Virus record (IMG/VR): IMGVR_UViG_3300032116_000002 | Source of the DNA: a virus | Lineage: Duplodnaviria > Caudoviricetes | Length of the DNA stretch: 64,000 nt | Strand: one strand, 5' to 3' | Shown: piece after piece, positions 1-64,000 of the stretch | Numbering within the stretch: position 1 is the first letter of the stretch | Layout of the letters: each line of letters opens with the position of its first letter | Notes under the pieces: model-generated | Told to the model about the DNA's origin: nothing | The model's input: only the letters and a program-made list of their open reading frames with translations | Database searches by the model: none | Translations under genes and position numbers: made by a program

Positions 1-328
1 GAATCTTAAAATTTCAGATAGCGTAATAAACAAAGTAAATGAATTAATTGCTGAAGAACAAAACCCAGATTTAAAACTTAGAGTGTTTGTCCAAGGAGGC
101 GGGTGCAGTGGCTTTCAATATGGGTTCACTTTTGATGAAGTTATGAATGAAGATGACTTTGAAATCCAAGCAGGGGAGTTAAAAGTGCTTGTGGATAGCA
201 TGTCTGCACAGTATCTCTATGAGGCTGAGATTGACTATACAGAAGATTTGCAGGGTGCCAGCTTCAAAATCAAGAACCCAAACGCTCAAACGACTTGTGG
301 ATGCGGATCTAGCTTTAATCCTTTCTGA
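1..328 (+). CDS. erpA: Fe-S cluster insertion protein ErpA/IscA (HesB family), 5' end truncated by window edge
   Basis: Frame is open back to base 2 ([40 protein letters not shown]); GGCSG and C-terminal TCGCGSSF motifs. Confidence 0.93.
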
Positions 329-334
329 TAAATA
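328..334 (+). promoter_or_regulatory. T4-type late promoter-like element (ATAAATA)
   Basis: ATAAATA 19 nt before the ATG of a structural gene; resembles the T4 gp55 TATAAATA consensus. Confidence 0.55.
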
Positions 335-352
335 CTAGATAAGGGGTTATAG

Positions 353-2491
353 ATGGCTATTTCAGGACAAAAACTAGTCAATATAGGGATACAGAATCAA
401 GCAAGCAACAGTGATTCCCTATATACTGCGTTTAATAAAATACAAGATAATTTTTCCAATCTGTTTGCTAAGGCGAGTCCTTACAATACATTCACAGGTA
501 ACATTGGAATCTCTACAGAAACTAATGAAGTTACTGGTACAGTAACAATAACCAACACTGGTGTCACAAAAATAACTCCGGGTACCGGTATCACACTAAG
601 TGGTAGCAACGGAGAAGTTGTTGTAAGTGTTTCTGGAAATGTCACAGGTAATCTAGTAGCTGGTGTAACAAGAGTTGGAGTATTAAGTAACAGTCTTACT
701 GTATCAAACAACCAAATTGTCAGCACTGGTAACATTGAAATTGAAATGCCTAAGACAGGCATTACTGCTGGTCAATATACAGCCCCAACTGTTACAGTAG
801 ATGAATACGGTCGTATCACAAATATTGCTAATACAATTAGCACGGGAACAGTTACAAGTGTAGCGGTAGCTCCAGGTAATGGTATCGCAGTATCAGGTAG
901 TCCAATCACAAGTGATGGTGTTATAACGATTGTTAACACAGGTGTTACACGATTAACTGCTGGCACAGGTATAACTTTAAGTGGTAGTAATGGTGCGGTT
1001 ACTATTAGTGCCGGTATCACAAGAGACATAGGAACAGTAACTAGCGTAGGTATTTCTAGTAATACATTATCAGTTGCAGGTGGTAGAGTAACGACCTCAG
1101 GTAATATCATCGTAGAACTACCGGATAACTTAAGTGTTGTTGGTAACATTGATTCCAGAAATTTAATTTGGGATGAAGGTAACGCTAAAACTATAGCAAA
1201 TAGTAAGTTTGAATCTACAATAGAAACACAATTAGGTAATGTTGGTACTATTAAAATTGCAGGTGGTACTAATGGTCAAGTATTGCAAACAGATGGAACT
1301 GGAAATCTGACATGGACAACATTACCAACACCTAATATTCCTGCAGCAGTAGTAGCAGGTGGTAGCAACACACAAATTCAATTTAATAATGGTGGCACGT
1401 TTAGCGGGCACTCTGGATTAACTTATAACAGAATCACAGGTAGATTAACAGCTACCTCATTGAACGTAAATTCAGATTCAGTAATTACTGGTAACATTAC
1501 CGTTAATGGTAATAACTCAGTAATCAATACCTTGGCAGTTCTTAATGGCGCTGAAGTTGATGGGAACGTCACGATAGGTGGTGCGGTAACAGCAAACGCA
1601 TTAAACATTCTCGGTTCCGGTAGACTTACAGGTAATTTATCAGTTCAAGGATTTATATCTGCTACCAAACCAATTACAGGAACAAATAATGCTCAAGTTG
1701 CTACAACATCATTTGTAGCAGAAGCAATTAATGTAGTAAACAACCAAAAAGCAAATGTAAATAGTCCTGCTTTCAGTGGAGTACCAACAGCGCCTACAGC
1801 AAATACAGCAGGTGCCGGCACTACTCAAATTGCTACAACTGAATATGTAAAATCTGTAGTTAATAATACATTAATAAGCCCAGTAAGTGGATATGTGATT
1901 CCAAGTGGTGTTATAGTTATGTGGTCGGGTTCCATTGTAAACATTCCTAGTGGTTGGAAACTATGTGACGGTACTAATGGTACACCTAACTTACGTGATA
2001 GATTTGTATTAGGTGCAGGTGGTGCTTACGCGGTAGGTGCAACAGGTGGAAGTGCAAATGCTATAGTGCCAAGTCATACACACTCTGCTATTTCTACATT
2101 CACTGGATATAACTTACCTACTCATACTCACAACATTACAGACACAGGACATGATCACCGCGTGAGAGATCCTGGTCACTATCATGACTTGAAGGGCGAT
2201 CAAGGTACACAGTTTTATGCAATCAATGATAGAAATAATATCCCTAAAGACACTGGATCATTTAGAGCGCAGGGCCCTAGCGCAAGTCGTGATGCTCAAT
2301 ATTTACCTTTTACTAGCCCTACCTTTACTGGAATTGGCGTAGATAGAAATGCTACAGGAATAACCATAAATGCTGCTAGTGCTGGCACACCAGGAGGTAC
2401 TGTAGCAACAGTAATAGATTCTACCGGATCTAGTGTATCAAATGCAAATATGCCACCGTATTACGCACTCTGCTTTATCATGAAAACCTAA
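353..2491 (+). CDS. Tail fibre/baseplate-type structural protein with C-terminal tail-collar domain
   Basis: N-terminal SDSLYTAFNKIQDNF resembles T4 gp9/gp10 N-termini; G/T/N-rich repeats; C-terminal GVIVMWSGS..PSGWKLCDGTNGTPNLRDRFVLGAG tail-collar motif. Confidence 0.8.
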   Translation: MAISGQKLVNIGIQNQASNSDSLYTAFNKIQDNFSNLFAKASPYNTFTGNIGISTETNEVTGTVTITNTGVTKITPGTGITLSGSNGEVVVSVSGNVTGNLVAGVTRVGVLSNSLTVSNNQIVSTGNIEIEMPKTGITAGQYTAPTVTVDEYGRITNIANTISTGTVTSVAVAPGNGIAVSGSPITSDGVITIVNTGVTRLTAGTGITLSGSNGAVTISAGITRDIGTVTSVGISSNTLSVAGGRVTTSGNIIVELPDNLSVVGNIDSRNLIWDEGNAKTIANSKFESTIETQLGNVGTIKIAGGTNGQVLQTDGTGNLTWTTLPTPNIPAAVVAGGSNTQIQFNNGGTFSGHSGLTYNRITGRLTATSLNVNSDSVITGNITVNGNNSVINTLAVLNGAEVDGNVTIGGAVTANALNILGSGRLTGNLSVQGFISATKPITGTNNAQVATTSFVAEAINVVNNQKANVNSPAFSGVPTAPTANTAGAGTTQIATTEYVKSVVNNTLISPVSGYVIPSGVIVMWSGSIVNIPSGWKLCDGTNGTPNLRDRFVLGAGGAYAVGATGGSANAIVPSHTHSAISTFTGYNLPTHTHNITDTGHDHRVRDPGHYHDLKGDQGTQFYAINDRNNIPKDTGSFRAQGPSASRDAQYLPFTSPTFTGIGVDRNATGITINAASAGTPGGTVATVIDSTGSSVSNANMPPYYALCFIMKT

Positions 2492-2521
2492 TTTTTGGTG
2501 ACTCTTTTTCCCTGTATTTTG

Positions 2522-2528
2522 ATAAATA
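2522..2528 (+). promoter_or_regulatory. T4-type late promoter-like element (ATAAATA)
   Basis: ATAAATA followed by SD AAGGAG and the ATG at 2549. Confidence 0.55.
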
Positions 2529-2548
2529 CAGTATAAGGAGTCACTAAA

Positions 2549-5500
2549 ATGGCACAACAAATTCCAGTACAAACAATAATAGATCCTAAAACAGATACGG
2601 GATTAACCAACTATAATACAACGATTTCCAAGGTTCCTACGAACGCAGCGAACGTTTTCGTTACCAGTGTTACAAACAACACGACCCAAATTAACACACA
2701 GGTGTTCCAAACTCAAACAAACGCTAACGCAGCGGCTGGGGCATCTACTCAAGTACAATTTAACGACCGCGGGATACTAGCAGGTAGCCCGGGTTTCACA
2801 TACAACACTAATACAAGTTCATTAATTGTAACGGGGAACGTCACTACAAGTACGATTCGTACTAACACATTGCTATATCAAAATGGCGATCCAATGATGT
2901 TTTCGTATTCTAATGCGAATGTAACTAGCTTCTTACCAACATATGGTGGCAATTTAAGCGCAACGCAAGTAACAGCATTAAACTTTGTGGGTAACGGTGC
3001 GTTATTAAGTAATATCACAGGCTCAACTGTTACTGGTACAGTTGCATCTGCTAATTATGCGACTGAATCTAACAGAGCTAATACAGTAATGTCAGCTAGT
3101 CAGCCAAACATTACTAGTGTTGGCACATTATTAAATCTAACAGTTGAAGGAAGTGTACAAGCTAACAATATTTCAGCAACAAACTCAATATTTGCTAACA
3201 GAATTGCAGGTGATGGTGCCAACATTAGCAATATCACTGGTGCATTTGTTACTGGAGTAGTTGCTAATGCTAATTACGCTGCATTATCAGGAACAGCAAA
3301 CACTGTTAGCACTTCTGCTCAACCTAATATTACTAGTGTTGGTATACTAACTGGATTACAAGTTGGTGGTAACCTATTAGTAAGCAATGCAGATTTAGGT
3401 AACATGGTTTATGCTAACCATTACAGCGGTAATGGTAGTATGCTTAATAATTTAACCGGTGCTAATGTAACTGGTGTAGTACCAATGGCAGAAGAATCGA
3501 ATGTGGCAGTAAACGTTAGTTCAAGTAGCCAGCCAAACATTACAAGTGTTGGTACACTAACAAGCTTAACAGTGACAGGTGCAATTACAGGAAGCAATGT
3601 AAACTTTGACACAGTTAACGCACAGTTCTTAGTAGGCGATGGCGGTAACATTACAGATATTGCTGCAACAGAAATCGTTGGTACAGTTGCTAATGCAACT
3701 CATGCCGCAGTAGCAGCAACAGCTAATACAGTAGCTGGTGCTAATGTAACTGGAACAGTTGCTAATGCTACACATTCAAATACTTCAGCAGTTGCTTATA
3801 GTGTTGCTGGTGCTAACGTTACCGGAACAGTAGCAGATGCAGCACATGCAATCGTTGCTGATAGTGCTAATAGTGTTGCAGGTGCAGACGTAACTGGTAC
3901 CGTAGCAAATGCAACCCATGCAATTAGTTCAGATAGTGCAAGTAGTGTTGCTGGTGCTAACGTTACAGGTCAAGTGTCCAATGCATTAGTTTCTGGCACG
4001 GTTTATACAAATGCACAGCCAAACATTACAAGTGTTGGCACATTAACTAGCTTATCTGTAACAGGAAATGTAAGCGCAGGTAACATAACAGTATCCGGAG
4101 CAATTAGTGCTGCAAGTGTAGCAGGTGATGCTATTAACCTAAGTAATATTCCCGGTGCTAATGTAGCAGGTACTGTTGCAAATGCAGCATATTCCACAAC
4201 AGCAGGTGTAGTAAGTATTAGTTCACAACCAAACATCACTAGTGTTGGTACATTGACAACGGTTGAAGTACTAACATCAGCAAACGTTGGCCAATTAAAT
4301 GCAAACGGTAATGTATCAGGTAATGTAATAAGTGGTAATTTATTTGTAGGCAGTGGCGCTAACTTAACAAACATACCAGCAGCAAATATTTCTGGAACTG
4401 TAGCCAATGCTACTTATGCTGTTAATGCCAATGCAGCTAATGCATCACTTGTAGCAGCAACAGTTACAGACAGTAGCCAACCTAACATTACTAGTGTTGG
4501 TACTCTAGCAAGTGTTACTGTATCCGGAGTGTCCAACTTTGGTGCAGTAGGAAATGTTAAGATTACAGGCGGTGCTAGTGGTCAAGCACTCGTAACAGAC
4601 GGTGCAGGTAATCTAAGCTTCTCAACCGTCGCTACAGAATCATATGTTACTTCAGAAATTTCTAATGTGATTAATGGTGCACCTGGTGCACTGAACACAT
4701 TAAATGAATTAGCAAATGCATTAGCAAATGATGCTAGCTATTCAACCACAATCACAAACGCATTAGCTTTAAAAGCCGACAGTTCTAGTTTGGCAACAGT
4801 AGCGACTAGTGGTAGTTACAGTGACTTAACAAACAAGCCAACATTATTTGATGGTGCATATAGTAGTTTAACTGGATCACCAACACTAGCTACAGTAGCA
4901 ACAAGTGGTAGCTACAATGATTTAAATGACAAACCAAGCATACCTAGCTTAACTGGCTACGCTACAGAAACTTATGTAACAACCTCATTAACTTGGTCTA
5001 ACGTAAGTAGTAAGCCAACATTTGCTACAGTTGCAACAAGTGGTGCATATGCAGACTTAAGTGGTCTACCAACATTGGGTAATATTGCTAGTGCAAACTT
5101 CGATGGTAGTGCAAGTAACGTATTATATGGCAATGGTGTATTCGCTGCTGCGACTGGTGGCGGCGGTGGCATCACACTAACCAGCTTAAGTGTATCATCA
5201 ACTACAGCATCCGGTGGTGGAAGTCTATCATATGACAATACAACGGGCGCATTTACATTTGCTCCTGCAAGTATCCCAAGCTTAGCTACAGTAGCAACAA
5301 GTGGTAGCTATAGTGACTTAACAAACAAGCCAGCATTGTTTGATGGGGCTTATACTAGCTTGACTGGAGCACCAGCATTATTCGACGGTGCGTATTCTAG
5401 TTTAACAGGAGCACCTAGCTTAGCTACAGTTGCAACAAGTGGTGCATATAGTGACTTAAGTGGTACCCCAACATTAGCTACAGTAGCAACAAGTGGTAGC

Positions 5501-5683
5501 TATGATGACTTAAGTGACAAGCCAAGTATACCAAGTATCACTGGTCTATTAAGTTGGACTACAGCGCCAGCTACCGCAGCTTCAACGGGAACTACGGGTC
5601 AGATAGCGTATGATTCAGGATATCTATATGTATGTGTATCTACAGATACTTGGGTGCGCACTGCATTAAGTACATGGTCGTAA
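2549..5683 (+). CDS. Long repetitive tail-fibre-like protein (1044 aa)
   Basis: 6x QPNITSVG, multiple AGANVTGTVANA, 6x ATVATSG(S/A)YxDL, 3x LFDGAYxSLTG; C-terminal GTTGQIAYDSGYLYVCVSTDTWVR cap. Confidence 0.75.
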   Translation: MAQQIPVQTIIDPKTDTGLTNYNTTISKVPTNAANVFVTSVTNNTTQINTQVFQTQTNANAAAGASTQVQFNDRGILAGSPGFTYNTNTSSLIVTGNVTTSTIRTNTLLYQNGDPMMFSYSNANVTSFLPTYGGNLSATQVTALNFVGNGALLSNITGSTVTGTVASANYATESNRANTVMSASQPNITSVGTLLNLTVEGSVQANNISATNSIFANRIAGDGANISNITGAFVTGVVANANYAALSGTANTVSTSAQPNITSVGILTGLQVGGNLLVSNADLGNMVYANHYSGNGSMLNNLTGANVTGVVPMAEESNVAVNVSSSSQPNITSVGTLTSLTVTGAITGSNVNFDTVNAQFLVGDGGNITDIAATEIVGTVANATHAAVAATANTVAGANVTGTVANATHSNTSAVAYSVAGANVTGTVADAAHAIVADSANSVAGADVTGTVANATHAISSDSASSVAGANVTGQVSNALVSGTVYTNAQPNITSVGTLTSLSVTGNVSAGNITVSGAISAASVAGDAINLSNIPGANVAGTVANAAYSTTAGVVSISSQPNITSVGTLTTVEVLTSANVGQLNANGNVSGNVISGNLFVGSGANLTNIPAANISGTVANATYAVNANAANASLVAATVTDSSQPNITSVGTLASVTVSGVSNFGAVGNVKITGGASGQALVTDGAGNLSFSTVATESYVTSEISNVINGAPGALNTLNELANALANDASYSTTITNALALKADSSSLATVATSGSYSDLTNKPTLFDGAYSSLTGSPTLATVATSGSYNDLNDKPSIPSLTGYATETYVTTSLTWSNVSSKPTFATVATSGAYADLSGLPTLGNIASANFDGSASNVLYGNGVFAAATGGGGGITLTSLSVSSTTASGGGSLSYDNTTGAFTFAPASIPSLATVATSGSYSDLTNKPALFDGAYTSLTGAPALFDGAYSSLTGAPSLATVATSGAYSDLSGTPTLATVATSGSYDDLSDKPSIPSITGLLSWTTAPATAASTGTTGQIAYDSGYLYVCVSTDTWVRTALSTWS

Positions 5684-5698
5684 TTTTTAGTACCCATT

Positions 5699-5724
5699 AA
5701 AAAAGCCCCGTAAGGGGCTTTTTT
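5699..5724. terminator. Bidirectional intrinsic terminator
   Basis: AAAAAAGCCCC-GTAA-GGGGCTTTTT between convergent genes. Confidence 0.9.
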
Positions 5725-5941
5725 ATTTTACTTGTTTAAGCATGTGATCAGAATATTTATTGTCACACATTGATATAACATCACTAAACGGCCATTCTAA
5801 ATAAAACGGACAACCGTTCTCCCACTTACTATTCTTTTTGAAAAACTTAAGTTCGTTCAAATCCTCACGTTTACTCGGATCAAAATAGCGTCTGCGTTGT
5901 GCAAACCTATGTAGTACAGTTATGTGTTCATAACTGTTCAT
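5723..5941 (-). CDS. Hypothetical phage protein
   Basis: Tightly packed ORF in the early-gene array. Confidence 0.7.
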   Translation of the reverse strand: MNSYEHITVLHRFAQRRRYFDPSKREDLNELKFFKKNSKWENGCPFYLEWPFSDVISMCDNKYSDHMLKQVK

Positions 5942-6129
5942 TAACTACGTTCCATTTGTGTAGCTTCGGTAATAAGTGCGGTGACTTGATTAAGATCGTT
6001 ACATAAAATCTTTACACTAGTCCAATCGTCGTTATCATCTCTACCGCTTATTTCAAAAAGAAAACCATTGTCGTACATGCGGATACTCATATCCTCATCG
6101 ACTTTGGCTAGTTTATCAGAAATTTTCAT
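5941..6129 (-). CDS. Hypothetical phage protein
   Basis: SD (AGGAG) and stop/start overlap with the next gene. Confidence 0.7.
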   Translation of the reverse strand: MKISDKLAKVDEDMSIRMYDNGFLFEISGRDDNDDWTSVKILCNDLNQVTALITEATQMERS

Positions 6130-6176
6130 TCATACTCCTAAGGAAAGATAGGGGCAACAAGTGCCCCTGTATACAA

Positions 6177-6527
6177 TTATTCAACCGTTGCAGTTGCTTT
6201 GCCGCGGGCTTTGATTGCGTTGAGGCTTGGCTTCGGTGCCTTAGTAGCCTTAACTTTAACTTCGCCACTCTTTGCAGTCTTTTCACGATCTGCAAGGCTG
6301 TCAGCGATGAGTGCCTGATCGTCAGGGCTCTGAAAATCCTGATGACCTTGTAGATACTTGAGTGCATCTACCTTACTCATTGCACTAGGCAATTCCATCA
6401 AATCGATGCGAGTTGCACCGCCCTTAGTAAACTGCTTAACACGGCGAATCAAATCATCAGTAAAGCGAACCTTACTGTTACCGTTGTGAGTTGTGATACC
6501 TGCTACTTTGAACACTTGCTCAGTCAT
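6177..6527 (-). CDS. Hypothetical phage protein
   Basis: SD AGAGG; immediately downstream of a sigma70-type promoter. Confidence 0.75.
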   Translation of the reverse strand: MTEQVFKVAGITTHNGNSKVRFTDDLIRRVKQFTKGGATRIDLMELPSAMSKVDALKYLQGHQDFQSPDDQALIADSLADREKTAKSGEVKVKATKAPKPSLNAIKARGKATATVE

Positions 6528-6587
6528 ACATAGACCTCTTAAGGTTAGTTAATAATAAAATTAAAATGTGTTTATCACACAAGTATA

Positions 6588-6616
6588 ATGATAACACCGA
6601 TTCTTTTTAATGTCAA
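6588..6616 (-). promoter_or_regulatory. Sigma70-type promoter TTGACA-N17-TATCAT
   Basis: Read directly on the minus strand. Confidence 0.75.
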
Positions 6617-6640
6617 CAATCGGTGTTACCAAAATCAGAT

Positions 6641-7054
6641 TTAGTTGCCCAAAACGTAGGGTTTATTCCAACGACCAATGTTAACATCGATATACCAGCC
6701 CACATCAAAATAATCGGTTTGGATATCCGAGTTATCGTGGTTGCCGTCGTTCATTGCATGTAGAATTTCACGCAGGAACTGTTTGGCAACACCATCGAAA
6801 TGTTCATGATACCAAAACGGGTTAACATCGATATAATCTACTGCAGGGCGAAAACCACCGTATTGTGCGTAACGTGGGTTGTCAATATTGAAACTATTGT
6901 AGTTGCCAATAAAATCAATTGCACCCGACTTGATGGTCAAGCAAAGGGTCATGTGATTACGGACACTTAGTGAACCCTTAACACCATACTTTTTAAGAAT
7001 TGCCTTAACGACTGGGGCGATTTTTGCTTTACGTTCCTGAGACATGTATGCCAT
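6641..7054 (-). CDS. Conserved phage hypothetical protein (possibly LPD29-like)
   Basis: C-terminal DNSDIQTDYFDVGWY resembles large-polyvalent-protein-associated domains; family call from memory only. Confidence 0.6.
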   Translation of the reverse strand: MAYMSQERKAKIAPVVKAILKKYGVKGSLSVRNHMTLCLTIKSGAIDFIGNYNSFNIDNPRYAQYGGFRPAVDYIDVNPFWYHEHFDGVAKQFLREILHAMNDGNHDNSDIQTDYFDVGWYIDVNIGRWNKPYVLGN

Positions 7055-7086
7055 TTGTTGCTCCTTGTTTGTCAGTTAATGTAGCT

Positions 7087-7115
7087 ATTATATATCCGAA
7101 CCGATTTATTGTCAA
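7087..7115 (-). promoter_or_regulatory. Sigma70-type promoter TTGACA-N17-TATAAT
   Basis: Perfect consensus; spacer starts ATAAATCGG. Confidence 0.9.
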
Positions 7116-7312
7116 CCAAAATTAAATTCTAATACCAAAAGAATTTGTTCGGCCACAGTGACGCAAGCTTCCGGGCATTTTAGCAGTAACAGTTTTTGGG
7201 GTTTTTTGTGGCTTGCAAATAACTACTTTGTAACCCTCAGTACTTACATATTCAACAATTACTTTTTTGTTAACGGTTTTCATAACTAGCCCTTTATCAA
7301 GTTAGTAAAGCT

Positions 7313-7341
7313 ATTATATACCCAAACCGATTTATTGTCAA
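7313..7341 (-). promoter_or_regulatory. Sigma70-type promoter TTGACA-N17-TATAAT
   Basis: Perfect consensus; spacer starts ATAAATCGG. Confidence 0.9.
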
Positions 7342-7571
7342 GTTTTGGGCGTGTTTCTTGAGGGAAACTTTTTGCACCACATACATTTCTCACTTTTATT
7401 TCCGTAGAAATATAAGCCCGTATCGGGAAACTTTTGTTTACATGCCTTACATGTAAACACTTTCATTTCCACTTCTGTTTCTTTTTTAGCAACCTTTTTA
7501 GGCGTTACTTTCTTCGCTGGTGTTTCCTTCGCTACTGACTTTTTGGGTAATGGCATGTAATCTATCCGCAC
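7338..7571 (-). CDS. Small basic protein with two CxxC pairs
   Basis: Lys-rich N-terminus, CKAC and CMWC; start uncertain. Confidence 0.5.
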   Translation of the reverse strand: MRIDYMPLPKKSVAKETPAKKVTPKKVAKKETEVEMKVFTCKACKQKFPDTGLYFYGNKSEKCMWCKKFPSRNTPKT

Positions 7572-7994
7572 AGTTTCGAATGTCCTCGCTAAGCTTGCCT
7601 ACACCAATATTGGATTCGACAAACCTAGCGATATTGTGTAATTCTATAACTGCACTTTCATTAGTTGTATCCAACTTCGTAGTCCTCTGGTTCTAGCATA
7701 TCTGCCTCAAGTACAGCATCCTGATAGGTATTTGCTTCTAGTTGAATTACTTGACCATCAGCAAAACATGCCATATAGCCACCTGTTGCAGGATCAGATT
7801 CAACACTTACTAGAAAATTTCCCATTACATAGTCCTCTTAATATAGTTGATAACAGCCATTGCTTCAGTAAAATCAGTAATGTTATCATCGGTGTTACTT
7901 TCAATAACAGCCATTACTTGACGTTTACGATTCAACCCACTGAATGTGACGGTTGTGTTTAAAACTTTATAATCATTGTCTTTGTACGTACCCA

Positions 7995-8144
7995 TTATTG
8001 CTCCTTTGTTTTAACAGTTTCTTTTTTCTCTGGCATCATAGTACTAGTGTACTCTGCCGATTTCTGTATGTCTTTACCCATGCCTGCAATTGTGTTACAA
8101 GCGGTCAAAGAAAACATTGCAATAAATGCTACTATAATTTTCAT
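7995..8144 (-). CDS. Entericidin EcnA/EcnB-family lipoprotein (49 aa, not in ORF track)
   Basis: Hand-translated: MKIIVAFIAMFSLTACNTIAGMGKDIQKSAEYTSTMMPEKKETVKTKEQ; lipobox LTA-C followed by CNTxxGxGxDI. Confidence 0.8.
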   Translation of the reverse strand: MKIIVAFIAMFSLTACNTIAGMGKDIQKSAEYTSTMMPEKKETVKTKEQ

Positions 8145-8145
8145 A

Positions 8146-8439
8146 TCAATCCCACTCCTTGTGATCACCTAACTTTTCGTTATAATCATAACCATCCATG
8201 TACTCAGTAATTTCTTCCCTAGTAAGTTTAATTACTCTAGTACCATTCCCAGTCCCTTCGGGGTACCAATGAGGATCACGCGGGCGGCGATAATAACTAT
8301 CAGCACGACCTCGGTCATACAAACCACCGTGACGGTTACGGTCAAATTGCGGTTCGTCTTTTAAAATACGAATAACTTTTTCTTTAGTAATTTCCATATT
8401 AATCTCCAAGATAGATACCACCTGCTTGACGGCGCTCAA
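8146..8439 (-). CDS. Hypothetical phage protein
   Basis: Packed ORF; true start may be internal. Confidence 0.65.
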   Translation of the reverse strand: MSAVKQVVSILEINMEITKEKVIRILKDEPQFDRNRHGGLYDRGRADSYYRRPRDPHWYPEGTGNGTRVIKLTREEITEYMDGYDYNEKLGDHKEWD

Positions 8440-8599
8440 GTTCCCATTGACGGTGCAAACGCTTGATCAACCATTGGGTAAAATCTTTGACTGCACCAAA
8501 ATCTTTTACACATACCTTGTGACGCTGGCGAATATCTTTTTCCTGCGCAACATCAAACCCTAGTGACTTGAACAAAGCTAGTTGTCGTTCTGTTAACAT
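8399..8599 (-). CDS. Hypothetical phage protein
   Basis: First ORF after promoter 8631-8659; SD GGAG. Confidence 0.7.
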   Translation of the reverse strand: MLTERQLALFKSLGFDVAQEKDIRQRHKVCVKDFGAVKDFTQWLIKRLHRQWELERRQAGGIYLGD

Positions 8600-8630
8600 G
8601 ATTACTCCGTATCAATCAATCAATACCGTT

Positions 8631-8659
8631 ATTATATGCCCAAACGGATTTATTGTCAA
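8631..8659 (-). promoter_or_regulatory. Sigma70-type promoter TTGACA-N17-TATAAT
   Basis: Perfect consensus; spacer starts ATAAATCCG. Confidence 0.9.
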
Positions 8660-8921
8660 CCGTTATCATATTTGCAATAAATGGATAAATATCATTATGA
8701 CAAGATTACAATTTTATCACTATATAAAGCAATTCATTCTTTATTTTCCTACACCGACATCTTTTGTACTAGGAGTGTTATCACTTACCGGTCCAAGTTA
8801 TATATGTGGGCAACATGGATACGAAATGTCCTTAATGTGGTTTTTAATGAGTTTAGCACATAGTAAAGTATACATTGATTTTGTAGAGCAATACTTTTGC
8901 CCAAACAAACATAAACATTAA

Positions 8922-9167
8922 TTACCTAGATAGCATCTTAGCTAGGTAGTTGTGTATCTCAGCCATTTCCTCATGATCCACATAAAAATCAGTCAATGGA
9001 TCGTAATACTTGCCCTCTTTTGGATCGTAGTACAATACACGACCATCTGAGTAGAAGAAAGGACCCTCTAGACCTTTGCGGGGCTGCCAGCGATTATCAC
9101 GCTCGTTTAAGATTTTGTATGCCATATTATTTGTAGGTTTTAACGTCCCAGATAAGAAACAAACCAA
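8922..9167 (-). CDS. Hypothetical phage protein
   Basis: LEGPFFY..GRVLYYDPKEGKYYDP motif; likely start MAYKIL. Confidence 0.65.
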   Translation of the reverse strand: MVCFLSGTLKPTNNMAYKILNERDNRWQPRKGLEGPFFYSDGRVLYYDPKEGKYYDPLTDFYVDHEEMAEIHNYLAKMLSR

Positions 9168-9302
9168 TGCCTAACCAAAATAGACCCGTCATTACATTAC
9201 CTAATGCAATGTTTACAAGCCCACTCATTACGTTTAGATATCCAATTGAATATCCAATTATAGCACGGTGCTTCCAAAACCAATCTACAATTTTCGTTTT
9301 CA

Positions 9303-9530
9303 TCATTCCACCCCAAAATGTTTTTTAACATCATCAACACAACGGCGAACTTCCCAGTCCTCACGATTTAGGTCGCCCATAAATCGTCTGTTCAATACAC
9401 CAATACAATCCTTGACAATCAGATCCGCAAACTTAAGTATGGCAGTGCGGTCGTACTCATCCATCTCATCCCAACAGCCTTGTGCTGTTAGTCCGGCTTC
9501 GTACATAAGGTCATCAAATTTATTTGTCAT
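9303..9530 (-). CDS. Hypothetical phage protein
   Basis: ATGA-type overlap with upstream ORF. Confidence 0.65.
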   Translation of the reverse strand: MTNKFDDLMYEAGLTAQGCWDEMDEYDRTAILKFADLIVKDCIGVLNRRFMGDLNREDWEVRRCVDDVKKHFGVE

Positions 9531-9754
9531 AGTTTAGTTTTAATACTTTGAATAACTTCCTCTGCCTCATCGGTAGTTTCAACTTGATCGATTATTGCAA
9601 GCTTCATCATTTCAATGAGGCTATAACAATCACGTTGGTCTTGTTTAGGCAGTGTAGATATAAAACTTTCAACACCTTCCATTGTTTCAATAGCCCACAT
9701 GATATCACATAATGCAGCTTGCTTTTCTGTTAAGCCTTCTAGTTCGAATAACAT
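9527..9754 (-). CDS. Hypothetical phage protein
   Basis: SD GGAGG; packed in operon. Confidence 0.7.
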   Translation of the reverse strand: MLFELEGLTEKQAALCDIMWAIETMEGVESFISTLPKQDQRDCYSLIEMMKLAIIDQVETTDEAEEVIQSIKTKL

Positions 9755-9937
9755 TTAGCCTCCGTATATCAGTAATGCTACTATAAAACCGGCTACAAAA
9801 GCAAGCATTAAGTTGACCATTTTGTCGCCAGTTTCAGGACTTGGTGTAGGAATAGCATCGATAAAATTTTCTAAAAATCTTTTCATATTAAAGCCCCCAA
9901 TAGCAATTACACAAAAAATCTGCGGTTTCGTTATCAT
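9755..9937 (-). CDS. Small membrane protein (likely start MKRFLENF)
   Basis: C-terminal hydrophobic segment. Confidence 0.55.
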   Translation of the reverse strand: MITKPQIFCVIAIGGFNMKRFLENFIDAIPTPSPETGDKMVNLMLAFVAGFIVALLIYGG

Positions 9938-10079
9938 ACAAATAACTTAAAGTTTTCCATACAGAATCTTCAACATTATTGTATTCGCGGAAACCCGTGT
10001 AAAGATTTTTAAAATACATTTCATCCCCACGGGCTTCGGTATATCTTTCGGCTCGTTTTAAGAATTCTAGTGTGTACAT
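9888..10079 (-). CDS. Hypothetical phage protein
   Basis: SD GAGG; packed in operon. Confidence 0.6.
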   Translation of the reverse strand: MYTLEFLKRAERYTEARGDEMYFKNLYTGFREYNNVEDSVWKTLSYLYDNETADFLCNCYWGL

Positions 10080-10233
10080 TTTTATTCCTCTTATACCATC
10101 TGTAAGGGGTTACGGCGACGCAAGTGTGCGAGTGCCTGCTCTTTGCTATCAAACCTTCCTGAGATCGGGGTTTGATGACGACCACGCACAATGTACCATC
10201 CGTTCAGTAATTTATTGAATACGATTTTCATAA

Positions 10234-10506
10234 TTACATACTCCAGTAAGTTTCGCTGGACGGGCTGCAATAGTAAGGAGTGTCGTAACGCTCCTGAAAC
10301 TCTTTACCATTCATCATGTTTTTGCGGGTGATATAAGTTTCAAAAACTTCAACAATAAAACCCAACTTACGCTTGCCTTCAGCAACCGCTTGGATGTAAT
10401 CTTTGGTGCTAGGAGCAAAATCTTGTTTTGCATACAAGCGGCGACCTTCTTTGGTACGCTTGTCAGACTTGTAAATCTCAAGAGTGTATTCGGTAAGCTT
10501 CGACAT
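10234..10506 (-). CDS. Hypothetical phage protein
   Basis: SD AGGAG; first ORF after promoter 10537-10565. Confidence 0.75.
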   Translation of the reverse strand: MSKLTEYTLEIYKSDKRTKEGRRLYAKQDFAPSTKDYIQAVAEGKRKLGFIVEVFETYITRKNMMNGKEFQERYDTPYYCSPSSETYWSM

Positions 10507-10536
10507 TTACTTCTCCTTATCAGTGACTATAACGAT

Positions 10537-10565
10537 AGTATATCGCCAGTTGGATTTATTGTCAA
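10537..10565 (-). promoter_or_regulatory. Sigma70-type promoter TTGACA-N17-TATACT
   Basis: Spacer starts ATAAATCC. Confidence 0.85.
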
Positions 10566-10753
10566 GTTTCGGGTGAATATTTTTTGTGTTTTTGTTGTCT
10601 TTTATACAACATTTTGCTTTTGACAACTTTGGGTTTGAATGGGAGGTCGTTATCAAAAAGAACACGGTGTGCCCTAGTTTTGATGGGTGTTACAAAAGTG
10701 ACAACTTCTCGTTTCATGATAGTAAAATAATAACATCTATTTATGATACCATC

Positions 10754-10782
10754 ATTATAATACTAATTGGATTTATTGTCAA
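10754..10782 (-). promoter_or_regulatory. Sigma70-type promoter TTGACA-N17-TATAAT
   Basis: Perfect consensus; spacer starts ATAAATCC. Confidence 0.9.
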
Positions 10783-11078
10783 CCAATTGCAAACTGTACT
10801 TGTTTTACACTTTTGACAACAAAACTTCTCCAGCCCATTGCTTCAACATCATACACGGCTATTGAGTTTTCGGGAGTTGCTTTGGGCTTTCTGTTCTCGT
10901 TAACTACAGTAGGAGGGAGTAGCATTGGATCAAGTGTGCATTTCATCACCCGTTCAGTGCCATCTTTTTTCATAAAGGTGACAGTAACGGTTGTTTCTTT
11001 TAGCACACCTGATATCCAAGTTTTGAAGGTACTCCACTCAACGTCTGTCCATGAACTTGCTGGCGTAACATTATTCAT
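10779..11078 (-). CDS. WYL_2/Sm-like SH3-fold protein
   Basis: VTVTFMKKDGTERVMKCTL and VYDVEAMGWRSF motifs. Confidence 0.75.
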   Translation of the reverse strand: MNNVTPASSWTDVEWSTFKTWISGVLKETTVTVTFMKKDGTERVMKCTLDPMLLPPTVVNENRKPKATPENSIAVYDVEAMGWRSFVVKSVKQVQFAIG

Positions 11079-11386
11079 TGCTCAACTCCAATTTCTTCAC
11101 AGGCTTCGTTGACTTTAAACATATCGTCAAAGAATCTATATCCATCTTCTAACAGTCTGCGAGTATAAAATTTATTAAAGAAAAATGCCAGCATTATTTG
11201 TACAGGCAACCAAGTTAATGTAACTACTCCAAATATCCATATGGCAAAGTGTACCAATGCCATTGAATAGTGGCCTCTGAGCAGAGGTACCCAGAAGCCA
11301 AAAAATAAATAGGTCCAACTGAACCCATAATAACCACGCTTTACAATACCCGTAGTAGGGTGACGCATTCTAATTGATTTTGCCAT
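11075..11386 (-). CDS. Membrane protein, HrgC-like
   Basis: GYYGFSWTYLFFGFWVPLLRG motif, two hydrophobic segments. Confidence 0.6.
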   Translation of the reverse strand: MAKSIRMRHPTTGIVKRGYYGFSWTYLFFGFWVPLLRGHYSMALVHFAIWIFGVVTLTWLPVQIMLAFFFNKFYTRRLLEDGYRFFDDMFKVNEACEEIGVEQ

Positions 11387-11823
11387 TATTCTTTCATAGG
11401 TGTAAAAAATGCGGTCTTAATTTTTTCAGGTGTCCATGACTTTAAGTAGTCATTGTCACTATAACAAAGTTTGACTGCTTCTTCCTCTGAAATAACACGA
11501 TGACTAGATATTGTCTCGCCCAAATGTAGTTGACTGAATTCTTTTGCTTCTTCCATAGTTACAGTATCAAGTGCCCATTCTGCTTTACCAATTGGTACTT
11601 CTATACAGTATCTATGCCTGAACATTTGAACAGTTTCAACCAAGACCCACTCTGTATTTACACTTTTTTCAATTTTTGAGAGGATTACGGTTCCGTCTTC
11701 TTCAATGTCCCATTTAAGTTCATCACCCTCTTTCCAGTTAAGGTCTTGGATCATTTGATCAGGGAGCTGAACAACGGCGTCACCATCTTCGTTTGTAAAT
11801 ACTTCAAGTTGTCCGAATTTCAT
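11386..11823 (-). CDS. AbrB/MazE-like DNA-binding domain protein
   Basis: N-terminal DAVVQLPDQMIQDLNWKEGDELKWDIEEDGTVILSK. Confidence 0.65.
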   Translation of the reverse strand: MKFGQLEVFTNEDGDAVVQLPDQMIQDLNWKEGDELKWDIEEDGTVILSKIEKSVNTEWVLVETVQMFRHRYCIEVPIGKAEWALDTVTMEEAKEFSQLHLGETISSHRVISEEEAVKLCYSDNDYLKSWTPEKIKTAFFTPMKE

Positions 11824-11952
11824 TTTATATATTCCTCTGCGTATCTTAAGGCTAATTCATAGTTCTCAAAATTACTCACAAAACTATGACCCATATCATT
11901 AGTGACAACGACAAAGAATTTCTTGTCATTTTCTTTGAACAAAATACTACGC

Positions 11953-12222
11953 TTATTGCTCGTCTGGAATATCTGTAGTGGTTTCATAATCGTATAAACT
12001 TTGCTTCCAATCAGCTCCTACATAATATTCAAGTAATATTTCCATTGCTTTTTTATAGCGTTTGTTTGCCTTTAAATCTTCTTTTTGATAGGGCTTCAAA
12101 TTTTCTTTACTATCTTTTAAATTTCTAATATCACTCTTTAGATTTTTGTAATCCTGAATCATAACACTACGAAAAATGCTATCTACTGCATCACTGGTAA
12201 GTTCAACCTTCAACATTGTCAT
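11953..12222 (-). CDS. Hypothetical phage protein
   Basis: Packed ORF. Confidence 0.65.
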   Translation of the reverse strand: MTMLKVELTSDAVDSIFRSVMIQDYKNLKSDIRNLKDSKENLKPYQKEDLKANKRYKKAMEILLEYYVGADWKQSLYDYETTTDIPDEQ

Positions 12223-12751
12223 CTCCTTCTAGTTGGATTTCATTAAGTTCTTGTTTAATTTTGGCATAGCGTTCTTCACGTTCTTTTTCTTCTTTAATTC
12301 CATGCTCAGTCAATTCTACATCACTTTCGCAATAAGGACAAATCTTTCGGGGGTCATCAATCTCATTGCCCTCTTTATCTTCCCAAGACCATTGTGCATC
12401 ATAGCTTTGTCCATTCCATTTACACTTAGTACATTTATGTGTAGGTTCTGGTGGGGGAGGTTCGTGATGCCAGCTATCCTCATCTCCGTACTCGTATGTA
12501 ATTTCATATCCGCCTTTGCGGTCTGTCCACCAATCATCATATTGGCGTTCCCACTCTAACTCTACATCATTATTCCAGGCGTCTTGTATAATTGATTCTA
12601 TATCGGCTTCACCTGATTCTACTTCTTGCCAAAGTTTTTCTAGTTCATCTTCATCATAATCTGGATAAATTTCTTCTAGTGTATCCTTTGTAAATTCAAT
12701 TGCAAATTGACTATCAACTTGATGCCATTCATGTTTAACTAGAGTTACCAT
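12203..12751 (-). CDS. Acidic hypothetical protein with CxxC...CxxC zinc ribbon
   Basis: CTKC and CPYC. Confidence 0.7.
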   Translation of the reverse strand: MVTLVKHEWHQVDSQFAIEFTKDTLEEIYPDYDEDELEKLWQEVESGEADIESIIQDAWNNDVELEWERQYDDWWTDRKGGYEITYEYGDEDSWHHEPPPPEPTHKCTKCKWNGQSYDAQWSWEDKEGNEIDDPRKICPYCESDVELTEHGIKEEKEREERYAKIKQELNEIQLEGDDNVEG

Positions 12752-12760
12752 ATTTTTCCT

Positions 12761-13072
12761 TTAGGCTGTGAACCATTCATCTTGGTCTTGTGTTATAAGT
12801 GTTTCTGCTCCATCATACTCATCAATACGAAACTTTGTACCTTCGGGTACCCAGTATATGCCCAATCCTTCAACGCCACCGAAATAATGATCGTCACCAT
12901 AAAACTTTTCGCAATGTGCTAAAATTCTATCATGTGGCCAGTCAAGTTCAATCATTTTGACAACATCAGGATCAAACAACAATTCGGGAATGTGATGCCA
13001 TGAATACCATCCAGCACCAAACCCTGCTGATACTAATACAGCAACTTTTCCATCTCTTATTAACTTGTTCAT
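12761..13072 (-). CDS. Conserved phage hypothetical protein
   Basis: GFGAGWYSW and FRIDEYDGAE motifs. Confidence 0.7.
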   Translation of the reverse strand: MNKLIRDGKVAVLVSAGFGAGWYSWHHIPELLFDPDVVKMIELDWPHDRILAHCEKFYGDDHYFGGVEGLGIYWVPEGTKFRIDEYDGAETLITQDQDEWFTA

Positions 13073-13073
13073 T

Positions 13074-13280
13074 TTATTGTTTTTTCAACCTCGCACACTT
13101 AGCCTTGACTTCAATAGGTGTGTTATCTAATTTTTCTGCTAATTCACAATCATAGGTTACGCTATATTTTTCAATATCGTTTAATCTTAACCAACTATAA
13201 ACACCGAAACCGAAAAATAGTAGCCATGAAACTACCAAGGCACAAGTGGTAAGGAACAACTGCATTTGTAATCTACGCAT
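13074..13280 (-). CDS. Small membrane-anchored protein
   Basis: N-terminal TM segment, two Cys. Confidence 0.6.
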   Translation of the reverse strand: MRRLQMQLFLTTCALVVSWLLFFGFGVYSWLRLNDIEKYSVTYDCELAEKLDNTPIEVKAKCARLKKQ

Positions 13281-13300
13281 AATGCTATTGTACTATAATT

Positions 13301-13615
13301 TTATTTAAAAGTATTGAGTTTTGGGCAATATTGTTTGAGTAATTCTAGTTCACGCTGGTGCGCTTCTGCTTTACCGCGCACAATTTCAACAACACCATAA
13401 TTGAATGCACTAGTACCATGCTTGCGAATACTATTATACAATGCCCAATCTTTGTTTTCAGCAAATGCTCGTTGGACATGCTTGCGTATGCGTACATGTA
13501 GTGATTTTTTGACCGTACTATTCTTATTTGTAATACCAATGTACTGCTCGTTTGTTGCAGTATTAGTAATTACATAAATGATATGATTACGATCTGATCT
13601 GCGTTTTCTAGTCAT
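13301..13615 (-). CDS. GIY-YIG endonuclease (catalytic domain only)
   Basis: IIYVITN...QYIG, conserved Arg, E-x(11)-N at the C-terminus. Confidence 0.8.
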   Translation of the reverse strand: MTRKRRSDRNHIIYVITNTATNEQYIGITNKNSTVKKSLHVRIRKHVQRAFAENKDWALYNSIRKHGTSAFNYGVVEIVRGKAEAHQRELELLKQYCPKLNTFK

Positions 13616-13621
13616 GCCAAC

Positions 13622-13650
13622 ATTATAGCACTAACCGGATTTATTGTCAA
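13622..13650 (-). promoter_or_regulatory. Sigma70-type promoter TTGACA-N17-TATAAT
   Basis: Perfect consensus 7 nt from the GIY-YIG ATG; the transcript would be leaderless or nearly so. Confidence 0.9.
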
Positions 13651-14101
13651 GTTTGGCTAAATGTTTCTTATTTGCTAACTCTAGGGCTTCTGTTAACAAT
13701 TTGTTAACACGGTTATCTACATCTATTTCCCACGGGCAATTTTTGTACTCGTCATAATCAATCTGATCTGGAGGCTTATTGTAGTATGGTATTCCACGCC
13801 AATAATATACACCTTGCTTAATTTCTAGTAGCTTGGTGTGTCTTTGGTTAACATGTATCAATTCATGTACTAGGATAGTAGGAATTTCATTTGCCTGAAG
13901 TGTACTGTTTATGCCAATTCTATAATAAATGTTTTTGTCAACACCACCGTAAACTTCATTTGGTAAATCGTATAAACAAATTTCTAGTGAATTGGGTAAT
14001 TCGATGAGGGTAGAAACTGCATCAACAATACTTGTGATAACAGTTTCTATGAGATGGGTTTTGTGAGTATTTCTGTAATAGAACTTTACTTGTGTTGCCA
14101 C
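13631..14101 (-). CDS. Putative zinc metallopeptidase (HExxH)
   Basis: ILVHELIHVNQ and downstream PWE motif. Confidence 0.65.
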   Translation of the reverse strand: MATQVKFYYRNTHKTHLIETVITSIVDAVSTLIELPNSLEICLYDLPNEVYGGVDKNIYYRIGINSTLQANEIPTILVHELIHVNQRHTKLLEIKQGVYYWRGIPYYNKPPDQIDYDEYKNCPWEIDVDNRVNKLLTEALELANKKHLAKLDNKSG

Positions 14102-14391
14102 TAGTGCAAGGTCCTGTTGTTTACAAAATCAACATATTGTTCTACTTGCTCTACTAGGTCTTCCTTACTATAACCTAATTGTGCAAGTAGTGGGAGAACT
14201 TCTATAAACAACCCAAATGTGGCAGTTCCGTATATGTAGTTTTCATCTTCATTGCCATAATCAAAATCTTGTATTAATGGCATGATAGTATTTTCTATAA
14301 ACTCACTAGCTTTTTTACCGCTTTCTTCATACTGCCAATCTTCATATGCTTCTTCTTCTATTTCTTGTATTACATCATTGGCTTTTGTCAT
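14101..14391 (-). CDS. Acidic hypothetical protein
   Basis: Stop/start overlap with the next gene. Confidence 0.65.
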   Translation of the reverse strand: MTKANDVIQEIEEEAYEDWQYEESGKKASEFIENTIMPLIQDFDYGNEDENYIYGTATFGLFIEVLPLLAQLGYSKEDLVEQVEQYVDFVNNRTLH

Positions 14392-14427
14392 GTTAGTCTT
14401 TCATAAGAATTACTACTATATATCTAT

Positions 14428-15318
14428 TTAGACTGAACCGTAATTATGTATGGTTTTCATTGATTTTTCTATAAGATAGCTTCTTTCCTTACTGGACCTT
14501 GCACCAAGTATGACCACATTGAAAAGTTTATTTTCTGAGTTTACTAGCATTGTTATACAAAATCCAGCAGCGTTTGTAAAGCCTGTTTTGATAGTCACTA
14601 TGCCCTCTTTACCGAACATAGTACTTGTAGGTCTAGCACGAATTTTATAAGTTTTCTTGCCCTTCGTTGCAGTTACGGTTACGTTTTCCATACTTGCTGC
14701 TTCACGAAAGATTGTATAATAACTCGCTGCTTTAGTGAGTTGAGTTATGTCTGTCAGTGTACTTCTATTATTGGCGTCAAGCCCAGTTGGTTCATAAAAA
14801 ACTGTATTGTGCATGCCGAGTTCTCTAGCATTCTTATTCATCTCATATATGAATGCGTCGAACCCGCCTGGATAATTTTGTGCCAATGTCATTGCTGCCA
14901 AATTATCACTATGTACTAAACTTAGTTTAACTAAATCTATTCTGGTAAGTTGCATACCTTTAGATAATCTAGTATGATTACCTAAACTACTTTGCACTGT
15001 GATAACTTCATTTAGATTTTGATTATTTTTAACTACAGTGTATACCGTCATTAATTTACTAATGCTGGCAATACTTGATCTGGCATAATTATCTTGGTTA
15101 CCTTGTACAATAGAATTATCAGTTAGGTTAACTAATAATACATTTGCGGTAGTGTTGATGTACTTTGGCTGTTGCAATTTTGGTTTGCGTTTTGCCTTTT
15201 TGTACACAGATTTATGCACATATTGCTTTTTCTTTACTGGCTTGCGAACTTCTTTCGCATCGATAGCCGTACTAAAAGCCAATAATAGTGTTGTTAATAT
15301 TAAAAAAATCTTCTTCAT
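14428..15318 (-). CDS. Peptidase S11 penicillin-binding protein (PBP7/PbpG-like D,D-endo/carboxypeptidase)
   Basis: Signal peptide, basic linker, SIASISK (SxxK), HSDN (SxN), KTG; no C-terminal PBP5 domain. Confidence 0.9.
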   Translation of the reverse strand: MKKIFLILTTLLLAFSTAIDAKEVRKPVKKKQYVHKSVYKKAKRKPKLQQPKYINTTANVLLVNLTDNSIVQGNQDNYARSSIASISKLMTVYTVVKNNQNLNEVITVQSSLGNHTRLSKGMQLTRIDLVKLSLVHSDNLAAMTLAQNYPGGFDAFIYEMNKNARELGMHNTVFYEPTGLDANNRSTLTDITQLTKAASYYTIFREAASMENVTVTATKGKKTYKIRARPTSTMFGKEGIVTIKTGFTNAAGFCITMLVNSENKLFNVVILGARSSKERSYLIEKSMKTIHNYGSV

Positions 15319-15571
15319 AGAGTATTTGTCACTATCAAACCCTTATTATAAACGCATTTTTTACGCATGTCAAACATAAAGGTTTGGTAAAAATATAAAT
15401 GTTCCGTTGTAATTGTTTAGTGTGTAGGGTTACTGTATTATTACATTCAGTTGCGCAGAAGAAACAAACAATTACAAACGAAAAAAGGTGTTCTGAAGTA
15501 CTATATGTACTATAGCTGATGAACCATACAGTAATACTGTCTTAAGTACTATTATAATATAAGGATTCACC

Positions 15572-16279
15572 GTGATTAACTTTACAAAGCCCGTTCATTT
15601 ATATTTTACCCGTGAAGAAGATTTAGAAGAACTATGCACAACAGAAGAACTCATACAGAAGATTGATTCTATGTCTCGACAAGTAATCATGTGTACCAGC
15701 TGGTCAGAATTACCTGATAAGCTAAAACTTAATCCACTGTCTATTTGTTTTAACTATAGAGAACTAGCACACAGTTCAGCAATGGAAATAGTAAACATGG
15801 TTAAAACAATGAGCAAATTAGTTAATTTGCCCTACGAAATAAAACTATCTGTTGATGTTGGAAAAGACACCCCCTACAACACAATTAAATTATTACAAAA
15901 AAGTGATATTTTAGGAATAATACCTCGTCCTTCTGACTTTGGTTGGGATGAGTGCTTGAAAGGTGCGAATGCTTTATGGTCAAACATCCCTTACTGGCCT
16001 AAACACATACTTGAAAAATTGCCAGGTAATAAGTTAAAAAATACAAATTTACAAGCGGTCTCAAATCATATTAAATTGACAGCTCGACAACAACAAATTT
16101 ATTCGTTAGTTTCAACAAGAGGCGCAAGCAATAAAGTTATTGCTAAAACCCTAAACATCAGTGAAAGCACAGTTAAGCTTCATGTAAGTGCAATACTCAA
16201 AAAATACGGTGTTCGTAATCGTACACAATTAGCAGTATTTGCAGGTAATCATGGACTAGTAAAAGCTAGACTTCAGTAG
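15572..16279 (+). CDS. LuxR/NarL-type HTH transcriptional regulator
   Basis: C-terminal LTARQQQI..GASNKVIAKTLNISESTVKLHVSAILKKYGVRNRTQL; N-terminal region is a degenerate receiver-like domain. Confidence 0.85.
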   Translation: MINFTKPVHLYFTREEDLEELCTTEELIQKIDSMSRQVIMCTSWSELPDKLKLNPLSICFNYRELAHSSAMEIVNMVKTMSKLVNLPYEIKLSVDVGKDTPYNTIKLLQKSDILGIIPRPSDFGWDECLKGANALWSNIPYWPKHILEKLPGNKLKNTNLQAVSNHIKLTARQQQIYSLVSTRGASNKVIAKTLNISESTVKLHVSAILKKYGVRNRTQLAVFAGNHGLVKARLQ

Positions 16280-16327
16280 TAAATCTATAGTACTGCCCAA
16301 AACAACATTCTATTCTTTAAATATTTT

Positions 16328-16363
16328 TACAGCGAGTGAAAGGTTCATTCGCTGTAGTTTTTT
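16328..16363 (+). terminator. Intrinsic terminator after luxR-type gene
   Basis: TACAGCGAGTGAA-AGG-TTCATTCGCTGTA followed by a T-run. Confidence 0.75.
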
Positions 16364-16390
16364 CATTTTAATTAGAATAGGAATAATAAA

Positions 16391-16996
16391 ATGGCAATTG
16401 AAGATATGGTAAATGATGTTCGTTTTGAACAACAAGCTCAAGCCTCTGAAATTATCAAAGAGGGATTAAAAGAATCTTACAACACCCAAGGAGCAATTAA
16501 AGACTCTCGTTTTGATTTAAATGCTCGTATAGGTAGCTTAGGCGACCTGGTAGATAACCGCTTCTTTGATGTTGGTCGTGATACGCAAGATATTCGTGCG
16601 CAAATCATCTCAGCACAACAAGCAATGGTAACAGGGTTTTTAGGTTCTCAGAAAGATGCTGAAATCAATGCACTTAGAACACAAGTTGAACTATCTAAGC
16701 AAACAACTTATCTAAGCGATAAGATTGATGCTGGTAATGCAAAAACCCAAGACTTAATCAATGCATTAAGACAAGCCGACCAAGATCGTTATTTAATAGA
16801 GCGCAACACTGAATTAGTTGCTGCACTAGATGATAATCGTTTTTGGAGACATCGTTGGGACGATGGTCAATGGCAATCATTGAACACACGCCTACAGGCT
16901 TTTCAAAGTGATTTAGCTGATACTCGTCAGGGTATGGTTAACTTTGGTACAATGGCAGGTGTTGGTCAATCATCAACACAAAATCAGGTTCGCTAA
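16391..16996 (+). CDS. Hypothetical coiled-coil protein
   Basis: SD AGGA; Q/A/D-rich helical sequence ending [21 protein letters not shown]. Confidence 0.8.
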
Positions 16997-17006
16997 TTAT
17001 ACCTGT

Positions 17007-17026
17007 AAGGGCAGGCAACTGCCCTT
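17007..17026 (+). other. Intergenic GNRA hairpin
   Basis: AAGGGCAG-GCAA-CTGCCCTT, 8-bp stem; terminator or mRNA stabiliser. Confidence 0.6.
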
Positions 17027-17039
17027 CTTTGTACATACT

Positions 17040-17600
17040 ATGAATCCTCTAGACAGAAAACTAATAGAAATTTATAATTATCTTCATAGATTACAATCTG
17101 AAGATTATATGTACGCCATACAGGCATTACAATACGCTGAAAACTATAATACTAATGGGAGCGATATAATAAATGTCGAATCAAACATTCCCGGACCCCC
17201 AGGGCCACCAGGACCTCAAGGACCTCAAGGACCGAGTGGACCACCTGGAGAACAAGGCCCTAAAGGTGAACCAGGACCTCCAGGACCTATTGGCCCACCT
17301 GGAGAGTGTGCTTGCAAATGCAAGGCAATTTTGGTATCGCAAGACTATGTTGCTACATTGGATGATAATTATATTGGTGTTAATAGTACTGGACCGGTTA
17401 CTATCACACTTCCCGCAAATTGTACAGATTGCTGCCAAATTACTGTGAAAGCAGAAATGGGACCGCCACTAGGAAATCGTAAAATAACAATCAACACAAT
17501 CGATGAAGCCACTATAGACGGAGATGACGATTACGTAATGAGTATTCCATACGAATCTGTTCAATTAATCTGTAGGGGTGGAAACTGGCACATAATATAA
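17040..17600 (+). CDS. Collagen-like protein with C-terminal globular domain
   Basis: About 12 Gly-X-Y triplets ([11 protein letters not shown]...) then CACKC; ATG at 17040 preferred over 16944. Confidence 0.85.
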
Positions 17601-17611
17601 AGGAGCTAAAA

Positions 17612-17839
17612 ATGGATTATTATAGTTATTACAAATACACAAGACCACATGATTATGATTACTATGGATATCGTAGATACCCATATAGATATTACCCAAT
17701 ACATAGACCGTATCCATATTACTACGGAGGATATGGAGGCATCTATGGTAGTAACATATCAAGCATAAATCAAAGTTTAATAAATTCTGGTTCGATGAGC
17801 AATGTTTATCAAAATGCTTTAATAAATCAATTAAGATAA
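17612..17839 (+). CDS. Small Tyr-rich protein
   Basis: SD AAGGAG; Tyr-rich low-complexity N-half. Confidence 0.7.
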   Translation: MDYYSYYKYTRPHDYDYYGYRRYPYRYYPIHRPYPYYYGGYGGIYGSNISSINQSLINSGSMSNVYQNALINQLR

Positions 17840-17854
17840 AAAAGGATAACAAGA

Positions 17855-18592
17855 ATGTCATACCTTTCAAACCCAACAAGTAAAACAGAATATGGTGTAG
17901 TACAAGTAGGTGATTTCATTAATGTACTTGATGGTATCATTTCATTAGAGCAAGACTTAGGCCCTAATGCTAATGTTACATTCAACAACGCTAATGTAAC
18001 CAATCAATTAACTACACTAAACGCTAATGTAACAAACAATTTATATGCAGCAGGAAATTTAGTTTTAACTGCCGTAGACCCTAATGCAGGAGATGGCATC
18101 AACATTTCTAATGTAGGTACTAATGGCTACACTTCATTCTTTACCGTAACTAACACAGGTGTACTAAGCCTGGCAAACGGTGCAGGTATATCAACATCAA
18201 GCGGTAACGGTAATGTAACTATAACTAACACCGGTGTGTTAAGTTTAACAGCAGGTCCTGGTATTAGTTTAACAGGAGCTACTGGTAATATTACTATATC
18301 TGCGACTGGAGCAGACCTAATTAGTGTACTAGGTGTTACTGGTAACTACACTGCTACACTCAATGACGAATACATCGGGGTGTACAGTGCTGCAGCCGTT
18401 ACTATCACACTACCAACAGGAGTCAACGGTCGTGTGTACTACATCAAAGATGAATATGGACAAGGTAGCGGTAAGATAACTATTCAACCACAAGCTGGTG
18501 AAAAGGTTGATAATAAAACTAATTACGTTATCAGTGTGCCTAACCAAAGTGTCAATGTGGTGTTTCGTGCTGGATCTTGGTGGATAATTTAA
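17855..18592 (+). CDS. Fibre-like protein sharing a C-terminal domain with the collagen-like protein
   Basis: VTNTGVLSL repeats (cf. ITNTGVTKI in gene 353); C-terminus aligns with that of 17040-17600. Confidence 0.75.
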   Translation: MSYLSNPTSKTEYGVVQVGDFINVLDGIISLEQDLGPNANVTFNNANVTNQLTTLNANVTNNLYAAGNLVLTAVDPNAGDGINISNVGTNGYTSFFTVTNTGVLSLANGAGISTSSGNGNVTITNTGVLSLTAGPGISLTGATGNITISATGADLISVLGVTGNYTATLNDEYIGVYSAAAVTITLPTGVNGRVYYIKDEYGQGSGKITIQPQAGEKVDNKTNYVISVPNQSVNVVFRAGSWWII

Positions 18593-18604
18593 TTGAGGTT
18601 ATAA

Positions 18605-19087
18605 ATGTCACTTTTAAGTAATTTAACTCCCATGACGAAAGAAAGACTAGAATTGTTAAGAATGGCAAAAGAAATGCTTTTCAATGAATACATTGACAGA
18701 AAAGCACAACTTCATAATACATGGTTAACAGAGGCAGATGTTGCTTGGAAAACAAGAAGGGTAAGAATTCCTTACCCCGCATTTCCTCCCTACCCTGACA
18801 ACGAAATAATTATTGCTAAAGCAATACAATTAGAAAGATTTTTGAGTAGTCAGGAAAAAGAAGAAACACCTGTCGAAAATAAACAACCAGAAGTTCAGGT
18901 GCAAGTGGAAACAGTTGAACCTAAAATAATAGAAACCAAAACAGTTGAAGAAGTAAAAGAAGAAAAGGTTTCTAGTATAGTACCAACTATATTAGAAGAA
19001 AATGCGTATTTCAAGAATGGAGAAGATTCTAAAGAAATATTAGCTGATAAACCAAGTTTGTTACCAAACTGGTTCGCAAGAAAATAA
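18605..19087 (+). CDS. Hypothetical protein
   Basis: SD GAGG; RLELLRMAKEML N-terminus, Glu-rich tail. Confidence 0.75.
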   Translation: MSLLSNLTPMTKERLELLRMAKEMLFNEYIDRKAQLHNTWLTEADVAWKTRRVRIPYPAFPPYPDNEIIIAKAIQLERFLSSQEKEETPVENKQPEVQVQVETVEPKIIETKTVEEVKEEKVSSIVPTILEENAYFKNGEDSKEILADKPSLLPNWFARK

Positions 19088-19096
19088 GGAGATAAC

Positions 19097-19983
19097 ATGT
19101 ACAAAAAAATCACACATTATATTATAGAAGAACATTTTGACGGTGCTAACGCAATTGTAGACAAAATGTTTGCCGAAACAGGTAACAATGTCGCTAATAC
19201 GACAGTCACAACGACAACTACCACAACGGAAACACCGGAGGAAGGCCTAAAAAAAAGTTCATAGTAAAGCCTAGTCTTCCGGATGATAGAGATCATATTT
19301 ACGTACCTATTGGTGGAACTATTCCTGATAGGTTTACTATTAAAAATTTTGATAGTCCCGTAGACAACCAATGGGAACTAGGTAGTTGTAGTGCAAATGC
19401 TTTAGTCAATGCATATGAAAATCTAGTTAATCAATTACATCCAACTAAAGCCGAAGAGTTAAGTAGGCTTTTTGTTTATTACAATACAAGGGCACTTCAC
19501 GAAAATGTTACGGTTGACAGTGGTGCCTATCTTAGAGATACAGTCAAAGCTGTTGAATCATACGGCATATGTACAGAAGATTATTGGCCATACACTCCTT
19601 ATAGGTTTGATCAAAAGCCAAGCACGACTGCATATAATGATGCTAGACAAAGAAAACTGAAAAATTATAAAAGAGTATCAACTGTTGATTCTGTTATAGA
19701 TGCATTGGCTCATAAAAAACCTGTAGTATTTGGTACAACAATATACGGTGATTTTTTAAATCTTAATAGTTATAGTTCAACACTTGTAGAACCTACAACT
19801 AATGACATTAGTTTAGGTGGTCACGCTATGTGTTTTGTAGCATATGATAAACCTAATAAATTATTTAAAGCTAAAAATAGTTTTGGAAAACGATGGGGAG
19901 ATGAGGGATATTGTTATATACCTTTTGACTATATAACAAACTACGGATATGATATGTGGGTGTTTGACTTAGATATGATGTAG
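19097..19983 (+). CDS. Papain-like (C1A) cysteine protease, split by a -1 frameshift at A8 (19249-19256)
   Basis: Frame 2 ORF 19097-19264 has SD AGGAG; frame 1 is open 19198-19983 with no ATG/GTG/TTG before 19705 and encodes PSLPDDRD, NQWELGSCSANA (Q, C), GGHAM (H), KNSFG (N). Confidence 0.8.
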
Positions 19984-19984
19984 T

Positions 19985-20061
19985 TGGTCGGAGTACGAGG
20001 ATTCGAACCTCGGACCCCCTGCTCCCAAAGCAGGTGCACTACCAGGCTGTGCTATACTCCG
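19985..20061 (-). tRNA. tRNA-Pro(UGG)
   Basis: Cloverleaf, loop TTTGGGA, encoded CCA. Confidence 0.95.
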
Positions 20062-20065
20062 AAAC

Positions 20066-20139
20066 TGGTTGCGGGACCCGGAATCGAACCAGGAACTGGA
20101 GCTTATGAGACTCCCGAGATGCCGTTTCTCTATCCCGCG
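20066..20139 (-). tRNA. tRNA-Met(CAU), initiator-like
   Basis: C1:A72 mismatch, loop CTCATAA, CCA. Confidence 0.85.
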
Positions 20140-20146
20140 TCTGTTA

Positions 20147-20419
20147 TTAACCTGTTCTATGAATGATGTGAAAACCAAACTGAGTTTGCACAGGCTCACT
20201 TACTTGTCCTATTTCTAATGCGTAAGTAGCATCTTCAAAGGGCTTAACCATTTGACCTTTACCAAACAAACCTAAATCACCACCATTCTGTCCACTAGGA
20301 CATCTTGAAACTTGTTTTGCCATAGTTGCGAAATCAGCAGCTTGGCTTAGTAGTTGACTCTTTATCATGTTTGCTTGTTCTAAATTTTCTACTAAAATAT
20401 GACTTGCACGAACTTGCAT
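20147..20419 (-). CDS. ppiC: Parvulin-type peptidyl-prolyl isomerase
   Basis: ASHILV, SRCPSGQNGGDLG, QMVKPFE, TQFGFHII. Confidence 0.95.
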   Translation of the reverse strand: MQVRASHILVENLEQANMIKSQLLSQAADFATMAKQVSRCPSGQNGGDLGLFGKGQMVKPFEDATYALEIGQVSEPVQTQFGFHIIHRTG

Positions 20420-20440
20420 AATTTATCCTTGTATGTTAGT

Positions 20441-20638
20441 GTAAGGCTACTCGCTCCCACAAGCCCCTTACTGAGTTGTTGCCCTGTCCACTACATTTCT
20501 CTTTTGGTAAGGTGTAGTTCCAACCTACGACTTTTCTGGCACCCATGTAAGCGGGTTCTGAGGCAGATCGTATGCGCCCTGGCTTTCTGGTTTGCCAACC
20601 ACCCCCATTTCATAACGCAGATGGGACTACGGGATACT
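20441..20638 (-). ncRNA. Candidate structured RNA A (~200 nt), 5' of ppiC
   Basis: GC-rich non-coding stretch with several stems; shares a 17-nt core and covarying flanking hairpins with RNA B. Confidence 0.65.
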
Positions 20639-20716
20639 TGGAGCAACGGGTGAGATTCGAACTCACGGCTTTAGGGTTTTGCAGACCCTTGCATTGGGCC
20701 TCTCTGCCACCGTTGC
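20639..20716 (-). tRNA. tRNA-Cys(GCA)
   Basis: Loop CTGCAAA, U73, CCA. Confidence 0.93.
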
Positions 20717-20717
20717 A

Positions 20718-20912
20718 TTATTTCAATAGTTCAATCAACCTTTGCTTTGATTCTTCTGTCAAGAATAATTCACACTTTACCTGATCGTGTGGGAACTTTG
20801 CAACGTCCCAATGTGTATAGATTCTTAACACTTGAAAATTACTTGGGGTATCACAATTCTGTAACTCTGCATATGTTTTAAATCCATCATTCTCATTCAA
20901 CAAAATTTTCAT
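20718..20912 (-). CDS. Hypothetical protein
   Basis: SD AAGGA before ATG 20912; the longer track call runs into tRNA-Trp. Confidence 0.65.
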   Translation of the reverse strand: MKILLNENDGFKTYAELQNCDTPSNFQVLRIYTHWDVAKFPHDQVKCELFLTEESKQRLIELLK

Positions 20913-20930
20913 TGTAATATCCTTATTGTT

Positions 20931-21004
20931 TGGCGTCCCGGCAGGGATTTGAACCCCGACCAACGGTTTTGGAGACCGGTATGCTGCCGTTACACTACCG
21001 AGAC
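20931..21004 (-). tRNA. tRNA-Trp(CCA)
   Basis: Loop CTCCAAA, CCA. Confidence 0.93.
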
Positions 21005-21012
21005 ATTATACT

Positions 21013-21216
21013 TTACTTGTACTTACTAAGATACTCTTTTGGGTTTATTAAACCCTGTTCGATTTCATTTAATGCAGTTACTACAGGTTTATCTTTGGTG
21101 ACTATTTTAGGGGCATGTCCTGAACGTAATTCACGCACCCTAGCACTAGCGATTAAAACTAAATCATATAAGCCACCTGCTTTTTTTGCTGCTACTTCTG
21201 ATGTTCTACCTTTCAT
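21013..21216 (-). CDS. rpoZ: RNA polymerase omega subunit homologue
   Basis: YDLVLIASARVRELR and KPVVTALNEIEQGLI match omega conserved regions (E. coli FDLVLVAARRARQM / TTVIALREIEEGLI). Confidence 0.85.
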   Translation of the reverse strand: MKGRTSEVAAKKAGGLYDLVLIASARVRELRSGHAPKIVTKDKPVVTALNEIEQGLINPKEYLSKYK

Positions 21217-21235
21217 ATTACTTCCTTATGATGTT

Positions 21236-21309
21236 TGGTAGGGGATAACGGGGTCGAACCATTGACCTTCGCCTTGTAAGGGCGCTGCTCTACCACTGAG
21301 CTAATCCCC
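21236..21309 (-). tRNA. tRNA-Val(UAC)
   Basis: Loop CTTACAA, CCA. Confidence 0.95.
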
Positions 21310-21375
21310 TAGTATTTTTTATTAGGTACGAAATTCTCTATCGGTTGATAGATATTTAAGTGAAGTGATTAAAAA

Positions 21376-21573
21376 TTAATCTGAGACTTTTTCAATTCTT
21401 ACGGACAAATCTTCTTGGGTCAAGAATTTGCTTGGTAGAGTATTGTTATCTCTTTCAGCAATGATTCCGTCAGTGACAGACTTAGGATTATATCTTTCCT
21501 GACCTGTTAAGTCCATAGACTTGTAAAAAATTTCGTTAATGTAGACATTGATTTTCATATAACTATTTATCAC
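21376..21573 (-). CDS. Hypothetical protein
   Basis: ORF between tRNAs; start uncertain. Confidence 0.55.
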   Translation of the reverse strand: MINSYMKINVYINEIFYKSMDLTGQERYNPKSVTDGIIAERDNNTLPSKFLTQEDLSVRIEKVSD

Positions 21574-21585
21574 TTTACATTAAAA

Positions 21586-21668
21586 TGGTGCGCATAGAGG
21601 GACTCGAACCCCCACCCGTTGAGACCAGAACCTAAATCTGGCGCGTCTACCAATTTCGCCATATGCGC
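21586..21668 (-). tRNA. tRNA-Leu(UAG)
   Basis: Long variable arm, loop TTTAGGT, CCA. Confidence 0.95.
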
Positions 21669-21676
21669 ATAATACT

Positions 21677-21760
21677 TGGTGCCCAGAGCCGGACTCGAAC
21701 CGGCACGCCTTGCAGCGAGGGATTTTAAGTCCCTTGTGTCTACCATTTCACCACCTGGGC
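21677..21760 (-). tRNA. tRNA-Leu(UAA)
   Basis: Long variable arm, loop CTTAAAA, CCA. Confidence 0.95.
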
Positions 21761-21769
21761 ATTCTAACT

Positions 21770-21844
21770 TGGAGCGGGTGACAGGGATCGAACCTGCGAC
21801 GAACAGCTTGGAAGGCTGACACTCTACCACTGAGTTACACCCGC
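21770..21844 (-). tRNA. tRNA-Gly(UCC)
   Basis: Loop CTTCCAA, U73, CCA. Confidence 0.95.
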
Positions 21845-21853
21845 ATTACATCT

Positions 21854-21930
21854 TGGTGCCTCCGAAGGGACTCGAACCCCTAACCAACGGATTATGAGTC
21901 CGCTGCTCTGACCGATTGAGCTACAGAGGC
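21854..21930 (-). tRNA. tRNA(CAU), Ile2 or elongator Met
   Basis: Loop CTCATAA, CCA; identity not resolvable by eye. Confidence 0.85.
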
Positions 21931-21968
21931 AATTTAATTTGTTTTTAAAGAACGATTTCAATATGTGT

Positions 21969-21997
21969 ATTATACTGCTAAAAACTTTATTTGTCAA
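21969..21997 (-). promoter_or_regulatory. Sigma70-type promoter TTGACA-N17-TATAAT
   Basis: Perfect consensus just 5' of a five-tRNA block. Confidence 0.9.
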
Positions 21998-22000
21998 CAG

Positions 22001-22225
22001 TTAAACAAAATCATCTGACCCAAAATACTCTGCTACTTTTTCTCTTGCTTCTTTTCTATTCAGTGCAGGAATCTTTACTGTAGCAATATTATTTTTTATT
22101 TTGATGTTAAAAGGAACTATACCATTTGGTGTCCAGTTATCTTCAACACGAACCTTAACAGTAAATTCTTTAAGGTTCATTAATCTTTCAATTACTTGTT
22201 GCGTTAAATCTGATGGACTTTGCAT
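22001..22225 (-). CDS. Hypothetical protein
   Basis: ATG 22225 just after tRNA-Thr. Confidence 0.6.
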   Translation of the reverse strand: MQSPSDLTQQVIERLMNLKEFTVKVRVEDNWTPNGIVPFNIKIKNNIATVKIPALNRKEAREKVAEYFGSDDFV

Positions 22226-22237
22226 AGTTAAGTTAAA

Positions 22238-22312
22238 TGGTGCTGGCAGTAGGAATCGAACCCACAACCTACTGATTACAAATCAGTTGCTCTACCGTTG
22301 AGCCATGCCAGC
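22238..22312 (-). tRNA. tRNA-Thr(UGU)
   Basis: Loop TTTGTAA, CCA. Confidence 0.95.
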
Positions 22313-22504
22313 GTATTCTGTATTACTTAGTCCTACTTGCAATCGCACGTTGAATTTTCATACGATGCTTTGGTCTACATGTTTCAAGCATTTTGGTAAG
22401 TTGTTCTACATTAAGTGGACCTAATTTAGTCTTACCTGTTTTTGTTTTCATTGGATCACGTTTAAAATCTTTTTTTGCACTCATATATCCTCACATAAAA
22501 AACT

Positions 22505-22580
22505 TGGCTCCGGTGGTAGGGCACGATCCTACGACATACGGATTAACAGTCCGCCGTTCTACCAACTGAACTACACCGGA
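22505..22580 (-). tRNA. tRNA-Asn(GUU), atypical T-loop
   Basis: Loop CTGTTAA; T-loop ATCGTGC; CCA. Confidence 0.9.
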
Positions 22581-22609
22581 ATTGACTCTATTCTAACAGT
22601 TAAAATTCT

Positions 22610-22703
22610 TGGCGAAGAGTATTGGATTCGAACCAATGATCCGGCTTTTGACCAGATGCCTTCTTAGCAGGAAGGTGCCTTCGACCAACTCGGCCAACTC
22701 TCC
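22610..22703 (-). tRNA. tRNA-Ser(GCU)
   Basis: Long variable arm, loop CTGCTAA, G73, CCA. Confidence 0.95.
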
Positions 22704-22710
22704 TTAAAAC

Positions 22711-22953
22711 TTAATACTTCTCTGTAATCTTTTCTATTCTATCAAAACTTTGTTTCAATGTCAATTCATATCTAACCTGATTAAGGTTAATTGCATAAAT
22801 TATATAGACACCATAAACAAACAATGCACCTAATATAGTCCAGCCAATTTGCTCACTATCAAGTGTTAGTAAAAAAGCAATTAGCAAAGGAGCAACTGTT
22901 GCTAATACAACCATTATTAATGTTCTTTTTAGTGCAATTAATTTTTCATTCAT
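22711..22953 (-). CDS. Small two-TM membrane protein
   Basis: Two hydrophobic segments; follows promoter 22965-22993. Confidence 0.7.
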   Translation of the reverse strand: MNEKLIALKRTLIMVVLATVAPLLIAFLLTLDSEQIGWTILGALFVYGVYIIYAINLNQVRYELTLKQSFDRIEKITEKY

Positions 22954-22964
22954 AACAATTCCTT

Positions 22965-22993
22965 ATTGTATATCAAACAGGATTTATTGTCAA
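22965..22993 (-). promoter_or_regulatory. Sigma70-type promoter TTGACA-N17-TACAAT
   Basis: Spacer starts ATAAATCC. Confidence 0.85.
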
Positions 22994-23289
22994 CTGTTTT
23001 CTTTGTTGTCATCTTTGTAAAACTTTTCCTGTTTATGTTTCTTTTCTTGCAACGTTTCTTCACCGAAAAACTTTCGAGGATTACCGCACATATAACACTT
23101 TGGATCTCCGCAATTAAAAATCTTTGTTTTGTGGCTACGATGTGGTTGCGTCATAAACGGCATTTTGCTCATAGCAGAACTAAGCTTGTGATATCCATAA
23201 TTCTTAGCTAATTGTAACTGTCTTTTTATCTTTGTTGCTTTTTGATGGAGTCTCTCACTGTGTCTAATTTTATCTGATTCATCTGACAT
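22990..23289 (-). CDS. Basic hypothetical protein with CGDPKCYMC motif
   Basis: SD AGGAGGG. Confidence 0.7.
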   Translation of the reverse strand: MSDESDKIRHSERLHQKATKIKRQLQLAKNYGYHKLSSAMSKMPFMTQPHRSHKTKIFNCGDPKCYMCGNPRKFFGEETLQEKKHKQEKFYKDDNKENS

Positions 23290-23306
23290 ACACCCTCCTT
23301 AACATT

Positions 23307-23397
23307 TGGCGGAAGCGGACGGAGTCGAACCCTCAAGGGCCTATTAAGCCTCAACTGTTTTCAAGACAGGTACCATCGCCAATTGGTTTGCGCTTCC
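23307..23397 (-). tRNA. tRNA-Ser(UGA)
   Basis: Acceptor GGAAGCG/CGCTTCC, loop CTTGAAA, long variable arm, CCA. Confidence 0.92.
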
Positions 23398-23836
23398 TTT
23401 TGTTTCTTGATTTATAAGTTGGTAATTGGGAATCACAATTACTACAAACAAATCTTAAATTTTCTATCCTATTATCATTGTTTATGCCGTTTATGTGATC
23501 TAGTATTAATGTCATTGGCTTACCTTGCCACATTGGTTCTATACCACAAATACCACAAACATAATCAATTAATTTTTTTGCTTTTATCCTTGCTTTAACA
23601 CTATGTCTAGAATAACTAGAATTTTCACAAAACACAACATCATCTGGGTATTTTTGATCGTAATGTTCGGGTCTGCCTGTTTTTAATCCTAAGTTCCATG
23701 GTTTAGCACCTTTTTTTCTACCTGCATTTGGTGAATGAAAATGCTTTATTTTGTTAGGATTATTAACACACGACATTTCATGTGCTTTTAGTGAACCTTT
23801 GTTTTTAATTTCTCTTTGACAATATGTGCAATTCAT
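23351..23836 (-). CDS. HNH endonuclease with N-terminal zinc finger
   Basis: CGIC..LILDHINGINNDNRIENLRFVCSNCD; last 47 nt lie inside tRNA-Ser(UGA). Confidence 0.9.
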   Translation of the reverse strand: MNCTYCQREIKNKGSLKAHEMSCVNNPNKIKHFHSPNAGRKKGAKPWNLGLKTGRPEHYDQKYPDDVVFCENSSYSRHSVKARIKAKKLIDYVCGICGIEPMWQGKPMTLILDHINGINNDNRIENLRFVCSNCDSQLPTYKSRNKRKRKPIGDGTCLENS

Positions 23837-23894
23837 AATAGTATCCTCTACTATTATTTATGCTTTAACGCAAAAAATCGTCAAATAGCTGCGT

Positions 23895-24134
23895 TTAGCC
23901 ATTCTTCCTTTTTATTATCATTGCTACATATGTTCCTGTAAATGCACCTAATAATGCAGGTATCAACATCAAATTATCGTTAACAAAGCTTATTAGAGCT
24001 ATACTATATATTAACATAACGATTGATGCAAGTGTACTGGCAACCAAAGGCTTATCTTCGGCAATAGCTTTTATATAATAGGTATTCACTATATCGGTAA
24101 AAAATACAGCAAAAAATGTGATGATATATGACAT
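23895..24134 (-). CDS. Small three-TM membrane protein
   Basis: Hydrophobic throughout. Confidence 0.65.
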   Translation of the reverse strand: MSYIITFFAVFFTDIVNTYYIKAIAEDKPLVASTLASIVMLIYSIALISFVNDNLMLIPALLGAFTGTYVAMIIKRKNG

Positions 24135-24138
24135 TGGG

Positions 24139-24210
24139 TTAGTCCTGCAGGAATCGAACCTGCATCATTGCAATCGGAATGCAGTATCTTATCCATTAGA
24201 CGAAGGACTA
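24139..24210 (-). tRNA. tRNA-Arg(CCG), divergent
   Basis: Loop TTCCGAT, canonical T-arm, one anticodon-stem mismatch, no exact encoded CCA. Confidence 0.7.
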
Positions 24211-24214
24211 AAAT

Positions 24215-24288
24215 TGGAGCGGGTAGCGAGAATCGAACTCGCAAATAATCCTTGGCAAGGATTCAGGTTACCTTTACATCATACCCGC
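24215..24288 (-). tRNA. tRNA-Gly(GCC)
   Basis: Loop TTGCCAA, U73, CCA. Confidence 0.93.
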
Positions 24289-24296
24289 TTGAAACC

Positions 24297-26207
24297 TTAA
24301 TTAGTTTCTTTTACTTCTGCGTCTACTACATTAGGATCACCTTCTGCTTTTTGTGCGTTTGGATCACCTTCTGGCATTTCTTTATTGCGCTTTTCTGCTT
24401 CATATGTAATAGTTTTGCGATATAGTTCACCGAGTTCTTCAGTGGCTTTGTCCATATCTTCTTTACTATCACCTTTAGCAACTTCTTTGTATTTACTAAT
24501 ACTATCAAGCATTGAAGTTTTTTCTTCTTCAGGAATATAGCCTTCAAGATTTTCAATTTGCTTTTCAAGCATACCAATTTGATTATCCAAACTGTTACGT
24601 GCTTGTACAAGTTCTACAACCTTTTTATCTTCCTCAGCATTTAACTCAGCGTCTTTGACCATTTGTTCAATTTCTTGTTCAGATAATCCAGAACTTGCTT
24701 TGATAGTAATTTGCTTTTCTTTGTTAGTTTTCTTGTCAAGAGCCTTAACTGATAGTATACCATTTGCGTCAATGTCAAATGTTACTTCAATCTGTGGCAT
24801 GCCTCTTGGTGCAGGATCAATGCCCTCTAGTGTAAACTCACCTAGTCCTTTGTTACCTACAACAATTTCACGTTCACCTTGGAAAACTTTAATTGTAACA
24901 GCAGGCTGATTATCGTCTGCTGTACTAAAAGTTTGGCTTGCCTTTGTAGGAATCGTTGTATTCTTTTTGATAAGTTTAGTCATAACACCACCTAGTGTTT
25001 CAATACCTAAACTTAAAGGTGTAACATCCAACAACAGAACATCAGTGCGATCACCACCTAAGACTTGACCTTGAAGTGCAGCACCAACTGCAACTGCTTC
25101 ATCAGGGTTTACATCTTTACGAGGTGCCTTACCAAAAAACTTTTCTACTGCTTCTTGTACTCTTGGCATGCGAGTCATACCACCAACAAGAATCACTTCA
25201 TCAATATCACTGATACTTACACCAGCGTCTTTGATTGCAACTTCACAAGGCTTAATGCTACGTTGAATTAACTCTTCAACCAAACCTTCTAATTTAGCAC
25301 GTGTGATTTTAACGTTAAGATGCTTTGGTCCTGTTGCATCAGCAGTGATATAAGGTAAGCTTACATCAGTCTGTGTTGAACTTGATAGTTCAATCTTAGC
25401 ACGTTCTGCTGCATCTTTAAGTCTTTGTAATGCTAATACATCTTTAGTTAAATCTACACCACTTTCTTTTTTGAACTCATCAACTAGATGATCCATAATT
25501 CTTTGGTCAAAATCTTCACCACCTAAAAATGTATCACCGTTAGTTGATAATACTTCAAATTGTTTTTCACCTTCGACATTAGCAATATCAATAATACTAA
25601 TGTCAAATGTTCCACCACCTAAGTCATAGACAGCAATTTTTCGGTCCTTCTTGTCCTGTTTGTCTACACCGTAAGCTAATGCTGCCGCTGTAGGTTCGTT
25701 AATAATACGCAATACTTCCAGACCCGCAATGCGTCCTGCGTCTTTAGTTGCTTGTCTTTGACTATCATTAAAATATGCTGGAACTGTAATAACAGCCTTT
25801 GTGACTTCTTCACCTAAGAAATCTTCTGCTGTCTTTTTCATTTTACGCAAAACTTCAGCACTGATTTGTGGAGGTGCTAGTTTCTTGTCATTCACTTCTA
25901 CCCAAGCATCACCGTTATCTGCTTCTACAATCTTATATGGCATTAGATCGATATCTTTTTGGACTGCTTGTTCTTTGAATTTGCGCCCAATCAATCTCTT
26001 TGATGCATACACCGTGTTCTTTGGATTAGTAACAGCTTGACGCTTAGCTGGCGCGCCAACAACGATTTCACCGTCCTGCATGTAGGCGATAATGCTTGGG
26101 GTAGTTCTTGCACCCTCGCTGTTCTCTAATACTTTTGGATTTTTGCCATCTATGATAGCAACGCATGAATTGGTAGTACCTAGGTCAATACCTATAATCT
26201 TTGACAT
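24297..26207 (-). CDS. dnaK: Hsp70 chaperone DnaK
   Basis: [35 protein letters not shown], full length 636 aa. Confidence 0.98.
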
Positions 26208-26267
26208 GTTATTTCTCCTTTAATAAGCAAGATTACTTCAGTGCCCGATAGGCGCAACTGAGATATG

Positions 26268-26275
26268 TATTTATA
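26268..26275 (-). promoter_or_regulatory. T4-type late promoter TATAAATA upstream of dnaK
   Basis: Exact match to the T4 late consensus. Confidence 0.65.
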
Positions 26276-26305
26276 CATTATTTTTACTAAAAATACAAAT
26301 ATATT

Positions 26306-26380
26306 TGGTAGCAGGAGAGGGATTCGAACCCCCGATAGCTTCCGTATGAAGGAAGTGCATTACCTCTTTGCTATCCTGCC
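26306..26380 (-). tRNA. tRNA(CAU), third copy (Met or Ile2)
   Basis: Loop TTCATAC, G1:U72, CCA. Confidence 0.8.
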
Positions 26381-26430
26381 ATATACTTTCGTACATTTAT
26401 TTGTTACAAGTAACAAATATATAACTTTAT

Positions 26431-26628
26431 ATGGAAATAGAATTTATTTCATTATACAAACTCGGAGTAGGATGCATCCTAGTGAGGTATGAAGATATTA
26501 TAACAATGGAGTACACTCCACTAGGATATACTCGTATTGAATTTGGGTACGGCGAACATCTTATTGTTGAAGAAGATATAATTTGTATAATGAAAAAAAT
26601 TCAAGCAGCTAAAACGCTAAGTGAATAA
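26431..26628 (+). CDS. Hypothetical protein, antisense to the array
   Basis: Fills the gap between two tRNAs; no motif recognised. Confidence 0.4.
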   Translation: MEIEFISLYKLGVGCILVRYEDIITMEYTPLGYTRIEFGYGEHLIVEEDIICIMKKIQAAKTLSE

Positions 26629-26704
26629 TGGTGCCGCCTGTTGGTTACGCTCCAACCTATCCGGCTCTTCAAACCGGCGCTTTCACTAGATTAGCTTAAG
26701 CGGC
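26629..26704 (-). tRNA. tRNA-Phe(GAA), atypical T-loop
   Basis: Loop TTGAAGA; T-loop AGCGTAA; CCA. Confidence 0.85.
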
Positions 26705-26706
26705 AT

Positions 26707-26783
26707 TGGGGTGAAGGACGGGACTCGAACCCGCAACCACTGGATCCACAATCCAGGGCTCTACCAATTGAGCTACCAACACC
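26707..26783 (-). tRNA. tRNA-His(GUG)
   Basis: G-1, C73, loop TTGTGGA, two U:U pairs in acceptor stem. Confidence 0.9.
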
Positions 26784-26990
26784 ATTGATTATGTTGCACG
26801 CCATTCTACACGACCATACTGGTCTATATGTGCAATACTTTGCATACGTTTGACTTCAACATATTCACGTTTCTCAGTAATAATTTCACCACCACGTTGT
26901 ACTAATTCATTTACTTTAATCTTTGCTACAGAATTAATAGGTTCAAATTTTTTAAACTTGATCTCCATTTTACACCTCCGATTTATAAAT

Positions 26991-27092
26991 ATGTAGTGTA
27001 GCGGTTAATCTAGCACACAAGGATGCCAACGTAAAGAGTTTTCTAGATTTCCTCTATACCTAGTCGAAGGCCAAATTGTCGCTACACTACAT
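26991..27092 (+). ncRNA. Candidate small structured RNA E closed by a 13-bp stem
   Basis: ATGTAGTGTAGCG...CGCTACACTACAT directly after TATAAATA (26984-26991); inner AATCTAG/CTAGATT stem. Confidence 0.5.
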
Positions 27093-27665
27093 CACAGGTC
27101 CATTACCATTTTTAAAACCAACAGTACCGCCTTCTTCTACAATACGTTTGATAACTTCTTCAAACAATATAGGGCGATAATCTGTTTGTTCTACACAAAC
27201 ACAATGATATCTTGGGTCGATTTTATATTCACCGAAAATTTCTGCTTTAACTCTCTGATAATGCAGATGTCCATGAATATTAGTACCGAACCTTGCGAGA
27301 CTATCTGTATGAATAGGAATATGACTTAATATCATTCCATTCATTACATGATAGCCACGAATATCTCTAAAGTATTCAGTGTATTCTTCTAATCTAAAAA
27401 TGTCGTGGTTACCCTTAATAAGAACCTTATCTCCATTAAGCCTTGCTAGAGTTTTAAGTGCTTTACGATTAATCACAACATCACCGAGATGGTAAACTTT
27501 ATCGTTTGGACGAACGGTTTCGTTCCAACGTTTTACCATTTCTTCATCCATCTCATCTGGGTCATCCCAGGGTCTGAGTTTAGTTCCATCATCACGAAGG
27601 AACTTACAAACGCCAGCATGACCAAAATGCGTATCAGAAACCAAAAAGTTTGCTGGCATAGTCAC
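27087..27665 (-). CDS. Calcineurin-like metallophosphoesterase
   Basis: SDTHFGH, LGD, GNHD, HGH motifs. Confidence 0.92.
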   Translation of the reverse strand: MTMPANFLVSDTHFGHAGVCKFLRDDGTKLRPWDDPDEMDEEMVKRWNETVRPNDKVYHLGDVVINRKALKTLARLNGDKVLIKGNHDIFRLEEYTEYFRDIRGYHVMNGMILSHIPIHTDSLARFGTNIHGHLHYQRVKAEIFGEYKIDPRYHCVCVEQTDYRPILFEEVIKRIVEEGGTVGFKNGNGPVM

Positions 27666-27680
27666 TCCTTAAATAAAAAA

Positions 27681-27709
27681 ATTATAACACAAAAACAATT
27701 TACTGTCAA
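27681..27709 (-). promoter_or_regulatory. Sigma70-type promoter TTGACA-N17-TATAAT
   Basis: Perfect consensus. Confidence 0.9.
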
Positions 27710-27710
27710 T

Positions 27711-27787
27711 TGGCACCCCAGGAAGGATTCGAACCTCCGACTCCTGCGTTCGTAGCACAGTACTCTAGTCCACTGAGTTACTGGGGC
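27711..27787 (-). tRNA. tRNA-Arg(ACG)
   Basis: Loop CTACGAA, CCA. Confidence 0.95.
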
Positions 27788-27796
27788 ATATATTGA

Positions 27797-27872
27797 TGGT
27801 GGGGGCTATGGGAATCGAACCCATTTAATCTACTATGTCATAGTAGCGACTAGCCATTCATACCTAGCCCCT
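27797..27872 (-). tRNA. Atypical tRNA-Val(GAC)-like element
   Basis: Good T-arm, anticodon stem and CCA, but A1:C72 mismatch, weak D-stem and loop ATGACAT. Confidence 0.55.
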
Positions 27873-27946
27873 CGCCGACCCGGGGTTTCCCTCCTTGCAG
27901 TCGGTGAAGTATTTATTGCCCAACACCATTAAAAATAAATACAAAA

Positions 27947-28648
27947 ATGCATATACATATATTTGGTCACAGCATTTGTGCCAGAGCAGGTTGGAAACAT
28001 GACAAACCCGAACCTGATCTATTTGTTGATAGATTAATTAAAAAATATAATATACCTAAATCAAACTATCACGCTGTTAATCAAGGCAGTGAAGAAAGAA
28101 TATTATATTTTTTAAAAAAAGTTAAAAAGATTGACTTGGCGATAATCTTCCATGGCACTCCGCAACATTTCTTTTGTCCTGCGTGGTCTAGTGATTTTCA
28201 TTTAGTAGACCAAGACAAATATTGGGAAAATGATTACCCCAGAGATTTGTATTACATGCCTGAAATACTAAAAGATAAACCAAAAGAACCTAATCCTGAT
28301 ATAATATTAGATAAGAAAAATTATCAAAAATCATATGAAAATTTTGTAAAACACTTTTATACACCTGAATTAAATCGCAATAGACACTATGGCGCATTAA
28401 TTCAAATTGATCAATATTTAAATCACAAAAAAATACATGCAATTCATTGTGTACTAAAAAACACATTACCAACTTGGTTCGAGTTTAGTAATGGTATAGT
28501 AGACAATGAACTTGCAGAGTTGCAAAAACAAAACAGTAAGTTCTATACCGGACCTCAAAACAGCGGCAATTTAATCAGTGAAGAAGGTAATATCTACATT
28601 GCTAACAAACTTACTGATTACATAGAACAATTAACTGGCTGGGGATGA
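27947..28648 (+). CDS. Hypothetical protein, possibly SGNH-like
   Basis: HIFGHSICA N-terminus; ATAAATA just upstream; 3' end overlaps tRNA-Gln on the opposite strand. Confidence 0.7.
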   Translation: MHIHIFGHSICARAGWKHDKPEPDLFVDRLIKKYNIPKSNYHAVNQGSEERILYFLKKVKKIDLAIIFHGTPQHFFCPAWSSDFHLVDQDKYWENDYPRDLYYMPEILKDKPKEPNPDIILDKKNYQKSYENFVKHFYTPELNRNRHYGALIQIDQYLNHKKIHAIHCVLKNTLPTWFEFSNGIVDNELAELQKQNSKFYTGPQNSGNLISEEGNIYIANKLTDYIEQLTGWG

Positions 28649-28711
28649 TGGACTCGAACCACCGAATGTCGGAATCAAAATCCGATGCCTTACCAACTTG
28701 GCGAATCCCCA
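28636..28711 (-). tRNA. tRNA-Gln(UUG)
   Basis: U1:A72, loop TTTTGAT, CCA. Confidence 0.95.
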
Positions 28712-28880
28712 ATTAACTTGGTATTACTTTTGGTATATACGGTACATTTCTAGGACCATGTCTTTGCTCAAATAACATACGTGCTTCCTGTAAATCTTTA
28801 GCATAGACACGATCTTTAATATCACCTTGCGGTGTTCTTACTGTAGTTTCATACATTGGCATAACAAACTCCTTAGAGGT

Positions 28881-28908
28881 AAGAAAAGGTAGCTAAGCTA
28901 CCCTTTTC
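28881..28908 (-). terminator. Intrinsic terminator after pqqA
   Basis: GAAAAGGGTAGC-TTA-GCTACCTTTTCTT. Confidence 0.75.
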
Positions 28909-28932
28909 ATTATGTTGATTGAAAATCACTGA

Positions 28933-29004
28933 TTAGCGATTTGCAATGTACATAGTGATTTCAAAACCAAAACGCATATCAGTTGCACTAGGTGTTGTCC
29001 ACAT
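28933..29004 (-). CDS. pqqA: PQQ precursor peptide (23 aa, not in ORF track)
   Basis: MWTTPSATDMRFGFEITMYIANR with ExxxY core; SD AAAGGAGAG; own terminator. Confidence 0.92.
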   Translation of the reverse strand: MWTTPSATDMRFGFEITMYIANR

Positions 29005-29212
29005 GTTACTCTCCTTTGAATTTAAAATACATGTACTGCACATGTATTTAAGAGATTGTACAACACAAAAATGGTACTGTCTATACGCATAGTATTGAAC
29101 GATAGCTAGTGAAAATCATTAAACTTACCATATAGAAACACATTCCTGGATTGTCGTAAAACCCTCCATAGCCCCGAGCGCCATTATTTTTATATTCGAA
29201 TGTGTTTTTATA

Positions 29213-29288
29213 TGGTAGGGGCACAGAGATTCGAACTCTGGACACACGGATTAAAAGTCCGCTGCTCTACCTACTGAGCTATACCCCC
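29213..29288 (-). tRNA. tRNA-Lys(UUU)
   Basis: Loop CTTTTAA, CCA. Confidence 0.95.
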
Positions 29289-29583
29289 ATCATCTTTCGA
29301 GGTTTGTCGCTTTCCTTATTCATCTTTATCACCTTTATTTCTCATGCTTCTTGTTTTAGCACTTCTTTCTGAGGATTTGACTGCCTCACGAATGAAATGT
29401 CTTTCACGTTCCTTATTAAAACTAAGGATCGCAATAGCCTTTTCTGCTTTCTTTATTTTTACTGCCTTTGGATCGTAACCCATATTAATCTCCTATTTAA
29501 AATTTCTATCAATTAATGCTAACAACCAAATAACTCCGATAATAACTGCCATTGCCCCATTGTAGTTCTCCTTATAGTTATAT

Positions 29584-29667
29584 TGGTGGGGTGTACTGGG
29601 ATCGAACCAGTCATGTCAAAGACGGCGGATTTACAGTCCACTGCATCACCATTGATGCTTCCACCCC
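29584..29667 (-). tRNA. tRNA-Tyr(GUA)
   Basis: Long variable arm, loop CTGTAAA, CCA. Confidence 0.95.
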
Positions 29668-29669
29668 AT

Positions 29670-29875
29670 TTAATGCTCTGACAGACCTCGGAGGTAATTA
29701 TACCGCATCAAGCACCGAGTAGTCTCAGTACCATCACACACGGCCTCCACCCTCTCCACGACAGGTCCCGTTCTCGCATTGCCAGCGCACTTTCGGTTTA
29801 AAGTGTACCACCCGTAGTTGTCATACTACTTCTCATCGTGCGGGTCACACTATCTGCTGACTAAGCAGAACGTTC
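29670..29875 (-). ncRNA. Candidate structured RNA C (~205 nt) between tRNA-Asp and tRNA-Tyr
   Basis: Nested stems TCTGCT/AGCAGA, ACCCG/CGGGT, GTAGT/ACTAC, CACTTT/AAAGTG, GGAGG/CCTCC, CTGAG/CTCGG. Confidence 0.6.
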
Positions 29876-29952
29876 TGGCGACACCAAGGGGGTTCGAACC
29901 CCTGACCTCCGCCGTGACAGGGCGGCATTCTAACCAGCTGAACTATGGTGCC
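29876..29952 (-). tRNA. tRNA-Asp(GUC)
   Basis: Loop CTGTCAC, G73, CCA. Confidence 0.95.
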
Positions 29953-30103
29953 ATTGTTCTACACTCTGCTACTAACTTACTTTTTACAATTGTTAATCTT
30001 TTATTCCAAACATACTCTGCATCTCTACATTCTTTTTCTGTGGCATACTTTGAGTATTGGGTATAGTTGTCAGGAAACTGTAACCAAAATACTAAAATCC
30101 AAG

Positions 30104-30568
30104 TCATCTCACACCCAAATAATGTTTGTTTACATAGCTTTGTATTGCTTGATGACTTACATTACTGATATGCACGCCTGGAGCAACATTACGCCTACCT
30201 GAACTATCAAAGTAATTTCTTGTTTCTATACCATAGACACCATAGTTAACCTGTGCTGTATGATATGCACCAATTGTAACAATAGAGTAGGGCTTATGTT
30301 TTACGTTTTTTAAAACATGTTTAATGCTTTCTGCACCCTTACTATACCCATATAACTGATACTGTTTATTATTTCTATTAATAAACTTTACTGCTAAATG
30401 TGCTTGATTCCAACTATATGTCATTGCACATGCATTCTGCTTTTTTGCATATTGATTAAAGGCACGACTATCAAATAAATCATTGATACCTTTGAAACCA
30501 ATAACGAACTTGTCACAGGCAAAACTGTTCTGTGTTACAAGTAATAAAATAAAAAATAATGTTCTCAT
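30104..30568 (-). CDS. Exported protein, possible minimal alpha/beta hydrolase
   Basis: Signal peptide; GYSKG nucleophile-elbow-like motif. Confidence 0.6.
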   Translation of the reverse strand: MRTLFFILLLVTQNSFACDKFVIGFKGINDLFDSRAFNQYAKKQNACAMTYSWNQAHLAVKFINRNNKQYQLYGYSKGAESIKHVLKNVKHKPYSIVTIGAYHTAQVNYGVYGIETRNYFDSSGRRNVAPGVHISNVSHQAIQSYVNKHYLGVR

Positions 30569-31118
30569 ATTAGTTTTGTAGCCTATACTATATGCCTAAC
30601 TCAACAGCTTTACACGTGTTTACTGTTTATTGTTTCGGTTACATAACGCCTGCGCCAGCCTCTGTGCTTACAGGCTACAAAATTAATATGCTTAGGCCAC
30701 GCTTTTCCACGGTCGCCCCCAAGCTGGAGTTGTTGCCCTGTCCGAACACTAAAGGACCTTTGCCGCGTAGTGTCCACGCTGCTATGTTGTCTGAAACACC
30801 GGAGACACCACATCGAAATGCAGAGTCTATGTTTCGCTAAAGGTGCCATAGCCACCTGGACTTTATCGTATTACCAAACGCTACTTTCAGGAAAGTAGTA
30901 ACCGGAATCTTGCTTCTTTGATTCGGCGAGCTGTCCTACTTCAAGCAGGCTCACACTGGTCGCCCTGAGGTGAAGCACCTCAGTTACTCTAGATTAATAT
31001 TAATGCTAACAAGGACAGGCCTATTACATGATACCGAAGGCATTACTGTATCAAACCCTTGCTAAACTCTTTTCAGAGACAGAACGCACATTTTCTGTTT
31101 TGTTTTTAATCTTCATTT
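30566..31118 (-). ncRNA. Candidate large structured RNA B (~500 nt)
   Basis: Own sigma70 promoter, elevated GC, many hairpins, no credible long ORF, 17-nt core shared with RNA A. Confidence 0.65.
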
Positions 31119-31124
31119 GCCGCT

Positions 31125-31153
31125 AGTATAACAGCAAATCGATTTATTGTCAA
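31125..31153 (-). promoter_or_regulatory. Sigma70-type promoter TTGACA-N17-TATACT
   Basis: Spacer starts ATAAATCG; faces RNA B. Confidence 0.85.
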
Positions 31154-31157
31154 ACTT

Positions 31158-31234
31158 TGGTGCCTGCTCTTGGAATCGAACCAAGCACCCCCGCGTTATC
31201 AACACGGTGCTCTAACCGAATGAGCTAAGCAGGC
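31158..31234 (-). tRNA. tRNA-Ile(GAU)
   Basis: Loop TTGATAA, CCA. Confidence 0.95.
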
Positions 31235-31238
31235 AAAC

Positions 31239-31314
31239 TGGCACACCCAACCGGATTCGAACCGGTGTATTCACCGTGAAAGGGTGATGTCCTAGGCCTC
31301 TAGACGATGGGTGC
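31239..31314 (-). tRNA. tRNA-Glu(UUC)
   Basis: Loop CTTTCAC, G73, CCA. Confidence 0.95.
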
Positions 31315-31348
31315 GTAAAACTGTTAAAGAACTAAAAATAATTCAGAC

Positions 31349-31377
31349 ATTTTATCTCGTTTTGGATTTAATGTCAA
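31349..31377 (-). promoter_or_regulatory. Sigma70-type promoter TTGACA-N17-TAAAAT
   Basis: Read directly; faces tRNA-Glu/Ile. Confidence 0.8.
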
Positions 31378-31386
31378 GTTGTTGTT

Positions 31387-31462
31387 TGGTGGAGGTGACA
31401 GGGATCGAACCTGCGACCTACGGCTTGCAAAGCCGCCGCTCTCCCAACTGAGCTACACCCCC
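31387..31462 (-). tRNA. tRNA-Ala(UGC)
   Basis: G3:U70, loop TTTGCAA, CCA. Confidence 0.96.
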
Positions 31463-31472
31463 AAATTAAATC

Positions 31473-31549
31473 TGGCCTGACCAGAGGGATTCGAACCCCC
31501 GACTTACTGCTTAGAAGGCAGTTACTCTATCCAACTGAGTTATGGTCAG
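31473..31549 (-). tRNA. tRNA-Arg(UCU)
   Basis: Loop CTTCTAA, CCA. Confidence 0.95.
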
Positions 31550-31558
31550 AAAGTAATG

Positions 31559-31587
31559 ATTGTACTATAACTGCGATTATTTGTCAA
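31559..31587 (-). promoter_or_regulatory. Sigma70-type promoter TTGACA-N17-TACAAT
   Basis: Immediately 5' of the first tRNA of the array. Confidence 0.85.
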
Positions 31588-32489
31588 GCCTGAAGAATTG
31601 TATATTTGTCAATTTTCATTTTATCAATTTGTTCCAATATTTTTGTTGCTAAAATTGCATTAGTTTCAGCGGTTAAGTGTATTGGACTTACTCCCCAACG
31701 GTGTCGAGGATCCATATAAACAAATTGATCGTCAAGTTCTACTACTGGTAAATCGCTTCCATGCTTTCTTTTAAAATGCTGAACCATAACATCTAACCAA
31801 CGTAATACATAAGGTCCATTTTTAGGATCATTCATGAATCTGTAGTTGTGATAGAATGGTATGTTTTCTTTTAGATTTATTGTGTACGGAACAATTTTTT
31901 GCTTGCTAATGTAACACTTTGATGCTAGTTTTGTTTTGACTAAAATAATTCTGTCCTGAAACAGTTGTTTCATCTGTACAGCAAAATCAACTAACAACTC
32001 CTTTGTTCTACCCATTACTTCTTCGGTATCAAAATCAAAATAACATTGTGTTTTACTAATAATATCTTTGTTTACCCAATCCACATCTAACAATTTGTGA
32101 AACTGGGGAACCAAACTAAAACATTCATTTTTAGTAATAAACCTTGTGTAAAGTTCATTGCTAAAATTGATCACCATAATGTCTGTAGAAACTACATTTT
32201 CTTTTAGAAATTTATAGTAAGGAAATTTTGTTAATTCAACATAAGCCTGATCATACAAAAAACTTTCATGAGGATGCTCAGGGTATTGCTCTTTCATATA
32301 GGTAAACATACGCTCAGCCATACTACTAGGCTGAGCGTACAGTGACATTAAACTTGTACCATGTGGAGGATACTTGTTTATTAAAACATTCCCACCTGCT
32401 AGGTCATATCTTCTAATTACACTTGGACTATGTAATGAATCCCATAAATCACATGCACCAAAGTGAAAAATTCTAGGTCTTAAAATCAT
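31584..32489 (-). CDS. Hypothetical protein (301 aa)
   Basis: Long ORF coupled to the HNH gene; no family recognised. Confidence 0.75.
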   Translation of the reverse strand: MILRPRIFHFGACDLWDSLHSPSVIRRYDLAGGNVLINKYPPHGTSLMSLYAQPSSMAERMFTYMKEQYPEHPHESFLYDQAYVELTKFPYYKFLKENVVSTDIMVINFSNELYTRFITKNECFSLVPQFHKLLDVDWVNKDIISKTQCYFDFDTEEVMGRTKELLVDFAVQMKQLFQDRIILVKTKLASKCYISKQKIVPYTINLKENIPFYHNYRFMNDPKNGPYVLRWLDVMVQHFKRKHGSDLPVVELDDQFVYMDPRHRWGVSPIHLTAETNAILATKILEQIDKMKIDKYTILQA

Positions 32490-33043
32490 GTAAGAATTCT
32501 ACTATGTTTCGGAACCCCGCTTAATAAGTATTCCATTTGATCCGCAAGAATGTTTCTATTTTGCAAAATCATACTTTCAAAGTGATTAGGTTCATAAGGC
32601 ACATAAAGTAGTTCCATTCTTGCTTCTTTAAGTGTCTTATTATCTTTTTTGTTATTACACGAAACACATGCAGTAACAACATTCATCCATGTATTTACTC
32701 CACCTCTACTTTTGGGTAGGATGTGATCTCGGCTTAAATGATTACTGTTAGAGAAATGCCCTCCGCAGTATGCACATACATGACGGTCACGTCCAAACAA
32801 TGTTTTGTTTGTCAATGCAACTTTGCCGTGTTTAGCCGGATCGAACCCATGTCCTTTGATTGCAATGATACTAGGAGTTTCAATGTAACTCAAACGTCCG
32901 TCATTCTGAATTCCACCATGAAACTTTGCAACAACTTCACCTAGCGACCATGCAACCATATCTTTTGCAAAATATGTGATTGCATTTTCGTGCGAAATCC
33001 ATTGTCTAGGGATTCCGCCGATGTCCAACGCTAGTACCGACAT
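32486..33043 (-). CDS. HNH endonuclease (McrA-like)
   Basis: LFGRDRHVCAYCG..SRDHILPKSRGG...WMNVVTACVSCNNKK. Confidence 0.92.
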   Translation of the reverse strand: MSVLALDIGGIPRQWISHENAITYFAKDMVAWSLGEVVAKFHGGIQNDGRLSYIETPSIIAIKGHGFDPAKHGKVALTNKTLFGRDRHVCAYCGGHFSNSNHLSRDHILPKSRGGVNTWMNVVTACVSCNNKKDNKTLKEARMELLYVPYEPNHFESMILQNRNILADQMEYLLSGVPKHSRILT

Positions 33044-33144
33044 GATTTTCTCCTTAAAAGTTAAATGTATTTAGACACTTTCAAATATAGTACTCATCCT
33101 CTTACATTCGGAGTGTAATGATGTTTCCTCTATGTCAAAAAGTG

Positions 33145-33322
33145 TATGGTAAAGCAAACTGATCCTATGTCATCGGTCATAGGGTTACACATGTTCATCA
33201 ATTTGCTTTATCATTCCCGTTTTACTCTGCTGTTACCGCCAGCACTTTCATCAGGGGCTCCGCCCGTTCGCAGCATGTTTACAGTGCGCTGCTGAGACCT
33301 CGTTTCTCTCACACCTAAACGT
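33145..33322 (-). ncRNA. Candidate structured RNA D (~180 nt)
   Basis: Follows a TTGACA-N18-TAGAAT promoter; 14-bp terminal stem with a G:U pair on the minus strand plus inner hairpins. Confidence 0.55.
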
Positions 33323-33328
33323 GTTAAG

Positions 33329-33358
33329 ATTCTAACACGGTATTGTCTTTATTGTCAA
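33329..33358 (-). promoter_or_regulatory. Sigma70-type promoter TTGACA-N18-TAGAAT
   Basis: Read directly. Confidence 0.7.
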
Positions 33359-33490
33359 CCTTTTCGCTAAAACCATAGAATTCTCTAATCCTTTCAAACT
33401 TTTCAGTTATCAATTTGTTAAGTTGTTCTTCTGATAATATATGGTTGTCAATATTATCTTTTTGATAATTCATTTTTTTCTCCATATAAC

Positions 33491-33561
33491 AAAAAACCCT
33501 GGGACTTTTTCAGTACCAGGGTTTAGATAATCTTACTATGAAACTTTACTTACCTAAACCC
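33491..33561 (-). promoter_or_regulatory. Attenuator: mutually exclusive terminator and antiterminator
   Basis: Terminator AAACCCUGG(33524-33516)/CCAGGGUUU(33502-33494)+U-run; GGGUUUAGGU(33561-33552) can pair with AUCUAAACCC(33528-33519). Confidence 0.75.
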
Positions 33562-33674
33562 CCCAAGCCCTCAATAATATTGCGATCACTTGTTAAGGCA
33601 TAAAACCCTACAGGTGACCAAACCATTAGTGTTGGCTGATTAAAGGATATATGTTTACAAGTTAAGTTTCTCAT
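33546..33674 (-). CDS. Putative leader peptide (42 aa) containing all 20 amino acids
   Basis: MRNLTCKHISFNQPTLMVWSPVGFYALTSDRNIIEGLGGLGK; ATG at 33674 lies downstream of the promoter, the track start at 33731 does not. Confidence 0.7.
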   Translation of the reverse strand: MRNLTCKHISFNQPTLMVWSPVGFYALTSDRNIIEGLGGLGK

Positions 33675-33702
33675 AGTAAATCTATTTAGTCCTGATGATA
33701 AT

Positions 33703-33731
33703 ATTGTACTATTTATCGCATTAAAATGCAA
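33703..33731 (-). promoter_or_regulatory. Sigma70-type promoter TTGCAT-N17-TACAAT with embedded late-type ATAAATA
   Basis: CTTGCATTTTAATGCGATAAATAGTACAAT on the minus strand. Confidence 0.7.
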
Positions 33732-33746
33732 GTTTTCATTTGCCCA

Positions 33747-33935
33747 TTAATTCTTTTTAAAACTAGAACACATCATCTCAAAATCCTGTTGTCTGGACTG
33801 GATTTGACTATATGACGCTTTTGGGTTTCGTTCTCTGTACGAAGTTTTTTCTTTTTCAATACATTCGTTGTATGGATCGGAGCATCCCGCCAATGACATT
33901 AAAATTAACAATCCAATTAATATTGCTTGTAACAT
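33747..33935 (-). CDS. Small lipoprotein
   Basis: Hydrophobic signal and lipobox LAG-C. Confidence 0.75.
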   Translation of the reverse strand: MLQAILIGLLILMSLAGCSDPYNECIEKEKTSYRERNPKASYSQIQSRQQDFEMMCSSFKKN

Positions 33936-33943
33936 AATTTCTC

Positions 33944-34198
33944 CTACTCAATTACCCATGGCCTAAAAGTTGTGTCTATTTTAATAGGCTTTTTGGGCTT
34001 CTCATGATTATTTATGACAACAACTTCGGGAATTTCATTGTTATAAAGTACAGAAAAACCAGTAAACTGATTGTCCTTAATGTTTGCTGTTATTTTCTGT
34101 ACAGTTTTGCCAGTTTTATCTTCTACGTATTGTTTTAATATACCTTCAACTAGTTCCTTTGTGAGGGTGGAAGTACTCTCAATGACTATATCATCCAT
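33944..34198 (-). CDS. Hypothetical protein
   Basis: SD GGAG. Confidence 0.65.
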   Translation of the reverse strand: MDDIVIESTSTLTKELVEGILKQYVEDKTGKTVQKITANIKDNQFTGFSVLYNNEIPEVVVINNHEKPKKPIKIDTTFRPWVIE

Positions 34199-34222
34199 AT
34201 ATTTCTCCGTTATTAAGTGTAC

Positions 34223-34408
34223 TTATTCGCTAGAAATTTTGCCCCAATTAAATTTCAACCACAGTCTTTCATGTATGTAATGTGCTATGGTCATAAAGAT
34301 GTTTATAACTATTGCTCCACTTAGTCCTGTCCATATTGCAGTAACCAATGTAGCTACGATTCTCCAAGTTATTGCTCTAATGATTGTTCTTTTGTGTGTT
34401 TCTGTCAT
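34223..34408 (-). CDS. DUF2061-like small membrane protein
   Basis: ETHKRTIIRAITWR and YIHERLW motifs. Confidence 0.75.
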   Translation of the reverse strand: MTETHKRTIIRAITWRIVATLVTAIWTGLSGAIVINIFMTIAHYIHERLWLKFNWGKISSE

Positions 34409-34420
34409 TGTATCTCCAAA

Positions 34421-34442
34421 ATAAAAGCCCCTTTCGGGGCTA
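34421..34442 (-). terminator. Intrinsic terminator after ahpD
   Basis: AGCCCC-GAAA-GGGGCT-TTTAT on the minus strand. Confidence 0.85.
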
Positions 34443-34444
34443 TG

Positions 34445-34963
34445 TTAATTACTCAATAACCTTGCTACAGAGGTCATAACCGCTGCTATTCGCCCTATAT
34501 CTCGTAATTGTTCTACTGTATATCCTTCTTTTTTAAGTGTTTCATAATGTGCCTTAACACAAAAATGACACTTACCTACTATACTTGCTGCAAGACTATA
34601 TGCCTCAAATCTTGCTTTGGTTGTACCACCATGCGTTGCAATCGCATTCATACGCAACTGTGCTGGCAAACCTTTTAATTGTTCATCATCTGCCATTTCA
34701 ACATATGGATACCATACATTGTTTTGTGCCATAATACTAGCTGCTGTTAGTGCTGCATCAGCCTCTTTACGATCACTTAATTGGCTGTGAACCCATGTCC
34801 AAAATTTTGAATTGCCAGTTGCAAATGCTGCTGCAAGTGCCACTGCCTCTGCTTCTTCAACTGGTAACGTACTACGTTTAATTACTGCATCTATGTTTAG
34901 TTTTGTATCCTTAGCGTATTCAGGAATACTTTGTTCTTTTAATGCGTCTACCCATGCTGTCAT
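34445..34963 (-). CDS. ahpD: Alkylhydroperoxidase AhpD family protein
   Basis: MAQNNVWY, FEAYSLAASIVGKCHFCVKAH (CxxC); next to ahpC. Confidence 0.9.
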   Translation of the reverse strand: MTAWVDALKEQSIPEYAKDTKLNIDAVIKRSTLPVEEAEAVALAAAFATGNSKFWTWVHSQLSDRKEADAALTAASIMAQNNVWYPYVEMADDEQLKGLPAQLRMNAIATHGGTTKARFEAYSLAASIVGKCHFCVKAHYETLKKEGYTVEQLRDIGRIAAVMTSVARLLSN

Positions 34964-35355
34964 TTTGTTAAAACTCCTAGTTGTCTATATCCTTTATATG
35001 TAGGATGGACCTTATCGGGAGATAGTTCAGGAATAATAATAAAAGTATCACCAAAATGTCTAGCAATTTTTTTAACCAACTCTTGTTTCTCTGGTTTAAT
35101 TGCAGGTACTATCCAAAATACTTGATCTGAATTAACATGAGTTCTTAATGCGACCAATTCTATTTCAGTGTTTAAGTTTTTAAAATCATTACTCCCTAAA
35201 CTAATAATTGTAGTTTTGGCAGGCTTGATTTTTTTAACATATGCATCATTCCAGTCTTTGCTATTGATACCACTCTGAGCATAAGCCACGCACTCAGTAC
35301 GTACTTGGCTTATACCCTTTGCTATGCTATCTCCTAAGATAAGGCACTCTATCAT
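34960..35355 (-). CDS. Minimal SGNH/GDSL hydrolase
   Basis: LGDSIA, SLGSND, DKVHP blocks. Confidence 0.8.
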   Translation of the reverse strand: MIECLILGDSIAKGISQVRTECVAYAQSGINSKDWNDAYVKKIKPAKTTIISLGSNDFKNLNTEIELVALRTHVNSDQVFWIVPAIKPEKQELVKKIARHFGDTFIIIPELSPDKVHPTYKGYRQLGVLTK

Positions 35356-35888
35356 TATAGTGTCTCGCCACCAACTGAACGGTTACATGCACATAATTCA
35401 CCTGTTTGTAGTGCATCTAGTACACGCAATGTTTCTTCTGGGCTACGACCAACATTTAGGTTATTAACAGTAACGTGTTGGATTACATTGTCTGGATCAA
35501 CAATAAATGTTGCACGGAGTGCTGCACCTGCAGGGGCGTAGAAAATGCCAAGCTGATTGATTAAGCTTAGTTCACCGCGCTGTGTATCTGCAAATTGTAC
35601 ATGTGTAATTTTTGCTAGATCAGGGTGTGCTTTCTGCCATGCTAATTTGCAGAATTCATTGTCTGTTGAACCAGTCAATAATACTGCATCACGGTCTTTG
35701 AAATCATTTGCCAACTTATCGTATGCTACGATTTCTGTTGGGCAAACAAATGTGAAATCTTTTGGGTAGTAAACGATAACTTTCCATTTACCTTCAAAAC
35801 TTGTGTCGGTAATGTCAAAAAACTGATCACTACCTGGGTTGACGCCGGTTACGGCAAATTTTTCAATGGTATCACCAACTGTTTTCAT
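35355..35888 (-). CDS. ahpC: 2-Cys peroxiredoxin
   Basis: YPKDFTFVCPTEI and GELCAC. Confidence 0.95.
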   Translation of the reverse strand: MKTVGDTIEKFAVTGVNPGSDQFFDITDTSFEGKWKVIVYYPKDFTFVCPTEIVAYDKLANDFKDRDAVLLTGSTDNEFCKLAWQKAHPDLAKITHVQFADTQRGELSLINQLGIFYAPAGAALRATFIVDPDNVIQHVTVNNLNVGRSPEETLRVLDALQTGELCACNRSVGGETL

Positions 35889-35995
35889 TTGTGTCTCCTT
35901 ATGTGTGAATGAAATTATAATAAGCTATCTATTATAATCTAGTTATTTAGCTTTTTTAAATAGTTTGGGTAAATACTTTTCGATTAAATACATAG

Positions 35996-37576
35996 ATGAG
36001 TGGATTAGCGTTTAACCCAAATGCATATGATATCGTGTTTTTAAGCTACGATGAACCAAACGCCGACGAAAACTATCAGCATTTACTCTCAATAAAACCC
36101 AAAGCAAAACGTGTGCATTGTGTCAAGGGTAGTGACGCAGCGCATAAAGCCTGTGCGGAGTTAGCTACTACAGATAGAGTTGTAATTGTAGACGGTGATA
36201 ACAAAGTTCTACCATCATTATTCAAACGTAATGTTTGGATAAAGCAAGGATATTTTGACTGGGATGATAAAGTTTTTAGCTATAGTAGTCTAAACTCAAT
36301 CAATGGCACAAGTTATGGAAACGGTGGCGTTAAGTGTTGGCCCGTGGAAAAAATTTTGGCTATGCGAACTCACGAAATCAGTGAGGATGAAAATGTAAGT
36401 GTAGATTTTGATTTTGATAGTTATCTACAATTGAACACTATCGGCAGTCATACTGTCGTTAATAGTAATCCATTACAAGCATGGCGTGCAGGATTCCGTG
36501 ATGCAGTGAAGTTATTCATGAGTGGCAATGGTACGTTTGATGACGTAGATTGGCGCAATATGGATAGATTGTATAGTTGGATGCATATAGGTGCTGATGT
36601 TGAGAATGGATTATGGGCATGTTATGGTGCAAGATTAGGATGCTATTTGATACAGCGTGGTTATGACCATCATGAATTGTGCGATTTTGATAGATTAAAT
36701 GATACATTTAAAATGTATTACGCAGCATCACACAATAACTTAGAAAAGGCATGCAATAATTTATCTATATTGCTTAATCATAGATATGTAGGTAAGGTGT
36801 TCAGTCCTGAACAAAGTATTGAATACAAAGAAAATATTAAACCACCTGTTCGTAGTCCTGAACATTTTGTAGCAGGGAATAAAGATCCTGAGTATGACAT
36901 AGTTTTTATAAGTTATGATGAATCAAATGCTGATGAGAATTATGAAAAATTATTATGTAGGTTTCCTAGAGCAAAAAGAGTACATGGAGTAAAAGGTATA
37001 CACAATGCACACAAAGAGGCTGCATTGTTATGTTCTACTGATTACTTTTGGGTAGTAGATGCAGACGCAGAGATAGTAGATAGTTTTAATTTTGATTATG
37101 TTGTACCTTTCTTTGACTTAGCAAGAGTTAGAGTATGGCGTTGTAAGAATCCTATCAATGATCTTGTATATGGATACGGTGGTGTTAAGTTGTTACCTAG
37201 ATGTTTAGTAAATAAAATGGATGTTAACACTACTGATATGACAAGTAGCATAAGCAAACATTATGAACCAGTGCAAGAGTTAAGCAACATCACAAAATTT
37301 AACACTGATCCATTTACTACATGGCGCAGTGCATTTAGAGAATGTGTTAAGTTAAGTAGTCAAACTATTCAAGGGCAGGTATCACAAGAAACATTAGAAA
37401 GATTAGACATTTGGTGCAGTGTAGGTATAGATAAAGAATATGGCAAGTATGCTATTCAAGGTGCCAAACAAGGTAGAGAATACGGTTTAGAAAACAAAAA
37501 TAATAATGAAGCATTAAGAAAGATTAATGATTATAGTTGGTTAAAAGAATTATATGAAAGAACAGTTAGCGTTTAG
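35996..37576 (+). CDS. Tandem two-domain glycosyltransferase-like protein
   Basis: YDIVF(L/I)SYDExNADENY module occurs twice, each with a DxD-like motif (VDGD, VDAD); TAAATA elements at 35970 and 35985. Confidence 0.65.
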   Translation: MSGLAFNPNAYDIVFLSYDEPNADENYQHLLSIKPKAKRVHCVKGSDAAHKACAELATTDRVVIVDGDNKVLPSLFKRNVWIKQGYFDWDDKVFSYSSLNSINGTSYGNGGVKCWPVEKILAMRTHEISEDENVSVDFDFDSYLQLNTIGSHTVVNSNPLQAWRAGFRDAVKLFMSGNGTFDDVDWRNMDRLYSWMHIGADVENGLWACYGARLGCYLIQRGYDHHELCDFDRLNDTFKMYYAASHNNLEKACNNLSILLNHRYVGKVFSPEQSIEYKENIKPPVRSPEHFVAGNKDPEYDIVFISYDESNADENYEKLLCRFPRAKRVHGVKGIHNAHKEAALLCSTDYFWVVDADAEIVDSFNFDYVVPFFDLARVRVWRCKNPINDLVYGYGGVKLLPRCLVNKMDVNTTDMTSSISKHYEPVQELSNITKFNTDPFTTWRSAFRECVKLSSQTIQGQVSQETLERLDIWCSVGIDKEYGKYAIQGAKQGREYGLENKNNNEALRKINDYSWLKELYERTVSV

Positions 37577-38549
37577 CGATATACCTTTCAATGACATTGT
37601 TAGATTTGGTCAGGCAACTATGCTTGATGACACACTGTTTTCTATAAGTTGGATATTAGGAAGATTTTGTAACTATAAATGCAGTTATTGTTGGCCATAC
37701 GCAAGAAATGATACACCAGATCATCAAGAACTAGAAACATATTTAAAAACAATAGATGAAATAAAAAGACAAGCCAGACAAAATGGCTTCAATAAATTTC
37801 ATTGGTCATTCAGTGGCGGCGAACCAACAGCGTATAAACATTTACTTGAATTAGTAAAGCATGTTGATGATGGACCTGGTACTCCATATCAAAGCATCCA
37901 CATGACTACTAACTTAAGTCCTAGTAGGCGTTGGTGGAAAAATTATGCTGAGATAACTAGCATGTTACAAAGGCGTAGTATCACTGCAAGCTTTCATGAT
38001 GAGTTCGCAAAAGAAATTGAGTTTGGTGATAAGATATTACAATTAACCGAAGATGATGTATTCGTAACTATTAATCAAGTTATGGTTCCGTCAAAGTTTT
38101 ATGAGTTATACGAAAGATTGTGTCGTTTTGCAGCACGTGGAATTAATGTCACACTCAAGCCACAAAGCGATCCTACAGCTAGTTTTGTAGTTGACGGATA
38201 CAGTGAAGATATGATAAAATTAATGCGTGATGGCTTCCCTCAACATGCAAAAAATCAAGAAGTAATGCAAGTAAAACTTATTGATAAAGATAATAAAGTT
38301 TGGTATATGGATCAAGCAGAAAGATTTAATGCGTTTGGTTTCAACAAATTTAAAGATTGGATGTGTAATTCAGGGTATCAAGGTTTAGTTATTAGAGAGA
38401 ATGAAGTAAAACGAAGCTATAGTTGTAGAGATGAAATATTAGGGACATTAGACGGTGGATTTAAATTATTTGATAGTCCTAAAATATGTATCACAGACAG
38501 TTGTGTGAGTTCCGCAGATAGTAAATTACCAAAATGCAAATCGATTTAG
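37554..38549 (+). CDS. Radical SAM protein
   Basis: CNYKCSYC, SGGEPT, C-terminal C..C..CxS Cys cluster. Confidence 0.92.
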   Translation: MKEQLAFSDIPFNDIVRFGQATMLDDTLFSISWILGRFCNYKCSYCWPYARNDTPDHQELETYLKTIDEIKRQARQNGFNKFHWSFSGGEPTAYKHLLELVKHVDDGPGTPYQSIHMTTNLSPSRRWWKNYAEITSMLQRRSITASFHDEFAKEIEFGDKILQLTEDDVFVTINQVMVPSKFYELYERLCRFAARGINVTLKPQSDPTASFVVDGYSEDMIKLMRDGFPQHAKNQEVMQVKLIDKDNKVWYMDQAERFNAFGFNKFKDWMCNSGYQGLVIRENEVKRSYSCRDEILGTLDGGFKLFDSPKICITDSCVSSADSKLPKCKSI

Positions 38550-39124
38550 AACACATATTATTTTGGATGGATGCTATTCGCAATAGCGAAGATCCTAAAC
38601 GCACTTTAGAAAGTTTCTGGAAAGGTCAGATCAAAAGCAAAGCCTGGCTGATAAGAGAAATGGGTGTGTTTATAGGTAAGCCAGTTACTATAGATATATT
38701 TGGTGGCTGGAACGGAGTGCTTGCTAGTATGTTGTTTCATGCTGCATATCCTGTAAAGTCTATTCGTAGTATTGACATTGATCCAAAATGCGAAGAAACT
38801 GCTAATACGATGAATAAGATTGAGCATATGGCGGGTAGATTTGTAGCAGTTACAGAGGATATGTGTGATTCTATTAGTGAGGCAGATGTAGTAATCAATA
38901 CTAGTTGCGAACATATTTCTCAAGACCAGTACAAAAGTTGGCTAAATAGATTACCTGCCAAAAGTTTGATTGTACTGCAAAGTAACAATTACCAAATAGA
39001 TGAGCATGTACGGATAGCTAACACACTAGATGAATTCATTGAACAATCAGAATTAAATGTTTCATTTTCTGGTGAGTTAGAGTTACCATTGTACAAAAGA
39101 TTTATGATTATAGGGAGAAAATAG
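38534..39124 (+). CDS. Class I SAM-dependent methyltransferase-like protein
   Basis: IDIFGGWNG, RSIDIDP, VINTSCEH. Confidence 0.75.
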   Translation: MQIDLEHILFWMDAIRNSEDPKRTLESFWKGQIKSKAWLIREMGVFIGKPVTIDIFGGWNGVLASMLFHAAYPVKSIRSIDIDPKCEETANTMNKIEHMAGRFVAVTEDMCDSISEADVVINTSCEHISQDQYKSWLNRLPAKSLIVLQSNNYQIDEHVRIANTLDEFIEQSELNVSFSGELELPLYKRFMIIGRK

Positions 39125-39657
39125 TGCTAAAAAAGGTTCACTTAGATTTTGACTTTAGTAAACTATTGTCAGCGGATTATACTCAGCACTGCGGTAGCTG
39201 TATTAAACATCAGGTTCATGAATTGAATGATATACATGAGCAATATGGTGGCTTCCCTGAATCATACTCGTTTGAAAATACTAAGATACATCAACTATGG
39301 TGGGATGATACACAAATAGATTATAAAGAATTGGGTGAGAAGTTAGGTATGGAAGTAATCACAGTGAGTACAATCATGCAGCCACCTGGTTGTACTGTGC
39401 CATTACACCGTGATACTTTTTATCAAATCAATACACGTTATCCAGATAGAAAAGAATTAAAAGTTCGTGCAAACATATATCTAGAGGACTATAAAATAGG
39501 TCAATTCATTCAATACCAAGAAAACAATGGCTATACAACTAGTGTAGATTGGGTAACAGGTGATGGCTTCATTTGGGATAGCGAAGTTTTACATTTAAGC
39601 ACCAACGGTGGTATGCAAAACAAATATACAATGCAAGTGTCAGGATTTTTATTGTGA
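39124..39657 (+). CDS. 2OG-Fe(II) oxygenase-like protein
   Basis: PLHRD (HxD) and distal LH; cupin-like pattern. Confidence 0.7.
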   Translation: MLKKVHLDFDFSKLLSADYTQHCGSCIKHQVHELNDIHEQYGGFPESYSFENTKIHQLWWDDTQIDYKELGEKLGMEVITVSTIMQPPGCTVPLHRDTFYQINTRYPDRKELKVRANIYLEDYKIGQFIQYQENNGYTTSVDWVTGDGFIWDSEVLHLSTNGGMQNKYTMQVSGFLL

Positions 39658-40685
39658 GATATCCAAGAAATTATACAAGCATTCACATAGAGTTAACAGA
39701 CAAGTGTCAAGCAAGTTGTCCAATGTGCGCACGTAACTACAATGGTGGTGCTGAAAGACCCTTTGTTGGTCAATCAGAGATTACACTAGAAGATTTTAAA
39801 CGTTGGGTAGATGTTGAGATATTAGAAAATTTATATTATTTTTACGCTTGTGGTAATTACGGAGATCCTATTATCGCTAAAGATTGTTTAGAAATTTTTA
39901 GATATGTTAGGGAAAATAGTGACACACGGTTGAGCATCCATACTAACGGTGGTGCAAGAAATACTAAATGGTGGCATGATTTAGCTGATGCAATGCGTGG
40001 CGATCATGAAGTTACATTTGGAATAGATGGATTTGCAGATAGTCATGTACTATATCGTAGAGGAACTGATTATAATAAAATTATCGACAACGCAAAGGCA
40101 TTTATTGATAACGGTGGATATGCTACAGTAGATACACTTATCTTCAAACACAATGAAGATGAAGCTAAGGCATTCGAAGAAGAAATGCTACGTATAGGAT
40201 TTAAATCTGTAAACTTCAAATCTACCCAACGTTTCTATGATATGGATAAGTTTCCTGTACAGGATACTAAAGGTAACTTAGAATATTATCTTGAACCTCC
40301 AACTAAAGAACCATTTAAAAGGATGAACTTCTTAAAGTTAGAAGATATTAGCAAAGATATTTCTATTTGGGAGAACATCGTTGCTACTACTAACGTTGAT
40401 CCTAAATGTATGAATAAGAATGAAATTTATATTGATAGCAGAGGCAATGTACTGCCCTGTTGTTGGGTAGGTTCAGATATGCTTGAAGAACCGTTAGACG
40501 TAAGTTTAACTATTCATAATCTTAGAAACAAATTAGTAGATAACACAAAAGAACATTTTGGTAAGTTTACAGGTCTTAATTTAAATGACTTGCCATTAGA
40601 TTATATTTTAGAAAGTGAAGCTTGGGCACTATTACATGATAAAGATATTAAGCCATGGATATGTACTAAGAATTGTTCAGCATGA
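39654..40685 (+). CDS. Radical SAM/SPASM-twitch protein
   Basis: CQASCPMC; C-terminal C..GNVLPCCW..CTKNC. Confidence 0.92.
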   Translation: MRYPRNYTSIHIELTDKCQASCPMCARNYNGGAERPFVGQSEITLEDFKRWVDVEILENLYYFYACGNYGDPIIAKDCLEIFRYVRENSDTRLSIHTNGGARNTKWWHDLADAMRGDHEVTFGIDGFADSHVLYRRGTDYNKIIDNAKAFIDNGGYATVDTLIFKHNEDEAKAFEEEMLRIGFKSVNFKSTQRFYDMDKFPVQDTKGNLEYYLEPPTKEPFKRMNFLKLEDISKDISIWENIVATTNVDPKCMNKNEIYIDSRGNVLPCCWVGSDMLEEPLDVSLTIHNLRNKLVDNTKEHFGKFTGLNLNDLPLDYILESEAWALLHDKDIKPWICTKNCSA

Positions 40686-41935
40686 TTAATTTATTCTACG
40701 ACAATTTAATTACAGGAAATGGTTCAAGTGAAATTGATAATCCAGTTCGCCCCACAATTAGCATTACACACCATTTAACTCAGTTGGGCGTAGAATTCAC
40801 AACTCATCAAATCAATTCAGAAACCAAACTAGACCACAATCAAACTAATTTATACGTTATTGAATTAATGTATGGGAATAAGATTGATGAGATATTTAAA
40901 AATTTAAGTGAGCAGGCACTAACATTTTTACGCAATGACATAAAGCTATTAGTTTATTTTCCATATGAGGGTTTTGAACTCAAATTATACGAAAATTGGT
41001 TTTATAAATTACACAAAGGGTTTATAAACCATAATATCACTTGCAAAAAATACTTTGTATTTAATAACTTGTATATGGAAGACCATTACAAGCATTTTTT
41101 ATTAGAAAATACGATAGGTGAACAGTTTCAATTCAACAACGTGTTCGGGTTCCCCTATTTTCAATTCGAATACTATCACACAGTAAAAGAACAAGTTGAA
41201 GAAGGACTTCCACAAGTTAAAGTAGAAAACCTTTTTAACAAAGATAAAGATTATTTGTGCTTAAATTCTAAAATAAGAGCCCATAGAGTGTTTTTAGTAA
41301 GTGAGTTGGAACGTAGAGAAATAGAAAAAAATTGTTATCTAAGTATGATGGGTAGCACATTTAAGTACGACGAAACTACAATAGAATTTGCCAAAAATGT
41401 ATTATCGCAATACATGAAAAACTCCGAGATGGTTAGTCAACCAATGATTGATGGGGTGCGTAAATACGTTGATGATTGGAAAGAACGACTTTTAGATAGT
41501 GATGCTAATAACTTAAACGACAGAGTATTAGATCCAAAATACTATGAGTCAAGTTTCTTCAGTATAGTAAGCGAAACTGGAATGAGTCATCATTTAAGAT
41601 TGACTGAAAAGCCATTCAGAGCGATAGTAAACTATCACCCATATATTATTGTGGGATGTAACGGTACTTTAGAATATCTAAAGTCATTAGGTTTTGAAAC
41701 TTTCCCTGAATTGTTTGATGAAAGTTATGATAATGAACCAGATATGGCTAAACGATTATTAATGGTAATTAATGAGGTAGAAAAGTTTGTCAATCTTACA
41801 TTCGACGAAAAAATGTCGAGATATAGAATGGTACACGATAAAGTATTACACAACAGAGAAGTATTTTTTAATAAAGTCGCAGTTGATACTATTAATGACT
41901 TTAAAAAGATTTTTGAGTATATAAAAAATGACTGA
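40673..41935 (+). CDS. Hypothetical protein, possibly glycosyltransferase-like
   Basis: IVSET...LTEKPF...LGFETF C-terminal motif; family not certain. Confidence 0.55.
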   Translation: MFSMINLFYDNLITGNGSSEIDNPVRPTISITHHLTQLGVEFTTHQINSETKLDHNQTNLYVIELMYGNKIDEIFKNLSEQALTFLRNDIKLLVYFPYEGFELKLYENWFYKLHKGFINHNITCKKYFVFNNLYMEDHYKHFLLENTIGEQFQFNNVFGFPYFQFEYYHTVKEQVEEGLPQVKVENLFNKDKDYLCLNSKIRAHRVFLVSELERREIEKNCYLSMMGSTFKYDETTIEFAKNVLSQYMKNSEMVSQPMIDGVRKYVDDWKERLLDSDANNLNDRVLDPKYYESSFFSIVSETGMSHHLRLTEKPFRAIVNYHPYIIVGCNGTLEYLKSLGFETFPELFDESYDNEPDMAKRLLMVINEVEKFVNLTFDEKMSRYRMVHDKVLHNREVFFNKVAVDTINDFKKIFEYIKND

Positions 41936-43340
41936 ACAATTTTGGAAAACACACAACAGCCCTAAACTGGCTGAACTACAGACAAACATAGAGCAACTAG
42001 CCGGTACAGATACATTCTGTGTATTACCTTGGATACACTTTGCTACTAGACCAAATGGCGATATGAGATTATGCTGCTCTGCTAATGCAAGCGGTGCAGG
42101 ACTAGATCATACAGTTGGATTAGTAAAAAACGAAACAGGAAAGCCTGCTAACTTTGGTAAAGAAACTCCATTAAGTGCATGGAACAATGACTACATGAAA
42201 AGTGTACGCACAACTATGCTACGGAATGAAATACCTAGTAGTTGCAGTAAGTGCTTTGAAGAAGAAGGTAAAGGTGTAGTCAGTAAGCGTATGTGGGAAA
42301 GCAACACATGGATGGCTGATGGTTTAGATATACCTGAACTCGTAAGACAAACACAAGAAGATGGCACTATACCTGACAAACTTGTTTACTTAGACTTGCG
42401 TTTAGGTCATACGTGTAATCTTAAATGTATTATGTGTAGCCCACATGATAGTAGTAAATGGGTACAAGATTACAAAAAAGTGTTTCCTATACTACAAAGT
42501 GAGGTAGTTAAATCACAAATTGCATGGGAGCAATCAGAGTTTAATAATCAATGGTATGAGAATCCATCGTTCTGGGAACAGATGTTTGAGCAGATTCCTA
42601 ATCTCAAACAAGTGTACTTTGCAGGTGGTGAACCACTAATGATCAAAGAACACAAAATGTTTTTAGAAGAAATCATACGCAGAGGATATGCTGATAAGAT
42701 ATTAATTCGTTACAACAGTAATGGATTGTTATTAGATCAGGATACAATTGATTTATGGAAACAGTTTAAGAAAGTTAAATTCGCAGTAAGTATTGATGAC
42801 ATTGGAGATAGAAATTACTTCATACGTTATCCAGCAGATTGGGCCACACTTGAAAAGAACATGCACATTCTAGATCAGACACCTAGCAACATTCATGTGA
42901 GTATCGCAACTGCTATTCAAATACTTAATATTAAAACGTTACCTGAACTAGCAAAGTGGAAGATTAATCAAGGATTCAAAAAGATTAATTTAGAAAATGT
43001 ATACGACGGTGTACAAGCAGGTGGCGGTATATTCAATATGCATTTGCTCTATATACCAACATTCTTAAGTTGTAGACTATTGCCTGAAGAAGATAAACGT
43101 GAAGTTCGTAAGATATACGGTGAGTTTGCTACATGGCTACATGAGAATTATAGACAAGATGAAGATTTTTGGAAGATAAATCCATATGGCTGGAAGCGTT
43201 GGCAAGCTATACTAGACTTTATGGATGCAGAAGATCATACGCATTTATTACCAGACTTTAAAGAATACATTCACAAAATGGATAATATTCGTGGCACTGA
43301 CTTTAAACAAATATTCCCTGGATTAGCACACTTACTATGA
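41928..43340 (+). CDS. Radical SAM protein with N-terminal twitch-like domain
   Basis: FCVLPW..CC..CSKC, then CNLKCIMC and FAGGEP. Confidence 0.92.
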   Translation: MTEQFWKTHNSPKLAELQTNIEQLAGTDTFCVLPWIHFATRPNGDMRLCCSANASGAGLDHTVGLVKNETGKPANFGKETPLSAWNNDYMKSVRTTMLRNEIPSSCSKCFEEEGKGVVSKRMWESNTWMADGLDIPELVRQTQEDGTIPDKLVYLDLRLGHTCNLKCIMCSPHDSSKWVQDYKKVFPILQSEVVKSQIAWEQSEFNNQWYENPSFWEQMFEQIPNLKQVYFAGGEPLMIKEHKMFLEEIIRRGYADKILIRYNSNGLLLDQDTIDLWKQFKKVKFAVSIDDIGDRNYFIRYPADWATLEKNMHILDQTPSNIHVSIATAIQILNIKTLPELAKWKINQGFKKINLENVYDGVQAGGGIFNMHLLYIPTFLSCRLLPEEDKREVRKIYGEFATWLHENYRQDEDFWKINPYGWKRWQAILDFMDAEDHTHLLPDFKEYIHKMDNIRGTDFKQIFPGLAHLL

Positions 43341-44344
43341 AAAAGATCATTAAGATAATAAACGTACAAGAAAACAATGTACTGGACATACGCTTTTGGC
43401 CTACGGATATATGTAATTATGATTGCAGTTATTGCTTTCCAAATAGTAAAGATGCCATATATAGATATCCAAAAAATGTTGACACCGTAGTCAGAAACTT
43501 TAGAAAACTTTTTAATGTTTACAATGAAAAGTTTGGTAAAGACACATTCTATATTAACTTAGTAGGTGGTGGTGAACCAACACTATGGCCTCAGTTCAGT
43601 TATTTTTGTGAACACATTAAGAAAGAACACAATGTAAGACTACAAGTTACTACAAATGGTAGCAGAACACTACGTTGGTGGGAAGAAAATATACAGTACC
43701 TAGATAAAGTTGTGTTAAGTTGCCACAATGAATTTGTAGATTTAGAAAATTTTATTAATGTTGCGGATTATGTGTATGAGCAAGGCAAAGTTATAAATGC
43801 ACTTGTTCTTATGGATGCGCCTAACTTTGATAAGTGTGTAAACATAGTAGAAACTATGAAGTCTACTAGCAAACATCCATGGCTGATTGAAGTAAAAACT
43901 GTTGTAGATAGTCCTGGACACGATGTTGGTTCGTACACAGAAGAACAATTAAAATATATGCGTATGGGACTTAAGAGAATACCAGATGGAGAGTGGATAC
44001 TTAAGCACATGGATCAATTAGTTCCATTCAAAAGCATTGGAATGTTTGATGATGGTTCTGTAAAGCCATTTAAACCTGATGACTATATTAGTCAACAAAT
44101 AAACAATTTTTACAATTGGAAATGTAACGTGTCAATTGAAAATCTTGTTATCAGCTATGATGGTAAAGTAACCGGTAGCTGTCAGGAAGAAGTATTCACT
44201 AATACGAATCTTAATATGTTTAGTGAAAACTTTGAAGAAGAATTCAATAGTGAGGCACTTGCACTGAAACCAATTATATGTCCTAGATTACACTGTGGAT
44301 GTACGCCAGATACGCATATCACTAAAGAGAAGGTGCAAACTTAG
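43337..44344 (+). CDS. Radical SAM protein
   Basis: CNYDCSYC, GGGEPT, C-terminal C..C..CxCxxD. Confidence 0.92.
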   Translation: MKKIIKIINVQENNVLDIRFWPTDICNYDCSYCFPNSKDAIYRYPKNVDTVVRNFRKLFNVYNEKFGKDTFYINLVGGGEPTLWPQFSYFCEHIKKEHNVRLQVTTNGSRTLRWWEENIQYLDKVVLSCHNEFVDLENFINVADYVYEQGKVINALVLMDAPNFDKCVNIVETMKSTSKHPWLIEVKTVVDSPGHDVGSYTEEQLKYMRMGLKRIPDGEWILKHMDQLVPFKSIGMFDDGSVKPFKPDDYISQQINNFYNWKCNVSIENLVISYDGKVTGSCQEEVFTNTNLNMFSENFEEEFNSEALALKPIICPRLHCGCTPDTHITKEKVQT

Positions 44345-45209
44345 TAATAGGAATGTCAGCCGCACATGTGCAGAACTCTCTTGTACATGTGATAGGCTCT
44401 TTGGGTATATCAAAAGTACCATTGTAGATATTACCCAAACTACCGCCTACTCTGCAAGTCGCACGATGTACTTCACCATCCCAGTTAATCATCAAGCTTT
44501 CTAATCCTATATTACAAGTCCAATCTTTGAACTTGTTGAGGTGTAATTTAATAATTTCATTAGCATGATACTTGTGTTCATCATCTACAACGGTGTTAGG
44601 TTGCGTTTTAGCCTCGTACCCTTTTATCCAATCTAAATCATTCTGATCGTATTTCATATCATCAAACAAATCATGATCACCTTCAGTCCAACGAACACGA
44701 CGGATGATATGATGAACTCCGTGCTGCTGTAGTATATCAACTGCTTCTCTAACATCTTTCATTAGGTCTTGATGAGCCATTACATGTACGACAGTAGTTC
44801 TAAACTTGCTTACTTCAACAATTGTTTTTAGTACTCTTCTCCAATCATATTCAAAGTGTAAACTGAAAACAAATTGATCGGCTTTTTGTTGTAGATACCA
44901 TGAGTAAGGTCTAGTACCATTTGTAGTAACGCTTACCCATTCTACTTTATTATCTTTTGCATGTTTAATTATTTCTTCAAAGTTGGGATGTACTGTTGGT
45001 TCACCACCCGTAAAACTTAACCTAATAGGTCTACCTATATCAAGTAATTTATTAATAGAACGTTTAATTATTTCAATATCAGTATGTGGACTGGTGTTGT
45101 CATGTATAACCGCAGGACAATAACTACAATCGTAATTGCACCGCTTACCTAAATTCCATTCTACTTTAATAGAATTTTGATGCGACCATCTGCTAGTAAC
45201 TTTAAACAT
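44322..45209 (-). CDS. Radical SAM protein
   Basis: CNYDCSYC, TGGEPT, C-terminal C..C..CTCAAD. Confidence 0.92.
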   Translation of the reverse strand: MFKVTSRWSHQNSIKVEWNLGKRCNYDCSYCPAVIHDNTSPHTDIEIIKRSINKLLDIGRPIRLSFTGGEPTVHPNFEEIIKHAKDNKVEWVSVTTNGTRPYSWYLQQKADQFVFSLHFEYDWRRVLKTIVEVSKFRTTVVHVMAHQDLMKDVREAVDILQQHGVHHIIRRVRWTEGDHDLFDDMKYDQNDLDWIKGYEAKTQPNTVVDDEHKYHANEIIKLHLNKFKDWTCNIGLESLMINWDGEVHRATCRVGGSLGNIYNGTFDIPKEPITCTREFCTCAADIPITKFAPSL

Positions 45210-46476
45210 ATGGTGCGAACTCTTTAATTACGCTTTCTAGAGGACCTTGATTTCTTGTTTTATCTAATCTACGATTGAATTCTACAAACTCTGACCATAA
45301 ATTATGTTGATCTCTAGCTTCCAAATAGTTTATATTATCTCTTATCTGTTGTCTAGTTATTCTTTCTAACAAAGGATGCTTTTTAATATTTTCAAATGTC
45401 CACAATCTTTTTTCAACAGATTCTAATCTATCTATAGCTAACTCTTTTAACTCAGTAGGCAATACCTGAGCAGATAAACAATTAGGATAACTGACTCTAT
45501 GACTGTAGAATACAATATTCATTTCATTGATAAAGTAATCTATACATTCTGCTGCTTGTAATATGTTACCTGCTTGTGCAGTGAATGCGCCAACTATTCT
45601 ACTAATGTTAGGTAGTGTTTGCATCTCTTTAATGTTCTTCTCTACCTCAGCAAAGTTGCTATTGCTTCTAATATAGTTGTAAACATCATGTATGCCGTCT
45701 AAGCTAACATTGACTGCGATACTCTTAAAGTGTGGCCAATAATCATGTATCGTTCTATTCTTGCTGATGCCTAATGTTGTTCCGTTAGTAGCATACTTCA
45801 ACTCCATGTTCTTACCATATGGCTTTAGCATATCTAATATCTTATAATGCTGTGGATCCATTAATGGCTCGCCACCTGCAAACTCAACACGACGGAAATG
45901 TGGTATTAGTTTTTCAAAGCTGTTCCACCAATTCTCTGTATCGTCAAATGGGCCTATATATTGTCCGGGCTTGTCAACAAGTTTTGCTACAGTTGGTACA
46001 AGATAATTATTTTCTTTTTCATAGAATGGTTTTACTTCATTCCAATCTTGCCAACTTGTACTATCAAGTGGGTTACACATTCTACACTTAAGATTACATA
46101 GATTATTCAATTTGATTTCCATTGTAGGGAACTCAAATGGCATTGAGTAATCATCATTTAAATTGTCTAGTGCGTTTGGGTATAAATTAATTCTAGCTTC
46201 TGGTATAACACCATTGATGTGTCGTTGTCTTAAACTCTCTACACCTTGATCTTCTAAATCAAAGCAAGGCTTACAAACATCAGGTCTTTCACCATTCAAT
46301 ATTTGTTGTCTCACTTTTTTCATTTCATCGTTGTTCCACGCTGATTCTAAACTTTCGTTCTGAATCCAACCTATGGGTAGACTACGACAACAAATTTTTA
46401 TCGCACCATCTTCTCTAGTAGCAAGCCCTGTAAAGGGATGCATACAAAATGTTTTACTTTGATTGTTCAACTGCAT
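45202..46476 (-). CDS. Radical SAM protein with N-terminal twitch-like domain
   Basis: FCMHPF..CC..CKPC, then CNLKCRMC and FAGGEP; ATG 46476 preferred as start. Confidence 0.92.
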   Translation of the reverse strand: MQLNNQSKTFCMHPFTGLATREDGAIKICCRSLPIGWIQNESLESAWNNDEMKKVRQQILNGERPDVCKPCFDLEDQGVESLRQRHINGVIPEARINLYPNALDNLNDDYSMPFEFPTMEIKLNNLCNLKCRMCNPLDSTSWQDWNEVKPFYEKENNYLVPTVAKLVDKPGQYIGPFDDTENWWNSFEKLIPHFRRVEFAGGEPLMDPQHYKILDMLKPYGKNMELKYATNGTTLGISKNRTIHDYWPHFKSIAVNVSLDGIHDVYNYIRSNSNFAEVEKNIKEMQTLPNISRIVGAFTAQAGNILQAAECIDYFINEMNIVFYSHRVSYPNCLSAQVLPTELKELAIDRLESVEKRLWTFENIKKHPLLERITRQQIRDNINYLEARDQHNLWSEFVEFNRRLDKTRNQGPLESVIKEFAPYV

Positions 46477-47233
46477 ACTCTCTTTCTTTGCACCAAAAGC
46501 ATTCACCGCATACAGGAACATGTTGACCCCGCACATAGGTTTTGTAGTCTAACTCTGGAAACTCGCCCTCACAACTTCTGGTTAAATTAAATAATCTCAT
46601 TATTCCTAATATTCTATATTGTAACACAACCCATGACTTATCTATGAATCTAAAGGGATGACATGCCAATATATCTAAATGGTTCATTACCATTAATCTA
46701 AAATTTTCTTCATTTGGTTCAACATCTCTTGCTGATAAGCTATAATCATGCAAATTTACTTCTGGGTTTTTAGTTACCGCGTTAAAATATGCGTCAACCT
46801 TATTGTGAAAACTTACATACTCAGCCCATGCTCGTAATTCCATTGTATCACCACTGACTGTTTTACCATATTCATCAGTCAAGTTCTGACCACTAAAGCC
46901 ATGTTCTAATTCAGGTGGTACGAAATTTTCATGTATAGTAAAATGTATTTCTGGGAAATGTTTTTCAAAGTAATCAACAACAATATCTCTTACAGGACCT
47001 TGCCAAGGTCTAGTTTTCCAACATCTTATATTACATACTAAGTGTATGTCAATTTTGGCTTTTGTATCTAGTATTTTCTTGCATAGTAAATAGAGCAATA
47101 ATGCTGAATCAGCACCACCGCTTAATGCTAAACTGATTCTGCGCCATCTAGGGTCAAATGGTATAATTAATCCATTAAAGTTATCTACAGGTCCTGTATA
47201 ATTTTTGTAGAGTTCATTGATTTTTTCTAACAT
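46454..47233 (-). CDS. QueC-like PP-loop ATPase
   Basis: LSGGADS PP-loop; TRSCEG...CGECFWC zinc site. Substrate not inferable. Confidence 0.7.
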   Translation of the reverse strand: MLEKINELYKNYTGPVDNFNGLIIPFDPRWRRISLALSGGADSALLLYLLCKKILDTKAKIDIHLVCNIRCWKTRPWQGPVRDIVVDYFEKHFPEIHFTIHENFVPPELEHGFSGQNLTDEYGKTVSGDTMELRAWAEYVSFHNKVDAYFNAVTKNPEVNLHDYSLSARDVEPNEENFRLMVMNHLDILACHPFRFIDKSWVVLQYRILGIMRLFNLTRSCEGEFPELDYKTYVRGQHVPVCGECFWCKEREYAVEQSK

Positions 47234-47240
47234 AACAAGC

Positions 47241-47256
47241 TATTTATAACTAAATA
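47241..47256. promoter_or_regulatory. Back-to-back late-type promoters
   Basis: TATAAATA on minus (47241-47248) and TAAATA on plus (47251-47256) between divergent genes. Confidence 0.6.
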
Positions 47257-47261
47257 CCTGT

Positions 47262-47936
47262 ATGATCAATAAAACAGAATGGTATATTCCTAGTGAGTTA
47301 CTAGAAGAAGCGATAGGCACACTCCCAAATATAGACTATAGACTAACACTAAACGAACCTACGGGTAGATTCTTTTATGACAAATGGAAAGTAAAAGAAG
47401 AATTTGTAGGTACAGTTTGGGAAGAAATACTTAACTCATTGCCATACGAAAAGGGTGAGGCAAGATTAATTAAATTAGAACCAGGTACTACATATATGTC
47501 ACATGCTGATTTAGATGATCGTTGGCATATGTCATTAACTGGTAACCAAAGCTATCTCATTAATTTGTCAGATGACATTATGTATAAATTAGATATTGAT
47601 GGTTATTGGCATAGTATGAATGCAGGAAAACTACATGTAGCCGCTAACTTTGGTGAGATACCAAGAGTACAATTAGTTGTAAGACAATTACTAAAACAAC
47701 CTAAATATACATCAGATTTTGTTCAATTAAAAATAATTCCAGCTATAGAAAGATTTGATAGTAGGTACCAATTTGATAAAACAATTAGTCCATGGTTAAA
47801 TCAACATATTAAGACAGGTGATATCAGCGATTTATCAGTAGAGAATGGAATCGTTAGTATGAAACTATTTGATGGTTTTCTGATTAAATTAAATGAAATT
47901 GTGAAACCTTATTTTAAGGTAGTTCTTTCCAACTAG
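47262..47936 (+). CDS. 2OG-Fe(II) oxygenase-like protein (Asp/Asn beta-hydroxylase-like)
   Basis: MSHAD (HxD), LHVAANFG..RVQLV. Confidence 0.7.
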   Translation: MINKTEWYIPSELLEEAIGTLPNIDYRLTLNEPTGRFFYDKWKVKEEFVGTVWEEILNSLPYEKGEARLIKLEPGTTYMSHADLDDRWHMSLTGNQSYLINLSDDIMYKLDIDGYWHSMNAGKLHVAANFGEIPRVQLVVRQLLKQPKYTSDFVQLKIIPAIERFDSRYQFDKTISPWLNQHIKTGDISDLSVENGIVSMKLFDGFLIKLNEIVKPYFKVVLSN

Positions 47937-48483
47937 GGTATTTACTTAAACTCTCGTAAAACTTGTCAGGGAATATCTGCCATACAGTCTGATCTATTCC
48001 CCTATAGAATACATCTTTGACTTTCTTAGCGATACCCATTTCTTGCAAAGTAGGAAAGTAAACTTTATGTACTAAACTTTGTTTACCTACTTTACTATCA
48101 TTACTTGTAGCATATAACCTGTCCGTATCAGCCCACTCAATACACTGTGGCATATAATACTGATCTGTAACATGTTGATGCGTTTGTATTCTTTTATAAG
48201 GACTTATTAATCCTTTTTCCAATGCTGTAATCTCAGGAAACACACAAACTCTACTTAGTATCCTATAACTACCATCGCCCATAACATCGTCAAATGTATG
48301 TGCTGCTACTGATCCAACTGCTTTATCATCTTGATATAGTACCCAAACATTCCATCGTTCTTCTTTGCGGAAGCAATCAACCATAACATGTTGACTGCTA
48401 TTGTTTAGAAAGCCTTTACTTTCAGCAGTTCTATAAAAATCATTAAGATTGAGCTTAGGATCCCATTCTACAAGTTTAAGCAT
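47914..48483 (-). CDS. GNAT-like acyltransferase-fold protein
   Basis: WVLYQDDKAVGSVAAH..YRILSRVCV; tentative. Confidence 0.45.
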   Translation of the reverse strand: MLKLVEWDPKLNLNDFYRTAESKGFLNNSSQHVMVDCFRKEERWNVWVLYQDDKAVGSVAAHTFDDVMGDGSYRILSRVCVFPEITALEKGLISPYKRIQTHQHVTDQYYMPQCIEWADTDRLYATSNDSKVGKQSLVHKVYFPTLQEMGIAKKVKDVFYRGIDQTVWQIFPDKFYESLSKYPSWKELP

Positions 48484-49165
48484 ATATCTCTTTAGCCTTG
48501 TTTATAAAATCTATAGGATAGTTGTTACTAAAACTATCAAAGCATAATATCTGTGCTTTTTGTAGGGGTGTAGGTTCGTCCCAACTTATACCTTTACTTT
48601 CACTGTATTTTTGTAACTCTAGTCTACGGTTACTACTAATATGACTTAGTACATCACTTATCTTTATTGTTTCTTCATCACCGCTGTATGTGAAAAAATA
48701 ATTGATGCTTTTTAATTTACCATCAACAATAAAGTAACTACTAGGATGCATACTAAATTTATATAAGTTTAAACTTCTGTGTGCTTTGATTATCTCTAGC
48801 ATTTGTTCTTGCCAGTCGGGTAATATATTATTATAGTTTTCTTCCAAACAGCCTGATTGTTCCCAAAAATCATCACCATCTACTTCTAAGTAAATCTTCT
48901 TATTAATTAAATCTATTTCTCTAATATTAGGAACTAAATCAGGAAACTCTTTACTCATAAGATAAATGTATTGTAGTTCTCTATCCCACTTCTCTTGCAT
49001 CTTTTCGGGATCAACGACTTCATTCATACCCTTATGATAGTCTGTATCATTGTGATACCATTTTACAAATGTTTTCTTGTCATCAGACATTAAACTTGTA
49101 TAGATTAAATTATTTCTGCACTGACCAATACCAGGCACATTATTGTAATAGTAAGAATAGCTCAT
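48476..49165 (-). CDS. Degenerate kinase-fold-like protein
   Basis: Paralogue of 51144-51767 (WDRELxY, KKIxxE, DWxxQ, PxSxxIxD). Confidence 0.45.
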   Translation of the reverse strand: MSYSYYYNNVPGIGQCRNNLIYTSLMSDDKKTFVKWYHNDTDYHKGMNEVVDPEKMQEKWDRELQYIYLMSKEFPDLVPNIREIDLINKKIYLEVDGDDFWEQSGCLEENYNNILPDWQEQMLEIIKAHRSLNLYKFSMHPSSYFIVDGKLKSINYFFTYSGDEETIKISDVLSHISSNRRLELQKYSESKGISWDEPTPLQKAQILCFDSFSNNYPIDFINKAKEIYA

Positions 49166-49201
49166 ATAAATACTTATAATTCAAAATAGGGAACCAAAAA
49201 A

Positions 49202-50011
49202 ATGATCAGAGGTATCGGTGGCAGACCATATGTAAACTTAGATGAATTTATTGATATTGAAAAATTTAAAAGTTTACATCCAGAAATAATGCATGGATTT
49301 GCTACAGCAAGACAATTCGCTAAAGAAGGCACTTGGATGAAGCCAGGCTTTGATACTGCAAAAGGCAGTTATCAATATTTTTGGAAACCTATTTACAAAG
49401 CAGTTGAAGAATATCTAGCATTACCCGATGACGATCCAATTAAAGTAGGTGGTTGGGATTTATATACAAGCATTAAAGATCATCATACTAGAAATATATT
49501 CACACGATATTTAAAAATGGCAATGGGTGCATATGACCCATACATTTATTATTTCTTATGGGAAGAAGGTAGTTGGGACGATAGAACTGCACCTAGAAAA
49601 TTAACAGAAGAAGCTGTACACTTTCCTAATGTTGTGCAATGGATTGAAAGCATGGTAGGAACAGTCTTTGAAGATGTGGGTAGAGTTATTTTCTTTCATT
49701 GTGAAGCAGATGGCATACCTTTTGAACACAGAGACCTAGATGCCAAGAACGGCGTTATGGATGAAAACATGTATAGCCCACATAGAAATGAATTCATACA
49801 TCTAAGAGCAAACACAAAGAAAGGATTCTATGTATGGGATCCTGATGCTAAAAACAAATATTTCTTAAACTGTCACGCAGCTTGGTGGAACGACCAAGAC
49901 TGGCATGGTGGCGAAAGAATAATGGAACAGAGTTATAGTTTACGAATAGACGGAAAGTTTACTGAGGATTTTAGAAAACAGATTGGTGTTGATCACTTAG
50001 AATACTATTGA
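49202..50011 (+). CDS. 2OG-Fe(II) oxygenase-like protein
   Basis: EHRD (HxD), WHGG, distal SLRIDG; TATAAATA at 49165-49172. Confidence 0.65.
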   Translation: MIRGIGGRPYVNLDEFIDIEKFKSLHPEIMHGFATARQFAKEGTWMKPGFDTAKGSYQYFWKPIYKAVEEYLALPDDDPIKVGGWDLYTSIKDHHTRNIFTRYLKMAMGAYDPYIYYFLWEEGSWDDRTAPRKLTEEAVHFPNVVQWIESMVGTVFEDVGRVIFFHCEADGIPFEHRDLDAKNGVMDENMYSPHRNEFIHLRANTKKGFYVWDPDAKNKYFLNCHAAWWNDQDWHGGERIMEQSYSLRIDGKFTEDFRKQIGVDHLEYY

Positions 50012-50614
50012 TTTAGCTTCTTCTAACACTGTTTCTATTTTGTCGCTACCTGTAATTCTTTTTATTTCATTGATTGTTTTTTCAGTTAATTTAACTTTGT
50101 ATTCAATCTGATGAATTTTAGGGTGTTGTAGCCAAAATTCAATACTATCTATAATATCTTTGTAGGTAATGCTGTAATCACTATCAATTCTAGCAGGACT
50201 ATGATCACTGAGTGTTGATTCAGCAAATGCTATTTTTAATAGCAAGATATTAGCGATTCGTTCATCATCAATTATACCAATTTTTCTACTAGTTTCTTCT
50301 AATTCTAATTTATTAATTATATTTTTTCTACCTAATACTTCTTCATAATCTGTAACAGCACTGCCCATAACAACAATATTAGGTGTAATAGTTGATGCCT
50401 TAATTAATAAATCTATTTGACTTGATAAGCCATCAAATGCGTTATTGATGAATAAATCTGCTGTCATTACATGATCTAATATTTTATCAATATCAGCTTT
50501 TATATCGTAGCCGTTACTACGTGATAATCCTATTACTTCATGTCCGACATTCTCAAAATAATCGTAACATGCTTTACCTATACCCTTTGTGTGTCCTGTA
50601 ATTACTATTTTCAT
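49997..50614 (-). CDS. Short-chain dehydrogenase-like protein
   Basis: IVITGHTKGIG Rossmann motif, FINNA. Confidence 0.75.
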   Translation of the reverse strand: MKIVITGHTKGIGKACYDYFENVGHEVIGLSRSNGYDIKADIDKILDHVMTADLFINNAFDGLSSQIDLLIKASTITPNIVVMGSAVTDYEEVLGRKNIINKLELEETSRKIGIIDDERIANILLLKIAFAESTLSDHSPARIDSDYSITYKDIIDSIEFWLQHPKIHQIEYKVKLTEKTINEIKRITGSDKIETVLEEAKSIVF

Positions 50615-51147
50615 TCGTATGCCAAATAATTAAATTGATATTTTACTGTGTATCCGAAGTTAGCACTACCATGCCAATCTTTGTAACTATGCCAACGATA
50701 CACATCCCCTTGTTGCCCACCTACTATGGCATAGTTACTGACTACTGCAACTTGCCCAGTTCCATCTTTGTTGATTCTTGCTGTATATCTCACTAATGAG
50801 CCTTTGTTTTCATACTCATCCGCAAAATCATCTATGTCCCAATGCCATGGTGCAGTACAACCAGGATTGATTCTGCTTATCCATGCTCTTGCATAATTAG
50901 TATTACCTACAAACTCTCCAAATAGCTTATCTATATTTGAATCATAATCTTTGTTTGGATAGTAATTAATCCACTCTGCACTTTCTTTTAGATAGTTACT
51001 GTCGATTGATAGTTGTTTAATTTTTATAAACTCAGGGTGATCCCAATCCCAACGTGGTAGTGCAACACCTGGTTTGTTTTCTATACTGTTGATGACTTCA
51101 TCCCAGTTGATTATATTACTACAATTTCCTATGTGGGTTGGACTCAT
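50611..51147 (-). CDS. 2OG-Fe(II) oxygenase-like protein
   Basis: APWHWD (HxD), WHGSAN. Confidence 0.7.
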   Translation of the reverse strand: MSPTHIGNCSNIINWDEVINSIENKPGVALPRWDWDHPEFIKIKQLSIDSNYLKESAEWINYYPNKDYDSNIDKLFGEFVGNTNYARAWISRINPGCTAPWHWDIDDFADEYENKGSLVRYTARINKDGTGQVAVVSNYAIVGGQQGDVYRWHSYKDWHGSANFGYTVKYQFNYLAYE

Positions 51148-51767
51148 AGAATTTCAGTAAGCATAACACCCCATTCAGTGATATGCTTTTTAACGCCTTG
51201 TTCGTAAAACACAGTAAGGTCTACATTGTCACCGAATGTACTTTCAAGCCAACGGTCTTGACTTTTTTGACCTATTACATGTTTCAATATATGCACGGGG
51301 ACAGTTGCTTGCGCTTTGTCAACGCAAGCATACATATCAAAGGTATGTAATGTATTATCTTTGATATAAAAACTATGCGGTTGTATAGTAAGTTTAATAA
51401 AATTATTTGATTCTAAATCTTGTATAATTTGTTTTAATTGTGATTTCCAATCTATACAATGATCTTCTAAAGCACGATTGGTAAACAATACATTGTTACA
51501 AGATTCTGTAAATTCTATAAAAATTTTCTTAGTTGAAGTATCAACATGTTTAACTACTGGTGCCCAAGAATAATTTTTAAATTGCTCTAAGTATTTTAAT
51601 TCACGATCCCAATAAAATGAATTATCAAAATCTATTCTAGCATTTCCGTAATCCATGCATAATGTGCCACTATCTTTATCTAACAATGGCACATATACAT
51701 GATTAGTATAACTGGGTACATCAAAATCTAATCTAAAAACTTCTTCCCAATTATCTGTGTTATACAT
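51144..51767 (-). CDS. Degenerate kinase-fold-like protein
   Basis: Paralogue of 48476-49165. Confidence 0.45.
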   Translation of the reverse strand: MYNTDNWEEVFRLDFDVPSYTNHVYVPLLDKDSGTLCMDYGNARIDFDNSFYWDRELKYLEQFKNYSWAPVVKHVDTSTKKIFIEFTESCNNVLFTNRALEDHCIDWKSQLKQIIQDLESNNFIKLTIQPHSFYIKDNTLHTFDMYACVDKAQATVPVHILKHVIGQKSQDRWLESTFGDNVDLTVFYEQGVKKHITEWGVMLTEIL

Positions 51768-51900
51768 TATTTCTCCGTTTTAGAAATCATTGCTCTGATT
51801 TTTGTTTCAAGCATTTTAGCCCAAAATGGTTGTGGGAAGTTCCAACCTATAAATGCTCCTACTAATATCCATAAAAGTGTATCTAACATAATATAGCTCC

Positions 51901-52284
51901 TTATTGTAAGTTATGTTTTTGTTTATAATCGTTCACTGCTGCTTTGATAGCATCCTCCGCCAGTATTGAACAGTGAATTTTGACTGGCGGTAAAGCCAAC
52001 TCCTCTGCAATTTCCGTGTTCTTAATTTCTGTAGCTTCCGTAAGTGTTTTGCCTTTAAGCCATGTCGTGACCAACGACGAACTAGCAATCGCCGAACCAC
52101 ACCCATAGGTTTTGAATTTTGCATCGGTGATAGTTTCATTTTCTACCTTTATCTGAAGTTGTAGGACGTCTCCGCAAGCCGGGGCTCCAACTAAGCCTGT
52201 TCCTACACTAGGATCATTTTTATCTAACTTACCTACATTTCTAGGATTTTCATAATGATCTAATACTTGACCTGAATATGCCAT
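51901..52284 (-). CDS. iscU: Fe-S cluster scaffold IscU
   Basis: DHYENPRNVG, APACGD, GCGSAIAS, LPPVKIHC. Confidence 0.97.
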   Translation of the reverse strand: MAYSGQVLDHYENPRNVGKLDKNDPSVGTGLVGAPACGDVLQLQIKVENETITDAKFKTYGCGSAIASSSLVTTWLKGKTLTEATEIKNTEIAEELALPPVKIHCSILAEDAIKAAVNDYKQKHNLQ

Positions 52285-52803
52285 TTAAAACGTTCCTTCC
52301 TTTGTTTCTACAACTAACCAACCTAATTTAAATAAATCTTCTTTTACTTCATCAGTGACTTCACCTTCACCAACATAATGTTTAGTTAAGTCACCATCAT
52401 CGTGACGTATGCCACTACAGTACCAATCCATGTAATCACCTTCTCCAGTAAGGTCAGCGACAATGCCGCCTGCATAACGCCAACTGCAAGTCCATACTTC
52501 ATCTTTTAAAATAGGCATAACATCATTGCGTTGGAACTCATTATTGCATAATGCTGCGTAAATATTTTGTGCGTAGGCTCTATTTTTGCATTTTTCTACG
52601 ATAAGTTCACTACTACGCAAATCGTATTCTAAGTTATTCTTTTGCCATTCTGGATCATTCTCTAAAGCCATTTTATCTGCTTCAAAGTTAATGTAAAAGT
52701 CTGCTAGTTTTTCCTTCATATCATCTTCATAGGTATCAGGAATTCTAGCAATTCTATTTTGTAGAGTTTGCTCTCTGTGTTTACTTATAGCTAACTTCTT
52801 CAT
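52285..52803 (-). CDS. Hypothetical protein
   Basis: Packed ORF; YAALCNN and DYMDWYCSG motifs. Confidence 0.7.
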   Translation of the reverse strand: MKKLAISKHREQTLQNRIARIPDTYEDDMKEKLADFYINFEADKMALENDPEWQKNNLEYDLRSSELIVEKCKNRAYAQNIYAALCNNEFQRNDVMPILKDEVWTCSWRYAGGIVADLTGEGDYMDWYCSGIRHDDGDLTKHYVGEGEVTDEVKEDLFKLGWLVVETKEGTF

Positions 52804-53272
52804 TGTTGACTTCTATCCAAGTATGATCACCTAAATATTGCACCTGTGTTATATACTCATAACTATCAGGTACCCCTGTTGTCCAATCATTCGGTCCCAT
52901 TGGTATAAGAATATTTTTCTGTATCTTGTTATCAAATGCTAACCAATATGTTTTACCGTGAAACAATTGAAATTTATATTCCGCAGCATGTACCATATCG
53001 GTTATATCAAGTCTGCGCTTTAACTGCTCTGCTTGTTTTTGTAATACAGTAACAAGCTCCATAATTCTGTTGTATTCTTGCTGAGCATACATTCTTGCTG
53101 TATTCAGCATTAAATCTTTTTGTTGTTTTACTGGGACAAGCTCAAACTTCGGAGCCCCAATATCCATAGGATATGTTAGGCTATGATGTTTATCGGGGTC
53201 CGAAGGTTTTAGTCTCATTGTCTGTAACAAATAACGTGAAGTATTCCGCCTAGTGAAACAAAGGCTACCCAC
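52781..53272 (-). CDS. DUF2452-like protein (likely start MRLKPS)
   Basis: AEYKF..GKTYWL..MGPNDW pattern. Confidence 0.6.
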   Translation of the reverse strand: MGSLCFTRRNTSRYLLQTMRLKPSDPDKHHSLTYPMDIGAPKFELVPVKQQKDLMLNTARMYAQQEYNRIMELVTVLQKQAEQLKRRLDITDMVHAAEYKFQLFHGKTYWLAFDNKIQKNILIPMGPNDWTTGVPDSYEYITQVQYLGDHTWIEVNNEEVSYK

Positions 53273-53454
53273 GTATTTAGTGTGTATGGTATAGCAAGAC
53301 TTGGGAACAATGTGTTAATTGCCCAAATGCCTACTATTGGACTAAGAATAAAAAAGCCCAATATTAATAACATAGTAACTACAGTGCCCAAAAGCGGACC
53401 AAACATTGCTCTTGTTCTTACTGCGTTTCTTTTCATACTAATACCTTTAAGCAT
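53215..53454 (-). CDS. Small membrane protein
   Basis: Two hydrophobic segments. Confidence 0.55.
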   Translation of the reverse strand: MLKGISMKRNAVRTRAMFGPLLGTVVTMLLILGFFILSPIVGIWAINTLFPSLAIPYTLNTWVAFVSLGGILHVICYRQ

Positions 53455-54121
53455 CTTTCACCCCCTTTACTTGATTAGGTTTTTTACTACGATGTTTTTC
53501 GTAGAAAATATGGTTTCCAATTTTCACTACCTTTCTATAAGGCCACATCGGATTTACCCATAAATTATGAAAGAATAAAACTGTGCTTGGCACTACGTCT
53601 TTATATGAATCATATGCTAGTACATTATATGCAATTCTTTCACTTTGTTTGTATCTTGGATCGTTGACATTCAATGGTCTTCTATCACTTTCACATACCC
53701 AACTAAATTGGCACAATTTTACCTTTTTATGACCTTCATCATCAATATATGGATCATCGTCCACTGGCATTAACTTTGTGCTAACTTGATAAACCACTGA
53801 GCAAGGATTAGCTGCGAATCCATGTGCTACACGATTCATTACTACCCTAGCAACTGCTTGTTTGCCCTTTTCAGACTCACTGCCTGCTTCATAAAAAATA
53901 TTTGTAGCCAAACATTTTAGTTGCTTTGCATCAACATATTTTGGTTTAACCGGTACTTGTACGACCTCTTCTTCTTCAGCAAGAATTTCAGGAATAACAA
54001 GCAACGTTTCTCTATTAATAATTAAAAACATACCCAAAAATAAGACGCCGAGGGTAGTTAAAAACTTCTTAATACTAATAATACGTAGGTTTGGTAGGTA
54101 ACTCATAAATCTCCTTTCCAC
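53447..54121 (-). CDS. SleB/CwlJ-like cell wall hydrolase
   Basis: CLATNIFYEAGSE, VVMNRV, CQFSW, IGNHIFY; N-terminal TM. Confidence 0.9.
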   Translation of the reverse strand: MERRFMSYLPNLRIISIKKFLTTLGVLFLGMFLIINRETLLVIPEILAEEEEVVQVPVKPKYVDAKQLKCLATNIFYEAGSESEKGKQAVARVVMNRVAHGFAANPCSVVYQVSTKLMPVDDDPYIDDEGHKKVKLCQFSWVCESDRRPLNVNDPRYKQSERIAYNVLAYDSYKDVVPSTVLFFHNLWVNPMWPYRKVVKIGNHIFYEKHRSKKPNQVKGVKDA

Positions 54122-54179
54122 CCATAGTATACACTACAAGCTTAAAAAAAACAAGAATTTTGGATATAACTTAACTAAG

Positions 54180-56405
54180 TTATAAATTCTCTAAGTCGTC
54201 CCAACAATCACAGTTACAGTCTATAACCTCTTGAGCCGCTGCTTCTACTGTGTTGATATGGACAATTACATTTGAAGATATATCAAATATATCTAAATTT
54301 GAAGGGATAAGCGAAGTTTCGTTAGATCCTGCGAAACTACCTGGTTCCAATGCTGCACCTGTAACCTTTGGTACACTTAAATTCCCTGAGGGCACAATTG
54401 GTTTATCGTCTGGTACATCATTATCCAGAACACCTCCTGCTAACCCTAACCTTTTTGCGTTGCGTGCCTCTCGCATCGCCGCAATTATACTTTTTCCTCC
54501 TATAGTTGTGTCGCTTATTTTCTCAAGTGTGGCTGCAGCCATTCCATACCCGGTATCTTCAGCATAATTATCTAAATTCTCAGCAAATGAGTACAAGTCT
54601 AATTGATTTGCACTGTCATTCGCCGTTATAAAGCTATTTCTAGCATTTATCTCTATAACTAATTGTGAACCTAAATTTCTCCACAATGTATTTAACTCTT
54701 GTGCTAAGGCTGACTTAGCGTTTCTTATATTTGTTATCTCTGTGTTTGCCTGTGTAATTAAAGTAGTCAAAACACTGTCGTTGTTTCTTGCTACATTTAA
54801 TTCTGTAACCATGTTTGTATAAATTTGCTTTAACGTAGATGTTTGTAATTCCAAAACCAATGCATTTATTCTTGCAATCTTATAAGGTATTCCACTCATT
54901 GAACCAAAAAAGTCGTTGAATATATAACTACCGTCAACTCCACTTCCTTTAGCAACGTTCTGTATGATTGAATTTACGTATGCAGGATCGTTTGGTGTTG
55001 TTGTACCATTTATACCTGTTATGTCGCTAATTGATTCCATGTTAGTCACAACCTGCGCAAACTTTTCAATATCCATTGTAGTGATGTTTTTAATTTGTAG
55101 CATACTACGTTTGAATGCGTCATTTGCAACTGCTATGTTTTCTGGTAAAATAACTTTTAAATCTGTGCCATAATCTTTATTTAATAAAGCACCGTTAGTT
55201 CCCTTACCAGAAAATATAAATTGATATATCTTACTGTTCGCTCTTGCTGTTGTAGTATTATAGATTGGAGTAGTTAATGAATTTCTACTGACTGGAAATA
55301 ATTTAGCAACATCAAGTAAATCAACTAAACTATTTAAATTTTGTGTTTGAGTATTGAGTGGTATTAGTACCTCATTTAATTCTTCACCCATAACTAATTT
55401 AAATGCCTCATAGATTTTCTTTTCTTGTTCTATAGTAGGATTAACTGTTTCTTGAGTTAGGTCTAAAATTTCCTCTGTGGTTAATCCAGCTGAGACTAAA
55501 GCAATGTTTACTGATTCAGTAATAGCATTGTTCTCTTGTAATGTAATCAATAAACTATATGGACTACCAAAACTATCTAATTTCTTTAAATCTAATGCTT
55601 TACCTAATCTTATTAAGTCTTGACCAAAAGACAAAGTAGCTAATGACACGCCGGTAACATCACCAGTAATCAAATCATTCATGTTGCTGTAAGTGCCATT
55701 AAGAAAGCCAACTGAGTTAGTTATGCTATTGATAGTTTTATTCAACTGCTTAATCATACCATTAGCTTGTGTAAAGCTTGATATAAAATGAGGATAAGTG
55801 CCTCTATAATAATAAAACTCTTTACTCGCTTGTAAAGCTAAAATTCTTAAAAAGCCATAACTAGAACCTTCATCAGTAAATATTTCTACTTTACTTCCTT
55901 TAGGCGGAGATACAGTAAAACTCAAAAGATTATTATTTACATTATATGTTGATGTAGCTTGTGTTACGCCATCTATCTTGACTGTATAAGGTGATCTTCC
56001 TGTACTAGGAGTTATTGTATTATTAGTTGGTGCTAGATGATTAAATCTGAAAACATTTTGTTCGCCTAATAGCAACCAGCTATCATAGAAAAAAGGATTG
56101 TATGAAATCGTAAACGTATCTGGTGGGCTATTACCCAATGCAGGTATTGTAGTTGAACCAATAGAAATTAAATTATTATAAACACTTTGACTTACATTAC
56201 CGCCTATCTTAGTCCATGCCAATCTTATTGCATCAGACAACGAATTACTAGTAGCGAACCCACCTTTCACGTAATGGTTAGGTGAGTTACTCACACCAGC
56301 ACCGTCAGTGATACCAGGATTAATTCTAAATCCTTCGTTTTTTATTAATCCTGTTACTGCGTTGATGCTTAGGGGAGTATGTTTACCTTGAAGGCTCATG
56401 GGCAA
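54180..56405 (-). CDS. Large putative structural protein
   Basis: Translationally coupled to the PAAR gene; no enzyme motifs. Confidence 0.6.
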   Translation of the reverse strand: MPMSLQGKHTPLSINAVTGLIKNEGFRINPGITDGAGVSNSPNHYVKGGFATSNSLSDAIRLAWTKIGGNVSQSVYNNLISIGSTTIPALGNSPPDTFTISYNPFFYDSWLLLGEQNVFRFNHLAPTNNTITPSTGRSPYTVKIDGVTQATSTYNVNNNLLSFTVSPPKGSKVEIFTDEGSSYGFLRILALQASKEFYYYRGTYPHFISSFTQANGMIKQLNKTINSITNSVGFLNGTYSNMNDLITGDVTGVSLATLSFGQDLIRLGKALDLKKLDSFGSPYSLLITLQENNAITESVNIALVSAGLTTEEILDLTQETVNPTIEQEKKIYEAFKLVMGEELNEVLIPLNTQTQNLNSLVDLLDVAKLFPVSRNSLTTPIYNTTTARANSKIYQFIFSGKGTNGALLNKDYGTDLKVILPENIAVANDAFKRSMLQIKNITTMDIEKFAQVVTNMESISDITGINGTTTPNDPAYVNSIIQNVAKGSGVDGSYIFNDFFGSMSGIPYKIARINALVLELQTSTLKQIYTNMVTELNVARNNDSVLTTLITQANTEITNIRNAKSALAQELNTLWRNLGSQLVIEINARNSFITANDSANQLDLYSFAENLDNYAEDTGYGMAAATLEKISDTTIGGKSIIAAMREARNAKRLGLAGGVLDNDVPDDKPIVPSGNLSVPKVTGAALEPGSFAGSNETSLIPSNLDIFDISSNVIVHINTVEAAAQEVIDCNCDCWDDLENL

Positions 56406-56677
56406 AAGACGTTTGGACTTCCAGTAACAATGCTATGACCGCAACTGTTACCTGATCCAACACGTAAGACTGGACAATTCTCTGCAAACACAGTTGGGCT
56501 ACCATCTGTGGTTGTTGCTGCTGCATGTGGGGGATGTGGTTTTCCAAAGGGTGCGTGTGGTGTTATCTGACTTACATGTAATCCTACAGGAATTCCATTG
56601 GCAAAAACTGTGCCGGCTCCACGCATAATGGCTCCACCCGGTTGATCTGTATCTCCTTTTCTGCTTAGTTGTGGCAT
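56396..56677 (-). CDS. PAAR-repeat spike tip protein (gp5.4-like)
   Basis: VFANGIPVG, ITPH, GSPTVFAEN, CGHSIVTGSPNVF; TAAATA at 56692-56697. Confidence 0.9.
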   Translation of the reverse strand: MPQLSRKGDTDQPGGAIMRGAGTVFANGIPVGLHVSQITPHAPFGKPHPPHAAATTTDGSPTVFAENCPVLRVGSGNSCGHSIVTGSPNVFCP

Positions 56678-56720
56678 AACACCTCTCTAACTATTTACCT
56701 AATATTTTACTTACAATCTA

Positions 56721-57020
56721 TTACCCAAGTACTATCTTTTTCTCAGGGACTTTAATCCCTGTAGTAGCTTCTATATACTTAACTTTAACTTGCTCGTTAG
56801 TATCTCCAACGACAGCAATGCTATTAGTATTTAGTCTAAATTTACCCTCCATATCAGTAGTAAACATGCTTGGAATCATGCCTATACCGTTTTGATTAGG
56901 AGCAATGCTCACAGGCTCAGTAATTTCAATGATATTATCATTGAGATTTACCACTTTTGCCACCATTTCTTCGCCACTGTTTAATTTGAACGAATATACT
57001 TCATTTATACTAAGATTCAT
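56721..57020 (-). CDS. Conserved phage hypothetical protein
   Basis: FKLNSGEEMVAKV and YIEATTGI motifs. Confidence 0.7.
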   Translation of the reverse strand: MNLSINEVYSFKLNSGEEMVAKVVNLNDNIIEITEPVSIAPNQNGIGMIPSMFTTDMEGKFRLNTNSIAVVGDTNEQVKVKYIEATTGIKVPEKKIVLG

Positions 57021-57022
57021 GT

Positions 57023-57247
57023 TTATCCCATTAATTTTTTCTGTAATTCTGTGTATCCACCGACTAACTCATCATCTAAGAATATCTGCGGAACTGTACG
57101 TGCGTTTGGTACTGCTTCTAATAATTGCTCTTTAGTATACTCTTTATTGATGTTTCTTTCTTCATACTGTATGCCCTTTAATTTCAACAGGGCTTTTGCT
57201 TTATCACAGAAAGGACACATGTCCTTACTCCATACTATTGCTTTCAT
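57023..57247 (-). CDS. grxC: Glutaredoxin
   Basis: CPFC, TVPQIF, GG; adjacent to RNR genes. Confidence 0.93.
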   Translation of the reverse strand: MKAIVWSKDMCPFCDKAKALLKLKGIQYEERNINKEYTKEQLLEAVPNARTVPQIFLDDELVGGYTELQKKLMG

Positions 57248-57260
57248 CTATTTCACCTTA

Positions 57261-58361
57261 TTATAATGTTGGCAATTCTTCAAAGTCTACAACGTCACTC
57301 ATAACTCCAATGACATAGTTAGTACTTTCGTTTTCTTGCAGTGCTGTTTGTTTTTTGTTTATATTGACATGTTTATTGAACCATGGAATAGGACTTGTTT
57401 TAGGATGATTTTCTAAATACTTTATACCAATATCTTTTAATCTGTTAAACGCAGTCCAGTCAACAAAATCTTTCAATATATCAGCATTTAGTCCTATAAC
57501 AACACCTTTACTAAAAAGATAGTCGGCCCAAAGTTTTTCTTCACGAATAACTTCTAAGTATAAATCGTAAACTTCTTTTTCGCATTCAATTTTTGCTTGT
57601 ACAAATCGTGGGTCATCTTTGACTACGTTATTGATTAGCCAGGCTGTCCATTCTGTATGCAATAATTCATCTTGTAAGATAAGGCTAATAATGTTGCCAT
57701 TACCAATATAAATCTTATTCTCAACCATCGCAAGACTTGTAGCGAACGATACCATAAAGCGCAATGCTTCCAGTGCATAGCTAGCATTTAATGCTAACCA
57801 TATTGCCTTTACATGCTCCATTTCAGGTATTACTTCACCTGTTTCTTTACGGCAATTAAGTTGATGCAAATCTTCATAGTAACGACCGATGTTAGCAGCC
57901 ATGTCTATAATTTCTTTTGTATCATGTATCTTGTTAAATTCTTCTTTAGGTACACCATACACATTACGAATAATATGACTATATGATTTGCTATGTATAT
58001 TTGTTTCAAAGAAACTCCAGTTATTAACTAATGCTTCTAGTTCTGGAATACTAATAACAGGACCAAATACTTGTGCTGGTGCACGACCTTGAATACTATC
58101 TAATGCTGTTTGTCTTAGTAAATTACTAGTAAAAATATGTTTTACTGCTTCAGTTGCTTCTTTATGGTCTATCTTATCTTTTGTCAATGTAACTTCTTCA
58201 GGCACCCAAAAGAAACCACGTGCGGTTTCTTCATACTTTGCAACTTTCGGGTACTTGACTTCTTCAAATCTTTGTACAGTTACAGGTCCTTCAGGATCTA
58301 AAAACATCGTGCGTTTTAGATAGTTTACTTGCTTGTTTAAATTATATTGTTCTCTACTCAT
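57261..58361 (-). CDS. nrdB: Class Ia ribonucleotide reductase beta subunit
   Basis: LDSIQ, ETNIHSKSY, LEALRF, QDELLH di-iron ligands; C-terminal QENESTNY. Confidence 0.96.
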   Translation of the reverse strand: MSREQYNLNKQVNYLKRTMFLDPEGPVTVQRFEEVKYPKVAKYEETARGFFWVPEEVTLTKDKIDHKEATEAVKHIFTSNLLRQTALDSIQGRAPAQVFGPVISIPELEALVNNWSFFETNIHSKSYSHIIRNVYGVPKEEFNKIHDTKEIIDMAANIGRYYEDLHQLNCRKETGEVIPEMEHVKAIWLALNASYALEALRFMVSFATSLAMVENKIYIGNGNIISLILQDELLHTEWTAWLINNVVKDDPRFVQAKIECEKEVYDLYLEVIREEKLWADYLFSKGVVIGLNADILKDFVDWTAFNRLKDIGIKYLENHPKTSPIPWFNKHVNINKKQTALQENESTNYVIGVMSDVVDFEELPTL

Positions 58362-58560
58362 CTGTTTCTTCTTTAGAAGATTCTATAATCAAATCTCCAT
58401 TCTCCACGTAAACGCTATCTATATCTGTTTCTGACAACAACATCAGAACCATTTCCTTTTCTATTTCTGGTATATTAACTTCTTCAGTAATCCCATGTAA
58501 AAATAAAAATGATTTTATTTTCTCATCAATTGTGAGATCATTATTACTAATTAATTTCAT
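58354..58560 (-). CDS. Small acidic hypothetical protein
   Basis: Coupled between aceA and nrdB. Confidence 0.55.
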   Translation of the reverse strand: MKLISNNDLTIDEKIKSFLFLHGITEEVNIPEIEKEMVLMLLSETDIDSVYVENGDLIIESSKEETDE

Positions 58561-58562
58561 AA

Positions 58563-59768
58563 TTAGAATTGATCGTGTTCGGTTGAAGTTTTGTTTGCTA
58601 CGGTTGACGTTGCACCAACAGCTTCACTAATTAAGTCAAAATAACTAACACCTACTTCACGTTGATGTTTGACTGTAGTAAATCCTCTGCTTTGTGCCGC
58701 AAACTCACGTTCTTGCATTTCACTGTAGCCAGCCATACCTCTTTCTTTGTATGCTTCTGCTAATTCGAATGTGGCGAGATTTACACTGTGGAAGCCTGCA
58801 AGTGTAATGAATTGGAACTTATAACCCATAGCACCCAATTCACGTTGGAATGTTTCGCACTCATCTTCACTTAAGAATTTACGCCAATTAAAACTTGGGC
58901 TGCAATTATATGCAAGCATTTGATCTGGATATACTGCATGTATTGCGTCAGCAAACTTCTTAGCCTGTTTCAAATCAGGTGTAGAAGTTTCAAACCACAA
59001 TAAATCTGCAAAAGGAGCATATGCAAGGCCACGACTGATGCAAGCATCAATTCCATTTCTGAATCTGTAGAATCCTTCTTCTGTTCTTTCATTAGTGACA
59101 AACTCCTTATCTAAAGGATCATGATCGCTTGTAATTAATGTAGCTGCCTCTGCATCTGTTCTTGCCATAATCACAGTGTCAACACCTGCAACATCTGCTG
59201 CTAGTCTTGCTGCATTAAGTGTACGAATCATTTGACTTGTTGGTACTAATACTTTACCACCAAGATGTCCGCATTTCTTTTCGCTTGCTAACTGATCTTC
59301 AAAGTGTACTCCTGCTGCACCTGCCTCAATCATGTGCATCATTAATTCATATGCATTTAATGCACCACCGAAGCCTGCTTCAGCATCAGCAACGATTGGC
59401 AAGAAGTAATCTACATCAGTCTTACCTTCGCTATAATCAATTTGGTCTGCTCTACGAAAAGCATTGTTAATACCTTTTACTACTCTAGGAACACTATCAA
59501 CTGGATATAAACTTTGATCTGGATAGGTAGTATTACTTGTGTTGTTTGCTGCTGCTACTTGCCATCCACTCAAGTAAATTGCTTTTAATCCTGCTTTAGC
59601 ATGTTGTACTGCCATTTGACCATTATAAGCACCCAATGTGTTAATGTATGGTTCTTTGTGAAGCAAATATCTTAATTTTTCTGCGCCTCTTTTTGCAAGG
59701 GTGTGTTCAATCTGTACTGTACCTTGTAACTTTCTTACTGTGTCCTGTGTGTAATTACGCTTAGTCAT
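58563..59768 (-). CDS. aceA: Isocitrate lyase
   Basis: [48 protein letters not shown]. Confidence 0.97.
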
Positions 59769-59777
59769 AAATTCTCC

Positions 59778-62096
59778 TTAAAGTACGCAAGCTTCACATG
59801 CTTCTTCATCTTCCAATTGTTCTAACTTAAATTCAATAATATTATCATCTTTTAATGCTGCTTTTGAACCCATTTTGTTTATTAGGCTATAGTAAATGGT
59901 CTTTAGTCCCCATTTATATCCTAGCATTAAATTTTTGGCAATTAATGTGCCACTTACTTTACCATCAGCAAAGTAGGCAGGATTATAGAAAGTATTAGTA
60001 CTAATACTTTGATCTATATATGCTGCTAAAACTGCTGCCGTTTTTAAATAATCTACACAATCACTTTGCTCCCACATCAATTGATAACGGTTCTTTAATC
60101 GTTTGTATTCTGGAACAACTTGTACAAAACTACCAGCTTTACTTTCTTTGACACTAATAAGTTCCATTGGTAATTCAATACCATTCGTAGAATTTAATAC
60201 TACACTAGAACTTTCTACGGGTGCGATAGCCATTAATGTACCATTACGAATACCATACTTTTTTAGTTTCTCTCTTAGAGGTTCCCAATCTAGGCTAGGA
60301 TTAAAGTCAGTGAGTTCATTGACACCTTCTGCTCTACGCTCCCATGGGAAAATACCTTTACCATAATATGTATGTTCGCTTCTCTTACATGGTCCTCGTT
60401 CTTGTGCAAGTTCAACACTTATTTCAGTTAGATAGTATGCCTGATGCTCCATCCAACGTTTTACTTCTGCAAGTCCTTCTGGTGTGCCATATCGTAAATG
60501 ACGCTTTGCATGCCAATATGCAAGATTAGTAATGCCTACGCCCAATGGCTCAAAATCTTCATTAGCTAGTTTGCTTTGTACGCTTAAGAAATCCTGATAA
60601 CCTAATAGATTACTTAGACTACGCACTAATACTCTACACGCCTTACGCATATCTTGTGGCGATTTAAAAGCTCCCCAATTAATGCTACCTAATGTGCAAA
60701 GTGCTATGCGACCATTTATATCTTCAATACGCTGAAATGGTTTTGTAGGTAATAGAATTTCTTGGCAGAGATTACTCTGATAGATAGGATCTGTTTTAGT
60801 ATCAAATGGTCCTTGATTAATAACATTATCAATGTTAACCATATAGATACGACCTGTATCTGTTCTTTCTTTTAGTATACCATTCTTAAATATCTCAACT
60901 GCTGGTAATACTTTCTTTTTTATATTTTTATCTTTTTCATATTTGGTATACAATTCTTCAAATAGTTCTGTATCACTATAATATGCTTCATATAAATCAG
61001 ACACTTCATGTGGATCAAATAGTGATATGTTTTCGTTATTCTTATAACGATTCCAAAACATCTTGTTGACTACTACACTGTAGTCTAATTGTCTAACACG
61101 TGTTTCTTCTGTGCCCTGATTATTTTTTAATACAATTAAATCTTCAAACTGATAATGCCAAATTGGAAATGTTACAGTGCAACTTGCATTACGAACACCA
61201 CCTTGACTGCAACTACGAAGGTCAGCGAACCATTTCTTTAAGAAAGGTATCATGCCTGTATGTTTAATTTCACCATTGCGAATAGGTGCGCCTAATGGGC
61301 GAATACGACCTATTTCTAAACCTATGCCAGCTCGTTTGCTAGCATACTTTGCCATCATCTCACCGGCTGCAAATATACTATCTAACGTATCATCAGAACT
61401 AATAAGCACACAAGAACTAAATTGCTTAGTAGTAGTACCGAGACCGGCAAGTACAGGAGTAGCAAGAGTAAAATGCCCATCACTAGCACACTCATAATAT
61501 TCTTTAACATACTTTAATCTTTTATCTTTTGGTTCGTTGTGAAACGCAGTGGCGGCAGCTATAGCATATCTTACTTGTGGTGTTTCAAATATTTGACCAG
61601 TGGCACGATTTTGTACAAGGTATTTCTCTGCTAATTGTGCGATAGCAGCATATGTATAATTCTCGTCTTTACTATGGTCAATGAATAAATCAATTACATT
61701 CCACTCATCTTCTGTATACCATTCTAGTAATTCACTAGTATACATACCTAACTCTACATTTTTCTTTACAATTTCATATATAGGAGGAGGTGTATATCTA
61801 CCATACACTTCTTTGCGTAGCATACTTACCTTTTGTCTGCCTGCAACGTACTGATAATTTACATTGTGTATGTCTGGATTTTCTGTTTCATCAATTAAAT
61901 CAACCATTGCCTTAAGCAATAATTCATCAATTGTATTTGTTGTCATGCCATCAGTAAATTGTATCTGAGCATTAATCTCAATCATACTTGCACTGACGTT
62001 ATCTATGCCTGCTGTAGCGTATGCTACTTGTCTTTGAATCTTGGATATATCTAAGGGTACTACTTCCCCGCTTCTTTTCTTTACGTGTATATTCAT
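59778..62096 (-). CDS. nrdA: Class Ia ribonucleotide reductase alpha subunit with ATP cone
   Basis: VKKRSG ATP cone, QFSSC, SNLCQE, APVESSS, KTIYY, C-terminal CEAC. Confidence 0.97.
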   Translation of the reverse strand: MNIHVKKRSGEVVPLDISKIQRQVAYATAGIDNVSASMIEINAQIQFTDGMTTNTIDELLLKAMVDLIDETENPDIHNVNYQYVAGRQKVSMLRKEVYGRYTPPPIYEIVKKNVELGMYTSELLEWYTEDEWNVIDLFIDHSKDENYTYAAIAQLAEKYLVQNRATGQIFETPQVRYAIAAATAFHNEPKDKRLKYVKEYYECASDGHFTLATPVLAGLGTTTKQFSSCVLISSDDTLDSIFAAGEMMAKYASKRAGIGLEIGRIRPLGAPIRNGEIKHTGMIPFLKKWFADLRSCSQGGVRNASCTVTFPIWHYQFEDLIVLKNNQGTEETRVRQLDYSVVVNKMFWNRYKNNENISLFDPHEVSDLYEAYYSDTELFEELYTKYEKDKNIKKKVLPAVEIFKNGILKERTDTGRIYMVNIDNVINQGPFDTKTDPIYQSNLCQEILLPTKPFQRIEDINGRIALCTLGSINWGAFKSPQDMRKACRVLVRSLSNLLGYQDFLSVQSKLANEDFEPLGVGITNLAYWHAKRHLRYGTPEGLAEVKRWMEHQAYYLTEISVELAQERGPCKRSEHTYYGKGIFPWERRAEGVNELTDFNPSLDWEPLREKLKKYGIRNGTLMAIAPVESSSVVLNSTNGIELPMELISVKESKAGSFVQVVPEYKRLKNRYQLMWEQSDCVDYLKTAAVLAAYIDQSISTNTFYNPAYFADGKVSGTLIAKNLMLGYKWGLKTIYYSLINKMGSKAALKDDNIIEFKLEQLEDEEACEACVL

Positions 62097-62108
62097 TTTC
62101 TGCCTAAA

Positions 62109-62543
62109 TTATAGTTTTTCTAGTAATCTGTTAAGATTAATACTGCGAGTGATGGTAAAGTCTTGTAGACAGTTATTTACTACGGTGTTGGGCCAGTAAT
62201 TAAGTATATATTTTGCGTCATCAACTAGGACTAATACTACATCGTTACCCATATTGTCTACTGCTTCTACCAATTCAAATTTTTTCTCTCCGATCATATG
62301 TAAAGTATAACAAATTCCCAATGCTCTTGCTACATAACAATATTGATTTTCAACCAATAATTCCCATGGGTTGGGCCAATTGTCTATATCAAATGTATGC
62401 AAATAGTGATTAACTAATGGAGTTTTTTGCCAAAAATCATCTATCTGTATACATTTTTCAAGTAAGGGTAAATCAATTACCGATTCTTTTAAATCACGCC
62501 AAGCCTTTAATCTTATCTCATACGATAATTGAAATATATTCAT
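62109..62543 (-). CDS. Conserved phage hypothetical protein
   Basis: WPNPWELL motif; follows promoter 62571-62599. Confidence 0.7.
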   Translation of the reverse strand: MNIFQLSYEIRLKAWRDLKESVIDLPLLEKCIQIDDFWQKTPLVNHYLHTFDIDNWPNPWELLVENQYCYVARALGICYTLHMIGEKKFELVEAVDNMGNDVVLVLVDDAKYILNYWPNTVVNNCLQDFTITRSINLNRLLEKL

Positions 62544-62570
62544 TTTTATTATTATAGAATGTGTTAACCT

Positions 62571-62599
62571 ATTATAGTATTAAAAAGTTAACCTGTCAA
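62571..62599 (-). promoter_or_regulatory. Sigma70-type promoter TTGACA-N17-TATAAT heading the nrdA-aceA-nrdB run
   Basis: Perfect consensus. Confidence 0.88.
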
Positions 62600-62666
62600 A
62601 AGTAAAGGTAAAGTTATGAATAATTAAGATTACTAAATTGTAAGTATATAGTAACCATTTAAATTT

Positions 62667-63770
62667 TCAAAATGTTATTGAGCCATTACCTGTAAACCGA
62701 TAAGTTCTCGTTCCTGCTACGTTACCCACAGTAGGTGACCCTGTAGTTGAAGATGCTAAACTGTGAGCATTTGGATATGCAATAATAACTACTCCGGAAC
62801 CACCTGCAGCATTTGTTGCCCCGCCACCACCACCAGTGTTTGCTGTGCCTGCTGTTCCTGCAGCAGATATTGAACCATTGCCACCGCCTCCTGCACCACC
62901 TGTAGGTGCTGTGCCTGATCTTGAGGATCCTCCGCCGCCCCCCGCGTAAGTTACAGCAGAACCTGTCAGAAATGAAGTAGCTCCGGCGCCACCATTACCA
63001 CCTGTATTATTATTTGTACCACCGCCTGATTCTCCGACCGCACCTGCGCCGCCGCCTCCCCCGGATCCTCCACCATTGGAGGCACCGAAGAATGTGCCAT
63101 TACCACCATTGTTACCTTGTTGTGGATTAGTTGAGGGTGTGTTCCCGGCACCTCCTGTATATGAACCACCAAATCCGCTTCCGGCTCCCCCACCGCCCGA
63201 TCCACCTGGGGATCCATTAACAACACCGTTTGCATTAATGCCGCCAGCTCCTCCACCTGCAGCAACTATTCCCGGAGACGCAAAAGTTCCAACTGACCCC
63301 CCTACGATTAAAGAAGCCACCCCAGTAACACCTTGTGTGCCGCCTGCACCTACAGTAATTGTATATGTAGTTCCGGGAACTATGTTTACCGCCGGTCCTG
63401 TTCTAAACCCGCCTCCGCCTCCGCCTCCGCTACTACTACCACCTCCGCCACCAACGACTAAATAAGTTACCAACGTTGGGGGCTGAGAAGGTGAAAATGA
63501 TAACCAAGCTGTATTGTTATAAACTTCAAATCTTAAAGTATCAGTGTTGAATCCTATTTGACCTAAAACAGGCCTAGTAGGTCTATCCACATTAGACCAT
63601 GTAGGAGTTGATACTCTACCAAAACTAGGCATTGCTAACCATTGAGGTAAGCCATTATAGGCTATGTATTTGTATAATATTGAGACAGTAGGATTGTACC
63701 ATTCATCTCCAACATTAGGAGATACTGGTTGATTAGTATCCTGTGTAAATTGTTTAAATGTAGTGAACAT
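62667..63770 (-). CDS. Gly-rich fibre-associated protein
   Basis: YLVVGGGGG, GGSGVVII, YRFTGNGSITF; ATG 63770 lies 1 nt after the upstream stop. Confidence 0.8.
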   Translation of the reverse strand: MFTTFKQFTQDTNQPVSPNVGDEWYNPTVSILYKYIAYNGLPQWLAMPSFGRVSTPTWSNVDRPTRPVLGQIGFNTDTLRFEVYNNTAWLSFSPSQPPTLVTYLVVGGGGGSSSGGGGGGGFRTGPAVNIVPGTTYTITVGAGGTQGVTGVASLIVGGSVGTFASPGIVAAGGGAGGINANGVVNGSPGGSGGGGAGSGFGGSYTGGAGNTPSTNPQQGNNGGNGTFFGASNGGGSGGGGGAGAVGESGGGTNNNTGGNGGAGATSFLTGSAVTYAGGGGGSSRSGTAPTGGAGGGGNGSISAAGTAGTANTGGGGGATNAAGGSGVVIIAYPNAHSLASSTTGSPTVGNVAGTRTYRFTGNGSITF

Positions 63771-63771
63771 T

Positions 63772-64000
63772 TTATGACGTTGGGAACGCAACCCATGCGT
63801 TTGATATGAACGCTTCAACTACGTTAGTAGTAGTGTTGAGTCCCAATGTTCCTGCTGCGGGAGTGGTAGGTCTTGTTGCTGTTGTCCAAGAAGGTAATAC
63901 TACTGTAGCAAAGCTAGGTGTTTCTGCCCACTGAGTGGTATTATTAAAATTAGCAAACCTATACAATTTATTTGTAGTAGGATTATACCATTCATCACCT
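63772..64000 (-). CDS. Partial gene, paralogous to the N-terminus of 62667-63770
   Basis: Frame open to window end: GDEWYNPTTNKLYRF..PSWTTATRPT..GLNTT vs GDEWYNPTVSILYKY..PTWSNVDRPT..GFNTD. Confidence 0.75.
   Translation of the reverse strand, partial: GDEWYNPTTNKLYRFANFNNTTQWAETPSFATVVLPSWTTATRPTTPAAGTLGLNTTTNVVEAFISNAWVAFPTS

Follow-up and report, generated by a model that had tools for sequence, protein, structure and literature searches.

The stretch of DNA analysed here (64,000 nucleotides, IMG/VR record IMGVR_UViG_3300032116_000002, hereafter the window) comes from a giant freshwater phage, and the locus described below was compared with more than 80 sequence variants in its relatives. 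On the minus strand of the window (33731-33491) lies a cassette of about 240 nt that runs from a promoter through a short leader ORF to an intrinsic terminator, and behind it on the same strand are a small ORF, a structured RNA and a large tRNA array. The features are as follows.

33703..33731, minus strand: leader promoter, with -35 TTGCAT (33731-33726), a 17-nt spacer and -10 TACAAT (33708-33703)
33675..33693, minus strand: conserved 5' UTR motif AGGACTAAATAGATTTACT, abutting the ATG; a putative element
33663..33685, minus strand: segment A, region around the start codon (-11 to +12), able to pair with the post-stop spacer, segment C
33546..33674, minus strand: leader ORF, 42 codons plus stop, ATG at 33674 and TAA at 33548-33546
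33549..33572, minus strand: segment B, the last 8 ORF codons, predicted 5' strand of the antiterminator
33523..33547, minus strand: segment C, spacer from the stop codon to the terminator; predicted antiterminator loop and partner of segment A
33512..33531, minus strand: segment D, 5' flank and 5' arm of the terminator, shared by the antiterminator (with B) and the terminator (with E)
33491..33524, minus strand: intrinsic terminator, stem AAACCCUGG-U-ACU / AGU-C-CCAGGGUUU, loop GAAAA, U-run at 33496-33491
33324..33485, minus strand: small ORF behind the terminator, 53 aa from its first ATG, more likely 49 aa from the ATG at 33473, with GGAG 5 nt upstream
33095..33358, minus strand: promoter TTGACA-18-TAGAAT (33358-33329) and conserved structured RNA, the RNA lying between leader and tRNAs in all clades inspected
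19985..31587, minus strand: tRNA array with its own proximal promoter (31587-31559); 24 tRNAs called by ARAGORN plus Phe(gaa), Ser(tga) and a weak Val(gac)-like gene

Promoters, flanking genes and RNA

A preliminary description of this DNA had placed a promoter, TTGCAT-N17-TACAAT with ATAAATA embedded in its spacer, ahead of the ORF, and it was found as stated. The -35 matches the consensus at 3 of 6 positions, which puts the promoter below the threshold of the consensus promoter scan; at the homologous place, relatives have a sigma70-type promoter that reads TTGACA-17-TATAAT (many of them, a perfect match) or TTGCAT-17-TATAAT. An upstream in-frame start, the TTG at 33731 (61 aa), was rejected because it overlaps the -35 and because the upstream frame is not conserved, with a 1-nt indel between clades. 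The caveat about a distant SD was well placed: the sole SD-like core in the 5' UTR motif is an AGGA 14 nt before the leader ATG, outside the range of 4-10 nt measured for such cores in the window's other genes. The 5' UTR motif is common to three clades, which were retrieved through a neighbouring protein and not through the motif, and a 1-nt indel between clades within it indicates that the motif is non-coding. A peroxiredoxin operon lies upstream of the leader and the tRNA region.

Also as cautioned at the outset, about 1.9 kb and internal sigma70 promoters separate the leader from the tRNAs. The first tRNA was located at 31549, 1.94 kb from the leader, and two consensus-like promoters lie in between (33358-33329 and 31587-31559). 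From the terminator onwards this interval holds the 49-aa ORF (the length also called in the JGI annotation), an RNA gene that has a promoter of its own, and genes for HNH and DUF6270 proteins. No promoter was found between the terminator and the small ORF in the window's clade; homologues of the small ORF in other clades sit behind a promoter of their own, and in most other clades the terminator is directly followed by a TTGACA promoter. The window's array covers 19 amino acids, with no tRNA-Tyr found in it, and has several strong consensus promoters of its own. A 16-kb radical-SAM cluster and a PqqA-like peptide gene are found in the same window, and a small ORF at 29003-28932 that was considered as a second leader was rejected as looking like PqqA instead.

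Leader RNA is present in nature. In two metatranscriptome studies, contigs identical to the window cover 33491-33659 and 33499-33661; they stop where the U-run ends or no more than 8 nt short of it, which is a weak hint, as contigs cannot give transcript ends, strand or level. The RNA runs gave no cover at 33662-33800, a gap that carries no weight. One relative's RNA contig bridges the terminator.

Searches of GenBank phages gave no relatives by DNA or by the neighbouring 301-aa protein, distant matches only with a DnaK query, and chance matches only in a short-DNA search; IMG/VR gave nothing with the 301-aa protein or with the exact terminator. Scanned against Rfam 15, the window has tRNAs as its sole matches at the gathering score, and between 33000 and 33800 even a cutoff of E <= 10 brings up nothing meaningful. 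The structured RNA at 33095..33358 matches no family, and none of the covariance models, including those of known leaders and the T-box, matches the leader. The family comparisons below use 135 related loci, which reduce to 87 distinct variants with 75 distinct peptides of 40-70 aa and 85 distinct CDS.

Composition of the leader ORF and its linkage to tRNA genes

The 42-codon ORF holds 13 distinct residues among its first 14 and has every one of the 20 amino acids by codon 35, exactly as first described. From this window alone, the composition is not significant after multiple testing: all 20 amino acids occur in 21 of 27,184 windows of 35 aa, these lying in 8 of 677 stop-free segments, and the probability under uniform usage is 0.0098. 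Only through the family comparison does the composition appear to go far beyond chance. All 20 amino acids occur in 70 of the 75 distinct family peptides and 19 in the remaining five, where 2.9 of 75 would be expected from the pooled family composition and 12.7 with consensus residues held fixed; among 45-aa windows of long ORFs in the same loci, just 1.7% hold all 20. Null probabilities multiplied over clusters at 50-60% identity come to 1e-8 to 1e-10, although homologous sequences are non-independent and such family statistics therefore overstate the significance. Mean column identity of the family peptides is 32%, and identity to the window's peptide falls to about 20%, so that the short, poorly conserved all-20 ORFs predicted for relatives do exist.

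The completeness is kept up residue by residue. Cys occurs exactly once in 73 of 75 peptides, across nine alignment columns, and Trp exactly once in 72, across six; where a rare residue (Cys, Trp or His) is gone from its usual position, it reappears elsewhere in the peptide. Most amino acids are present once per leader, and there are no runs of one codon. We would like to note that with one copy per amino acid a single slow codon may give a weak signal, unlike the runs in classical leaders. The split codon families are likewise over-represented among the 85 CDS, with both boxes present in 80 for Leu (53.7 expected), 73 for Arg (50.1), 85 for Ser (72.7), 79 for Gly (70.9) and, counting ATA plus ATY, 75 for Ile (52.8). 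The leader codons had been said to sample nearly every isoacceptor class of the array, only CGG being absent; this stands in so far as the window's leader touches every anticodon class of its array except CCG (CGG); for its TAT codon no phage tRNA-Tyr was found. A leader lacking Cys was not matched by an array lacking the corresponding tRNA: the L050 leader is without Cys, yet its array has tRNA-Cys.

The leader frame is open in all 85 family CDS, against an average of 4.3-4.4 stops in the other two frames. Differences between close pairs number 497, 496 and 845 at codon positions 1, 2 and 3, and indels keep the frame; these patterns suggest that the leader ORF is translated. Certain peptide motifs are conserved with synonymous variation (W, F-x-P-x-Y-P-T-S-I-R-G and D-R-x-x-E-G-L), so the peptide or nascent chain may also matter. 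The C-terminal sequences vary by clade (PGTR, GSFIEG, EGLGGLGK, EGLS).

The position of the leader is as constant as its composition. Upstream of the family leaders, 715 kb of sequence has no tRNAs, against 1190 on the leader's strand in the 505 kb that follow, a tRNA lies within 2.2 kb of the leader at 67 of 68 loci (median 726 nt), and the leader keeps its place though array order and content differ between clades. Leaders expected upstream of tRNA arrays in related phages are thus found there, always heading a same-strand array. The family arrays encode tRNAs for 19-20 amino acids, and the codons of the leader, which take in all 20 amino acids without codon runs, match the product that would be regulated.

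These data bear on the idea that the ORF is a stand-alone small gene, encoding a functional micro-protein or the precursor of a modified peptide, with the RNA helices serving mRNA stability or translational autoregulation and the array merely lying downstream. Selection on the peptide is what the conserved residues, the synonymous variation and the third-position excess would mean, the promoter found directly behind the terminator in many clades makes the cassette look self-contained, and a radical-SAM cluster and a PqqA-like gene are at hand in the window. However, the leader peptide retrieved no Pfam or PHROG match, and three weak MSP matches (E = 0.03) were judged to be noise. From 1.84 billion representatives, a profile search retrieved three members of the family along with two spurious matches to unrelated proteins with tandem repeats. 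An AlphaFold2 prediction from a 74-sequence alignment yielded no secondary structure and no confident fold (pLDDT 54.9). With no family match, no fold and shifting rare residues, the peptide lacks the marks of a RiPP or PqqA-like precursor and of a folded micro-protein: the rare residues move at a constant copy number of one, unlike those of folded or enzyme-recognised peptides. The gene stays at the array head despite reshuffled array content, and although the C-termini differ by clade, the RNA encoding them always complements the 5' arm of the terminator, with covariation. We regard a stand-alone gene as improbable.

Terminator, antiterminator and a third helix

The terminator reported at first, CCCUGG/CCAGGG followed by U6, was confirmed, with a predicted energy of -17 kcal/mol when its AAA/UUU extension is included (z = -4.3), and a homologous hairpin with a U-run is present in 86 of 87 variants. 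The helix proposed between the ORF end and the terminator 5' arm was also recovered. Its core pairs GGGUUUAGGU with AUCUAAACCC, and RNAduplex extends it to 33572-33549 paired with 33531-33512, at -18.6 kcal/mol compared with -13 to -17 for the terminator. In every clade the best partner of the terminator 5' arm is the ORF end, with a mean duplex energy of -11.5 kcal/mol versus -2 to -5 elsewhere. The 5' strand of the antiterminator consists of the last 5-14 codons, the stop codon being included in most clades, and the full duplexes (-12 to -28 kcal/mol) exceed the strength of the terminator in nearly all variants. Cognate pairs of strands beat non-cognate ones (z = -9.9), and on alignments 84.7% and 86.5% of the antiterminator cells are paired, versus 29-65% with the partner slid. 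Compensatory changes were found at four pairs, with 31 cells changed on both sides, a number that 0 of 500 shuffles reach. The covarying terminator and antiterminator anticipated for relatives are therefore both found, the antiterminator at the ORF end in every clade.

Covariation of this kind also weighs on another account of the locus, in which the terminator simply insulates the tRNA region from the peroxiredoxin operon that precedes it, and the ORF, its composition and its pairing have no regulatory role. Taken by itself the window is compatible with this, as the composition is within chance there (8 of 677 segments) and as pairing between a C-rich terminator arm and nearby G-rich Gly codons can be accidental. 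The family-wide results on composition, codon boxes, position and covariation all oppose it, as does an ORF free of internal stops in 85 of 85 variants, where the other frames average about 4.4, and the loci are not one recent clone, given peptide identities down to about 20%. The comparative data bring the insulator account close to refutation, and we consider it very improbable indeed.

In a conserved third helix, absent from the preliminary description, the start-codon region (segment A) can pair with the post-stop spacer (segment C). The predicted A:C duplex has an energy of -14.7 kcal/mol (z = -4.2) and belongs to the minimum-energy fold of the naked, ribosome-free leader. In 51 of 86 variants the spacer pairs best with a site whose centre lies no more than 10 nt to either side of the ATG, cognate A:C pairs beat non-cognate ones (z = -8.8), and the A:C helix is the consensus helix in an RNAalifold prediction for 43 leaders.

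In folds computed for the RNA preceding the terminator, 5 of the 8 leaders folded free the terminator 5' arm from pairing only when the last 8-14 codons lie under a ribosome footprint; by the geometry of these predicted folds, the footprint would overlap the strand that switches. The sensing of any codon was not reproduced when full-length leaders carrying one ribosome footprint were folded at equilibrium. The window's own leader keeps its terminator (P = 0.81-0.99) wherever the single ribosome is placed, and the equilibrium switch of other members responds mainly to ribosomes on the first ~11 codons. Because the terminator is kept at equilibrium, any-codon sensing would need kinetic or queueing arguments, and we do not claim that thermodynamics alone would explain the switch.

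A candidate attenuator of tRNA supply and its relation to known leaders

Taken together, we think it fairly probable that the cassette is a ribosome-dependent (leader-peptide) transcription attenuator that heads the tRNA region and gauges the decoding of all codon classes. The logic of alternative 2:3 and 3:4 helices in which the locus was first cast is supported by the family composition, the terminator, the antiterminator and the position of the leader, and from these comparisons we infer the regulation itself. A sigma70-type promoter would give a short transcript whose leader ORF appears built to hold every amino acid and, in most cases, the two codon boxes of each split family. The B:D antiterminator, formed by the last codons of the ORF and the 5' arm and flank of the terminator, would be made first and would be more stable than D:E. 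If a ribosome has reached the ORF end while polymerase is making the terminator, B:D should melt and D:E should form, so that transcription would stop at the U-run. A ribosome that lags at a slow codon would instead leave B:D in place, allowing read-through into the small ORF, the structured RNA and the tRNA genes. The A:C helix would dominate in untranslated RNA, where its probable effect is to bring termination back and to shut off the start codon. Shown here are the parts of the cassette with their conservation and covariation, the constraint on composition, the linkage to tRNA arrays and the presence of the RNA in nature; the direction and kinetics of the switch, its response to every codon and its physiological trigger are proposals.

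A more specific version, which we offer tentatively and hold to be possible rather than probable, is that the leader works as a "test sentence" of the complete genetic code, in which the shortage or cleavage of any tRNA would delay the ribosome and thereby allow read-through into the phage's tRNA array and the RNA gene ahead of it, so that tRNAs are replaced on demand as an inducible counter-defence. Triggers could be, for example, host anticodon nucleases, a link that is conjectural, or a decay of host tRNAs brought on by the phage. The sensor would stay short because selection holds each rare amino acid at exactly one codon.

The same attenuator hardware might instead sense general ribosome performance and not individual charged tRNAs, with the all-20 composition serving as a representative sample of decoding; host shut-off, ribosome-targeting defences or toxins, antibiotics or lost coupling of transcription and translation would then be the triggers. 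The geometry reports only whether a ribosome arrives at the ORF end in time, a single copy per amino acid fits an integrated speed gauge better than a specific sensor, and leaders that sense general stalling are known (PA5471.1/armZ, bmrB, vmlR and erm). Nevertheless, such a gauge needs no selection for every rare amino acid and for both codon boxes, whereas Cys, Trp and His are re-created when lost and split boxes are over-represented, and a leader so constantly linked to tRNA arrays suggests that what is regulated is tRNA supply. We consider a general gauge unlikely.

If the attenuator reading is confirmed, leader-peptide attenuation would extend from amino-acid operons to tRNA supply and to viruses, and the leader would be a natural ORF selected for its composition and not its sequence, a rare and easily testable constraint. 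It would also bear on why large phages carry near-complete tRNA sets and on when these are used, as expression on demand would tie the arrays to host defences that target tRNA and to the shut-off of the host by the phage. The cassette, with sigma70-type promoters, an intrinsic terminator and more than 80 natural variants carrying compensatory mutations, is ready for reporter and in vitro assays, and a small biosensor for decoding capacity could be made from it. A literature search found no account of such control for phage tRNA genes.

Among known systems, T-box riboswitches share the proposed aim, in that transcription attenuation adjusts the translation apparatus to tRNA charging; they differ in binding one uncharged tRNA directly, in needing no ribosome and in having a conserved RNA fold, and no T-box match to the leader was found. 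The leaders of erm and cat, Pseudomonas PA5471.1-armZ, Bacillus bmrB-bmrCD and vmlR are short ORFs that report translation trouble through an RNA switch, some by transcription attenuation; they respond to drugs that act on the ribosome and control resistance genes. None among them is known to have a complete set of amino acids or to lie ahead of tRNA genes. In pyrBI, UTP-dependent pausing of polymerase, not decoding, is the signal, and a ribosome that follows closely blocks the terminator. Similar to pyrBI and pyrE, the output of the phage leader would be set by how closely the lead ribosome trails polymerase at the terminator, but with the opposite sign to pyrBI, as a close ribosome should permit the phage terminator.

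The closest likeness is to the enterobacterial attenuators (trpL, hisL, leuL, thrL, pheL and the multivalent ilvGMEDA leader), in which a short leader ORF is likewise followed by an intrinsic terminator, the antiterminator shares the terminator 5' arm, the position of the ribosome picks the fold and full translation leads to termination. The predicted A:C helix can be likened to the trp 1:2 helix, which favours termination when the leader is untranslated. The phage leader has no sequence homology to these leaders and matches none of the Rfam leader families. The 5' strand of the phage antiterminator is made of the ORF's own last codons, plus the stop codon in most clades, and the phage "anti-antiterminator" pairs the start codon with the post-stop spacer. 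In contrast to the enterobacterial leaders, the phage leader has no regulatory codon run but holds all 20 amino acids, the rare ones once, and behind it lie a structured RNA and a phage tRNA array in place of biosynthetic enzymes.

Parts of the leader cassette

The elements of the cassette are listed below.

Leader cassette in the window
33731-33726 and 33708-33703, minus strand: promoter-like pair, TTGCAT and TACAAT, spaced by 17 nt
33693-33675, minus strand: 19-nt 5' motif, AGGACTAAATAGATTTACT
33674 (ATG) to 33548-33546 (TAA), minus strand: leader ORF of 42 codons
Directly 3' of the stop codon, minus strand: 14-nt spacer
33531-33491, minus strand: terminator with its 5' flank, formed by AUUAUCUAAACCCUGGUACU (33531-33512), the loop GAAAA, AGUCCCAGGG and a run of six U at 33496-33491

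The preliminary description had proposed a terminator with a U6 tail, and folding of the window places such a hairpin, including its AAA/UUU extension, at -17 kcal/mol (z = -4.3). The 10-bp helix that it drew between the end of the ORF and the terminator 5' arm is real and is made longer by RNAduplex, which pairs the last eight codons (33572-33549) with 33531-33512 at -18.6 kcal/mol, above the strength of the terminator. The peptide count was also reproduced, with 13 distinct residues among the first 14 and the complete set of 20 reached at residue 35, and CCG is the one anticodon class of the array that the leader's codons leave out, as had been claimed. No tRNA-Tyr for the leader's TAT codon was detectable in the window array. 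Both earlier caveats were right: 14 nt separate the SD-like AGGA from the ATG, and the first tRNA (31549) lies 1.94 kb beyond the leader, with two consensus-like promoters (33358-33329 and 31587-31559) between them.

The claim that this composition exceeds chance did not stand for the window alone, where 21 of 27,184 35-residue windows in six frames hold all 20 amino acids. These 21 fall in 8 of the 677 open segments of at least 35 aa, so several ORFs of this kind would turn up in a scan covering all of the window. The claim did stand for the family of related leaders (70/75 peptides versus about 3 expected).

A family of complete leader peptides

A large phage, known solely from freshwater metagenomes, is the source of the window; its genes include those for DnaK, ribonucleotide reductase and 24-27 tRNAs, along with a radical-SAM cluster, and no relatives were found among GenBank phages. 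Syntenic loci were gathered through the neighbouring 301-aa protein, whose longest contigs reach 360-380 kb, and fall into three clades (91%, about 50% and 33% identity), each with a short ORF in the corresponding position, AGGACTAAATA ahead of it and a homologous terminator behind. An IMG/VR pattern search built solely from the untranslated motif plus ATG yielded more than 118 loci, for a total set of 135 loci, which represent 87 different DNA variants and encode 75 different peptides, each 40-70 residues long. In clades other than that of the window, transcription of the leader would start about 60-75 nt further upstream. The longer 5' UTRs of most family members (for example 3040-3110 in the related locus L017 and 2340-2400 in L087) have the conserved box CAUGAAUUGAGAAAAGG as well as a small hairpin ahead of the AACCAGGACUAAAUA motif; in L017 the promoter and box occur in two tandem copies.

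All 20 amino acids are present in 70 of the 75 peptides, and the remaining five hold 19, missing His, Val or Cys; one extra member retrieved by profile search is also complete. Among random peptides matched in length and drawn from the pooled composition, about 3/75 would be expected to be complete, and 12.7/75 would be complete with all consensus residues fixed and the rest redrawn. With one representative per 50-60% identity cluster, the joint probability under the null is 1e-8 to 1e-10; at 40% identity, which leaves four clusters, it is about 4e-4. More telling than these counts is the copy-number table: 73 of the 75 peptides have exactly one Cys, 72 exactly one Trp, 65 exactly one His and 59 exactly one Asp, and these residues are absent from 1, 0, 1 and 0 peptides, respectively. 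These single copies sit in 9 (Cys), 6 (Trp), 13 (His) and 16 (Asp) alignment columns, and lineages without the usual Cys (position 6) or the usual Trp place the same residue elsewhere, which argues that selection acts on presence, not position. Both codon boxes of an amino acid are likewise co-present above the expectation from the phages' own synonymous usage among 85 CDS: Leu, 80/85 (53.7 expected); Arg, 73/85 (50.1); Ser, 85/85 (72.7); Gly, 79/85 (70.9); and Ile as ATA plus ATY, 75/85 (52.8).

The leader frame is open in 85/85 distinct CDS, against a mean of 4.3-4.4 stops in the other two frames, and 164 close pairs differ at codon positions 1/2/3 in 497/496/845 cases. Judged by these sequence patterns, the leader is a coding frame. 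That the cassette serves to make a functional micro-protein is nevertheless quite unlikely in our estimation: no Pfam or PHROG matches were found for the peptide, and AlphaFold2 with 74 sequences returned no confident fold (pLDDT 54.9, no secondary structure). The C termini differ as peptide between clades (PGTR, GSFIEG, EGLGGLGK, EGLS), while the underlying RNA always complements the terminator arm.

Alternative helices of the leader RNA

The terminator is found in 86 of the 87 variants. The sole exception, L101, is an IMG/VR contig in which a deletion takes out the terminator and joins the leader ORF to downstream sequence as a 70-aa ORF, making it a naturally occurring "terminator-less" form of the cassette.

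When a 14-nt window was slid along every leader against the terminator 5' arm plus flank, the best partner was the ORF 3' end, at a mean of -11.5 kcal/mol 9 nt before the stop, versus -2 to -5 kcal/mol elsewhere; one clade has a second partner position about 30 nt ahead of the stop. The full antiterminator duplexes (-12 to -28 kcal/mol) nearly always exceed terminator strength and in most clades include the stop codon. Their two sides co-vary, as in GGGGCUUC:GAAGCCCC, GGGGUUUC:GAAACCCC, GGUUUAGGUAAG:UUAUCUAAACC and GGAAUAAC:UUUAUUC, and cognate pairs outbind non-cognate ones (z = -9.9; 0/5000 permutations as good). The antiterminator helix is paired in 86.5% and 84.7% of cells in two alignments, versus 29-65% with the partner slid, and both-side changes in the larger alignment (four pairs, 31 cells) were matched by 0/500 shuffles. 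The helix lies at the ORF end in every clade and shows compensatory changes; the check that had been proposed in related phages found all of its elements, namely short all-20 ORFs, low peptide conservation (32% mean column identity) and a covarying terminator and antiterminator. That the terminator is a plain insulator, an explanation that gives the ORF and its complementary segments no regulatory role, is very improbable.

In the fold of the window's leader as naked RNA (-66.4 kcal/mol, z = -5.5), the start-codon region is paired to the post-stop spacer and the terminator is formed. This third helix is the RNAalifold consensus of 43 leaders, and in 51/86 variants the segment that pairs best with the spacer has its centre no more than 10 nt from the ATG. 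It co-varies between clades (CUAUGAUG...AACUUGU with ACAAGUU...CAUCAUA; UUUACUAUGAG-AAACUU with AAGUUU-CAUAGUAA), with cognate favoured over non-cognate pairs (z = -8.8); the GSFIEG clade has only a weak form of it or none. Since the spacer forms the antiterminator loop, the third helix and the antiterminator should exclude each other.

In folds made before the 3' arm is added, the terminator 5' arm is sequestered in 5/8 leaders (P(free) 0.00-0.27), rising in those five to 0.19-0.45 with a ribosome footprint over the last 8-14 codons. For the full transcript at equilibrium with a footprint, the terminator prevails in most states, and in all states of the window's leader, so sensing at any codon would rest on kinetics, that is, the order of synthesis and the lag of the ribosome behind polymerase.

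The tRNA array and the proposed attenuator

Features downstream of the leader in the window
33324-33485, minus strand: small ORF encoding 49 aa when read from the ATG at 33473, which has GGAG 5 nt ahead of it
33095-33358, minus strand: structured RNA of about 200-270 nt, present in every clade inspected (L017 3370-3640; L087 about 2830-3040)
31584-33043, minus strand: HNH endonuclease gene (185 aa) and DUF6270-like gene (301 aa), between leader and array
28932-29003, minus strand: 23-codon ORF inside the array, starting MWTTPS and ending YIANR
26632-26704, 23310-23397 and 27800-27872, minus strand: Phe(gaa), Ser(tga) and a weak GAC (Val) anticodon loop, all three missed by default ARAGORN

Across the 135 loci, no tRNA genes lie upstream of the leader in 715 kb, versus 1190 downstream in 505 kb, every one on the leader's strand. 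A tRNA lies within 2.2 kb in 67 of the 68 loci with enough sequence (median 726 nt). Arrays vary widely by clade in order and content, the richest reaching 40-42 tRNAs with all 20 amino acids covered, and the leader remains at their head despite this. With the three added genes the window array covers 19 amino acids, tRNA-Tyr not being found. A general gauge of ribosome performance, which would share the all-codon leader, is unlikely as an account of the cassette.

Between terminator and tRNAs lies the conserved structured RNA, to which many clades add a TTGACA promoter and a roughly 50-aa ORF. The RNA has no Rfam match, shares motifs such as GRAACGAG and AAUGGGCGG, and in the window has its own promoter (TTGACA-18-TAGAAT). 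The 49-aa ORF, kept in several clades with the motif L..EQ...LI..KF.R, has no family match; because no promoter separates it from the terminator in the window clade, it would be the first gated gene there. The HNH and DUF6270-like genes occupy this interval in the window's clade and its two nearest clades, and in most other clades the first tRNA lies within about 500-750 nt of the leader; the block seems to be a mobile insertion that has displaced the leader from its array.

The array itself (19985-31587, minus strand) is broken up by protein genes, one of which encodes a full DnaK (24297-26207), and has perfect or near-perfect TTGACA-17-TATAAT promoters at 27709, 21997, 31587, 31377, 31153, 22993 and 22764. 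The 23-codon ORF, with its own promoter, AAAGGAG RBS and terminator, is not a second leader; it closely resembles the PQQ precursor PqqA. One of the tRNAs that ARAGORN reports within the 42-tRNA array of another related locus, L112, has the anticodon UUA and would read the stop codon UAA; as UAA ends 77/85 leaders, such a suppressor could disturb the leader's own termination.

Two metatranscriptome runs from separate studies each contain one exact-match contig (33491-33659 and 33499-33661), ending at the terminator's last U and 8 nt short of it, and DNA runs carry on across. A relative's 360-nt contig from a third study spans the terminator, and a contig from a fourth lies within the downstream ORF. 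Together these give a weak hint of terminated leader RNA plus some read-through.

The best reading, which we hold to be probable, is that of a ribosome-dependent attenuator with a leader sampling the entire code; that it is an attenuator at all we state with greater confidence. When the leader ORF is finished in time, the antiterminator would be melted and transcription would stop; when decoding is slow, polymerase would continue towards the RNA gene and tRNAs. Our literature search retrieved no account of phage tRNA genes as an attenuator target, of a leader with a complete single-copy amino-acid set or of a start-to-spacer helix. The mechanism class is known: it is that of the textbook trp, his and ilv leaders, with which the phage leader would share it, and the third helix may be likened to the trp 1:2 helix, whereby an untranslated leader terminates.
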